A DNA stretch of 64,000 nt from Eledone cirrhosa. Lineage: Eukaryota. Shown here piece after piece: positions 1 to 64,000 of this stretch (its first letter is position 1; each line of letters begins with the position of its first letter). A program made the translations under genes and the position numbers. The notes under the pieces are model-generated. The model was not told the origin of the DNA. It worked only from the letters and a program-made list of their open reading frames with translations, and did not search any database. Location: assembly GCA_964016885.1 (NCBI GenBank), contig OZ024742.1:290222001-290286000 (forward strand), written 5' to 3'.

Positions 1-533
1 TGTGGGTGGTCCTCTTGTCTCGATGTGATGTGTGACACTATGCTTAATAGGTCCATCCTTAAATACCGGGTGAGTGATGTCTGGGTATTTCTGGAGAATG
101 GTGTTGTAACGCGAAGGCTCCGACTGGCAAATGACAGGGCTCACTGTGGATTGCGTGGTAAATATACCTCTCACAGTGAGGTTTGTGGTGGTGTCAATAA
201 GCCTCCGGTTCTTCATGTCCACCAGAAGATTGAAGTGGTGGAGAAAATCGGCTCCTAAGATAGGGGTCGGCAGGTCTGCCACGACGAACACCCATTGAAA
301 ACGACGCCTCAGGCCTAAATTGTGGGTCAGTGATTTCTCCCTGAAAGTTGGAATTGACGATCGGTTCACTGCCTGCAGAAAGGACAGTGTTGGATGTCTT
401 TTGCACAAGACTAGTGAAACAGGAATAACACTAACCTGGGCTCCTGTATCCACGAGGTAACGGATGCCTGTTGCTTGGTCGTTGATAAAAAATAGACGAC
501 TTTTCTTCTCAGTACCTGGGGTGAACGTCGTCG

Positions 534-1403
534 CTAGGCCCTGGTCTGCCCGTTTCCCTGGGTGGTATTCTGGAAAGAGCACGGGGCCCTACACTTAGAT
601 GCCTGTGCGCAGAAATTTGCGTGATACCAGCAGAGGTTGCCAGACACACGATTCTGACTGGGACTTCTGGATCTTCGACTGTGAAAAGGCCTGGACCGAC
701 TGTTGCTACGTCGCCGGTGTGTTTGAAAGGTCAGGTTCTCTAATTGGTTTGAGAGGGCTTTAATTTGACCAGCCTGCTTTCTGATCATAGCCCGCAGCTC
801 TGAAATCTCGGAGGTGGAGTCTGAGGACGCTACGTAAGGGTTCGTCCGATGATCTGCCTGTGCCACTGAGGCAAAAGGGTTTGACACCTCAGCGATCTTA
901 TCTGCGACACTCGCCAGTTCTTCCGGGGTTGCTGACTCGTTGGTCGACGCCAGAATGCCCTGCATCGATAAGGGCAAGCGCTGTATAAACAGCCGTTTCA
1001 GCAGATCTGAAAGCGGCTGGTCTTCCATCAGCTGTCTCATCTTTCGCAATAGTTGGGACAGTTTTCTGTCCCCCAATTCTTCCGCAGACACGAGTTGGTT
1101 GAGTCGTCTCTGCTGTGATGCGGTCGTTCACTTAAGCAATTCCTTGCGGATTGATTCATATGACACCACGCCCCGCGGTGCCATGACGAGGTCCCTCACC
1201 TCAGCCAAGACTTCTGGCGGGACAGACCCAATGATGTAGGTGAGCTTTGCAGAATCGCTCTCAATTCTGTTAGCAGCGAATTGTGCTTCTATGTGAGCGA
1301 ACCACAGAGTCGGGTCGTTGGACCAAAAAACAGAGACTTTCAATGTTAACGCCGTTTGTGTGGTTGGTATCTCGGCCTCTGTCATTGGTTGTGACATGTC
1401 CAT
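534..1403 (-). pseudogene. gag: Gypsy A gag, interrupted by one in-frame TGA at 1128-1130
   Basis: ORFs 1128..1403 and 534..1091 are in the same frame. Reading through the stop gives ELLK*TTASQQRRLNQLVSAEELGDRK, matching the gag layout of element B. Confidence 0.85.
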
Positions 1404-1430
1404 GTTGGTATCTTGTTAGGCTGCTGTCTA

Positions 1431-1461
1431 GTTGCATGTTCGAATCATGTCGGGGTCACCA
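1431..1461 (-). promoter_or_regulatory. Primer-binding site complementary to the tRNA-Trp 3' end
   Basis: + strand GTTGCATGTTCGAATCATGTCGGGGTCACCA resembles the T-arm, acceptor strand and CCA of metazoan tRNA-Trp. It lies 2 nt from the LTR. Confidence 0.85.
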
Positions 1462-1463
1462 AT

Positions 1464-1944
1464 TGTAGCGACGTGGTGAGTCAAGCTGGTCACTACTTCT
1501 GATCGGATCTGAGAATAGCCCTAAAAGGACTATTATCGCATACGGTTGGATCGTATCTGAAGATAGCCCTCAAAAGGACTGTTGTCACATACGGTAAGGA
1601 TGAACAGACGAAAGCACAAGTTGAAAGGACGAGCAAGGCGAGAGATGTAGTTTCGATCAGCTATTTATTTTCACATGAAGCGACAATACAGAGATACAAG
1701 GCGTGTGTGAGTGACAAGTGTGGCAGAGGAGAGGAACAACGATACGCTAGCTGAATCTGCCAAAGGTCGACTGGCGAAAGTGTTTGGAATCACTCTATTT
1801 ATACAGAAATAATCATTTGATGTTTAGCCGCTGCGTAGGCGTTTTATTTTGGTGGCTTTAAGGGTTGTTTGTTTCACGGTGAGGTAGCTAGCTAACAGAT
1901 AGATGGAGCGCTATATTTCACATGTTATTTCCGGTGGCTGTACA
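1464..1944 (-). repeat. 5' LTR of Gypsy A
   Basis: Minus strand starts TGTACA and ends CTACA next to the PBS. TATAAATAG near 1800 and AATAAA near 1665 on the minus strand. The partner LTR is outside the window. Confidence 0.75.
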
Positions 1945-1989
1945 AACCTTATACCTGGTCCCGACTTCCTTATCCACCAATGCTTCCCA

Positions 1990-2545
1990 CTCTATACTGG
2001 AAGGCAGGAGGCTGACTTCAGTGCAACAATTGCAGGAGCTGGTGCAGTAATGCGCCAGCTTGAGCATTCGGTAATCAGAAGAAAGGAGGTATGTGTAAAA
2101 CCAAACATGCTATCTTCAATTTGGTATTTGTGCCAAACTCTTACCTATGGTCAGGAATCTTGGGTAATGACCAAAAGAATACGATCGCGAATACAAGAAA
2201 CCAAAATGGGATTCCAACGTAGGGTCTTTGGAGTAATTACTTGATAAAGTCTGTAACTTGGAGATCAGAGAGTCCCTCCAGGTAGAACCGCTACTTCTCC
2301 GAATTGAGAGATCACAGCTTCGATACTATGGGCAGAAACCAACTTGCAGGAGACCCACAGGTAGACTCCAAGCAAGATGGTTGGATAACATCCATGAGCT
2401 CAGCTAGGATCCAGCCGGATCAAATTTGAGACAGTTACTTCTGACAGGACCGCTGGAAGGAGAGCTTGAGGATTCTGCCTTCACGACCCTCATAAGAATA
2501 GGTGGACAAAGAAGAAGGAGAAGGAGGAAGAGAAGAAGAAGAATA
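1990..2545 (+). mobile_element. Degraded RTE-clade LINE 3' fragment with (GAA)-rich tail
   Basis: Translation LTYGQESWVMTKRIRSRIQETKMGFQRRV is typical of the RTE post-RT region. Confidence 0.7.
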
Positions 2546-2623
2546 TATGTTTAGTTAAAATAATCGAAATGTTTGCAAAGATGTTTATTATGAATACTAT
2601 TTTAACAGAATACTGGGTTGATG

Positions 2624-4332
2624 TCATCATCATCATCATCATCATCTTCGTTTAACATCCATTTTCCACGCTAGCATGGGTTAGACGGGAGTTGTCCCAC
2701 TTGAGGCAAGGCTGGTCGGGTGACCGTGTCTCACTCATATAGGACTATCTGGCAGGTTTTCTACGGCTGGATGCCCTTCCTAACACCAACCACATTTACA
2801 ATGTGGAACTGGGAACTTTTTTGTTACCTACACGGCCACATTACAGCGTGGACTGTGTGTGTTTTTTGTCGTGACACCTACACGATCTCGATCTCATTTT
2901 CTCGTGCTGTTGGTGGGAGTGGGAGGATAGGGTAGGGGTAGTGGATTGGGGTGTATATTTGGTTAAGAAGTGCCTACTGACTGTAGGTTTCGCTTTGTAC
3001 ATAGGCAAGGCGGGTCTTCTGTATTACTGCGTAGCGCCAAAGATCTCGATCCAGAGACATTGTCTGAGAGAGATGTGTGTGAGGTCGGAATTTATCAGAT
3101 CATCCCAGGTTTTTCTGGGTCTACCTACTTCGTAACTACCATCAATTTTGATCGCCCTGCACTTTTTTATGCAGCTGTCATCTTTCATGCGCATCATGTG
3201 ACCATACCAACGTAGTCTTCTCTCAAGTAAACAGCATCTGATCCCTCTTATTCCTAATTTCTCACTTAGTTCATTTATGCTTTGCCGTTCACGTATATTA
3301 CTATTATACATCCAATGGAGCATGCATGCTTCATTCCTTTCCAGTCTACGCAGGTCCTCTGCACGGAATGCCCATATCTCACTGCCATGTACCATTGCTG
3401 TTCGTATACAGGCATCATACAATCTGCCTTTCATTTTTAGAGAGAAACCTTTTGTGGCCAACAGCGGTATAAGCTCTCTGAACTTTTTCCATCCCGTTCT
3501 GACTCTGGCTACTGTACTTTCAGAACACCCTCCACCACTGCTGATTATGTCACCCAAGTAACGGAAAGTTTCTACTATTTCTATAGAACCATCTGGGCAA
3601 TAGAAGGAGCTAGTATCCTTTGGACACTTGCTACTTATTGCACCTGAGCATTGGCCACATATAAAGTCTACGTTCTTAGATAGCTTACCTGTGATCCCAC
3701 TACATCTTTTATGTACCCATACTTTGCATTTGGGACATAAAATGGAATTTCTGCCTACTCCTTTCCTACACACTGAGCATGGCCATTTCCCTGAGGGCAC
3801 CTGTGCCCTATTTTCCTTTCTACAAACTAGAACTTTAGTCTTAGACAAGTTAACTTTAAGGCCTTTTGATTCTAGGCCATGCTTCCATGTTTGGAATTTC
3901 TTCTCTAGTTCAGCCATTGATTCAGCTATGAGTGTTAGATCATCTGCGTATATGAGTTCCCATGGGCAGCCGGTCTTGAACTCCTCTGTTATAGCCTGAA
4001 GGGCAATAATAAATAGGAGGGGGCTAAGGACGGAGCCCTGATGAACACAAACTTTTACTCTAAATTCTTAACAATATTCATTGTTAATTCTAACCTTACT
4101 GACTGTTTCATTATACATAGCTTGTATAGCTCTCACAAGCCATTCATCTACACCTAGTTTTCTAAGACCCCACCAGATAATGGAGTGGGGGACTCTGTCA
4201 AAAGCTTTCTCCAGTCTACAAAAGCTAAGTAGAGGGGTTTACTTTTAGCTAGGTACTTCTCTTGTACTTGTTGTACAAGGAAAAGAGCGTCTGTCGTCCT
4301 TTTACCTGACACAAACCCAAACTGCATTTCAT
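2624..4332 (-). mobile_element. 5'-truncated RTE LINE (subfamily A) with PHD insert and (GAT)n tail
   Basis: ORF 3024..3917 plus upstream EMQFGFV...LYADD region. (CAT)n on the + strand at 2624-2646. Homologous to ORF 37520..40624. Confidence 0.92.
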
Positions 4333-5604
4333 ATTGTAAAGGAGCATTTCATGCCTAAATACCCCTGCATCGAAAGTCACCAGTTTTAACAGGATGGTTT
4401 TAAGAGTAGATATATCACTACAGAGTTTCAGATTCTATTGCTGCTGTGATAATACCTCTGGAAGGAATCCTTCCATATCACATTTAAAAGCATTGCTGAG
4501 GTAACAGCATACAAGACTCTACGATATGTTAGTCATATCGACAGCGAGTAACATGATAATAATGTCAACAAGAAGAATGTTTGTGAGATGAAATGTATGT
4601 TTATTTGTTGTAGTGAGAACGAGACAAAGTTAATCACTAAGTAAATGCTTGTTGAATTGGATAGTTAAGGTTAACAATCTAAAGGTTATAAAAGGAATGT
4701 GGTATTGTACCAGACCCAAGGAAAGGCGGCAGAGCAAAGTGCAAATCTCACCATTACATATTATTCGTGTTGGTCCTTCGGCGTTCAAGCAGCAAGAGAC
4801 CAAGTGGTCTTTACATTAGCATCTTCAGGATGCAAGAGAAAAATTTCTCAAATCAACGCGGGAATTTTTCCCTCAGGGCGCGTAGGGATACATTCTCTTC
4901 TACTGGCGCTGATTAGCTTAGCTGAGCCAAATCACGCACAGAGAATGTATGTGAGCCCGCGGAATATAGGTCACTACACTATCAATGTATAAATACTGTA
5001 ATATTCTTTACTAAAAACAGACATACATACTATATACCATTAGATATACAAAATACACATACTTATATGTATACAGCTATGCTGGAGCGAACACTTTAAT
5101 TCTATTTTCGGGCCAAGACAGCCGACAGCTCCATATGCAAATGAGGCTAATTAACCCACGTACATAGGCATCAAAACTATATGTTTTCGCCTATATTGAA
5201 TTCCAGCAGAGAGCAGGGTAATGGAAGCACTGTCTTAATAACGACCATAGTTAGAAATGATCGTTGGCAGTTACCCTCCCTTGCTTCTGCTGGAATTCGC
5301 TAGATGGCACTATGTCATCAGCTTCCAAAATTCAAAGGTAAAGCCTTTCAAATGTTTATGTGTAGACATAACTACAGTTTAGTGTTCCTCAACCTCACAA
5401 TTACTTGAAGGAATGGAATGGACCTCTTTTGGTTTCAACAATGATTGTTCCAGTTTTTAATCAATTAATAGTTTGCATAAGAGAAACCCTATAGTTTATG
5501 CAGATAAAATAATTTATTTCTAAGATATATGTACATATGACATATACAATTAAGTGTATGAGTAACTTTGGAGAAATAACAATTGACAAGAACAAAGACT
5601 ACAG

Positions 5605-5925
5605 TCTAGGCTTTGCTGCCCACCAAGACGAAGAGGGCAAACTGTCCAAGTATAGTCCACTCTCGGATAGGTTTGTGGTAAAGTCTATAGCAGTAGAGAC
5701 TTCCGGCATATTGGCTCCCAGACCACATCCCTACGCATGTGATAGGTTTGTGGTAGAGCCTGTAGCAGTGGAGACTTCCAGCGTTCTTGGCCCCTGGACA
5801 ACATCCTTACTCATTGCTATCGGGGCGGAGTTGGCTGCCTGCAGGTGTGAGCTAGAGTAGCTGTTTCAGCGTGTCTCCCTTGCCATCCTCTGGCATAATG
5901 CATTCTCCATCCTGTCGGCCGGGAC
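5605..5925 (+). mobile_element. 3' fragment of a CRE-like restriction-like-endonuclease LINE
   Basis: KLSKYSPLSDRFVV..AVETSG...TSLLIAIGAELA aligns with 21085-21300, and so does the DNA. The AVETS segment is internally duplicated. Confidence 0.8.
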
Positions 5926-6358
5926 CCAGTGGCAGAGAGTAAGTTAGTTGGTGGTGGACGTCACTTTAACAACTAAAGTATATTTACATATAATGTATTA
6001 CATTTAATTATATACATATTTTGGCAATATATCTCAACTGCACCTCATAAACATATGTAGGGTTAGAAACCAGGACCTAGTGATTAGGAGGCAAACTTTT
6101 TATTGTAGCAACATCACTAGGATAGGAAATGTATTGTATGTATGTGTCTGTAAATTAAAAAAAAGTTACAGACATATATATAAATATATATATACAAACA
6201 CATGGTGAGGAAAATAATTTTTCATTAACAGCTTCGAAAATGTTTCTATAAAATGTCAATGAAACGACCTTTACCTGGTCAATCAACTTGCTAGAAACAG
6301 CAGTCAAATGCCTTTCGTGACCACACTCTATCGTTTTAAAAAATGTAGGACACATTGA

Positions 6359-6545
6359 ATAATTGTTTCTACTTTTGGCACAAGGCCAGCAATTACTCAG
6401 TGCATTACTGGTACTTTATTTTATCGACCCCATAAGGATGAAAGGCAAAGTTAACCTCGGCGGGATTTGAACTCAGAATGGAAAGGGCCGTAACTCTATG
6501 CATCAAAGCATGGTGTCCGACCCTCTACCGATAATGCCAATCCAA
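6359..6545 (-). mobile_element. tRNA-derived SINE, family 1
   Basis: Minus-strand A box (TGGCATTATCGG) and B box (GAGTTCAAATCC). Homologous copies at 47818-48000 and 63079-63292. Confidence 0.85.
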
Positions 6546-7712
6546 CGGATGGGCTGATTTTGGTTTTACTGACAGTAAAATAGTTTACTTTGTAATGTAG
6601 GTCAAAGTGTTTTTCTTTGTAATAAAATAATAAAAATGCATTATTTCTTAGAACATGTAAAAAAAAAAAAAAAGGAAACATGGATCACATGACACTCATT
6701 ATAGTTTGTGGATACAGTTGCACATCAAACTGAGAAACTGACAAAAACTACATTGGACAAAATCACCACCAGACAATTACTTCACCACACAAAAACCCCA
6801 CAGTTTAAAATCCCCTCTTAAGACAAAACTCTCATAGGAAAAAAATCTCTCAGAACAAAACCTCACCAAACAAAATCTCTACTCCTACCAATAAAAAAAA
6901 CCCATATAGTAAAACTAAAATAGAAAAAGATAAAATATAATCTATAGTTTTGACTAGCTGACATTATGAAATGTAATTTAACTGATAAGCAATAAACTAA
7001 AATTATGTATTCATATTCCGGATTATTTTTTACTGTGTGGAGTTTTTGTCTGGTGGCCATTTTGTCAAGGATTGCATTTAATTTTAGAGACTTTATTTCA
7101 CATTGCTCCAGACCAGGTAGCAGGCAAAAATAAATTGTACTTGTGATTGAAAGGTTCAGCTTTGTTACACACTATGTCACTTTGAATCTCTGTGAGAACT
7201 ATGTTAAGAATACATGTCTGTGGAATATTCAGCCACTTACCCTATAATACAAGATGGACTGTACCTGTAATTCAAAAGGCCAGCCATGTCACTCACTGTG
7301 TCATGTTGAATCTCCCTGAGGACTACATTTAGGATGCACATGTATGTCGCATGCTCGGCCACTTACATTATAATCATTTCTAATTTAGGCACAAAGCCAG
7401 CAATTTATATGGAGAAGACAGTGGATTAAATCAACCACAATATAGTCTATAGTTTTTATTAGTTAACATCATGAAATGTTTGAGTAACAAATATGCAAGC
7501 TGGCAACAAGCTGGGAGTATCGGCGGGAAAGCGTCACTTGTTTTGTAGTTAGTTACTATGGTGATATCTATCTATCTTTCACATGCAGTCTCTCTCTCTC
7601 TCGCTGTATTTCTCTCAACGTTTTGTATAGGAAAAATAGATTAGGTTTACAAACATTTCAGGTGACTAATGGTGTTCAAGAATGAATTAAGTTCATGAAC
7701 CCCGGTTCCACA

Positions 7713-7749
<37 letters not shown>

Positions 7750-7751
<2 letters not shown>

Positions 7752-8600
7752 TGCTCTACAGACTATAACAGAAGAGCTTAAGATTGTCTTCCTTTGGGAA
7801 CTTCTGTATGCAGATGATTTAACTTTCATAGCTGGATCTATGACAGAATTATAGAAGAAATTCCAAACCTGGAAGCATGGCCTAGAATAAAAAGGACAAG
7901 TTAACTTGTCAAAGACAAATGTCTTAGTATGTAGAAAGGAAAGTAAAGCTCAGATTCCCTCTGGGAAATGACCTTGCTCAGTATATGAGAGAGAGGAGCA
8001 GGTAGAAATTCCGTTCTGTGTCCCAAATGCAAGCTATGGGTACATAAAGAATATAGTTGGATCTGCACAGGTGCAGTAAGCAGCAAGTGCCCACAGGATA
8101 CTAACTCCTTCAAATGCCTAGATGGTTCTATAGAAATAGTCGACAGTTTCTGTTACCTGGGTGACAGAATCAGCAGTGGAAGAGGGTGTTCTGAAAATAC
8201 AGTAGCCAGAGTAAGAATAGGATGGAGAAAGTTCAGCTACTACTGCTGTTAGCTACAAAAGGTTTTTTTCTTTAAAATGAAGGGCAGATTGTTCGGTGCG
8301 TGTATAATGAACAGAAATGTTACATGGTAGTGAGACCTGGGCACTGTGTGCAGAGGGGCTGCAAAGATTGGAAAGTAATGAAGCATGCATGCTCCAATTG
8401 ATGTGTAATAGTAATATACACAAACTGCAAAGTGTAAATGAACTGGGAGAGAAATTAGGCATAAGATTGATCAGATGCAGTATGGTAGAGAGGTGTTGGA
8501 GTTAGTATGGTCATGTGATGCATAGGAAGGATGACAGTTGTATAAAAAGGTGAAGGGCAATCAGAGTTGGAAGACCTGGGATGAGGTGATAAAAGCTGAC
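7750..8600 (+). mobile_element. Degraded RTE LINE fragment
   Basis: WELLYADD, PHD remnant and MLHGSETWALC motifs with many stops and frameshifts. Confidence 0.85.
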
Positions 8601-8652
8601 GGGCAGACAGACACCTTATGCAGCTCACTGAACTTCATAAAAGAGATGACCC

Positions 8653-9640
8653 AGTGTGAACATATATTAATATACAGCTATTGTGAACATGTATTAATAT
8701 ACAGCCAGTGTGAATATATATTAATATACAGCTATTGTGAACATATATTGATATACAGCTATTGTGAACACATATTCATATACATCTATTGTGAATATAT
8801 ATTAATATACAGCTATTGTGAACATATATTGATATACAGCTATTGTGAATATATATTGATATACAGCTATTGTGAACATATATTGATATACAGCTATTGT
8901 GAATATATATTGATATACAGCTATTGTGAATATATATTGATGTACAGCTATTGTGAACATATATTGATATACAGCTATTGTGAACATATATTAATATACA
9001 GCTATTGTGAACATATATTGATATACAGCTATTGTGAACATATATTGATATACAGCTATTGTGAATATATATTGATATACAGCTATTGTGAACATATATT
9101 AATATACAGCTATTGTGAACATATATTAATATACAGCTATTGTGAACATATATTGATATACAGCTATTGTGAATATATATTGATATACAGCTATTGTGAA
9201 TATATATTGATATACAGCTATTGTGAATATATATTAATATACAGCTATTGTGAACATATATTAATATACAGCTATTGTGAACATGTATTAATATACATCT
9301 ATTGTGAATATATATTGATATACAGCTATTGTGAACATATTAATATACAGCTATTGTGAACATATATTGATATACAGCTATTGTGAACATATATTAATAT
9401 ACAGCTATTGTGAACATGTATTAATATACATCTATTGTGAATATATATTGATATACAGCTATTGTGAACATATTAATATACAGCTATTGTGAACATATAT
9501 TGATATACAGCTATTGTGAACATATAGTCCAAACCCATGCAAGCATGGAAGATGGACATTAAATGATGATGATGATGATGATGAACTATTGTGAACATAT
9601 ATTAATATACAGCCAGTGTGAACATATATTAATATGCATC
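8653..9640. repeat. 27-bp minisatellite (consensus about TATTGTGAACATATATTRATATACAGC), left part
   Basis: Direct tandem units; translation gives the 9-aa period YCEHILIYS. Confidence 0.95.
9526..9585 (+). mobile_element. Ultra-short RTE 3'-end insertion with (GAT)n tail and apparent 15-bp TSD
   Basis: Matches the reverse complement of 53314-53378. Flanked by CTATTGTGAACATAT at 9511-9525 and 9586-9600. Confidence 0.8.
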
Positions 9641-10087
9641 TGTAGCGCTCTCTAGACAGGGAAGTAGCTAGAGTTACTTCCCGTCGAAAGTCTAGAACCC
9701 TCTTTGTAACTTCCGGAAAGAGGATATAAATAGCGGCAACGCAGTCAAGCTCTCTTTTGGCGCCTTCCTTCGAACTGACAACACTGAAGACAAGCATGTT
9801 AACTTTTCTCTAACCACCTATCATGGATCTGGACTATACCTAATTATGTACGAGAATATTTGTTTACAACAATTATAACATGAAGCTACAATAAAAATGA
9901 AGACTTATATTCGATACCCGTTCCGAGAAACTGCTTACGTTTTATCATTACCTTTGTAATGGGAATTAACTCTCATTCGACATGGTGTTATGTAAAAATA
10001 TCTTATCCTTTTCTTTATAAAATTTAGTAGTTAGATTCCGGTGACATTTACTCGAGTAAATAACCCTGGGTCTGGCAGAACACTAAA
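9641..10087 (+). repeat. Gypsy B 5' LTR
   Basis: Direct repeat of 14513-14959 with two substitutions seen by eye. Contains GATATAAATAG and AATAAA. Confidence 0.95.
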
Positions 10088-10391
10088 ATGGTGACCCGAC
10101 GTAAATAATAAAAAAAAAAATTGATAATTTCCGGATACGCATAAAGAGGAAAAAAAATTTTTTTGCACCTCGTGTCTTCGTTTTCAACAAAGCCTTCGTT
10201 TTGTATTCTCCATTTTGCTTCCTTCGTGTTACATCACTTCAACTATTCATGTTACCACCACGTGTGCATATATTTTTGAAATTACAACTAATTTTCTTTC
10301 AAATGTGTTGTCATTGGTTGATTCACGGAAGTTAAACCACATGTGCGGCAGTTGAAAAAGAAAACATTTCACCCAGCGGCTACTACATTCA

Positions 10392-11157
10392 TGATGAGCA
10401 ATTCTTCGCTACCGACGTATTCTGGTGATGCAGAGTTATGGTTTGCACCACTAGATTCGTATTTTGTTGCACATGGCGTCCAAGCGGCACAACAAAGGTT
10501 ACACGTGCTCATAAGCGGAATCCCTGCCTCACTCGCCGTGTTAGTAAAGGATATCATCACAGATCTCCCACAAGGCGTCACTTACGAGACCCTTAAGGCA
10601 GAAGTGCTCAGACGGAACAGCCGTTCGTCTGAGAGCAAATTTTGTTATTTGTTGGAGGAGGAAAACCTGGGAGATAGAACCCCGTCCCAGTTTTTACGGT
10701 GCATCCGGGAACTGAGCGACTCAACAGCAGAGGACAACTCTTTCGTAAAACAATTCTTCTTCTCCCGTTTGCCAACAAATGTGCAGACCATACTGGCAAA
10801 TATAGTCAACACCAGTTCTCTGGACCAAATTGCAGCCTCAGCAGACCGCATAATGGAATTTTCTTGAGTACCTACTTCGGCAGATCCACACATTGCTTCT
10901 TCTACTTTTAAAGCACAGCCTGTTCCACCTCGTGAGGACTCTATATTGAGAGCCATTGACGCGCTAACTCGTCAAGTGACTAAACTGTATCGGGAAAGAA
11001 CACATTCCAGATGGCGTCCATGAAGTCGTTCTCCCTCTTTTCATCGTCGCGCCAAAACCCTGCCAACAACTCGTCTTTATGTTGGTATCCCGTGCGTTTT
11101 CATGAAAAGGCGAATCATTGTATTCAACCCTGCTCTTTCGGGACTTCGGAAAACTAA
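10392..11157 (+). pseudogene. gag: Gypsy B gag (premature stops, frameshift)
   Basis: LPTYSGDAELWF...LGDRTPSQFLR...ADRIME. TGA at 10865 and further lesions; remnant of the CWY..F...C..PC knuckle near 11080-11140. Confidence 0.8.
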
Positions 11158-14135
11158 ACCTGGAGAGTCTGGGCACGGCAGACCCCCCCCCCCCATTAAT
11201 TCTCCTTATCGTGCCTTTTTCATAAAAGATCGAATTTCAAACAAATTGTTTATGGTCGACACAGGATCTAGCTGCAGTATTTGGTCCCTTCGTTTCAGCT
11301 GTACCAAGCCAAATTTTTCCGGTATTTCCTTGTATGCAGTAAACCAGTCTCCTATAAAAACTTATGGACAAATATCTTTATCATTGGACCTAGCTTTGCG
11401 TTGGGATTTCAAATGGATTTTCATTGTAGCGGACCTACCCCACCCTATTCTCGGTGCTGATTTTTTACACCACTACTCACTGTTAGTAGATGTCAGGAAA
11501 CAAAAACTTGTGGATGGCACCACATCTTTATCTACACCTGCTCGTGGTTCTACTGTTGCCACCATAAGTCCCGTGTGTTTCATAGCTGCCTCTGGAAACC
11601 AGTTTCATTCTCTTCTTGCCTCGTTTCCCGAGTTAACTGACATTTCATTTAAACCGAATCAGGTAATCCACTCGACTCAACATTTTATTACAACAACTGC
11701 TCCGCCTGTTTTTTCTCGGCCACGTAGGCTGGCTCCAGACAGGCTAAAAAAAGCCAGGGATGAGTTCGATCACATGCTTCAGCTTGGTCTTATACGACTG
11801 TCCACCAGCCCATGGGCATCCCCGCTTCATTTGGCTCGTAAGGGTGAAGCGGATTTTAGACCTGTGGGTGATTATAGACGACTTAACGCTATCACAACAC
11901 CTGATCGTTATCCTCTACCAAATTTACAGGATTTTTCATCCGCTCTGCATGGATGCAAGATATTTTCTAAAATAGATCTGGTACGCCATTACCATCAAAT
12001 ACCCATGCATCCGGAAGACATACCAAAAACAGCTTTGACCACCCATTTTAGTTCGTTTGAATTCCTATCCATGCCTTTTGGTTTGTGGAATGCTTCTAGT
12101 ACGTTCCAGCGTTTTATCGATGAAGTCACGCGTGGATTGGATTTCGTGTTTGCTTACGTTGATGATCTCCTGATAGCCAGTGATTCGGATGAACACCATC
12201 ATCAACATCTATCTCTGTTATTTCAACGTCTCCAATCGTACCAAGTCAGAATCAACCCAGCTAAATGTGTGTTTAGTGGAGATTCACTGGAATTCCTCGG
12301 ACACCTTATAGATTCAGAAGGCATTATTCGTCCTTTGCCAGCTAAAGTAGAGGCGATTCAGCAATTAGCCCCACCAACATCCTTGAAACAATTACGCCAT
12401 TTCTTGGGATTAATTAACTTTTATCGTCGCTTTATTCCTAACTGTGCGGACAAGTTATTCCCCTTGACACAGTTTTTAGGGGCTGCAAAAAAGAAAGATG
12501 AAAAAAATTTCACTTTCTGCCGATGCATTGCAGTCTTTTAAATCCGTCAAGTCTGAGCTAGCTAAAGTTTCCTTCCTTGCCCATCCTGTTGCAAATGCGA
12601 GACTTTCCTTATCTGTTGATGCATCTGATCGTGCTGTTGGTGCAGTTTTGTATCATGTAAACGATCACCAAGTTCAACCATTGACATTTTTCTCTCGCCA
12701 ATTAAAACCAGCAGAACAGAGATACAACACCTTTGACAGAGAACTTTTGGCGATTTATCTTGCCGTGAAGCACTTCCACCATCTTTTGGAGGGGCGGGAG
12801 TTCACGATATTCACGGACCACAAACCGTTAACGTTCGCTTTACAATCCAAGTCCGACAAGTACTCTCCGAGAGCGTATAGGCATCTGGATCTCATCTCAC
12901 AGTCTATCAGTGACATTCGACACATAGCTGGAACTTCCAACATACCTGCGGATGCACTATCTCGACTTTCTGTGTGTTCTCTTGCATCTCCTGCACATAT
13001 CGATTTAGTTGCCATTGCAACTGACCAACCTTCCTTGGATTCGCTGGACATTTCCTCTGACCAGTTCTCCTGCTGCAAATTGGAATATTTACCTCTTCCA
13101 TCTTCTGAAGGGAAAATTCTCTGCGATGTTTCTACTGGCTCACCCAGACCACTTGTTCCAGATTGTTATCTGTGTACCGTTTTTGATGGACTTCATTCCT
13201 TGTCACATCTTGGCATAGCTGCCACGGTGAAGCTTATTATGGCTCGATTCTTCTGGCCTAATATGCGTCGTTTAATCACCGGTTGGGCACGTTCTTGCTT
13301 GAAGTGTCAGCACTCTAAGATTCATCAGCATGTCCGCGCTCCTCTTGGGAAATTCAGCCCGCCAAACGCACGTTTCCGTCATATACACATGGATATTGTT
13401 GGTCCATGGCCTGTTAGTCGTGGATTCACATACATATTGACTTGTATCGATCGTTTCTCTCGGTGGCCTGAAGTCATACCCCTCATGGACATAACAGCAG
13501 AGTCCGTTGCCCGAGCTTTCATTTCCAATTGGATTGCTCGTTTCGGTGTTCCTACTAAAATAACTATGGATCGTGGACGCCAATTTGAGGCTTCCTTATT
13601 TCATGAAATATCACGACTCTTGGGTGCTCATCACATCGATACGACCAGCTATCACCCAGCCTCCAATGGAATGATCGAGAGGTTTCATAGACAGTTGAAA
13701 GCTGCACTTCGCGCTACTCCTGATCCACAACGTTGGACTGAATTTTTGCCTATCGTGCTTCTTGGTTGTTGTGCTGCCATTAAGACAGATTTAGGTTTTT
13801 TTTCTGCTGAACTTCTTTATGGTACCATATTGACTCTTCCTGGACAAATGTTAGCACCAGTGGATTCATCACATCTTGACCCAGCATCATATGTCACCAG
13901 GATTCGTTCGTATTTCTCGGATCTTCCACCGATGAACCCTCGTGACCAGTCTATTTCTTCTGCTGTCCCATCAGACATCTCTACGTGGACACACATTTTC
14001 ATACGGAATGATTCCGTCAAGGGACCTCTTACGTCACCTTATAATGGACCTTTTCGTGTGCTTTCGCACATACCCAAACATTTCACATTCCACATACCAC
14101 ACAACCTTATGTCACACGAGGTGGCAGGACGGTAA
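11102..14135 (+). pseudogene. pol: Gypsy B pol (PR-RT-RNaseH-IN), frameshifted near 12500
   Basis: VDTGS (protease), YVDD (RT), VDASD/DRELLA/TDHKPL (RNase H), H..H..C..C plus HMDIVGP/MDRGRQF/IERFH (integrase). Confidence 0.95.
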
Positions 14136-14512
14136 AATGGCCACGAAAACTCTCAAAAACAATATACATTTAAACCCCAGTGGCATGCATTAACATACCT
14201 CTTCTTTTTCAGTTTTCAGATAGAACTAGTGTCAGAAAAGTTTGTACTCTAGCGCTGTATGAACTATTTGACTTTGAAAAACATTGATTTTACCATTGAG
14301 CATCAATATTCTCTGCTCCTTTGTATGACTATGATTTATCATTCGTTACATTCAAACATTCTTTGTAAAAATGCATTACTTGTTTTATGCTCATTTTGCT
14401 ATTTGCTTGCTCATGTTTTATTCATTCACGTTCTTGTACCTTTTGTTTTGCTCATGTTCTCGCTACAATGATTTCATTTGGTCATTCGACTTCTCGTCTG
14501 AGAGGGGAGTCT

Positions 14513-14959
14513 TGTAGCGCTCTCTAGACAGGGAAGTAGCTAGAGTTACTTCCCGTCGAAAGTCTAGAACCCTCTTTGTAACTTCCGGAAAGAGGATATA
14601 AATAGCGGCAACGCAGTCAAGCTCTCTTTTGGCGCCTTCCTTCGAACTGACAACACTGAAGACAAGCATGTTAACTTTTCTCTAACCACCTATCATGGAT
14701 CTGGACTATACCTAATTATGTACGAGAATATTTGTTTACAACAATTATAACATGAAGCTACAATAAAAATGAAGACTTATATTCGATACCCGTTCCGAGA
14801 AACTGCTTACGTTTTATCATTACCTTTGTAATGGGAATTAACTCTCATTCGACATGGTATTATGTAAAAATATCTTATCCTTTTCTTTATAAAATTTAGT
14901 AGTTAGATTCCGGTGACATTTACTCGAGTAAATAACCCTGGGTCTGCCAGAACACTAAA
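14513..14959 (+). repeat. Gypsy B 3' LTR
   Basis: Follows the PPT; direct repeat of 9641-10087. Confidence 0.95.
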
Positions 14960-15190
14960 CATCTATTGTGAATATATATTAATATACAGCCAGTGTGAAC
15001 ATATATTAATATACAGCCAGTGTGAACATATATTAATATACAGCCAGTGTGAACATATATTAATATACAGCTATTGTGAACATATATTAATATACATCTA
15101 TTGTGAATATATATTCATATACAGCTATTGTGAACATATATTAATATACAGCTATTGTGAACATATTAATATACAAGCAGTGTGAACATA
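14960..15190. repeat. 27-bp minisatellite, right part
   Basis: The same units resume in register immediately after the 3' LTR. Confidence 0.93.
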
Positions 15191-15235
15191 TGGAATTCTC
15201 AAGTATATTTTGAATTGTTTTCTGCTATTTTTCAG

Positions 15236-15472
15236 ATGCTAAAATGGATGTCAAAAAGAAGTTTCATTCTGTCGACAAACAAACTTTGAATTTAAACTTG
15301 AATGAAACTCTTGGTTGGCAAAATGATGCAATGATTGTCTCAAATGTCCACAAAGAAACTTCTGAAAAAAAGCTGATTGAGTTTTTGGAATTGAATGTGA
15401 AGGTAGATGTTCTATTTATCTCACCTGGACAAAAACCTGGAACTTTTCTGGTATATTGCCAAGATGGAATTG
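15236..15472 (+). CDS. PARP14-like gene, exon A (RRM-like)
   Basis: Acceptor TTTTTCAG, donor G|GTAAGT, phase-1 end. Peptide AMIVSNVHKETSEKKLIEFLE is RRM-like. Could also hold the start codon (AAAATGG at 15241). Confidence 0.75.
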
Positions 15473-15928
15473 GTAAGTTACCCAAAGCTCTTGATACCAA
15501 ACCACCTGAAACCAGTCATGGTTCTATGATACAAATCTGTTTCTTTTAAAATGTTTATATTTATCTAAATACTTTCCACCATAGTTTTATGTAAGAACCT
15601 TTGTTTAGTTATGCTCCATTTACCAACTTAGTAATGAAAAAGTTAGTTAAATGACTAAATCCCTTCAAATATTTTAATATTTTTAAGCAGTGACTTTTAC
15701 TAAAAATATGGTTACAAAAAGGTTAAAGTGTATATATTTATCTAAAGCCATTCCATTTTATGTAATAATCTTTATGTTCCAAACACCAGCTTAATAATGA
15801 GAAAGTTAGTTATATTATTAATTCATTCTGAAATCATAATTATTTGAAAAATATAAGCAATATCCTTCATTAGAAATATGGTAACAAAAGGGTTAATGAT
15901 ATACATACATTCTCTGTATTTATAAAAG

Positions 15929-16162
15929 ATTTTGAAGATGTCAAGAAGGCATGTTTGAAGAACAGCTTAATGGAAAATCACCTGACTGTGGATAAGTGTA
16001 AAGAAATAAATAGTATTCTGGTGAAAACAACTTCACACACCACCTCTTCCATTATTCAATGCTATTTTGAAAACAAGAATAAAAGTTCTGGTGGACTCCT
16101 TGCTTCAAAACCTGAAGAAGTAACTAACAATACTTATATGGTAACTTTTCAAGAGAAATCAG
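15929..16162 (+). CDS. PARP14-like gene, exon B (RRM-like)
   Basis: AAG acceptor, donor G|GTAAGT, phase 1-1. YFENKNKSSGG matches the YFENxxxSGG motif of PARP10/PARP14-type RRMs. Confidence 0.85.
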
Positions 16163-16219
16163 GTAAGTTGTTTTCCGCTCTCTCTTTTTATCTGGTCACC
16201 CACACAGTACTGGGTGTTG

Positions 16220-16250
<31 letters not shown>

Positions 16251-16349
16251 TGTTGTTGTTGTTAGGGCAATTGTTTGGCAGAATCATTATAGTATTGGAC
16301 AAAATGTCTTGTGGTAAGGGCTAGTGGTACCATTAAGGTTAACTAACAG

Positions 16350-19300
16350 CAAGGCCAGATTCCGACCTTGGGGGTCCTGGAACACTTCAGGTTTGGTGTC
16401 CTCTTTCATAGACTAAAATAGAATACACAGCAAACCTTCAAATTTACATATCAAAATCTTCTTACTTCATGTAATTGGAATTGACAAATTGTATATACAT
16501 ACACATGTTAAATGGAAAATATAACATGGAAATGTATATATATACAAATGGAAATATATATAATATGTAAATGCTAAATGTTATACATAAATGTACTGAG
16601 CAATTAGTGTCAGTGCTGTTGCAGAGTTACACTAAAAACTTAGGTCAAAAACATCCCACATCTATCATAGGACAGTAAAAAAAATCTGTCAATGCTAAAC
16701 ATTATCTAAACTAAGTACAGTAAGTTATGCCTATTTAGATCTAAGTGCATCACTACAATACCGACAAAAAGTATTTCTACACTTGGCATTTGCAAAATCT
16801 TTAATTAACTCATTAAACTGCATCATCTTCAGAACACTGCTTTCTACATCCTGTAGGCACAGAGCACTTAGTCCTTATGAGGGCCAATTTGTTGAATGAT
16901 TTCTCTCCTGGACACCTAGTAACTATCAAGCTCAAATATGTTATAAGCACTTCATCAACACTTGGAAGAGTATCAGTAAAACTGACTGTTGAGATGGCAT
17001 GAATCATGACCTGAACTTGGAAAAGGCTGCAAAGTGGACAAGTTCTATTAACACATTACTAAAATCATAGGGAAAAGTAGTGATAAGTTATTCAGCTTCA
17101 GTTCTTATCTCTGCACGAGGGAAGCTACAGAAGTTTACTATTGTTTGAACTTGTCATGCACTAATTCATAAGCTACCCTATGGACTAGGTGCTTTTGCAT
17201 AACCACCCTACAGGTTGGATTGGATTAGGTGCGTGTGTTGTGGCACCACAGCACAGTGGGAGAGAAAGCGACATATCAAATGGGTGGCCTTGAAGAGAAT
17301 GAACTGTGCTTGGTAGTGTATTGTGGAATGTGCCCAGTTTTCCATGCATGAGTTGGACTGAAAAGGTGTATTAGAAATTTGGCAGGGAATAGGTGGGAGC
17401 ACATCATTATCATTGTTAAACATCTTTTGCCAGACAGTCTATCACATTCTGTGACTAGGCTGGACAGGTGACTACAACCAGTTTATATGTTGTTTTGTTT
17501 TGGTATTACCTCTGTTGGCTTGATGCCATCCCTAACTCCATTAGAGCATTTTATCATGCTACAGAGTGGGACATGTCCAGCTTTCCATGTTGGCATTAGT
17601 TGAATGTGGAAAAGGGGAGGTGTATCCATCTCTGTGTTGGTATGGGTTAGGCTAGGATAGGAGGAGACTGGCTGTCTTTACATGTTAGAAAGAGTTGGAC
17701 AGGATGAGCAAGGTGTGGGAAGAACTAGGCATTAAAAGTCCCACAGCTGAGTTTTTTTTGGGGGGTGGGGTGGGGTGACAACCTCTTCTGAGACTGATGT
17801 TGAATTTACATCATATTTGATTCTTTTTCTTAGCAGCCTCCTGGCTGTCATTTTATAGTCTGTGATGGCATCCAGTTTCAATTCTTCATACCTATTCCGA
17901 ATAAATCTCAGAAACTTTTCCAGAATCAGTTAGATCCACCACATTATTCAGGTCAACTTTAACTCTTTGAAAAGTTTTATTTGTGCTGTTGAAGTACAAG
18001 AATGAAGTTCCATCTTTTGGCCATCAGGGCAATTTCAAGATTTCATTTTGTTTGCCAATCGTCTGTACTTCATATCTTGCTTCAGGTGTTTGCTCCAAGT
18101 CACTTTCAATATCTTAGAATGTATTTTCAATGCAGTTGTACCCATCTATGTGGACTTCAGTAATTTTAACTCTTGCTGACCAATGTATGTGTATTTTTTT
18201 TTTTTTTGTACATCCATTCACTCATTCATTTACTGCCATTCTACCTTCCTGTGTCTCCCCCTCCATGCAGCTCCTTTTCGCTCTCGTTTTCGCTCTCGTT
18301 TTCCATATATATAGGTGAGCTATGCTGCCCTCTTACCAGCACTTTCCCTTCTAACCACACACACCAGCCACCCACCCCTGATACCGCTCGGTGCCCCAGT
18401 CCCCGGCCCCACCCCCCACCCCTCCAAATCGACACCTGCACCACTTGTGGCACTACTAACAAACGGAAGAGGGGCCGGAACTGTTTGGGGTGCGGCTGCT
18501 TCCACCACCTCACCTGCGTTGGCTTGACTCGTCGCGCTTCCAATACCCTTGCAGTGTGGAGGTGCAGGAGCTGCCTGTTCCCCACGTCTTCCCAGCCACA
18601 GCCGTCTGGCACACCACCAGATGGGACAGCGAGCTTGCCTGACGCCCGAGCCTCGCTGGTCAACATCGCTTGGCTCAGGCGGCTCCGGAAGATCCCACTC
18701 AGGATCCCGAGAGCGGCACGGGTGCCAGTAGCCGATGCACTCGCTTCCTCGATTGAGAGCGTCCTGGACTCCAATCGAGCCAGTGACTGGGAGCGGCTGT
18801 TCTATTTCGCCCACTTGCCCTCGGCCTCCCCAGCTCTGGCGCTGACCGGGGCGGCCAGTCAACAGCAGCCTTTGTCAAGGCCAATGTCTCGTCATTTGGG
18901 CAAGCGCCCATTCCAGGGACGCCACACACCCCACCCTCAGATACCCCCTATCCTCTACCCCCGAGGCCAGCGCCAAGCGTTTGCGTGACCAGGTAAACGC
19001 AAAGCTTATCATGGGTGATGTCTCAGCCGCAGTCAGAGTTGTTGCCTCAGAGGACACTGTCCTCCAACCCACCGAGGAGATCCTGGCTGCTCTGTGGCTC
19101 AAACACCCTGAGCCACCCACTGATCTCAGACCCATACCCCCACCTGACCCCCACCTGCTCCTTGTGGCTACTGATGCAGATATGTCCGCCATCAGGTCCT
19201 TCCCAGCTAGCAGCTGCGGAGGTGTTGATGGTCTCCAACCAGGCCACCTCAATGAGTTGACATCCCCCCTCTCCGCTGAGGCCGGGCGCTGCCTTCTGAG

Positions 19301-21800
19301 TGCAATCATGGTGCTCACCAATAGGCTCATTCATGGTGCCCTCGACCCTTACGCCCGAGGCCTCTTTTTTTCTCAGGAAAAAAGAGGGTGGCATACGCCC
19401 CATTGCTGTGGGCAATGTCTTCCGGAGGCAGGCTGCCAAGGTGATCTGCAAGTCCGTCACACACAAACTGGGTGAGGAGTTTAGTCCGGTGCAACTGGGG
19501 TCGGCGTGTCCGGTGGCTGTGAGGGAGCCTCTCATGCAATCAGGCAGTTCTTCAGCAGCTGCCCATCGCTACCGGTATCTAGGCACCTCATTGTCAAGCT
19601 TGACATGAGGAATGCCTTTAACTGTTTACGCCGGGATCATCTGCTCGAGGCCTACCTCAGCTGAGCCGCCTCAGCCTACCCGCTGGCCTACCTGTCATAT
19701 GGAGCATGCTCCTAGCTGCTGATACGGTCATACCCTCGGCTATTGGGGTCCAACAGGGCGACCCTTTGGGACCCCTCCTGTTCACCCTTGGTATTGACCA
19801 TATCGCCCGGAGTATCACGGGCCCCTCTCAACGTTTGGTATCTGGATGATGCTAATTTGGACGGGCCCGTATGGACGGTCTGCCAAGACCTTCAATCGGT
19901 GATTCCTGCCCTGGCGGGAACTGGCCTCCAAGTCAAATCGGCCAAGTCGGAGGTGGTGAACGTCAGCCTTGATGCTGTGAGCTTCGCAGCCTCCATCTTG
20001 GACGTGCGGTCCATTCTCCGCAAGGTTCAGGTGACCCCCAAAGAGGATGTCCTCATCCTCAGGTCACCGATCCACCCGCCGGCCATCCACTCCACTATCA
20101 GATCCAGGCTTCAACAGCTCCAGACTCTCACGAGCCGACTGGGCTTGATTGACGGCCACCCAGCTCTCTTTCTGCTGAGGAACTGCTTTGCCATGCCTAA
20201 GCTCCTCTATACACTCCGCAGCGCTCCATGCTACACCCAGACATCTCTCCTCGCTGACCTCGATACTTGTATCTGAGCAGCAGCCGAGGGGATATGCAAC
20301 GTCAAGTTTGACGACATAGGGTGGCAACAGGCCACTTTACCTGTCAGGTATGGCGGCCTAGGCCTCCAGTCCCCGATCTCACCAGCTTTGCCGGCGTATC
20401 TTTCGTCGGTAACCTCGTGCAGCGTCCTCGTCAGCAGGGTTCTTCAAAACACAACAGAACCCTCTGTGTTCAGAGAACGTGAGGCCGCCTGTGAGACGTG
20501 GGATTGGATGGGACTAGCCCAGTAGACGTCCCTCCTCTTTCTCCCCCTGTTGACGTCAAGTCCCCCAACGCACTTGGGATGCCATCCAGTGCAGCCTGGC
20601 CTCAGACAGGCTCACGCGCCAGCTCGACCGGCACCGCCTTGCTTGTTTTCGTGCGGCCTCCAAACCCCACAGTGGTGCCTGGCTCCATGCTCTGCCCTCC
20701 TCCACTGGCACGCAGCTAGACAACCATAGCCTGCGAATTGGCGTTTCCCTGAGGCTCGGCCTCTGGATCTGCCAGCCACACCAATGTCGCTGTGGTTCCA
20801 CCGTGGCCTCTTTCGGCCTCCACCTGCTTTCCTGTCGCCACAGTGCTGGCCGCACTCCACGCCATACTGCCCTCAACGAGGTCATTAAGCATGGATTGGA
20901 CGCTGCAGGCTTCCCTTCCCAGCTTGAGCCGGTGGGGCTGAATTGAGGGGACGGCAAAAGGCCAGATGGCATGACCATCTTCCCGTTCCGCGGTGGCAAA
21001 CCCCTCGTCTGGGATGCCACTTGCACCGACACTTTCTGCAGTCTGCGACTGACCCAGGTTCTTTTGCACGTCGGGCTGAGGGGGTCAAACTCCTCAAATA
21101 CCGGTCGCTCTCTGACAGGTTTGCGGTCGTTCCCCTGGCAGTGGAAACTTCTGGTGTCCTCGGCCCCAGGGCTACCTCCTTACTCACCACCATAGGCGCT
21201 GAGCTGGCCAGCCATAGGTGTGAGCCCAGCGAGTTGGAGTGGCTTTTCCAGCGCGTCTCCCTTGCCGTCCTCCAGGGAAATGCCTTCTCCATTCCGTCCG
21301 CCGGGGCTGTGGGTGGGTCCCATCGCGTACCAATACATTAGTTAAATACCATTCTTTCATCACAAAGAAATGATATTGCTTTATACAATTGGATCTTTCC
21401 CACTGTGTGGAATAAGCAACGTGGCAGTGACAAGCTCACACTTTATAGTTAGTGTTTATATATATCATTTCAAAGACTTCATTAGATTTGCTTGTCTCTG
21501 TGTTGATGCAAAAAAAAAAACAAAGTATCAAGCCAAAATAACTGATAGCTTCAGTACAACAGTAAGTAATAGCCTGTTCAACATGATTCACTGAATTAGC
21601 TGCATAGGGGGTAGAGACTGCTGCTGCATTCTTATCCTTAAGTCAAGCTTGCATTTCTGTATAGTGACCAGGAATATTGTTGGCATTGTCATAGGACAAC
21701 CCACTGCAGTTTTCAAAATCAATTTCTTCAGTTTTTAGAAATTCTATCTAAGAGGTAGCTAGTACTTCGGCCTTGTGAGAAATTAAATTTCTACTGGCCC
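16350..21800 (-). mobile_element. Ancient hAT (Tip100/ZMYM1-like) transposon relic, interrupted by later insertions
   Basis: Colinear minus-strand remnants: NCSGLSYDNANNIPG (~21690), PCAAHSLN-like (~21600), FF.ASTQR (~21510), WSARV (~18175), TNKTFQ..DL (~17970), dimerisation domain LIVTRCPGEKSFNKL (16813..17007), DFANAKCR (~16790). Confidence 0.75.
18240..21345 (+). mobile_element. CRE-like non-LTR retrotransposon (PHD - RT - CCHC - restriction-like endonuclease), frameshifted
   Basis: RKKEGGIRPIAVG, KLDMRNAFN, GVQQGDPLGPLLF, WYLDD. Zinc motif CRCG...HLLSC...RHTALNE and RLE motif RPDG...VWDATC...AVETSG. N-terminal C4HC3 at about 18436-18575. Visibly GC-richer than the flanks. Confidence 0.85.
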
Positions 21801-22670
21801 TCCAGTGGATGATGTCTGATCATTGTGGGATATGCTTGGCTTCCCTTGAGGGACTAAAAGAGGGTGTTTATATGCTACTTGCAGTGGGGTGGGGGTGGAG
21901 GCCGCGAGATTATTATGTCTGGCTTTCCTAGGCTGGGTGTCAGGGGCAAAATGTTAACTGATCAACATGAGCCATATTTGCTGCTTCCAACGTGATTTTA
22001 TATGATTTTATATGTTAAGTTACCATCTTAATCTTTAGCATGCTGAATTTTTGTAATGAATTGTTTCCCTTGACCCTGGATTATGTATTAAGGGGAGATC
22101 ACTCTATTAGTGAAATAAGATGTCTAGAGTGCTCAGAAGGTTAATAATGAAATAATAATTTTACAAAATCCTTCAAAATTCTTCATTATTTAATTGAAAT
22201 ACTGCATTTCATTAAAAATATTGGAACAATATTTCATTTACAAAAGAAACAATAAAAAAAGAAGGAAAAAATGGCAACACATGCACACTCAGTTGCACAC
22301 TACAGATAGAAAATGCTGTATCACTTATAAAAACTCTTTGAGGAAAGTGAAGACAGTTTCAGCATTACTGTGAGTGATAGCGAAACTAAGACACTGAAAT
22401 AACTAAGCTTCCTCATGAGCATCATCTTATATTTCAGTAAAATATGTCATCAATGATGACAAAAACATTGCTGTCAGAAGTCCAGCTATCACAAATGCTC
22501 AATTACCACAGAGAAATAGGATTTACCAAACGAAATTGGTTTTTTCAGTAGTTTATTCACCACCTTCACAGTAGTATATAGGATGTAAGATAGAGTGAAA
22601 GAGTCACTGATAGTGGCATCTTATCTAACCCATGGGCAAATTGTAAGACCACCAAACCTCTTCCCATTAA

Positions 22671-24096
22671 CCCTTTAGCATTCAAACCGACAAGATTATG
22701 TCCCCTTTCATTTATTCAAACCAACAAAAACCGACATTTAATACCACACGGAGATCTCCTTCTAAAAATAAACATTGACATCATCGAAATCTCGTCAATT
22801 CGAGATTATTGCGAGATAAAACTCTTACGCGCGAAAATTAACTCTTAGTATAGTTAAAGAACTTGCGATAACACGTGTTTTTAACGTTGAAAGTGTAACA
22901 TGGCTTCCAAAAGTAGCGACAACGAATTTGAAGGTTTTACGTCCAACGACATTCGAGATCAAAAAGAAACAGAAGATAATATCAGTGATTTATCTTCAAA
23001 CGAATCAGATATATTTATTTCTGATATATCTGATAGTCACTTTGAAAGTGAAAGAGAAGATTTGACTGACACCATTGAAAAAACACCAACGTGGTTGAAA
23101 GAAACAACATCGATACATGTTTCGGATTTTACTGAAAATATTGGACCACAACACACATTATCACCCGATGCTAAAGCACTGGATTATTTTTTTTTATTTT
23201 TACCACAAACTTTCTTCGAAGTTGTGGCAAATCGCTATGCACAACAACAAATTTATAATATCGGAAAACCCGATCTGTTATGGCGTCCGACAGATTCTGC
23301 CGAAATGAAAGCGTTTTTTACCATAAATATTATGTTTGGTATTAAACAATTTCCACGACTGGAATTATTGGAGTACTGATATAAGGTTTGGTGACCCTTA
23401 TATATCTAGTATTATGGCAAAAATGAGATTCATCAAATTAAACCAGTATTTGCATCTGGTTGATACTTCAAATGCCCCTGGTAGAAATGAATCAAATTAC
23501 GACCCACTGTACAAAGTACGACCATTAATTGAAATATTGTCAGAAAAATTTAAAAGTGTGTATAAACTTATATATTGGGAACATTCTGTTACGTAAATTT
23601 ACACCATACATTTACAGAGTACATTGCTAATATTATTTTGACTGGTGAAAAGGTTTTATAAATTTTTTTCAATGAAAATATTTGCCTGGAATGTAGAGAA
23701 AGACTAAAACCTTGTACTGATTACACCTGCATTTTTAATTAATTCACCTGTTCGGAAAACTACTAGAATTGATGGAAATCAGCATCTAGGTCATTATTGG
23801 ATTTTTTTGCAACAAATCTAACAGATAAGGCAGATAAAGTTTAAATTTTTGGTGTTTATCCATAACGTTATTACTTTTACACCTGCCCATAAAAGTCAAA
23901 TTTAACAAAAAAAATCAGGTAAAAATATATAATTGTAAATTATAGTTATTTCTACTGACAAAATTTCAAGTCTGCACATAGAAAATTAAAGTAATTACAA
24001 ACAAATAAAATTGATAACTCTCTTGAGTATAATTAAGTGAAAATAATGCAAATAGATGAACATGACATTTGACAATTCAATGTGAATGCTAAAGGG
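22671..24096 (+). mobile_element. Internally deleted piggyBac element, copy 1
   Basis: TTAA on both sides, TIR CCCTTTAGCATTCA. PGBD4-like N-terminal half (22900..23596, DPLYKVRPLI) with a 2-bp frameshift relative to copy 2. Confidence 0.93.
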
Positions 24097-24100
24097 TTAA

Positions 24101-25560
24101 CCCTTTAGCATTCACATTGAATTGTCAAATGTCATGTTCATCTATTCGCATTATTTTCACTTAATTATACTCAAGAGGGTTATCAATTTTATTTGTTTGT
24201 AATTACTTTAATTTTCTATGTGCAGACTTGAAATTTTGTCAGTAGATGTTTAAATAACTATAATTTACAATTATATATTTTTACCTGATTTTTTTTGTCA
24301 AATTTGACTTTTATGGGCAGGTGAAATTAATTAACAGGTGTAAAAGTAATAACTTTATGGATAAACACAAAAATTTAAACTTTATCTGTTAGATTTGTTG
24401 CAAAAAAATCCAATAATGACCTAGATGCTGATTTCCATCAATTCTAGCAGTTTTCTGAACAGGTGAATTAATTAAAAATGCAGGTGTAATCAGTACACGG
24501 TTTTAGTCTTTCTCTACATTCCAGGCAAATATTTTCATTGAAAAAAATGTATAAAACCTTTTCACCGGTCAAAATAATATTGGCAATGTACTCTGTAAAT
24601 GTACGGTGTAAAATTACGTAATAGAAAGTTCCCAATATATAAGTTTATACACACTTTTAAATTTGTCTGACAATATTTCAATTAATGGTCGTACTTTGTA
24701 CAGTGGGTCGTAATTTGATTCATTTCTACCAGGGGCATTTGAAGTATCAACCAGATGCAAATACTGGTTTAATTTAATGAATCTCGTTTTTGCCATAATA
24801 CTAGATATATAAGGGTCACCAAACCTTATATCAGTACTCCAATAATTCCACAGTCGTGGAAATTGTTTAATACCAAACATAATATTTATGGTAAAAAACG
24901 CTTTCATTTCGGCAGAATCTGTCGGACAACATAACAGATCGGGTTTTCCGATATAAGAAATTTGTTGTTGTGCATAGCGATTTGCCACAACTTCGAAGAA
25001 AGATTGTGGTAAAAATAAAAAATAATAATCCAGTGCTTTAGCATCGGGTGGTAATGTGTGTTGTGGTCCAATATTTTCAGTAAAATCCGAAACATGTATC
25101 GATGTTGTTTCTTTCAACCACGTTGCTGTTTTTTCAATGGTGTCAGTCAAATCTTCTCTTTCACTTTCAAAGTAACTATCATCATTATCAGATATATCAG
25201 AAATAAATATATCTGATTCGTTTGAAGATAAATCACTGATATTATCTTCTGTTTCTTTTTGATCTCGAATGTCGTCGGACGTAAAACCTTCAAATTCGTT
25301 GTCGCTACTTTCGGAAGCCATGTTACACATTCAACGTTAAAAACACGTGTTATCGCAAGTTCTTTCACTATACTAAGAGTTAATTTTCGCGCGTAAGGGC
25401 TTTATCTCGCAGTAATCTCGAATTGACGAGATTTCGATGATGTCAATGTTTATTTTTAGAAGGAAATCTCCGTGTGGTATTAAATGTCGGTTTTTGTCGG
25501 TTTGAATAAATGAAAGGGGACATAATCTTGTCGGTTTTTGTCGCTTTGAATGCTAAAGGG
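24101..25560 (-). mobile_element. Internally deleted piggyBac element, copy 2 (inverted, sharing TTAA 24097-24100)
   Basis: Same TIRs, TTAA at 25561-25564. Open 238-aa ORF 24614..25330 that stops before the catalytic DDD core. Confidence 0.93.
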
Positions 25561-25744
25561 TTAAACCATATATTTGTTGTTACAGCTCTCACCTGTACCT
25601 GACCTCCTATGAGGCTGTATCTCCTAGGGTGTTTCTCAGGAGTTTTAATGATAAGGGCCCCAGTTCTATCATATATATATATATAATTATGTTGAAATAG
25701 TATGTGTAACGGCTTGTACGATTGTGAAAGCTTCGTAGGGGGTT

Positions 25745-25781
<37 letters not shown>

Positions 25782-25959
25782 GTGTTAAAAATTGAATGTA
25801 TAAGCCATTATGGTTCTCACTTCCCACCCCCTGCCCCACCTCCACCACATTCGGTATACATGCCCGATGCTGTATGCTAACCATTCCCTCGTGAATATAT
25901 CATAGAACAGACAAGGGTTGGACGGAGGCTCTGTAAGCCGCAATGTAGGCAACTCGTCT

Positions 25960-27945
25960 AGGAGAGCAACCACTCCGAATAAATTGGTGCTGGGTAGAGA
26001 AGTCCCTTAAGTCCAGTAAGACAACTTCCCTAGTGCTGGTGGCACGAATAAAAGCACCCAGTCCATGCTGTAAAAATGGAGGGGGAGTTAGGACCCCTGA
26101 GTCCAGTAAGACATCCTCTCTAGTGCTGGTGGCACGAATAAAAGCACCCAGTCCATGCTGTAAAATGGAGCTGGTGTTAGGAAGGGCATCCAACCAGTAT
26201 ATATACTACTGCCAAAAACTATGAGTACAACAAATGAAAGTTGCAACAACTGCGTCAACAACAATAACACTAACCATGTTAGGGCTGCGCACAGTAGTGG
26301 GGTGGCTGGTGCAGTCATGTGCGAGAACCCCCGTCATCAAGCAATCGCACAACAGGAGCAAGAATATGAAGATGTTGCATCTCAGAGTTGCCACACTTAA
26401 TGCTGGCACTCTAACAGGTAGATCTGGTGAGATAGTGGAGATGCTGGAGAGAAGGCATGTGGATGTGTGCTGCGTGAAAGAGGTGAGATGGCGAGGTGCC
26501 TCTGCAAAACTAAACATAGGCAAACATCTTAGTTATAAGCTTTTCTGGGTTGGTAACGATGATGGATTAGGTGGGGTAGGCATTTAACTAGCTGAGAGAT
26601 GGATCGATAAGACAATAGAGGTAGTTTGAGTCAATAATAGAATAATTAAGCTTAGATTAGTTGTAGGCAAGAGATTGCTGATAATCATTTCTGCCTATGC
26701 TCCCCAGGCAGGCCTAGGTAAAGAAGAGCAACTTTTAGAAACAGCCGCAATGACAGAGGACGGAGACATCATTATACTAGTAGAGGACTTCAATAGTCAT
26801 GATGGACAGCTCCAGGATGGATACACTGGGGTACATGGTGGTCATGGTTATGGCTCAAGAAATGAAGAAGAAGTGAGGCTTTTTGAATTTTGTGATGCAA
26901 GTGCACTAACCATTTGCAACACTAACTTCAAGAAACCTACCAACCACCTAATAACCTACAAATCAGGCGAGCACATAAGCTAGGTTGACTTCTTGCTAGT
27001 TAGGCAGCGAGACAGACAGATGGTGTCAAATACTAAGGCATATCCCTAGGAAGAATGTACCCCACAGCATAGGTTAGTTGTTAGTGACATCTTAGTAAGC
27101 AAGAGACAAAAGGAGACATACAGGAAGGTATGGAAAAGAAAGGTCTGGAAGCTAAAAGACCTTTCACTAAAATATGGATTTAGAAAAGATGTGTTTGACG
27201 AAAATGAAGACGATTTAGAATCGTATGACATAGATGATAACTGGAATTTCTTACGTGACAACTTACTGCAGGCTACTGATGAGTGACCTGGTGGTGGAAC
27301 AGCTTGGTAGATAGGGCCATTAGAGACAAAAGACTAGCATGGAATGCTTGGAAAAATGGAGGGAGTAGAGATAGATACACAGCTGCTAAGAGAGAAGCTA
27401 GACGTCAGGTGTACTTAGCACACAGGGAGGCTGAGAGTAGGTTTGCCAATGTTCTGCGATGGGAAGATCAGAGACGTGCGGTGTTCTGCATTGCAAGACT
27501 GTGTCAGTGCAAATCAGGATGTTGTTGGAGATAAGTGTGTCCGGAATGATGCCGGTGTACTTAGTGTCACGAATGATCAGAAAAAGGAGGCCTGGAAATG
27601 TCATCATGAGAGGCTGATGAATGTCGAGAACGAATGGCAGAGAGAGAAATTACCCCCCAGTAGATCTGACAGCGGGACCAGCTATTGAGATTGACAAATA
27701 TAGGGTCCAAGAGGCAATTAAGGAAATGAAAAATGGTAAGGTCGCTGGATCGTCGGGGATAGTTTCTGAGATGCTGAGGGCATCAGGAGAAGTAGGCACT
27801 AAACTGGTTGCAAGCATCACCAATCAAGCTATATATGGCGGTGTCATACCCAAAGATGGTGCAGCAGTATTCTCATAAATTGCTACAAAGGTAAAGGGGA
27901 TGCTCTGGAGAGGAGCAATTATAGGGGCGTAAAGCTGATGGATCA
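25960..27945 (+). mobile_element. Degraded RTE LINE, 5' part (APE endonuclease to start of RT)
   Basis: VATLNAGTLTGR, DVCCVKEVRW, SAYAPQ, YKGKGDALERSNYRG with many stops. ~65-bp tandem duplication at 26010-26165. Confidence 0.85.
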
Positions 27946-27954
27946 GCTTTATGC

Positions 27955-29225
27955 CCCTACCTACCACAGTGCGGACTGCGACACAGATCACTCCCTTGTT
28001 ACCAGCAAGGTGCGCATGTCACTCAGGAAAATGCACGACTCCAAGAAGAAAGGACGCCCATGCATCAACACCTGCTGCGCCAACAATCCAGAGAAGACTA
28101 AGCAGTTCCTGAGCAACTTTGGCGAAAACCTTGCCGAAAAGATGCCCACCGCCGACACTATCAACACCATTGACTCTGGGTAGTCTCACCTCTGGGACTC
28201 TGTCTATAACGCCGCTATCTCTGCCTATGGGAAGAAGGAGCGCAAGAACGCCAACTGGTATGAGGCCCACTGGAAGGAGATGGAACCTGTGACCATGGTG
28301 AAGAGAAAAGCCCTCCTGGTTTACGAGGCAGCGACAAACCACAGCACACTAGCTGCACTTAGGGCCGCCAGGAAAGCATCCCAACAGACCGCCCGCAGAT
28401 GTGCCAACACCTACTGGCTGGATCTCTGCAACAGCATCCAGGCAGCCACCGAATCAGGCAACGCAAGAGGGATGTATGAGGGAATCAAGAAAGTGACCGG
28501 GCCCACCCCCACCAGGTCGGCACCACTCAAGTCCAAGTCAGGCGACGTGATCACCAATCAAGGGAAGCAACTATAGCAATGGGTGGAGCACTACCTCAAG
28601 TTGTACGCAACCCAGAGCGTCATCACCAACTCCGCCCTTGTTGCCATCCCCGACCTGCCGGTGGTGGAAGAGCTCGACATGTCGCCCACATGGGAGGAGC
28701 TCGGGAAACCCATTGACTGCCTCGCCAATGGGAGGGCCCCGGGGAGCAACGGCATACCTGCGGAACTTCTGAAGCACGGGATACCTGCGCTGATCCAGCC
28801 CTCCTCTGCTGGGAGAGGGGACACATACCCCAGGACAGGCGTGATGTTATCATCATCACCTTGTACAAGAACAAGGGAGACAGAAGTGACTGCAACAGCT
28901 ATCGAGGTTCTCCCTTCTTAACATCGTGGGAAAGGTGTTTGCCTGAGTTGTCCTGACTCGTCTGCAGACCCTTGCCTGCCGCGTCCACCCTGAGTCTCAG
29001 TGCGGCTTCCGTGCTGGACGATCAACTGTGGATATAGTGTTCTCATTGTGCCAACTTCAAGAGAAATGTCAGGAGCAGCAGATGCCTCTCTACCTCGCCT
29101 TCGTCGACTTGACGAAGGTGTTTGACCTGGTCAGCAGGAGCAGACTCTTCAAGCTTCTTCAGAAGATTGGCTGACTCCACACCTGCTTGCTGTTGTCATC
29201 TCGTTCCACGAGAACATGCACAGTT
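27955..29225 (+). mobile_element. Internal fragment of a different, GC-rich RTE/BovB-like LINE
   Basis: ADCDTDHSLV (APE end), APGSNGIPAE, HPESQCGFRAGRST, QEKCQEQQMPLYLAFVDLTK. Confidence 0.85.
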
Positions 29226-29229
29226 TTAT

Positions 29230-29735
29230 TTTTTAAGTTTGTCTTCATGACTTGTTCTTTCGATCTCACTCGATAAACCCGCCATTGGCTTTGATGACGG
29301 CCTCAAGGTGGCCTCGGAACCAGCTACAGGCCTTCGTCACTGTCCCCCGACTTAGGCCTCTAAAGGCACTTGTGATCCTGGCCTTCAGATTGTCTTTCGT
29401 ATTGCAGCTAGATCTGTTGGTGTCTCGTTCCACTGCGCCCCACACAAAGAAGTCGAGGGGGTTGCAGTCAGGCGAGCTGCAAGGCCAGATGTCAGGTGAA
29501 GTGTGGTCAACGAAGTTCTCTGACAGCCAGGCTTGGTCTTTCGGCTGGTATGGCAGGGTGCTGAGTCTTGCTGGCACAGATACGGCCTACCTGCAGCTAC
29601 CTGGTCGATCCAGGGCTTTACTACCTTGCTCAGAATGTGGATGTAGCCATCGGTGTTCAGCTTGAGGCCCTCAGGGAAGAAGTGAGGTGGCATGACGTCA
29701 CCTTGACTGCTGACGACACCTAAGACCAATGTTGC
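29230..29735 (-). mobile_element. Tc1/mariner transposase fragment, DD37D (maT-like)
   Basis: QQDSAPCHTS...WPCSSPDCNPLDFFVWG. 37 residues between the 2nd and 3rd catalytic Asp after correcting one 1-nt frameshift. Confidence 0.8.
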
Positions 29736-29780
29736 CATATACATGTATATACATATACATGTATATACATATACATATAT

Positions 29781-30225
29781 ATACAGATATCTATCTATCT
29801 ACACGAGAATGCTGAGGATGGCTCTGAACATTAATCAGTATACACTGAGGATGAAGAACTCAGAACTGTATGGGAGCCTCCCAAATGTCAACTCAAAAGT
29901 GACACAGAGGAGACTGAAGTTAGCTGGACATGTTCACCGACATCCAGAGTTGAAACTGCACTCAGTGCTCCTGTGGGAGCCCCTGCATGGACACACTGGA
30001 AGAGGAAGAACGAAGTCAACATATGTTGATATACAGATATATATATATGCAGTTTCAACTCTGGATGTCGGTGAACATGTCCAGCTAACCTCAGTCTCCT
30101 CTGTGTCACTTTTGAGTTGACTTTGGGAGGCTCCCATACAGCCCTGAGTTCTTCATCCTCAGTGTATACTGATTAAAGTTCACAGCCATCCTCAGCATTC
30201 TCGTGTACATAGATAGATATCTGTA
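29781..30225. repeat. Fold-back inverted repeat (~180-bp arms) of a LINE C-terminal fragment
   Basis: 29781-29961 is the imperfect reverse complement of 30048-30225. Encodes RRLKLAGHVHRH. Confidence 0.9.
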
Positions 30226-30960
30226 TCATCATCATCACCGTTTTACGTCTGTTCTTCCATGCTAGCATGGGTTAGACGGGTTGTCCTGTTGCGGGCAGTG
30301 TCCGGTCGGCTGACCTTGTCTTGCTCATATGGGAACTGATTCTGGCTTGATTTTTACAGCTGGATGCCCTTCCTAACACCAACCTCATTTACAGTGAGTG
30401 CTGGGTGCTTTTTTTTCGTGGCGCCTACACGTCCACTTTACAGTGTGGGATGGGTGCTTTTTTGCTGTGGCACCTCCACGACCACTTTGCAGTGGGAGGG
30501 TGTGGGGGCATATTGTCTATATGCTTCAACTTGGGCTTGTACCCGTGGGGGGTCGGCTCTTCTTTATTACTGCGTGACGCCAGAGGTCACGGTCATGTGT
30601 CATCACCCTTGAGAGGTGTAATTGGGTAAGGTCGGCTTTTATCACCTCATCCCAGGTCTTCTTGGGTCTCCCCACTCCGCGGTTTCCATCGACTTCTAGT
30701 GCTCTGCACCTTTTTATGCAGCTGTCATCCTTCATACGCATCACATGTCTATACCAACGCAACCGCCTCTCCTGCACACAGCATTTGATTCCTCTTATGC
30801 TCAGTCTCTCTCTCAATTCATTTATGCTTTGCCGTTTGCGTATATTACTATTACACATCCATCAGAGCATGCAGGCTTCGCTTCTCTCTAATTTACGCAA
30901 TTCTTCCACAGACAGCGCCCAGGTCTCACTACCACGTAACATTTCTGTTCGAATACACCA
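30226..30960 (-). mobile_element. RTE subfamily B 3' fragment
   Basis: Colinear with 37218-37945; (CAT)n tail on the + strand. Confidence 0.9.
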
Positions 30961-30987
30961 CATCATATATATTTATATGTATATATC

Positions 30988-31044
<57 letters not shown>

Positions 31045-31364
31045 CGAAGGAAGTGTGGTAAGGAACCAGATGGACCATAACGCACCAGAGTACTCAATAC
31101 TTAGGATAGTAGAGTGGGTAATAGGAATATGATTAACCCTGACGGCAGAGCTCAAGCCGTTTTGATGGCTATTTCTGGACTCAGAAATAGCTGTTGAGGG
31201 TTAAACATTTTCCTATATATATATATATCAGGGGTGGAGAGTCCGTGCATGCAATGCATGCAGTGTATGTGTTATAGAATCTTGAGCTGATCAATTGCGT
31301 CGGTTGAAGCAAGCAGAAGTTTGGCTGCTTACTAAAACGTATAGACACAAAAAAGGATAACACA

Positions 31365-31397
<33 letters not shown>

Positions 31398-31729
31398 GGC
31401 AGCTTTGGGGCAAGCAGAATTTTGACTGCTTACTAAATCGTAGACACATAAAAAGATAACACACACACTAGATAACACTACATGCGGCTTTGACCGGGAG
31501 GGTCATTTAGAGGGAATTGGTGGTGGTAGTGGTGGTGGTGGTGGGGGGGGGGGCTAAGGCTGCACAGCCCCACTTTCCACCATGGCGATTGGACTGCATG
31601 CCCTGCTTTCCAGGTTACCCTTCGCCACTGATATATATATATGTAAAAGGAAAACAGAAATAACAACACAATCGGTACAGTATATGGAAGGTATATATTA
31701 GTTTAACGCTTGATGTAGCAGGAAGAGGG

Positions 31730-31765
31730 TCTTAACGTTTCGGACGCTAGTCCTTCATCAGAAGA
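31730..31765 (-). ncRNA. Minimal type I hammerhead ribozyme motif (Penelope-associated type)
   Basis: Minus strand TCTT-CTGATGA-A-GGAC-TAGC-GTCC-GAAACGT-T-AAGA: intact core, stem I TCTT/AAGA, stem II GGAC/GTCC, palindromic ACGT stem III. Confidence 0.75.
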
Positions 31766-31799
31766 AAGAATGAGAAATAAAATAGATTAAGGGGACGGG

Positions 31800-33350
31800 C
31801 GGGATGGAATTGATCTTTTTCCAGTTAGCCTTGTAGAAGTTAAGGCTTGATAAGTTCCCGGTGCTTCTTGATGGTTGTGTCTCTGTTGACTCTCTCGGAC
31901 CACATATCATTAGTTCTACTAAGTTATGATCCGAGAAAATCGTTGGTGTCACCTTTACATTGTGGATGAGCACTGCATTGTTTGTAAAGCAGAGATCCAG
32001 GATATACTCGCCTCTTGTTGGGAGGAATACTGCCTGTTCCATGAACAGCCTGTGTGTATGGGCTAGCAGGGACTAGTCTGTCTCTGTTCTAGTGATGTCA
32101 TTCCAAGGAGGAGGTGGCTCTCAGGCCATTTGACCTTTGGCAGGTTAAAGTCTCCCAGCAGCAGAATGTTGAGAACCTGGTCCAGTTTGTCAAGGACCTC
32201 TTCTATCTTTCTGAGGCTATCCTCAAATTTACCCTCTTGACTAGGGGCATCGGGTTGCCGATATGTGACACATATTACAGTTTTTAGTTGATCCATATGT
32301 ACTATCAGTGTGTCACAGACTGAGTTTGAATGTGTCAACAGTACAAAGGGTGTGACATCTTCATGGATATACAGAGCAACCCCACCATGAGATCTCTCCT
32401 TCCTGTCTGAACGAAATACAGTATATTTTGGTAGATGTATTTCCGCATCTGCTATACTGCTTGTCTGGTGCGTTTTGGTTAGTGCCATGCATATTGCTTA
32501 ATTGCTTATGGCTAAGTCTCTCAGGTAGGAAATTGTACTTATGTTAGTGTGTTTCATCAGACCTCTGACATTCAACAGCAGCACTGGTATCACATTAGGG
32601 GTGTCAGCAATGGCTGTCAGTGTGGCACCTGGCCTGGTGTCAGCAGCAGCCACCCTGGGTCCCTTAATTGTGGTGGTCTCGAGTTCTGGTGTGAGTGACC
32701 CTGGCTCTAAAAACGATGCAGCCAGGTCAGTTGCCCCACAATCCTCTCCGCCATCTCTATAAAATCTTTTGCTCTGCTTCCACCGTCTGTATCTCATCTG
32801 CATATGCGTGCATCGGTTCTGGTTTTGGCTGGGGCATTTTGTGTGAGTAGGTTGGGCGTAGCTCACTTGGGGCCTGGGGTAAGTGAATCTACAGCCTGTC
32901 TCTGTTTCTCCATGCCAGCAGGTCCCGTTCCTGAAGAACTTGTATGTAACCTGGGTTTTCTTGCTCCCAGTGTCTCAGTGCCTTCTGTTCTTCCTTTGGA
33001 CAGTTGTCCACTGGTCCATTTCTGCTTGGTTATCTTTTGGAGGGGGATTTCGCTTCTCACCTTTACCGCTTGCTTGTTGGTTGCCCGGCCTGCCTTCCTT
33101 GACTGTGGCGGCAGATATCTCATTTGCTTTCAGGTCCTTGTTTGTGCTTTCTTCCTTTTCGTTTTCTTTCTCCCCGTTTTTCTCTTCCTTGAGTACACGG
33201 ATTAGCATGGCCATGTGTAGCGCTATGAGGACTTAGGCCCTCTCAATTTCTCTTCTTTTTCTGTCTATTTGCGCGAAAGTCCTCAGAAAGCCACGGTTCT
33301 TCAGAGTCTCCGCAATCGTTTTGGTTGGTGAGTAATTTAAGGAGCGATTT
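31800..33350 (-). mobile_element. CR1/L2-group LINE 5' portion (ORF1 remnant plus APE endonuclease), 3' part missing
   Basis: LLLNVRGL, RSDRKERSHGGVALYI, LLLGDFNLP, PTRGEYILDLCFTN, FSDHNLV. Confidence 0.8.
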
Positions 33351-33388
33351 AGATATATATATGTATATATATATGTATATATATATGT

Positions 33389-33580
33389 CCTGGGGTCCCT
33401 ATCATTCCACTGCAAAGTGGTCGTGTAGGCACCACGGAAAAAAAGCACCCAGTACTCACAGTAATTGAGGTTGGTGTTAGGAAGGGCATCCAGCTGTAGA
33501 AATCGAGCCAGAATCAGTTCCCGTCCAACCCTTGCAACCAGGGAAAAAGCAGACGTAAAACGAAATGAAATGAAATGATG
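33389..33580 (+). mobile_element. SINE family 2, 3' half
   Basis: Matches 44530-44723; (GAAAT)n tail. Confidence 0.8.
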
Positions 33581-33975
33581 AGTGGGAAATGAAATTTCAT
33601 TTCATTTTTCCGTTTATCGTTTTCGGTGCACCCGGCCGATTAACCCACTCGATATGCAAATTGGGATACTCAGCCGTTAATATGCATAAGGAAAGTATAT
33701 ACTTTCGGACATTCAACTATCTGGTAGGAAGGTATACGTTGCTGACGATAGCTAACAAGCTTGAAACTAGTACAGCGTTCCTTTGTCAGTGTTGAACAAA
33801 CGAGCAATTGTGGTTGCTAGACACTATGGCTTAATACGGGATGTTTGTTTACAAACACACCGAGCATTATAATAAATGTTCGGTGAATCCATACGTACAT
33901 ATGTATATGTGTGCATGTATGTATGTATATATACATACTACTGTACTATACTATATGTATGTACGTATACATACT

Positions 33976-34043
<68 letters not shown>

Positions 34044-34324
34044 GAAGGAAATGTGGTAAGGAACCAGGTGGACCATAACGCACCAAAGTACTCAATACTT
34101 GGGGTAGTAGAGTGGGTAATAGGAACCAGTAAGACCCTGACAGCTGAGCTCAAGCCGTTTCGACGGCTAATTCTGGACGGAATTAGCCGTCGAAACGGCT
34201 TGAGCTCAGCTGTCGGGGTCTTACTGGTTTATATATATATGTATATGTATACACATATATGTATGTATATGTATATATGTATATGTATGTATATATATAT
34301 ATGTATATATATATGTATATATGA

Positions 34325-36528
34325 ATCATCATCATCATCATCATCAACGTTTAACGTCCGTGTTCCACGCTTGCATGGGTTTGGACGGGGGTATTCCCAC
34401 TTGAGGCAAGAGTGATTGTCTTGCTCGCATAGGACTGTCTGGCAGGTTTTCTACAGTTGGATGCCCTTCCTAACACCAACCACATTTACAGTGTGGGACT
34501 GGGAGGTTTTTACCGTGTTGCCTACACGGCCACATTACAGCGTGGACTGTGTGTTTTTTTGTCGTGACACCTACACGGTCTCATTTGTTTCGGCCTGGAT
34601 GTTGTGGCACCAACATAACTTTACATAGGAGGGGGTGGTGTGGATGGGGGTGTGGGTGGTGGGACGGGAGTGTATTTTGTTAGAGATGCCTACTGGCTGT
34701 ATTAGGTTTTACTATGTATTTAGGTAAGGCGGGTCTTCTCTATTACTGAGTACCGCCAAAGGTCTCGGTCCAGTGACATTGTCTTGGAGAGGTGTAAGTG
34801 TGTGAGGTCGGAGTTTATCAGCTCGTCCCAGGATTTTCTAGGTCTGCCTATTCCGTGGCTATCGTCTATCTTTATTGCCCTGCACTTTGTTATACAGCTA
34901 TCGTCTTTCATGCGCATCACGTGACCATACCAACGTAGCCTTCTCTCGAGTAAACAACATCTGATCCCTCTTATTTCTAATTTTTTCCTTAGTTCGTTTA
35001 TGCTTTGCCGTTCACGTATATTACTATTACACATCCAGCGGAGCATGCAAGCTTCTTTCCTCTCTAGTCTGCGTATATCCTCTGCACACAATGCCCAGGT
35101 CTCACTGCCATGCAACATTGTTGTTCCTATGCAGGCATCATACAACCTGCCTTTCATTTTTAGGGAGAACCCTTTAGTGGCTAATAGTGGTATAAGCTCT
35201 CTGAACTTTTCCCATCCAGTTCTGACTCTAGCTACTGTACTTTCAGAGCACCCTCCCCCACTGCTGATTTTGTCACCCAGGTAACGGAAGCTGTCCACTA
35301 TTTCTATAGAACCCTCTGCGCAGTTGAAAGAGCTAGTATTTTGTGGGCACTTGCTGCTACTTATTGCACCAGAGCACCGGCCACATGTAAAATCTATGTT
35401 CTTAGTTAGCTTACCTGTGATCCCACTACATCTTTTATGCACCCATACTTTGCATTTGGGACACAAAATGGAGTTTCTACCTACGCCTTTCCTACACACT
35501 GAGCATGGCCACTTCCCGGAAGGGACCGCCGCCTTATTTTCTTTCCTACAAACTAGAACTTTGGTCTTAGCCAGGTTAATTTTAAGGCCTTTTGATTCTA
35601 GGCCATGCTTCCATGTTTGGAATTTCTTCTCTATCTCGGCCATTGATTCAGCTATGAGTGTTAGGTCATCTGCGTATAGGAGTTCCCATGGGCAGCCGGT
35701 CTTGAACTCCTCTGTTATAGCCTGAAGGGCAATAATAAATAGTAGGGACACCAACTTTTACGCTAAACTCTTCACTATATTCGTTGTTAATTCTAACCTT
35801 GCTGACTGTTTCTTTATACAAGGCTTGTATAGCTCTCACAAGCCATTCGTCAACACCTAGTTTTCTAAGAGCCCACCAGATAATGGAACGAGGGACTCTG
35901 TCGAAGGCTTTCTCCAAGTCGACAAAAGCTAAGTATAGGGTTTACTTTTAGCTAGGTACTACTCCTGTAGTTGTCGTACAATGAAAAGAGCGTCTGTGGT
36001 ACTTTTGCCTGACACAAACCCGAACTGCATTTCATCTAGATCAATTCTCTCTCTGATTAGTTGCACTATTACTTTTTCCGTGACCTTCATGACCTGGTTG
36101 ATTAATTTAATGCCTCTATAGTTACTCCTATCTAGGGCATCTCCTTTACCCTTATAACGGTTAACGATGATGCTGCTACGCCAGTCCTTCGGAACAACCC
36201 CATTCTGTACGACTTGGTTAACTATCCGGGTGACCATGGTGTGTCCCACCGTACCAGATGCCTTCAGCATCTCGGCAACTATTTCCGAAGGCCCAGCCGC
36301 CTTATCCGTCTTCATATCCTTGATTGCCTTACTTATTATACTACCCTCGACTAACATTGCTGGTCCCTCTATTGGCTCGATGTGGGGGAGACTGTCTTTC
36401 CCCCATTTATTCTCCTTATTTAGTAGCCTTTCATAGTGACACTTCCAAGCTACCTTCTTATCAGCGTCGGTGATGGCAAGTACGCCGTCATCATTAAGTA
36501 CACACTTCTCCCCGACAATATCACGGTT
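34325..36528 (-). mobile_element. 5'-truncated RTE LINE (subfamily A), frameshifted
   Basis: ORFs 35959..36645, 35666..35917 and 34720..35754 contain YADD and the PHD insert. (CAT)n tail. Confidence 0.93.
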
Positions 36529-36585
36529 TATATATATATATATATATATACATATGTATATATATATATATATATATACATACAT

Positions 36586-36897
36586 GGAGGCACATGACTT
36601 AGTGGTTAGAGCATTGGCCTTGCAATCGAAAGGTTGTAAGTTCAATTCTCAGACCGGGTGATGTGTTGTTTCCTTGAGCAAGACACTTTATTTCACATTG
36701 CTCCAGTTTACTCAGCTGTAGAAATGAGATGATAGGACTGGGCCCCTATCATTCCACTGCAAAGTGGTCATGGAGGTGCCACGGCAAAAATGAGGTTGGT
36801 GTTAGGAAGGGCATCCAGCTGTAGAAATTAGGCCAAAATCAGTTCCCATCCCACCCTTGCAAGCAGGGAAAAGCGGACGTAAAATGAAAAAAATGAA
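36586..36897 (+). mobile_element. tRNA-derived SINE, family 2
   Basis: A/B boxes, CCTTGAGCAAGACACT central domain, RTE-like 3' end. Confidence 0.85.
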
Positions 36898-36914
36898 TAT
36901 ATATATATATGTAC

Positions 36915-36965
<51 letters not shown>

Positions 36966-37217
36966 CATATAGGCAACCACCTCTCCTGCACACAGTATTT
37001 GATTCCTCTTAAGCTCAGTCTCTCTCTCAATTTAATCATGCTTTGCCGTTCGCGTATATTACTATTACACATCCATCAGAGCATGCAGGCTTTGCTTCTT
37101 TCTAATCTACGCAATTCTTCCACAGACAGCGCCCAGGTCTCACTACCACGTAACATTTCTGTTTGAATACACCACATCATATATATTAATATGTATATAT
37201 CTATATGTATATATATA

Positions 37218-40200
37218 TCATCATCATCATCATCATCACCGTTTTACGTCCGTTCTTCCACGCTAGCATGGGTTAGACGGGTTGTCCTGTTGTGGGCAGT
37301 GTCTGGTCGGCTGACCATGCCTTGCTCATACAGGAACTGATCTGGCTTGATTTCTACAGCTGGATGCCCTTCCTAACACCAACCTCATTTACAGTGAGTG
37401 CTGGGTGCTTTTTCGTGGCGCCTACACGTCCACTTTACAGTGTGGGCTGGGTGCTTTTTTGCCGTGGCACCTCCACGACCACCTTGCGGTGGGGGGGGGG
37501 GGCATATTGTTTATATGCTTCAGCTTGTACCCATGGGAGGTCGGGTACCCTGTATTACTGCGTGACGCCAGAAGTCACGGTCGTGTGTCATTGACTTTGA
37601 GAGGTGTAGTTGGGTAAGGTCGGCTTTTATCACCTCATCCCAAGTCATCTTGGGTCTCCCCACTCCGCGGTTTCCATCAACTTCTAGTGCTCTGCACCTT
37701 TTTATGCAGCTGTCATCCTTCATACGCATCACATGTCCATACCAGCGTAACCGCCTCTCCTGCACGCAGCATTTGATTCCTCTTATGCTCAGTCTCTCTC
37801 TCAATTCCTTTATGCTTTGTCGTTCACGTATATTACTGTTACACATCCATCGGAGCATGCAGACTTCGTTTCTCTCTAATCTACGTAAGTCTTCCACCTT
37901 CAGCGCCCAGGTCTCACTACCATGCAACATCGCTGTTCGGATACACGCATCATACAGTCTGCCTTTCATTCTGAGGGAGAAGCCTTTTGCAGCTAGCAGT
38001 GGTAGTAGTTCCCTAAACTTCTTCCATCCCGTTCTTACCCTAGTTATTGTACTTTCTGAGCACCCACCTCCGTTGCTAATTCGGTCACCTAGGTAGCAGA
38101 AGCTGTCTACTGTTTCTACAGGGCCCTCCCAGAGATTGGTGGTACTTGTTTCCTGTGGCTGTTTGCTTGCTGTTTCAGCACAGCTGCTGCATGTGAATCC
38201 TACATTCTTAATTAAGCTTCCTGAGATCCCGCTACATCTCTTGTGTACCCATTGTTTGCATTTGGGGCAGAGAATGGAGTTCCTACATACTGAGCAAGGC
38301 CATTTCCCTGAGGGGATCTGGGTTCTGTTTTCTCGTCTACTTATAAGGACCTTAGTCTTTGTCATGTTGACTTTGAGGCCCTTTCTCTCTAGTCCCTGCT
38401 TCCAGGTTTGGAATTTATTCTCTAGTTCTACCATAGATTCAGCTATGAGTGCGAGGTCATCAGCATACAGGAGTTCCCATGGGCATCCGGTCTTAAACTC
38501 CTCCGTTATTGCCTGCAGGACTATGATGAACAGGAGAGGGCTAAGAACAGAGCCCTGGTGGACCCCAACCTGTACGCTAAATTCCTCGCTATACTCATTG
38601 CCAATCCTAACTTTGCTGACTGCTCCCCTATACATGGCTTGTACCGCTTTCACAAGCCATTCATCTACTCCTAGTTTTCTAAGAGCCCACCAGATTACTG
38701 CACGTGGAACTCTGTCAAAGGCTTTCTCAAGGTCGACAAATGCCAAGTAGAGTGGCTTACTTTTAGCTAGGTACTTTTCCTGTAATTGCCTCACAAGGAA
38801 GAGCGCATCAGTGGTGCCTTTCCCTGGAACAAACCCAAATTGCATCTCGTCTATATTCACCCGGTCCCTAATCAGCTGTGCTATAACTCTTTCTGTTACT
38901 TTCATGACCTGGTCCATCAACTTTATACCTCTATAGTTTCCTCTATCTAGTGCATCGCCTTTACCTTTGTAGCAGTTGACAATGATGCTACTGCACCAAT
39001 CTTTTGGTATGGCCCCCTCTAGTATTACCTGGTTAACGATACGTGTGGTTATAGTGTGACCTACAGACCCAGATGCCTTCAGCATCTCGGCAGCTATACC
39101 CGATGGACCGGTTGCCTTCCCTATCTTCATATCTCTGATTGCCTTACTTACTACGCTGCCGCTGACTTGTACTGCTGGTCCCTCTATAGGGTCTACGTGG
39201 GGTAGGGTCTCTTCTTCCCATGCATTCTCCTCATTTAGTAATCTATCATAATGACTCTTCCATGCATCTTTCTTCTCAGCACTTGTGAGGGCAAGCTCAC
39301 CTTTATCATTCCGGATACACTTCTCTCCAATGACATCACAACTATATCTGACACACTGCCTCGCAATCTTGAATACCTCCTGTTTCTGGTCCTCACGTTG
39401 TAAAACATGCTTGAATTTTCTATCCTCTGCTTCCCTCCTAGCTAAGTATACTTGTCGCCTAGCTTCCCTCTTGGTCTCTATGTAATGTACCCTGCTCCCC
39501 CCGTTCTTCCATTCTTTCCATGCCTGTCTCTTGGCCTTGACTGCTTCATCTACCTTATTGTTCCACCACCAAGTCACTCTCCTCCTGCTTGAGGTCTTAC
39601 TCCAGCCACAAACCTCATCCGTCGCCTCTAGTAAGTTATTTTTTAGGAACTCCCAGTTCTCTTCTACGTTAAATGTCTCTATCTGTTCTTCTTTACTGTC
39701 GTAGGCGTTGAGTAAAATATCTTTAAATCTGTTACTGGTTGAGGGGACTTTCAGCTTCCAGATCTTTCTTCTCCAGGTTGGCCTCTGTTTCAGGGCTCGT
39801 CTAGTTCTGACCGTGAGGTCGCTGACAACTAAGCTATGTTGGGATGTACATTCCTCACTAGGGAAGGCTTTTGTGTTTACGACCGTCCATCTGTCACGTC
39901 CTCTGATGAGGATAAAATCTAACTGACTAGAGTGCTCCCCTGATCTATAGGTGATCAGGTGGTTGTCGGGTTTTTTAAAGTTTGTGTTACATATCGACAT
40001 GTCATTGGCGTCGCAGAATTCTAGAAGTCTGAATCCTTCCTCATTCCTTGTGCCAACTCCATGGCCTCCATGTACTCTATTGAAGCCGTCGCAGTGTTTA
40101 CCTACGTGTCCGTTAAAATCTCCTGCAATGATTAGGAAGTCCTTGTTGTCTGTTAGAGCAGTAGTGTGTATTAGGGACTCGTAAAACCTATCCTTAAGTT

Positions 40201-41650
40201 CGTCTGGCAGCCCCGATTGGGGTGCGTAAGCTGATATTATTGTGGTAATTGTCTTATTCAGGACTAGTCTGAGTTTAATGATTCTTGCATTTACCCTGTA
40301 CACTGAGATTACTTTATCTACCCACTTGTCAGCTAATAGTATACCTACACCACCCATCCCATCGTCATTTCCCACCCAGAAAAATTTGTAGCACTGGCTT
40401 TTTCCTACAAGGTCTCTGGCAGACTCTCCTCTCCATCTAGTCTCTTGCACACAGCATACATCAACTTCCTTTCGCTCTAGCATTTCTACGATTTCTCCTG
40501 CTCTTCCTTTCATTGAGCCTACATTGATGGTACCAACTCGGAGTTTTGGGCATTTGTCGACACTCGTAGGGGAGGGTCTCTGGGTTGGCGCTTCACGTGG
40601 GTGCTTGGTAGCTCGCAGATTCATATTTCATCTATTGATTCAGAGTTGCTCGTGTATTCCCAGCTCATCCATCCATAACGGTGGGAAAATTGAGGGCTAG
40701 AAGAACAGTGGTGGTGGGGTAATGGCAGGGTGTGTTGGGATGCGCCAGAGGAGGAGAGAGTTAGTTAGGCAGGTAGTAGCAGCAGCAGTGGAAATGGCAT
40801 GCTAGGTTTGATTGGTCGAATAGACTATGGTGGTGTGTGGGGGTGGGGGGGGGGGAGGGAAATTGTGAGGTAGGAACTGAGGGTCGCATGGTAAATAACT
40901 GAGAGAGATACAATAGGATTAGAATACCGCATGGTAAATATCCAAGTTAATAAGTTAATACTACATCAGTAAAATTAACAAAATAACGTCATGAAAAACT
41001 ACTAAGAGAAACCCTCGAAAATTTATCGCTAATACAGCAGGGAACATCATAATATTAACGACAATATGTAGGCTAAAATACCTTCGTAGATTAGATGGAT
41101 GGCTGGAAAAATTGGAATCAGCTCTAGTGATACATTTTAGCAGAGAAGAATGGGAAAGTGTCTTATCTCTTCAATATTTTCAGATTGAATGAATTAGGTT
41201 AAAGACAGGGTAGTAAGCCTTAAAGAAGTGCATAGAGATGGGGGGGGGGGGGGTTAGGAACTGAGGGTCGCATGGTAAATAACTGAGAGAGATACAATAG
41301 GATTAGAATACCGCATGGTAAATATCCAAGTTAATAAGTTAATACTACATCAGTAAAATTAACAAAATAACGTCATGAAAAACTACTAAGAGAAACCCTC
41401 GAAAATTTATCGCTAATACAGCAGGGAAAATTTAACGCTAATACAGCAGGGAACATCATAATATTAACGACAATATGTAGGCTAAAATACCTTCGTAGAT
41501 TAGATGGATGGCTGGAAAAATTGGAATCAGCTCTAGTGATACATTTTAGCAGAGAAGAATGGGAAAGTGTCTTATCTCTTCAATATTTTCAGATTGAATG
41601 AATTAGGTTAAAGACAGGGTAGTAAGCCTTAAAGAAGTGCATAGAGAGGG
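37218..41650 (-). mobile_element. Apparently full-length RTE LINE (subfamily B) with ~400-bp duplicated 5' region
   Basis: (GAT)n tail, 3' UTR and intact ORF. 40870-41250 is repeated at 41275-41650. The 5' limit is uncertain. Confidence 0.88.
37520..40624 (-). CDS. RTE ORF: APE endonuclease + reverse transcriptase + embedded PHD finger, 1034 aa, uninterrupted
   Basis: GTINVGS, CCVQETRW, IIAGDFNGH, LDFIL, FVDLEKAFD, GVHQGSVLSP, LYADD, CSVC..CPKC..HKRC..CSSC, GRP.MTW. Confidence 0.95.
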   Translation of the reverse strand: MNLRATKHPREAPTQRPSPTSVDKCPKLRVGTINVGSMKGRAGEIVEMLERKEVDVCCVQETRWRGESARDLVGKSQCYKFFWVGNDDGMGGVGILLADKWVDKVISVYRVNARIIKLRLVLNKTITTIISAYAPQSGLPDELKDRFYESLIHTTALTDNKDFLIIAGDFNGHVGKHCDGFNRVHGGHGVGTRNEEGFRLLEFCDANDMSICNTNFKKPDNHLITYRSGEHSSQLDFILIRGRDRWTVVNTKAFPSEECTSQHSLVVSDLTVRTRRALKQRPTWRRKIWKLKVPSTSNRFKDILLNAYDSKEEQIETFNVEENWEFLKNNLLEATDEVCGWSKTSSRRRVTWWWNNKVDEAVKAKRQAWKEWKNGGSRVHYIETKREARRQVYLARREAEDRKFKHVLQREDQKQEVFKIARQCVRYSCDVIGEKCIRNDKGELALTSAEKKDAWKSHYDRLLNEENAWEEETLPHVDPIEGPAVQVSGSVVSKAIRDMKIGKATGPSGIAAEMLKASGSVGHTITTRIVNQVILEGAIPKDWCSSIIVNCYKGKGDALDRGNYRGIKLMDQVMKVTERVIAQLIRDRVNIDEMQFGFVPGKGTTDALFLVRQLQEKYLAKSKPLYLAFVDLEKAFDRVPRAVIWWALRKLGVDEWLVKAVQAMYRGAVSKVRIGNEYSEEFSVQVGVHQGSVLSPLLFIIVLQAITEEFKTGCPWELLYADDLALIAESMVELENKFQTWKQGLERKGLKVNMTKTKVLISRRENRTQIPSGKWPCSVCRNSILCPKCKQWVHKRCSGISGSLIKNVGFTCSSCAETASKQPQETSTTNLWEGPVETVDSFCYLGDRISNGGGCSESTITRVRTGWKKFRELLPLLAAKGFSLRMKGRLYDACIRTAMLHGSETWALKVEDLRRLERNEVCMLRWMCNSNIRERQSIKELRERLSIRGIKCCVQERRLRWYGHVMRMKDDSCIKRCRALEVDGNRGVGRPKMTWDEVIKADLTQLHLSKSMTHDRDFWRHAVIQGTRPPMGTS

Positions 41651-41685
41651 GGGGGTGGTAGGAACTGAGGGGGGGGGTAGGAACT

Positions 41686-42088
41686 ATATATATATATATA
41701 TATTTATATATAACGATAAATTAACGCAGGCATAGGCCCTCGTTAATCCCTGTAAATAATGTGCTCAAAGGAGAAGATATCCTGAGCTCATTATTTACAG
41801 GGATTAACGAGGGCCTATGCCTGCGTTAATTTATCGTTTTATATATATATATTTATATATAACGATAAATTAACGCAGGCATAGGCCCTCGTTAATCCCT
41901 GTAAATAATGTGCTCAAAGGAGAAGAGATCCTGAGCTCATTATTTACAGGGATTAACGAGGGCCTATGCCTGCGTTAATTTATCGTTTTATATATATATA
42001 TTTATATATAACGATAAATTAACGCAGGCATAGGCCCTCGTTAATCCCTGTAAATAATGTGCTCAAAGGAGAAGAGATCCTGAGCTCT
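41686..42088. repeat. 149-bp tandem unit, each a ~55-bp-arm hairpin, 2.5 copies separated by (TA)n
   Basis: AACGATAAATT... starts at 41712, 41861 and 42010, with its reverse complement between successive starts. Confidence 0.93.
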
Positions 42089-42469
42089 TTAAAATACAAT
42101 ATGTTGAAAAGGTAACACACCAGAGAGAGATATACAGTGCGTTATCAATAAGACAGGGAAACAAACCACCAGTGTATGGAATCTATAACCTATGAAAGGC
42201 AGACTATAGACACGATAATTAAAAATATAAATTAAAGCGTAAATAAATACCTTCATAACTATAAATGTTTGGTGAATCCATACGTACATATATATATGTG
42301 TGCATGTATGTATATATACATACTACTGTACGTCTGTATACATATATGTATGTACGTATACATACTTATATATATATATGTATATGTATATGTATATGTA
42401 TACATATATATGTATGTATATGTATATGTATGTATATATGTATATGTATATATATGTATATATATGTAT

Positions 42470-43670
42470 ATTTTTAATAGGAACAATATAAAAATATCCT
42501 TCTCTACTACTCCTAACCTAGCAGACATCATAGGAACAACGAACCACAGTAAGATCACCAAGACACAGCACCTCGACACAGACGCACCTACACCTGACAA
42601 TAACTATATCGGCCTTAACAACTCCCTGGCAGCATCCAATAGTGTTGGCAACGGCATCTGCAGACGCAACCAGAATAACCGCAAAATGACTGGGGAACAT
42701 GCAGAACATGACGTGCAGAATAACAATCTCACCACCCTGCGTGCTGTGGGTTGTAATTGTGCTAACGACAGCTGCGGTAGCATAGGTAACAACGTAGGCA
42801 GCAACAGTGGGAAATAGACAGAACCGCGACAGAAATTGCAACTGCCGTGACAGAGGACGCTGCCCCCTTAGAGGATACTGCTTGACTGATAGGGTTATAT
42901 ATAGATGCACTATTACTAGCCACAATAGCGTTAAACATTATATAGGGGCCACCTCCGGCCCGTTCAAAATTAGGTTTCGAACACATCTCCACTCTTTCAC
43001 AGATAGAAAACTAAGGCACTCCACTTCGCTCGCGGACTACATCACATCACTAAAGGACTTAAACATCAGCTTCTCCACGCACTGGGAGATTGTCGGCAGG
43101 GCTGCACCGTACAACTTCAAGAAGAAATGCGATCTTTGCCTCATGGAGCTCTACCACATCATAACTGCACCCCACGAGCTCATCAACAGCAGAGCTGAAA
43201 CAGCGATAAGTTGTACACATCGCTTAAAAATATCCTTCTTCAGATGGGTTAAGGATGAAGAGTGAAACAATACACTGGATCTCCCTGCAACAAGTCTTAA
43301 CACCCCGGCGAGCAGGCGCTGCAAAATAACACCCAGGAAACAATCCTTGCATACCAGACCCAGCCTCAGACAAACGGATGCGGCAAAAAAAAAAAAAAAT
43401 ATTGTCCGGGAAAGACTGCCCTAACACCGGCCAGACCTTGACCTCCCTTGACCTGCTGCAAAATCAAAACAAGATATTTTTGCGAGCAATGAACCTTGAT
43501 GTGGATTTAACCCCCAAAACTCTTTCCGAGCAATATAAGGAACACTTGTGATTATTTATGCCCTTGAGAAGCCCAAAACGTACGTAGGTGCTGGGCAAAA
43601 CGTACGTAGGTGCTGTTTTAAATAAACATGTTTTAACGGTCTATTCTCCGATTTTTTACTTTCCCACGTA
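42470..43670 (+). mobile_element. Penelope-like element 3' part (RT thumb end, Asn-rich linker, GIY-YIG endonuclease, pLTR-like tail)
   Basis: [14 protein letters not shown]; CNCR..CPL.G.C; VIY...YIG.T; FK.R..H..SF; CDLC..E; N.RAE...C.H (42807..43265). One frameshift in the linker. Confidence 0.85.
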
Positions 43671-43691
43671 TATATATGTATATATGAATAT

Positions 43692-43796
<105 letters not shown>

Positions 43797-43893
43797 TTGG
43801 AATAGAATGAAACGAAATTTCATTTCTCACTCTTCTCACTATTGAGTACTTTGGTGCCTAATGGTCCACCTGGTTCCTTACCACATTTCCTTC

Positions 43894-43934
<41 letters not shown>

Positions 43935-43961
43935 ATAATAATAATAATATGTATATATATA

Positions 43962-44352
43962 TACCTAAATACATAGTAAAACCTACTACAGCCAGTAGGC
44001 ATCTCTAACAAAATACACCCCCGTCCCACCACCCACACCCCATCCACACCACCCCCTCCTATGTAAAGTTATGTTGGTGCCACAACATCCAGGCCGAAAC
44101 AAATGAGATTGTGTAGGTGTCACGACAAAAAAACACACAGTCCACGCTGTAATGTGGCCGTGTAGGCAACACGGTAAAAACCTCCCAGTCCCACACTGTA
44201 AATGTGGTTGGTGTTAGGAAGGGCATCCAACTGTAGAAAACCTGCCAGACAGTCCTATGCGAGCAAGACAATCACTCTTGCCTCAAGTGGGAATATCCCC
44301 GTCCAAACCCATGCAAGCGTGGAACACGGACGTTAAACGTTGATGATGATGA
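43962..44352 (+). mobile_element. RTE subfamily A 3' UTR copy
   Basis: Near-identical reverse complement of 34335-34725; (GAT)n tail. Confidence 0.9.
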
Positions 44353-44377
44353 TATATATATATACATATATATATAT

Positions 44378-44719
44378 GGAGGCACATGGCTTAGTGGTTA
44401 GAGCATTGGCCTGGCAATCGAAAGGTTGTGAGTTCAATTCTCAGACCGGGTGATGTGTTGTTTCCTTGAGCAAGACACTTTATTTCACATTGCTCCAGTT
44501 TACTCAGCTGTAGAAATGAGATGATAGGGACTGGGGACCATATCATTCCACTGCAAAGTGGTCGTGGAGGTGCCACAGCAAAAAAGCACCCAGCACTCAC
44601 TGTAAATGAAGTTGGTGTTAGGAAGGGCATCCAGCTGTAGAAATCAAGCCAGAATCAGTTCCCGTCCCACCCTTGCAAGCAGGGAAAAAGCGGATGTAAA
44701 ACGAAATGAAATGAAATGA

Positions 44720-44723
<4 letters not shown>
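44378..44723 (+). mobile_element. tRNA-derived SINE, family 2 (most complete copy)
   Basis: TGGCTTAGTGG A box, GAGTTCAATTC B box, RTE-derived 3' end, (GAAAT)n/(GAT)n tail. Confidence 0.88.
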
Positions 44724-44756
<33 letters not shown>

Positions 44757-45049
44757 GATTGGTGCTCAGAAATAGTGTTGTATACATGAATGTATGTATA
44801 GTATATTTGTCAATATACCGTATGTTTAATTAAAAACATTTAGAAGACCATACGCTATCAGTTTTAAAGTAGTGATTATGTCACTTACTTCTTTTCGGTG
44901 AAAGAAGGGAGAGAAGCTGACAGTCTGTTTCACTCTGGTTGGCGTTCATCAAAGCCACGTACTCCCCTGCTTCTGCCGAAAATTATAGAAGCTGGATTCT
45001 TATAGAATTCCAGTAATAATCAGGAGCTGATTATACAGAATGATTGCTT

Positions 45050-45552
45050 GTCCTTTCAAAACTTTCAAAACTATTGGTATAGGTCTGACAAACCTATGTT
45101 TTATGTGGCTGTTTCAAGGACTGGAATTTCAAAATATCTCTACATTTTAGCCAATCAAAGAAAGACAAGAAATGTTTGCCCCGAAGTTCTTCATTAGGAA
45201 AGTATGAAATATATTTTCATGTATTTATTATGTTAAAAAATAAATAACTAAACTTTGAATTTCTAATTTGAAAATAATGCTTTACACAAAAATGAAATGA
45301 TCAAGTTTTGAATTGATATTTTGAAAAAAATTATTTACAAGAAACAAAATAAGAATAAGATTTAATAATGTAATTTTGATTTGATATATTACAAAAAATA
45401 ATGTTTTCCAATTTTTCATGCATTACATTTTACATTGAGTAATATTGAAATGCAGAATTTTTCTCCATAAATTATATCACTGATTTAAAATCAATCATCA
45501 TTTTCTTACAAAAAAAATGTGAAATGCAGCATGGCGCGGGTAATTCGGCTAG
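45050..45552 (+). mobile_element. Helitron 3' end (degraded helicase C-terminus and CTAG terminus)
   Basis: TFKTIGIGL...FYVAVSRTG...LYILA...TRNV..PEVL resembles the RepHel/Pif1 C-terminus. GC-rich subterminal motif, then CTAG|T at 45549-45553. Confidence 0.7.
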
Positions 45553-45558
45553 TGTGTG

Positions 45559-45592
<34 letters not shown>

Positions 45593-46125
45593 AGCACAGG
45601 CATAACTGTGTAGTTAAGGAATTTGCCAGCCTTTGGGACTGCATTATTCTCATTTAGATTACTCTGAAGTCTCAGTAGGACACTGTAGGTGCCGTTCTAA
45701 ATTTCCTTCTTCATAGCCCATTTCTTTAATTGAAAGACTTTGAATCACTGTATTGTTTTGAATCTTACCTATTTCTTAATATTATCAACCAGCTACCATG
45801 TGGACTGCTTTGTTAGAACTTTGCAGTTGACATCAGGAAAGTATTGCCTGCCTGATAGAAATTTCAGAACAAATAACTACTGCATTCCATCATCTGCTTT
45901 GAGGATATCTTTGTCCTTTCTCCTATGGGGACCCTAAAAAGTGTCATAGGTACTGTCATTTCTCAATAAATTAATCTACCAACTCCTTAATTATGCTGCA
46001 AAACCTGCTCCTAAAATTTGTTTGCAAATTAATTTTTGTTTTTACACATCAAACTCTTCTACCATAAAATGCCTATACAAAGAAAATAATTTTATTTAAT
46101 TAAATATTTTTTTTTTATTATCTAG

Positions 46126-47667
46126 TTGTGCAGGAAGTGTGTTGCAGAGAACATTGGTTGAATGATGTGGAATTATATGTTCAACCATTCTGGAAACAAC
46201 CTGTGAAAAATACCAACCCTGCAACAAATATGCATGAAATTCTTTTACCTAGTAAATTCCACACCCTTTTCTTCAAACAACATAAAGACATTGTTAAAGA
46301 ACAACTGACACATTTGGCTAAGGTGATTTGGAAACATTGTCGGTTAAATACGTTAGTTTTAGAATACAACAAAGAAAATTCTGAGAAAATCCATCAATAT
46401 TTGCAAGATTTATTAAGCTCCATCACTGTTGAAGTTGTTGATATTGCAGCCTCTATTTTCAACAACATAGTTGAATCGTTTAAGAAGAAACTAGATATGA
46501 AATGTATTTACTTTGACCATGAAAATTTCCAAGCCAATATTATAGGATTTAATAAAAGCTGTGTCATTGAGAAGAAGAATTATCTTTTGAGCTTTCTTAG
46601 AACTATACATGAGGATAAATTGAACATTCATGAAAAACATATTTTGTTAGGTCTTGATTATTTTGCTGAGCTGGAAAGAGAATTTAAAGGATTAATAATC
46701 AAAGTTTATTTGGATAAACTTGTTTATGAAGGTTACAGTCTTCAAATAAATGAATGTAGACAAAAGGTGTCAGAAGCTGTTAAATCAATAGAAAGTTCTA
46801 AAGTGTCTTTACCATTGAATACTGCAATGATTATCAATAAAAAACCCGTGACGCAATATCTTATTGAAAAACTGAAAATTAAAATGTGTGTGGCCTCATG
46901 GGACATACATGATGATGATTCAATCACAATTTATGCAAGTGGAAAGAAAGATCTTTTAACTTTGGAAAAAATTATTAAAGAAACTTTTGTTTCTCATAGC
47001 TTAGATTTCATAGAGAAAATTAAAGGTACTTCAAATTATGAATTATGGTTAAAATTCCTTGAAAATCTGAACGTAGAGTACCTAGATTTGTATTTTATCG
47101 AGAAAGATGTTTTGGCATTTGTGGCTATTGACAAAATAGCTAATGATATAAAAAACAAAATTGATAACTTTATAAAATCTTTAACATATGAATCTTGCAT
47201 ATCAATAAATCAAAACCACTTTTTATATCTAAAGCAGTTCAATGAAAAAGATATCAACGAATTTTGTGAGAAATCTAAAATCAAGATCATATTATTCAAA
47301 GATAATCAATTACATTTAGAAGGAACAGAAAATGAAATTAAAAAAGTGGAAAATTATCTGGAATATTTAAGAAAGAATATTAGCTGGAGGGAAGAAGTAT
47401 TTGAAATGTTTGGTTTTGAGGAATTTCTGAAGAGTGAAGAAGGAAGCAATTTTTTAAATGAAATGCAGTTAAATACTAAGAGCATAATATCATTAGATCT
47501 AATTTTAAAAGATGAAACAGATGCAGTAGCAAGTTTTAAATACAAGAATTGTACAATCAATTTAATTGAGGATGATATCACAACCTTGAACACTGATGCC
47601 ATTGTTAATGCTGCCAATGGTAGATTGGAACATATTGGAGGACTTGCTGCAGATATTGTGAAGAAAG
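46126..47667 (+). CDS. PARP14-like gene, exon C (end of RRM, KH-like region, start of macrodomain)
   Basis: Poly-T...TAG acceptor, 1542-nt open exon, donor G|GTTAGT, phase 1-1. Ends in INLIEDDITTLNTDAIVNAANGRLEHIGGLAADIVKK (macrodomain). Confidence 0.93.
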
Positions 47668-47817
47668 GTTAGTGTTAATATTTTATAATTAACCCTTTTA
47701 ATACCAACCTGCCCCAAACTACTTCTGGTCCTATACATCCATTTTAAAGAGTTCCTATTTAAATTAATATCTTTCAGCATAATTTTATATAAAATCTATG
47801 TTAAGTTACTATCTTAG

Positions 47818-48000
47818 TAATTGTTTCTACTTTAGGCACAAGGCCAGCAATTACCCAGTACATTACTGGTACTTTATTTTATCGACCCCGTAAGGATGAA
47901 AGGCAAAGTTAAACTCGACGGGATTTGAACTCAGACCGTAAAGGGACGTAACTATGCTGGAAAGCATGGCGTCCGACTCTCTACCGATACTGCCAATCCA
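47818..48000 (-). mobile_element. tRNA-derived SINE, family 1
   Basis: Homologous to 6359-6545. CTATCTTAGTAAT appears on both sides (about 47808 and 48001), a likely TSD. Confidence 0.88.
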
Positions 48001-48089
48001 CTATCTTAGTAATGAAATAATTTTAGTAAATCCCTCAAAATTTTTAATTAATTGACATATAAGATTCCCATTTAAATAAAACTTTATGG

Positions 48090-50800
48090 AGAAAGGGTGG
48101 TGTGGGCGAAAATGGAAGGATGGAGTAGGGGTGCCGGTGGGGTGTAATTGGGTTCAGAGGTGCCTACTGACTAGAGGTTTAAGTTTGTACATCAGGGAAG
48201 GCAGGTCTTCAGTATTACTGCATAGTGCCAAAGATCTTGATCTAGTGACATTGTCACTTACACAGAGGTGCAAGTGTGCAAGGTCAGTTTTTATCACCTC
48301 GTCCCATGTTTTTCTGGGTCTACCTACTCCTTAGCTTCCATCAATTTTGATCGCCCTGCACTTTTTTATACAGCTGTCATCTTCCATACGCATCACATGA
48401 CCAAACCAACGTAATCTCCTCTCAAGTAAACTGCATCTGATCCCTCTTATTCCTAATTTCTTACTTAGAACACCCTCCTCCACTGCTGAGTTTGTTACCC
48501 AGGTAACGGAAAGTGCCTACTATTTCTATAGAACCAGTGGACCCTTGCTACTTACTGCACCTGAGTTTTGGCCACATATAAAATATACATTCCCACTACA
48601 TCTTTTATGTGCCCATAGTTTGCATTTGGGGCATAGAATGGAATTTCTACCTATTCCTTTCTTACACACTGAGAATGCCCATTTCCCAGAGGGCACCTGT
48701 GCTCTATTTTCCTTTCTAAATACTAGAACTTAGTTATCTTAAGACCTTTTGATTCTAGGACATGCTTCCATGTTTGGAATTTCTTCTCTAGTTCAACCAT
48801 AGATTCAGCTATGAGAGTTGGAACATCTGCATATAGAAGTTCCCATGGGCAGCCAGTCTTAAACTTTTCTGTTATAGCCTGCAGGACAATAATAAACAGT
48901 AGGGGGCTAAGGACGGAGCCTTGGGGAACACCTACTTCTACGCTAAACTCTTCCCTATATTCATTGGTAATTCTAACCTTGCTGACTGTTCCTCTATACA
49001 TGGCTTGTATAGTTCTCACAAGCCACTCATCTACTCCTAGTTTTCTAAGAGCCCACAAGTTACTGGAGCGGGGGACTCTGTCAAAGACTTTCTCCAAGTC
49101 AACAAAAGCTAAGTAGTGGGGTTTACATTTAGCTAGGTACTTCTGTAGTTGCCGTACAAGGAAGAGAGCATCCATAGTACTTTTACCTGGCACAAACCCA
49201 AACTGCATTTCATCCTGATCAATTCAGTCTCCAATCAGTTGCGCAATAACTCTTTCTTTGACCTTTATGACCTGGTCAACTAACTTAATGCCTCTATAGT
49301 TTTCTCTATCTAGAGCCTCTCCTTTGCCCTTGTAGCAGTTAACGATGATGCTACTATACCAGTCATTTGGTATGACCCCATTCTGTATTACTTGGTTTAC
49401 TATCCGGGTGACCATAGTATGTCCCACCATTCCAGATGCTTTCAACATTTCAGCAACTATCTCCGAAGGCCCAGTTGCCTTGCATGTCTTCATATCTTTG
49501 ATTACCTTACTTATTATACTACCATTAACTTGCACAGCTGGTCCCTCTATTGGATCAATTTGGGGCAGACTATCTTTTTCCCATTCATTCTCTTCATTTA
49601 GTAGTCTCTCGTAGTGACACTTCCAAGCTACCTTCTTATCAGTGTAAGTGAGGGCAAGTACACTATCATCATTACGGACACACTTCTCCCCGAAAATATC
49701 ACAATTTTCCTTGACTCATTGTCTTGCAATCCTGAACACCTCACGTTTATGGTCTTCGCGTTGTAGAACATGCTTGAACTTTCTATCCTCTGCTTCCCTT
49801 CTTGCAAAGTAGACTTATCGCCTAGCTTCTCTCCTAACCACCTGATAGTGTTCTCTACTTCCCCACATCCCACCATTCTTTCCAAGCTTGCCTTTTGGCC
49901 TTGATGGTCTCCTCCACTTTACTGTTCCACCATGTTACTCTTCTGCCTAAAGGTTTGCTCCAGCCACAGATTTTTCTCTGTCGCCTTCAGCAGATTAACT
50001 TTCAGGAATACTCACTCTTTCTCTATATTGTACATCTCTAATTGCTCTTCCTTACTGTCAAAAGTATCAAGTAATATGCTTTTAAATTTGTTACTGGCTG
50101 TGGGGTCCTTCAACTTCCATATTCTTCTCCTCAAGGTAGACTTCTGTCATCGATCGAGTACGTCTAGTCCCGACTATGAGGCCACTAACTATTAGGCTAT
50201 GTTGGGAGGTGCATTCTTCATGAAGGAGGGACTTAGTGTTTACGATAGACACATTGTCTCATCTTCTAGGAAGGATAAAATCTATCTGGCTGGCGTGTTC
50301 CCCTGATCTATAGCTGATCACGTGATTGTCTTGATTTTTAAATTTGTGTTACAGATAGTTAAATTATTCTGTCATTCACTCTATGGCAATTACCTTATCT
50401 ACCCAGTTTTCTGCTAATTCCTACTCCACCCAGCCCATTGTCACATCCTATCTAGAAAAGTTTAAAGCATCGTTGTTTGCCCACAACGAATCTAGCAGAC
50501 CCACCCCTCCACCTGGTCTCTTGAACACAACAAACATCAACTTCCTTACATTCAAACATCTCTACAACCTCATTTGAGTGACCTTTAAATATGCCTTCAT
50601 TCATGTTACCAACTCTGAAGTTTTGGAGTTCGCTGGGAGAGAGGAAGGGATGAGATGGGGGCACAGTGAGGGGTGTGGGAGACGGAATTGTGTTGGTTTT
50701 GGTCTTCCATGTCTGAAATAAAGAGGAGTGTTTGCATGCTCGTCCAGAGATGGAAGGTGAATTTATCTTTGTCATTGTGAGTGCTCAGACTCTCCATCTC
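48090..50800 (-). mobile_element. Degraded near-full-length RTE LINE with internal deletions
   Basis: Fragments 50452..50775 (DVCCVQETRW), 49224..49535 and 48723..49208 (RT), plus PHD and 3' remnants. Confidence 0.9.
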
Positions 50801-51639
50801 TGAAGTCCATTTATCATACCGAACAACAATCAGGTTTAAGGAGTATTTTAAAGCTTTGCGATCGAGATTTTATGTTAGAAACCTTACTATAAACCACTGG
50901 GTTTTGATTGGACCAAATAACTATGGTGGTGAATGAGGGTGGGTGGGAGGAAAATGGGTAACTTTTGGAGATCTGTTTCAAATGTGTGAGAGATAAAAAG
51001 ATAATAACAATAAGTATGGACAAAACGAAATTCCGAGAGAGAAAAGTTAATGCTAGAACAATCTATACAAACAAAAATGACCAAGTATACTTAGTAAGTA
51101 TACTTTTCAAATGTGTCTTTTTTTTTCAAAATCGACCAGCACTTAGATAAGCCATAAGACTGGTTTTATCATCCCTTAGCTTAATAGTAAAAACAGTCAG
51201 CCAGAATTCAATAGATACGAGTTTGTTTCTTCATAGTAGCTGCTGGACACGTTTTGAAACTAATTAAGAATTTAGAATGATTTAGTAATATAAATAACTT
51301 TCTCATTATTAAGTTGATGTTTGGAACAACTTTACAAAGGTACATAAAATTCTGATGGAAGCTCCAATTAACCCTTTTGATATGAACTTTCCCCAGGTTC
51401 TCTGATATAAAACTATTTATTTTAAAGTATATTTAGCTTCCATCATAATTTTATGCAAGAACCTATCAAAGAACATCGGATTTATATGTGGTTGATGCAC
51501 AGGTAAATAAGTAGCAAGAGCTCACAAGATACTAGCTCCTTTAAATGTCCAGTGGACTCCATAGAAGTAGTGGATAGTTTCTGATAACTGGGTGATTAAA
51601 TTACAGTAGCCACCACTGTTCACAAAAGTGTTTTCTCTC

Positions 51640-52080
51640 AAAAGCTTGCATACTCCAATGGATGTGTAATAGTAATATACATGAACGGCAAAATGTAAAT
51701 GAACTGAGTGAGAAACTAGGCATAAAAGGGATTGGATCCAGTGTGCAGGAGAGAAGATTGCAGTGGTATGGACATGTGATGGTCTGAAGGATGACAGCTG
51801 TATAAAAAAGTGGGGGCACTCAAAGTTAATGGAATCTATGGAGTAGGAAGACCTATGAAAGCTTGGGATGAGGTGATAAAAACTAACCTCATACAATTGC
51901 ACTTCTTTAAGACAATGAGACAGGATCATGATCTCTGGCATGATGCAATACTACAGAAGACCTACCTTCCCATGTGCAAGGGACGAAGCAATGTCTAGTG
52001 GTCTTTAGTATGCACGTCTCCCGCCCTCCCCTTCCATAATCCTACCACATCTTAATCATTCCACTACTTACCACCTCATA
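51640..52080 (+). mobile_element. RTE 3' fragment
   Basis: GVGRPMKAWDEVIKTNL...DLW matches the RTE C-terminus. Confidence 0.8.
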
Positions 52081-53313
52081 GACATTAATATCTATTCGTT
52101 TTAAAGTGTTATATTTATCTAAAAATCCAGCACGCCCGAATCATGAAACATCTGCATGCATGTGCAAAATCTGAAGAAAATCAACTGGATACTCTTTAAG
52201 CGTACTAAATCTTAGACAATGATTTTTCTTCCATTTGGAGAAAATCGGTTAGGTACTTTTCGAGTTTTATAGATTTGCACCCAGTCATCCGGACAGACAT
52301 CATCAGTTATGTCTATTGCACCTGCATGCATACTGTACAGAGTAAAGTCTGCAATGCTTGAGTAAGACATGTCATGCAACCACACAGCATGTTGGCCTTC
52401 CCCAGAGGAGACCATAGCCCCTTTGTAAATCTACCAAATCTGATATAGACCAAACTGTTATATCGAATGCCGTACGCTTCGAAGTTACTATTGGGGTCAC
52501 CGCGGAATTAGCACAACTGCTGTTTGACGTACTTGCGCAGGGCATTCATACTGACTGTTGCTTTGGGTCTGTGTACCGGGTTCCCAAAGTCCTTGTATTT
52601 ATAATAATGCTATAGTTAGAAGGATGTGTATATGAGGTTGATTTATGCTCAGCCATGTGATGATCGTCTCCCAGGTAGCTTTTGTCCACAGCAATGCGAG
52701 GGGACTAACTAATGTGTGCTGCAAATTTCGAGGAAATCAGCTGGATTATCTTTAAGTTACACCTCAAAAAAGCCTAAAAATGCCTAAAAAATGGAGGTTT
52801 TCACCTAGGACAGAAAAAGTTTAAAATTTTTTTAGCCCATTGCACTTCAAGAAATATAAGTAACGATGTATAAAGTTAGAAAAAAATTGGTCGGTTACTT
52901 CTCGAGTTTTAGAGATTTACACAGACAGACATCCTCTGTTTTATATATATAGAGAGTACATAATAAACAAGACACTATAATTATTCCATTTCTGAAGGTT
53001 TCCAGAAACTAGATGATTCTTACAGAAACGTCCAGCTCATTTGTCAGATAAAATAATAGAATAATTATATTGTGTTGTTTATTATGTAATTAAATAGGTT
53101 TGTACAATATGTAGAGCACTCTTCTTTCTTTTATCTTTTCTACGGAAATACTTCACACACATATAATATACCATTAATATTATAGTTATAATATTAATGG
53201 TATATTCATTTACTAGTTGATCTATAGCTCGATGTAGTAGGCTTCATGTGGAGCTAGAGCTGTTATACATTAAAATTTAAATGACATCAAAGATTTAAAG
53301 CATATTTATATAT

Positions 53314-56116
53314 ATCATCATCATCATCATCATCATCATCGTTTAACGTCCATCTTCCACGCTTGCATGGGTTTGGACGGGAGTTTTCCCACCTGAGGCA
53401 AGATTGGTTGTCCTGTTCGTATAGGACTGTTTGGCGGGTTTTCTACGGCTGGATGCCCTTCCTAACACCAACCACGTTTGCAGTGTGGACTGGGAGGTTT
53501 TTACCATGTTACCTACCTGGCCACATTACAGCGTGGACTGTGTGTTTCTTTTGTCTTGACACCTTCACGACCTCATTTGTTTCGGACTGGATGTTGTGGT
53601 ACCAACATAACTTCACATTTAAGGAGGTGGTGTGGATGGGGTGGGGGTAGTGGGACGGGGTGTATTTCGTTAGAGGTGACTGTAGGTTTTGCTTTGTACT
53701 TAGGCAAGGCGGGTCTCCTGTATAACTGTGTAGCGCCAAAGCTCTCGGTCCAGTGACATTGTCTTGGAGAGCTGTGAGGTCGGAATTTATCAAGTCGTCC
53801 CAGGTTTTTCTGGGTCTCCCTACTCCATGGCTACCGTCTATTTTTATCGCCCTGCACTTTTTTATACAGCTGTCATCTTTCATGCGCATCACGTGACCAT
53901 AACAACGTAGTCTTCTCTCGAGTAAACAACATCTGATCCCTCTTATTCCTAATTTCTCCCTTAGTTCGTTTATGCTTTGCCGTTCACGTATATTACTATT
54001 ACACATCCAGCGGAGCATCCAAGCTTCGTTTCTCTCTAGTCTGCGTATATCCTCTTCACACAATGCCCAGGTCTCACTGCCATGTAACATTGCTGTTCGT
54101 ATGCAGGCATCATACAGCCTGCCTTTCATTTTTAGAGAGAACCCTTTAACGGCCAATAGTGGTATAAGCTCTCTGAACTTTTTCCATCCCGTTCTGACTC
54201 TAGCTACTGTACTTTCAGAGCACCCTCCCCCACTGCTGATTTTGTCACCCAGGTAACGGAAGCTGTCCACTATTTCTATAGAACCATCTGTGCAATTGAA
54301 TGAGTTAGTATTCTGTGGGCACTTGCTGCTACTTATTGCACCAGAGCTCCGGCCACATATAAAATCTATATTCTTAGTTAGCTTACCTGTGATCCCACTA
54401 CATCTTTTATGCACCCATACTTTACATTTGGGACATAAAATGGAGTTTTTGCCTACTCCTTTCCTACACACTGAGCATGGCCATTTCCCAGATGGGACCG
54501 GTGCCTTATTTTCCTTCCTACAAACTAGAACTTTAGTCTTAGACAAGTTAACTTTAAGGCCTTTTGATTCTAGGCCATGCTTCCATGTTTGGAATTTCTT
54601 CTCTAGTTCAGCCATTGATTCAGCTATGAGCTTTAGATCATCTACATATAGGAGTTCCCATGGGCAACCGGTCTTGAACTCCTCTGTTATAGCCTGAGGG
54701 GCAATAATAAATAGTAGGGGGCGAAGGACGGAGCCCTGATGAACACCAACTTTTACGCTAAACTCTTCACTATATTCGTTGTTAATTCTAACCTTGCTGA
54801 CTGTTTCTTTATACATGGCTTGTATAGCTCTCACAAGCCATTCATCAACACCTAGTTTTCTAAGGGCCCACCAGATAATCGAGCGGGGTACTCTGTCAAA
54901 GGCTTTCTCCAAGTCAACAAAAGCTAAGTATAGGGGTTTACCTTTAGCTAGGTACTTCTCCTGTAGTTGTCGTACAATGAAAAGAGCGTCTGTTGTACTT
55001 TTACCTGACACAAACCCGAACTGCATTTCGTCTAGATCAATTCGCTCTCTGATTAGTTGCGCTAGTACTTTTTCTGTGACCTTCATGACCTGGTCAATTA
55101 ATTTAATGCCTCTATAGTTTCCCCCATCTAGGGCATCACCTTTACTCTTGTAGCAGTTAATGATGATGCTGCTGCGCCAGTCCTTTGGAACGACCCCATT
55201 CTGTATGACTTGGTTTACTATCCAGGTGACCATAGTGTGTCCCACCGTTCCAGATGCTTTCAGCATTTCGGCAACTATTTCCGAAGGCCCGGCCGCCTTG
55301 CCCGTCTTCATATCTTTGATTGCCTTACTTATTATACTACCTTCAATTTGCACTGCTGGTCCCTCTAGTGGGTCGATGTGGGGGAGACTGTCTTTCTCCC
55401 AATTATTCTCCTCATTTAGTAGCCTTTCGTAGTGACACTTCCAAGCTACCTTCTTATCAGCGTCAGTGATGGCAAGAACACCATCATCATTATGGACACA
55501 CTTCTCCCCGACAATATCAGTTTTCCTTGACACATTGCCTACCAATCCTGAACACCTCACGTTTTTGGTCCTCGCGTTGTAGAACATGCTTGAACTTTCT
55601 TTCCTCAGCTTCCCTTCTTGCGAAGTACACTTGTCTCCTAGCTTCCCTCCTGGCCACTTGATAGTCTTCTCTACTTCCCCCATCCCGCCATACTTTCCAG
55701 GCCTGCTTTTTGGCCTTGATTGACCTCTCCACCTTACTCTCCTCCTGCCTATAGGTCTGCTCCAGCCACAGGTTTCATCTGTCGCCTTCAGCAGATTAGC
55801 TTTCAGGAATTCCCACTGTTCCTCTATATTGTACGAGTCTAATTGCTCTTCCTTACTATCAAAAGCGTCAAGTAATATGCTTTTAAATTTATTACTGGCT
55901 GTGGGGTCCTTTAACTTCCATATTTTTCTCCTGAGGATAGTCCTCTTCTGTTGTCGAGTACGTCTCGTCCTGACTATGAGGTCGCTAATTATGAATCTAT
56001 GTTGAGAGGTGCATTCTTCATGGGGGAGGGATTTAGTGTTTACAACAGACACTCTGTCACGTCTTCTGGAAAGGATATAATCTACCTGGCTTGTGTGTTC
56101 CCCCGATCTATAGGTG
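53314..56116 (-). mobile_element. 5'-truncated RTE LINE (subfamily A)
   Basis: ORF 53509..56139 with local frameshifts, YVDD instead of YADD, PHD insert, (CAT)n tail. Confidence 0.93.
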
Positions 56117-56417
56117 ATATATATATATATATATATCACATAAGAAATGGAGAATCAGTGATGCTGCGAATAAGATTTATTAGATATATTACAATCGTTT
56201 CTCTGGTTCCAGTTCGAGGCACGATCGATGCAATGATCAAACCTGACTCTGAAATCGCAGGATTCTCGGACATGTCTCGATTCTACGAAGCAGAGTTTCC
56301 ATTTTGTAGCACCACTGATTCTCCGTTTCTTATGTGATATTATCCTCTGCTCTGTAAGAGCATTGAGTGCTCAAATGGCATACCGCTTATGGACGCTTTA
56401 AGCATCCCACACCAATT

Positions 56418-56754
56418 ATCATCATCATCATCATTTTACATCCACTTTTCACTGCTTGCAAGGGTGGGACGGGAACTGATTCTTGCTTGATTTCTACAGC
56501 TGGATGCCCTTCCTAACATCAACCTCATCTACAGTGAGTGCTGGGTGCTTTTTTGCCGTGGCACCTCCACAACCACTTTGCAGTGGAATGATAGGGACCC
56601 CAGTCCCTATCATCTCATTTCTACAGGTGAGTAAACTGGAGCAATGTGAAATAAAGTGTCTTGCTCAAGGAAACAACACATCACCCGGTCTGAGAATTTA
56701 ACTCAACCTTTCGGTTGCAAGCCCAATGCTCTAACCACAAACCCATGTGTCTCC
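56418..56754 (-). mobile_element. tRNA-derived SINE, family 2
   Basis: Reverse complement of 44378-44723. Confidence 0.87.
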
Positions 56755-57114
56755 ATATATATCTTTATATATATGATGATGATGATGATCCATTAGAAGG
56801 GGCATGCACTGAAGAAACCAAGTCAAAATCAGTTCTCTATGAGTAAGACATGGTCACCGGACCTGGCATTGTTCACAACAGGACAACTTGTGTAACCCAT
56901 GCTAATGTGGAAAAATGGATGTTAAATGGTGATGATGATGATGTTGATAATAATGATGATAATCATAATTACAGAACAAAGCTTGTCAAATAGAATGGAC
57001 ACGGCTTCGATTGTTTCTTCACTCATCCAATAATTTAATTAAGTCCATGTAGATAGATAGATAGATATGTTATAAATAGATAGATAGATAGATAGATATG
57101 TTATAAATAGATAT

Positions 57115-60100
57115 GTTTCTTTATTAGCCAGAGGGGCACAAAAGAAGGAGACAATTACAAAGGGGGGTGTTTACATACAATAAAAATGTGTAAAATGTTA
57201 TCACTATTGTAAATTAAAAATTAATCGATTTTCCCCAATAGGGGGAGACATTACATATGGGTAACATATACCCCCGAAAAAATGTGCAACCCTCATCTCA
57301 AGGAGTACGAAGAGTTTGTACCTCTTTCCTCTCTTCCTCCTTTTCCTCAACCTACAGGCTGATATAGAGAGAGGGCCCATTCACTCGGGCCATTCTCGCC
57401 ACTTTCACCCACCTTTCATAAAACTTGCTGGGGTACAGCACCTCTCTCTCCATCCTGCTTCTTCTTCCAAAGTGGTATTTGAAAAAAAGAATCAGTTGGC
57501 CAGAGAGAAAGGTGTCTGACCTCAGCCCTTTTAACCTCGTCCACCATACAACCTCTTTCGCCATAGCTATCACACAAAGGAAAACCTCCTCTCCTTCGTT
57601 TTTGAAGGAGGGTGGCGGTTTGATCATGACAATGGACTTGGAGGTCAACTGGACTGGTCCCACCCGCGACAATAGTCGTTCTACATAGCCCCACAGGTCG
57701 GTAACGCCCGGGCAGTGTACAAATGCGTGCGCGATGGTTTCCTCGCGCACGCATCTCGGACAGATCTTTTTCGAACGCTCCCTGCTCGGGCGCCCGTGTC
57801 TGTAGAGCTTGTCTCGAACTGGTAGAGCTCCTCGGTAGCACTACCAGGCCAGGGACTTTTGGAAGTTGTCCATCGGTCCCAGGCGGAAGGTTCTACCGAA
57901 CAGACTGGCCAGTTCGTCTTCCTCTACGCCCAGAGCTTCTCCGAGCGTGTCATCGCTCTTGCTGCGGACCAACCCTCTATAGAATGACGAATGGAGTTTC
58001 CACTGATCGCCGGGTCCGCCTGCCTAAGGGCTGTGAGCGCCTGAGCACATTCGATGTGCCAGTCGCCCATTTTCCTCGATCTTTGCTTGACCCAGGACTG
58101 CAGCTCGGTCAGCGAGACGAGTCGTGGGAATGCTCGTCTCATGAACGGGGACCACACCGGTTGTCCAGTGAGGAATACGTGGAGGTGCCGCAGCCTGAGC
58201 GCGTGTTTGAGCATCGTCAGCCACGGCATCCCCAGCCCTCCGTTTGAAAGGGTGTTGGCAGCAGATGGATCTTCTTACCAAAGGAGCCCGCTTCTTCCAA
58301 AGGAATTGGAAGAGCGTGCGCGTTTTGGCTGGACAAGGCACGGCGGTCAAATGGTAGTAGATGACGGACGCTATAAAAGTGTTCGCCACCTCCGCTCGAC
58401 CTTTCAAGGATAGTTTGCACTCGGCCCACTTCTGGTTGAGTGCAAACACCTTGGCCGTCACCTCGTTCCAGTTCTTCTCCACCTGGAGGTCCGGACCAAA
58501 CCAGACCCCAAGCAGCTTTACCGGCCCTTCCGTCCAGCGTCCGACGACGCCATCGGAAGGCATCGGTTTGCCTCCACGATCCGAGTTGCAAACCGATGGA
58601 CATGTCCCGGTTCAGCTTCGCTCCTGTGAACCTTTTGTATTCCTTCAGTAAGATGCCAACTTCCTCAATTTGCGAGGTGTTCGACACCATTACTGTTACG
58701 TCGTCGGCGTAGGCCGATGCCGCTTTCTGCAGTCCCGGTTCCAGAGGGATGCCCTGCAATAGCTCCAACTTCCGCAGTAGTGGCTCGAGAATCAGTACGT
58801 ACAGAATGGATCGCGTGATATGGAACGGCTCTGAGAGGTAGCCGTTCACTTTGACCCTTGAACAGATGTTGCTGTTGTGCATTGCAGCAATCCAGCCCCT
58901 GAACACGGGTCCAAAGCCTGCCGCCTCGAACACTACATCCAGGTAACGATGGTGAACCCTATCGAAAGCCTTAGACTGATCCAAGTTGATCAGGGCCCCA
59001 CTGGGTTTACACCCTACCCTCTCTATGATGTATCGCATGAGGTGGAGGTTGTTGTGTATGGACCTGGTCGGGATTGCGCATGTCTGCGCTTCTCCCACCA
59101 GGTTTTCAACGACAAGTGCCAGCCTCTTTGCCAACACCTTGGCCAAAAGCTGTAACTCTGTGTTTAGCAGAGTTATGAACGGAAGTTGCCTATGTCGAGA
59201 CCTGGAGATTTGCGTTTGTCGCATTGGCTCAGCATATCCCCTATCTCAGCGGCTGAAATCGACTTTTTGCAGAACTTCACCTCGCTGTCCGAGAGTCGCG
59301 GTACGCCGTTGAGATATGGACCAAAATCCATAGCCCCTCCCGGTGCGCTGCCCTCACCGAACAGCTGAGCAAAGTGCCGCTGAAAGGCCGCGCACATCTG
59401 CTTCGGCTCACGTATCACGCGTCCGTCTTGGTCCTTCAGAGACCGAATTGTTGACTTGTTGCCACTTTTTGCCTCCGTCACCCGGGCCCAGCTAACAGCT
59501 TTGGCTCCCTCGTTACCCAGAGCACGAATTTTGCTTCTGACAATGCAGCCCTCATGCTTTGTGTGGAAGAACTGGTCCAAGGCCGTTCTCGTTGCTAGCA
59601 CGCTGGCTACGTTTCCACTTCTAATTGCCTCTTCTACTTTATCTATCAGTTCCTTCTCGGTACTATTTCTATTTAACGTTAATTCTTTACTAAAAACTAG
59701 CGAGTCTAATCTAACTGCCCTCTTGAGAGAGTACCACCATCTGTTGTTGACAATGGCCCCTGTCAAGTGCTGTTTAACTAAAGTGCTAATTCGCCTATTG
59801 TAGGCTTTGCATGTCGGTAATGACACGTTCAGCTTCCAGTAGCCGGGTCCTTGTCTATGGGTTCTATCAAGGTTGACCATGCAGGTCACTAGTTTGGGAT
59901 CTGAATAGGCAACCATGAACATTTGTGGACAGCTTAACATGTCCCTATCTTTATTTCTAACTAGAACCCTATCTAGGTACGATCTAGATGTTCCGCTGCG
60001 ATTAGTCCACGTCCACAGTGGCACAGTCGGAAAATCTAGTCGATATCTATCGGCCAGGTCAAATCGGCCGATTAACTGTTTGAGGCTGTTACACTCCCCT

Positions 60101-61675
60101 TTATCGGGACATGCTCCCACATAGTCCCAACATGCATCTAGGATTCCATTCCAGTCCCCCACTAAAAGCAAGGAGTGGGACGTTCCCAGAAAAGTCCCTA
60201 GACGTTTGAAGAAGTCTGGCCATGGTGTCCCGGATGGAGTTTATATAGCCACCAGCCTGAAGGCTCCACCTTCACTACCGTCAACGTCTAGGACCACCAG
60301 TCGACCCTCCAGGTCCAGATGTATCGTCTGTGTTACGAGGTCCAGGTGTTTCCGCAGCAAAACGGCAAACCCACCCCCACCTCCCGGCTGACAGAGAGAT
60401 GCGTAGATCTCAAAGTCGTCGAAGATGGGGGCCAGCTGTCACCCGCTGTGGATCCTGGACTCACAAATGGCTACTACATCCATACTGTGCAACCTGAGGT
60501 CATTTAAGAGTTTACCCTGTTTCCAGGTCATCCCCAGGCCGCGTACATTCACACATCCAACTCTTTTATTGGCCATGTTGATGCTGAAAAGTTAAAAGAA
60601 GAGGAAAAGAAATCACTCACCTCTTCGTCTCCTGGGGACCAGGCTGCACAATGTCCATGGGCGTGTTGGAGGGGTTGTTTGGTAGAGTTCCTGGCGAGGT
60701 GGGGACGGAGATATTTGGTGGGGAGGGGGTGTCTGGTAGGGTGGGGGTGGGGAAATGTTTCAAGAGGACGCGGTTCGTTGGTTTAAAACACATATTCCCC
60801 ACGTCCTCAGCAAAGTTTTCCTTTAAGGACTTATAGGTGTCCGTAAGAACCCTAATCATCCTTAAATTAGGTTTGTCTTTACATTTGGTAAAATATTTCC
60901 CTTCGGTTTCCACGGAAGGGTTTTTGGAGATGACCTCCATCAAGATTTCATTGTCAGTGTTTATGTATGTATAATATTTTTGTTGTGTTGTGTTAGTTTT
61001 TGTCTGTTGTTCTTGTGTGTGTTTTCGTTTTGTTGTGGGTATTTGTGTTTGGAGTGTTGTCATTGTTTTGTTTTCGGGAGGGGGGATTTTTGTTTGTAAT
61101 ATTTGTGTTGTTTGTGTTGGTGGTTGTGTGTTTATTGCCTTTTTGTTTGTGTTATATCTTTTTTTCTTTTTTTTGGAGCAGAGTGGTTCTCCCTCATCAC
61201 CACTGAATGATGACGAGGGGGCCTCGTCCGTTGTCGTGTCTGTGTTATTTGGAAGGGGTATGTTTTGGGGAGCTGTTGTGTTTGTGGGTGTTTTTGCAGT
61301 GGTTTTAGGTGGAGTGGGGTTGGGTGGGACTGTGCTTGCAGTTTGGTTTGTTGTTCTTGTTTTGGTCATGTTTGTGTGTTGTTGTTGTTGTTGCGATGGT
61401 GGTTGTGTTGTTGTTTTGGGTGTTGGCAGTAGTGCCTCTTGTTTTTTCGTAGTTAGCTGAGGACAGTAAACCTTCAGGTGACCACTGCTTAAACAGTGGT
61501 AACATGAAGGCCGCCTACTCTCAACAGAAATATTTATGTGTGAAATCCCATCCAGAGGCACACGTTGGGGGTATTTTAGCTATCCGTTCTGGCCTCATTT
61601 GGACCAGAACTTCCAGGCTTGTACCATTGAATGTGCCTCTGGAGGACTTTCCCACTGAAATAATGGTGTCTTCAA
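57115..61675 (-). mobile_element. L1/Tx1-like LINE (ORF1 with CCHC knuckle; ORF2 57352-60576 APE-RT-CCHC, frameshifted), 5'-truncated in ORF1
   Basis: ORF1 CYHCLSSGHLKVYC. ORF2 MANKRVGCVNVRG, LVGDWN, SYLDRV, GYWKLN, NLDQSKAFDRV, AYADDVT, EETIAHAFVHC. AATAAA on the minus strand near 57120. Confidence 0.9.
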
Positions 61676-63078
61676 TAGATAGATAGATAGATATGTTATA
61701 AATAGATAGATAGATACGTTATAAATAGATAGAGAGATAGATATGTATTACAAATTATCAAAGCATCGGGCAATTTTGAAAATATGAGAATCTGAAACAC
61801 AGAAAAATAAGCAGAACAACAGTCAATCACTATAAATAAGAACTTAGAAAATCGAATAAAATATTCTTAGAGTTGGCAAAAAGTTGCCAGCAGCTACTAT
61901 GAAGAAACGAACTCTGTATCTTTTGAATTACAGCTGAGTGCTTTTACTATTAAGCTAAGGGATGAGAAAATAAGTCTTATAATTTATAAGTGCTGAGTGA
62001 TTTTGAAAATGTGTGAATCCTAAAAGCAGAATAACTGTAACAATAGTTGATTGCTATGAATATATGGAAATATGTTGATTCCAATAGTATGAAAAATAAA
62101 ACAGTTAGGTTGTGAAAATGATGTGTAAATGGCTTTCAGCATTCAACAGGCACGTGCACCCTTGACATAATTCTAAGGGAGGTTTAGTTAGACAAAGCTG
62201 GCCCTTTGAATTATAAGTACTTCTTATTTTTGCCATTCAAATGGAATGGAGCAATGTGAAATGAAGCATTACTGATTCAAATGATTGTGAGCTGACCACC
62301 TTATCCACTATACCACACACTTTTACACTTTGAAGTACTTAATACATTAAGTAAAAAAAGGTACATAATTTATTTTGTATAGAAATGATATCTACAGGGC
62401 TAGCACTGTTTTATTTGTTTGAATGATGATTTCAACTGAATGAAACAGTGCCAGTCCTGTAGAAGTCATTTCTATCAAAAATGAATTTATATATATACAT
62501 AAACAGCCAAGTTCACACTATATGCAAATGAGCATTTCCAACTGATGTTTTCTATTTGCTATATGCAGTATGCATTGAATGTGTGCCATTGTTAAAAGAT
62601 TAACAAATCTTGAAACAGCACTGTCTGACATTCTCAAAAACATACTGGCAACTTTGTGATATATTCACAGAGGAAAATAGAAAAAATATAATCTTTTTGT
62701 TAAGAAAACATATTTTTCTTTGACAGCAAAGCTACCCAAATGTTTATTGTAGATAAAGGTATAATGTATATTTATATGTGTTTTCATATACATTTCCATT
62801 ATACTTAAAAGCTGTCTTAGTGCTACAGTCAATTAAATGTACTGTATATACTCGAATATAATCCAAGGAATATGTAACCAAAAAATCGATGGTAAAATGG
62901 GGGCATCAGCTTATATTCGGGGTCAATATTTTGACGATTTTCACCAACTTCCAATCTTACATAAATAAGGTGCTAAAATATCTGAAATGTTTTTCTACAT
63001 TTCCTCTATTGTCAGGAGTTTTATTTATAGATTGTCTTAAGAACATTCCCACAAAATTTCATCATTTGAACTTGGGTG

Positions 63079-63292
63079 GTGGATTGGCAGTATCGGTAGA
63101 GTGTCAACACCATGCTTTGCATCATAGAGTTATGGCCCTTTACGTTCTGAGTTCAAATCCTGTCGAGGTTAGCTTTGCTTGTCATCATTACAGGGTCGAT
63201 AAAATAAAGTACCAGTAATGCACTGGGGTTGATTTAATCGACCCCCCCCCCATAAAAAATTGCCTGCCTTGTGCCTAAAGTAGAAACAATTA
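63079..63292 (+). mobile_element. tRNA-derived SINE, family 1
   Basis: TGGCAGTATCGG A box, GAGTTCAAATCC B box; homologous to the 6.4-kb and 47.9-kb copies. Confidence 0.87.
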
Positions 63293-63977
63293 TTTGAGCT
63301 TTTTAATACATAAATATCACCTACACATACATGCACATGTGTACATAAACACTGACTGTTTTTCTCTATAACTTATGTAAATATACCTTTTCTTTCAATC
63401 TTGTTTGGTTTTATCTTCATCAGTTTCTCTCCTGTCTCTTTCGTCCTTTCTTTTCCTCCCTCTGTCTCTCCTCTCTGTCTTGCTTACTGTAAAAAATCTA
63501 CCTGAAGCTTTAATACTTGTAGAACATAACATTTTTTTCCAAGAGTTTCACAATACGCATTTCATTTGATGTGTATATTAAATAAATTTCTGTTACATTC
63601 AGGAGATTGTGCTATTGTCTTCTTAGAAAAAAAAAGTAAAATACTCCCAGTATGTCAGTGGCCAGAGAAGTAAAAAAAAAATTCGAAAAACTTGAAACTT
63701 TATAAAATTACTGGATTTGTGAAACAAAAACTATACTCTAAATGACACTTATAACATTTAAATATCAAAATATTAAAACTTTCTAAATATTTTCTCCACT
63801 CATGAGAATTTGAAAACAGCACCATAATATCTTGATTAGCTGCCTCAGCTTATAAACGAGGTTTGGATTTTTGTCCATTTCTCATACATAAAATAGTGTG
63901 GGGAGGTCATCTTATATTTGAGTATATATGTTATATATATTTTGTGTAAAAATATTACTAAAGCAAACTATTTGCAG

Positions 63978-64000
63978 GTGGACAAGTAATTCAGTATGAG
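63978..64000 (+). CDS. PARP14-like gene, start of exon D (macrodomain continued; runs off window)
   Basis: TTTGCAG acceptor. The phase-1 join with exon C gives ...IVKK-G-GQVIQYE, the expected macrodomain GGxxIQxE helix. Confidence 0.8.

What the first reader, a model, noticed from the sequence alone, without database searches (positions are those of the whole stretch)
22667..25564. Two piggyBac copies tail-to-tail at one shared TTAA form a 2.9-kb intronic palindrome
Seen: TTAA-[copy 1 +]-TTAA-[copy 2 -]-TTAA with only 4 nt between arms of 1426 and 1460 bp. The arms differ by scattered substitutions and indels, which argues against a read-chimera artefact and fits either two insertions or an old local hop. 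Inference: the PARP14-like pre-mRNA would fold a ~1.4-kb dsRNA, a substrate for ADAR editing or Dicer, possibly silencing the family or stimulating dsRNA sensing from inside an immune gene. The outer ends could also move as a composite element.
Basis: partly seen in the sequence, partly recalled or inferred. Interest (0 to 1): 0.75.

Follow-up and report, generated by a model that had tools for sequence, protein, structure and literature searches.

The report
Double piggyBac insertion makes intronic palindrome
Two copies of a small jumping gene sit back to back at one shared four-letter target inside an intron of an octopus-type PARP14-like gene; they belong to an older and a younger subfamily and the site is empty in three duplicates of the gene, so they likely landed there one after the other, a known kind of accident with no function shown.

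Summary
The structure is real: TTAA-[1,426 bp]-TTAA-[1,460 bp, inverted]-TTAA, arms about 97.5% alike, inside a 30-kb intron of a PARP14-like gene. Both arms are 1.47-kb internally deleted derivatives of a young 2,575-bp piggyBac; five examined copies of that parent keep an intact 558-aa transposase. The arms are not sisters (AU p=1e-5): arm 1 is an older type, arm 2 is 0.34% from a very young subfamily. Three tandem paralogs carry the same site as one empty TTAA. So arm 2 likely inserted later into arm 1's target duplication: a double-insertion dimer, known from Drosophila and bacteria, and one of 61 end-to-end junctions here. It is plausible because the family is strongly clustered (17 neighbour gaps within 50 kb against 0.27 expected) and neighbours are unrelated, which points to insertion hot regions rather than local hopping. 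A long hairpin in pre-mRNA is predicted, but editing, small RNAs and immune effects are untested, and movement as a composite is unlikely (two left ends; no second copy). Read contigs hint at an allele with arm 1 alone.

The parts
22667..22670 (.). Left TTAA target-site copy
   Evidence: single empty TTAA at this site in three paralogs
22671..24096 (+). Arm 1: older-type copy of the 1.47-kb non-autonomous piggyBac derivative; 14-bp terminal inverted repeats; frameshifted 5' transposase remnant 22900-23596
   Evidence: PF13843 E 2.6e-5; 2.16% from family consensus; 12 private or near-private substitutions
24097..24100 (.). Shared TTAA: right target copy of arm 1, reused as target by arm 2; centre of the palindrome
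24101..25560 (-). Arm 2: young-subfamily copy of the same element; open 238-aa truncated transposase frame 24614-25330, lacking the catalytic core
   Evidence: PF13843 E 2.6e-21; 0.34% from L019-L022; 3 private substitutions
25561..25564 (.). Right TTAA target-site copy
   Evidence: (X3 record 17 joins arm 2's left end to this flank)
15929..16162 (+). PARP14-like exon upstream of the host intron (RRM-like)
   Evidence: contig 24 of run X4 lies on 15928-16162 and runs off at both borders
16163..46125 (+). Host intron, 29,963 nt, GT..AG, frame kept across it
   Evidence: P0002 residues 70-155 then 158-630, and P0005, P0009, P0010 likewise, span it with no exon between
46126..47669 (+). PARP14-like large exon downstream of the host intron; gene continues past the window to macro and PARP catalytic exons
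   Evidence: (40-53% to Octopus PARP14-like proteins)

Best explanation
Two copies of a 1.47-kb non-autonomous piggyBac derivative stand tail to tail at one TTAA, and they likely arrived by two separate insertions: an older-type copy first, then a young copy into the TTAA that the first insertion had duplicated. Shown: the structure, the empty ancestral site in three paralogs, the different subfamilies of the arms, an intact parent transposase, and strong clustering of unrelated copies. Inferred: the order of insertion; mobilisation by the 558-aa transposase in trans; that reuse of the site follows from insertion hot regions of gene size (probably open germline chromatin). Predicted, untested: a 1.4-kb hairpin in the pre-mRNA that ADAR would edit as a by-product. 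The dimer is most likely selectively near neutral and not a mobile unit.
For: Arms not sisters: log-likelihood 81.6 lower when held together, AU p=1.0e-5 (25 of the 102 aligned copies used). Arm 2 shares a 9-bp deletion and two substitutions with L019-L026; arm 1 shares a 9-bp and a 10-bp absence and many substitutions with other older copies. Three paralogs at C3:290.38, 290.60 and 290.86 Mb have one TTAA with both flanks joined. Parent element 2,575 bp with 558-aa ORF in 5 of 28 long copies, PF13843 + PF13842, piggyBat E 2e-57. Clustering: 17 adjacent gaps of 50 kb or less among 99 right ends on C1-C5 against 0.27 expected, maximum 4 in 20,000 simulations; one of the 17 is a duplication with identical flanks. 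14 neighbour pairs with both sequences in hand are no closer than random pairs (median 3.10% against 3.12%, p=0.67). Exact TIR ends are 106 per Mb in flanks of family copies against 14 per Mb genome-wide. Given that clustering, an end-to-end dimer in this sample has a rough chance of 4-8% against about 0.1% under uniform insertion. 61 exact end-to-end junctions exist genome-wide. Double insertion is the described main source of TE dimers (PMC5932611).
Against: 4-8% is still a low chance, and there is a spike of very close or nested cases (this dimer, L064, L002/L121, L116, L049, L111) that hot regions alone may not explain. Open chromatin or gene position of the hot regions was not tested. The central junction was not seen in reads (cut). 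Arm 1's private changes could partly have been gathered at an unsampled donor site, which weakens the order of events. Only 99 of 143 exact right ends were placed (one search lists the first 100).
Confidence: 0.76

Rival explanations
1. Self-targeting (homing): transposase bound to the ends of resident copies draws incoming elements to TTAA sites in or beside them, so the dimer is the extreme case of an active preference for kin.
For: Unrelated neighbours cluster about 60-fold within 50 kb and about 140-fold within 5 kb. A long copy is nested in a short copy at its internal TTAA near position 1321 (L064) and a short copy sits at the matching TTAA of a 75% related element (L121). Related piggyBacs (72-85%) lie within about 1 kb of the focal copy at about 7 of 106 loci (L046, L049, L067, L086, L111, L116, L121).
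Against: TTAA sites at or beside a TIR are not used more than their local share: 5 of 100 elements (4 events) against 77 of 2,604 flank TTAA sites, Fisher p=0.23. Gaps are spread flat from 1 to 50 kb and none falls between 200 kb and 1 Mb, which looks like domains. piggyBac is known to prefer open chromatin near starts and ends of genes and to have hot and cold TTAA sites (PMC7337890; PMC3064801).
Confidence: 0.12
2. The palindrome is kept because its dsRNA regulates the PARP14-like gene, silences the family or feeds dsRNA sensing.
For: It lies in an intron on the transcribed path. The central 700 nt fold at -475 kcal/mol, z=-71; 25 perfect runs of 21 nt or more cover 1,210 nt. In squid, ubiquitous editing falls mostly in introns and 3' UTRs over repeats (PMC9068888).
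Against: Present in 1 of 4 paralogs; arm 2 has only 3 private substitutions, so there has been little time for conservation; arms show no homogenisation (none of arm 2's 3 private changes is in arm 1); 8 other inverted neighbour pairs of the family exist. Editing of intronic inverted repeats is the default and is not evidence of a role.
Confidence: 0.06
3. Assembly artefact: two alleles with opposite single insertions, or a fold-back read, were joined.
For: No read record spanning the centre was seen. In runs X1 and X2 the contig with this locus's right flank stops matching at 25547, where an element right end would diverge from arm 2's left end.
Against: The arms differ at about 35-39 sites and 6 indels that match different subfamilies, which a fold-back cannot give. 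X3 holds arm 2's left end on this flank. A mis-join would need two independent insertions at the same TTAA anyway. The X1/X2 pattern is what an arm-1-only allele beside the dimer allele would give.
Confidence: 0.04
4. One arm arose from the other by a local hop or an inverted duplication.
For: Adjacent position only; piggyBac shows mild local hopping in yeast (PMC3064801).
Against: AU test rejects sisterhood (p=1.0e-5); arm 2 ranks arm 1 60th among 101 neighbours.
Confidence: 0.02

Closest known systems
Double-insertion TE dimers of Drosophila melanogaster (McGurk and Barbash 2018, PMC5932611; seen: passages and section 9; supplements not read)
   Same: Two complete elements separated by one target-site duplication; formed by insertion-site preference during active transposition; inverted dimers occur but are rarer (P element: head-to-tail in 55 of 85 strains, head-to-head in 8). 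Here 29 direct against 8 inverted among 37 cleanly classified junctions.
   Different: Here a piggyBac with a 4-bp TTAA spacer in an octopod; assembled at full length; arms from two subfamilies; empty ancestral site preserved in paralogs.
piggyBac superfamily: piggyBat of Myotis lucifugus (PDB 9c0f) and Trichoplusia ni piggyBac (PDB 6x67)
   Same: TTAA duplication, ends CCC...GGG, asymmetric subterminal repeats, DDE_Tnp_1_7 plus cysteine-rich tail; parent protein hits both (E 2e-57, 7e-40).
   Different: The arms are internal-deletion derivatives without the catalytic core; activity of the octopod transposase is not tested.
Intronic inverted-repeat pairs edited by ADAR (cephalopod 'ubiquitous' editing, Albertin et al. 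2022, PMC9068888, passages seen; inverted Alu pairs, recalled)
   Same: Two inverted copies in one intron predicted to pair in pre-mRNA.
   Different: Longer (1.4 kb), closer to perfect, no spacer; editing not observed here.
Symmetric-end (LE-LE) piggyBac constructs (bioRxiv 10.1101/2022.09.26.509586; passages seen)
   Same: The dimer's outer ends are two left ends.
   Different: Wild-type T. ni transposase hardly excises and does not integrate LE-LE donors in cells, so the analogy argues against composite movement; not tested for this transposase.

Membership tests
piggyBac superfamily | TTAA target-site duplication with empty site a single TTAA | tested here: met
piggyBac superfamily | Short terminal inverted repeats starting CCC, asymmetric subterminal motifs | tested here: met
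   14-bp TIR at all four ends; one short motif repeated only at the left end and another mostly at the right
piggyBac superfamily | Transposase with PF13843 domain, three catalytic aspartates and cysteine-rich tail | tested here: met
   Met for the 2,575-bp parent (the naming of the three aspartates as catalytic is recalled from T. ni piggyBac); the arms keep only the N-terminal part
piggyBac superfamily | Demonstrated cut-and-paste activity with precise excision | not testable with these tools
   Indirect only: identical copies at different sites and intact ORFs
Double-insertion TE dimer | Two complete elements separated by exactly one target-site copy, with a target copy at each outer end | tested here: met
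Double-insertion TE dimer | The two elements have independent origins | tested here: met
Double-insertion TE dimer | Single-copy intermediate exists or existed | tested here: inconclusive
   Clip at 25547 in X1 and X2 fits an arm-1-only allele, but the 7 leftover letters were not shown
Composite transposon | The unit recurs at other sites with its own target duplication | tested here: not met
   11 junction-pattern places; only this one is family-family: 8 inspected as loci, the other 3 show a MITE end in the matched letters
Functional dsRNA / endo-siRNA hairpin locus | Transcribed, edited or diced, with an effect on a target | not testable with these tools
   Folding only; no raw RNA reads available

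The most novel reading that the evidence does not exclude
A still-active octopod piggyBac homes to its own kind: transposase held on resident ends steers new copies into and beside older copies, making nests and perfect palindromes, and this locus preserves all three stages (empty site in paralogs, arm 1 alone on one allele, dimer on the other).
Probability: 0.12. Interest if true: 0.62.

Novelty: new member of a known kind. Interest (0 to 1): 0.3.

Why it matters
As it stands it is a clean natural example of a known process, with unusually good internal controls. It points to two things worth more than the dimer: a young octopod piggyBac with intact transposase copies (a candidate tool for cephalopod transgenesis), and strong clustering of its insertions, which could map open germline chromatin or show self-targeting. 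If arm 2 is polymorphic, the locus is a ready allele pair for asking what a 1.4-kb perfect intronic hairpin does in an animal with very high ADAR activity.

Tried and rejected
1) I first read the empty-site contigs as the other haplotype and the low depth of the occupied site as palindrome drop-out. Wrong: their differences equal those of the paralog at C3:290.60 Mb, and three empty paralogs explain the roughly 1:3 depth. Heterozygosity of the whole dimer is not shown. 2) Preference for TIR-adjacent TTAA: not supported against a local control. 3) Arm-to-arm gene conversion: none seen. 4) Local hopping as the cause of clusters: neighbours are not sisters, apart from two pairs that come close (L075/L076 at about 146 kb, L002/L121). 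5) Expression: no RNA holder listed. Run X4 (kind not on record) has a contig on exactly exon 15928-16162 running off at both borders, a weak hint of a spliced transcript, but a paralog has a near-identical exon, so it cannot be assigned; no excess of A>G or T>C in X4 contigs, which cannot show editing anyway. RAD-seq run X5 laid only 4 reads on the stretch: uninformative. 6) Homolog search with the small exon found nothing; the large exon worked. 7) L178 looked like a second tail-to-tail dimer but is a pair of 220-bp MITEs. 8) Nine paper searches listed no report of a natural inverted piggyBac dimer or of this family; the library lacks most subscription papers, and no supplements were read (Table S2 of PMC5932611 lists inverted tandems by family and may bear on novelty). 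10) One search failed on a script error and gave no result.

Full report
Observation. The sequence shows TTAA at 22667, a 1,426-bp element, TTAA at 24097, a 1,460-bp inverted element and TTAA at 25561. It is the only long inverted repeat in 20,000-28,000. The arms differ by 39 substitutions in 1,424 paired columns and six indels in the pairwise alignment, 2.46% in the family alignment; the innermost 50 nt pair perfectly. Each arm begins with a 5' transposase remnant matching PF13843, so the tails meet. The window is G000:C3:290,222,001-290,286,000 of a 3.0-Gb genome; best protein hits are to Octopus, so an octopod is inferred.

The element. 143 exact right ends exist genome-wide. From the loci fetched, 103 element rows were extracted (75 short, 28 long; two rows were duplicates, and four more right ends had no matched left end). 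The long form is about 2,575 bp; 5 of 28 keep a 558-aa ORF with PF13843 over its full length and PF13842, closest among solved structures to piggyBat (E 2e-57) and T. ni piggyBac. The short form is an internal deletion near position 920. Several short copies at different sites are identical, so the family moved recently. The same TIR is shared by a roughly 220-bp MITE and others: 42,316 exact ends.

Origin of the two arms. Arm 1 is 2.16% from the consensus of 28 other short copies and shares diagnostic indels and substitutions with older copies; arm 2 is 0.34% from L019-L022 and shares their 9-bp deletion. An AU test on 25 of the 102 aligned copies rejects the arms as sisters (p=1.0e-5). Arm 1 has 12 private or near-private substitutions, arm 2 has 3, and none of the 3 is in arm 1. 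This excludes a fold-back artefact and a hop from one arm, and suggests arm 1 came first.

The empty site. The host gene is one of four tandem paralogs on C3. All three others carry left flank, one TTAA, right flank. Both insertions therefore postdate the duplications. Read contigs with the empty site carry the differences of the paralog at 290.60 Mb; they are not an allele, which corrects my first reading. Contigs with this locus's own right flank differ between runs of one sample: X3's matches arm 2's left end to 25540, while those of X1 and X2 stop at 25547 with 7 letters left over. That is the base where a right end departs from a left end, so an arm-1-only allele is likely, but the letters were not shown.

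Why the same site. Uniform insertion gives this family about a 0.1% chance of any end-to-end dimer. But the family is clustered: among 99 right ends on C1-C5, 17 adjacent gaps are 50 kb or less (0.27 expected) and 4 are 5 kb or less (0.03 expected), with none between 200 kb and 1 Mb. One of the 17 is a duplication. For 14 pairs with both sequences, neighbours are as distant as random pairs; many are long-short or old-young. Flanks hold 106 exact TIR ends per Mb against 14 genome-wide, and an 83% related full-length element sits in another intron of this gene 45 kb away. With such clustering a dimer has a rough 4-8% chance. TIR-adjacent TTAA sites are not favoured over their local share (5 of 100 against 77 of 2,604, p=0.23), which counts against homing, though several nested or very close cases keep it open. 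piggyBac's known taste for open chromatin near gene ends and its hot TTAA sites (PMC7337890 and PMC3064801, passages) fit hot regions; this was not tested here.

Other dimers. 61 exact end-to-end junctions exist (control 0) against 18-26 expected under uniform insertion. Of the 50 listed and inspected, 29 are direct, 8 inverted and 13 unclassified; all but this one involve the MITE. Only this junction is family-family. So it is the longest member of a common class, and the unit has not been copied.

Host gene and RNA. Homologous proteins run from exon 15929-16162 straight into exon 46126-47669 and on to macro and catalytic exons beyond the window. The central 700 nt fold at -475 kcal/mol (z=-71). 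If the intron is transcribed the hairpin would form, and squid data show widespread editing of repeats in introns (PMC9068888, passages). Nothing here shows editing, small RNAs or an effect. By strand, 9 of 16 close pairs are inverted, so this is not the family's only possible dsRNA source. Composite movement would need two left ends, which wild-type T. ni transposase does not integrate in cells (bioRxiv 2022.09.26.509586, passages).

Comparison and verdict. Dimers by double insertion, including inverted ones, are described (PMC5932611, passages and section 9). Recently active piggyBac families are reported in Octopus vulgaris (PMC13282606, passages). My nine searches listed no natural inverted piggyBac dimer, which is weak evidence. 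The finding is a well-documented new member of a known kind. Interest 0.3; the clustering and the intact transposase are the better leads.

Noticed in passing
L056, L062, L064, L079, L081 (e.g. L062:1170-2843): Full-length 2,575-bp piggyBac copies with an intact 558-aa transposase ORF; candidate active element.
   Followed up: partly
G000 C1-C5, right-end list: Family copies cluster about 60-fold within 50 kb although neighbours are unrelated; no gaps between 200 kb and 1 Mb.
   Followed up: partly
L064:2885-6911; L121:1046-3582; L116/L115: Nested insertions into kin: a long copy inverted inside a short copy at the internal TTAA near 1321; a short copy at the matching TTAA of a 75% related element; a short copy inside an 85% related long element.
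   Followed up: partly
L031-L045, L140-L174: MITE end-to-end junctions: head-to-head is rare (by-eye classes 2 head-head, 31 direct, 11 tail-tail, 6 unclear; chi-square p=0.004), and 5 of 13 inverted against 2 of 31 direct junctions have one arm cut short just past the TIR (p=0.017), a hint of palindrome decay (classes partly set by eye).
   Followed up: partly
G000:C3:290.24-290.92 Mb; also C4:83.04-83.29 Mb, C3:128.6 Mb, C2:221.6 Mb: Four tandem PARP14-like paralogs; one has about 600 bp missing from the large exon and one has an insertion in the small exon; seven further matches to the small exon elsewhere.
   Followed up: partly
window 9641-14959: Ty3-like LTR retroelement (RT, RNase H, integrase; LTRs 447 bp, 99.6% alike) inside a 27-bp minisatellite just upstream of the first detected coding exon.
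   Followed up: no
window about 18190-21439: GC-rich high-copy insertion in the same intron, absent from the paralogs; its frames look like a broken non-LTR element (by eye; no Pfam hit for the one frame scanned).
   Followed up: no
L126:6677-9197: An 83% related full-length piggyBac in a later intron of the same gene.
   Followed up: no
   Followed up: no
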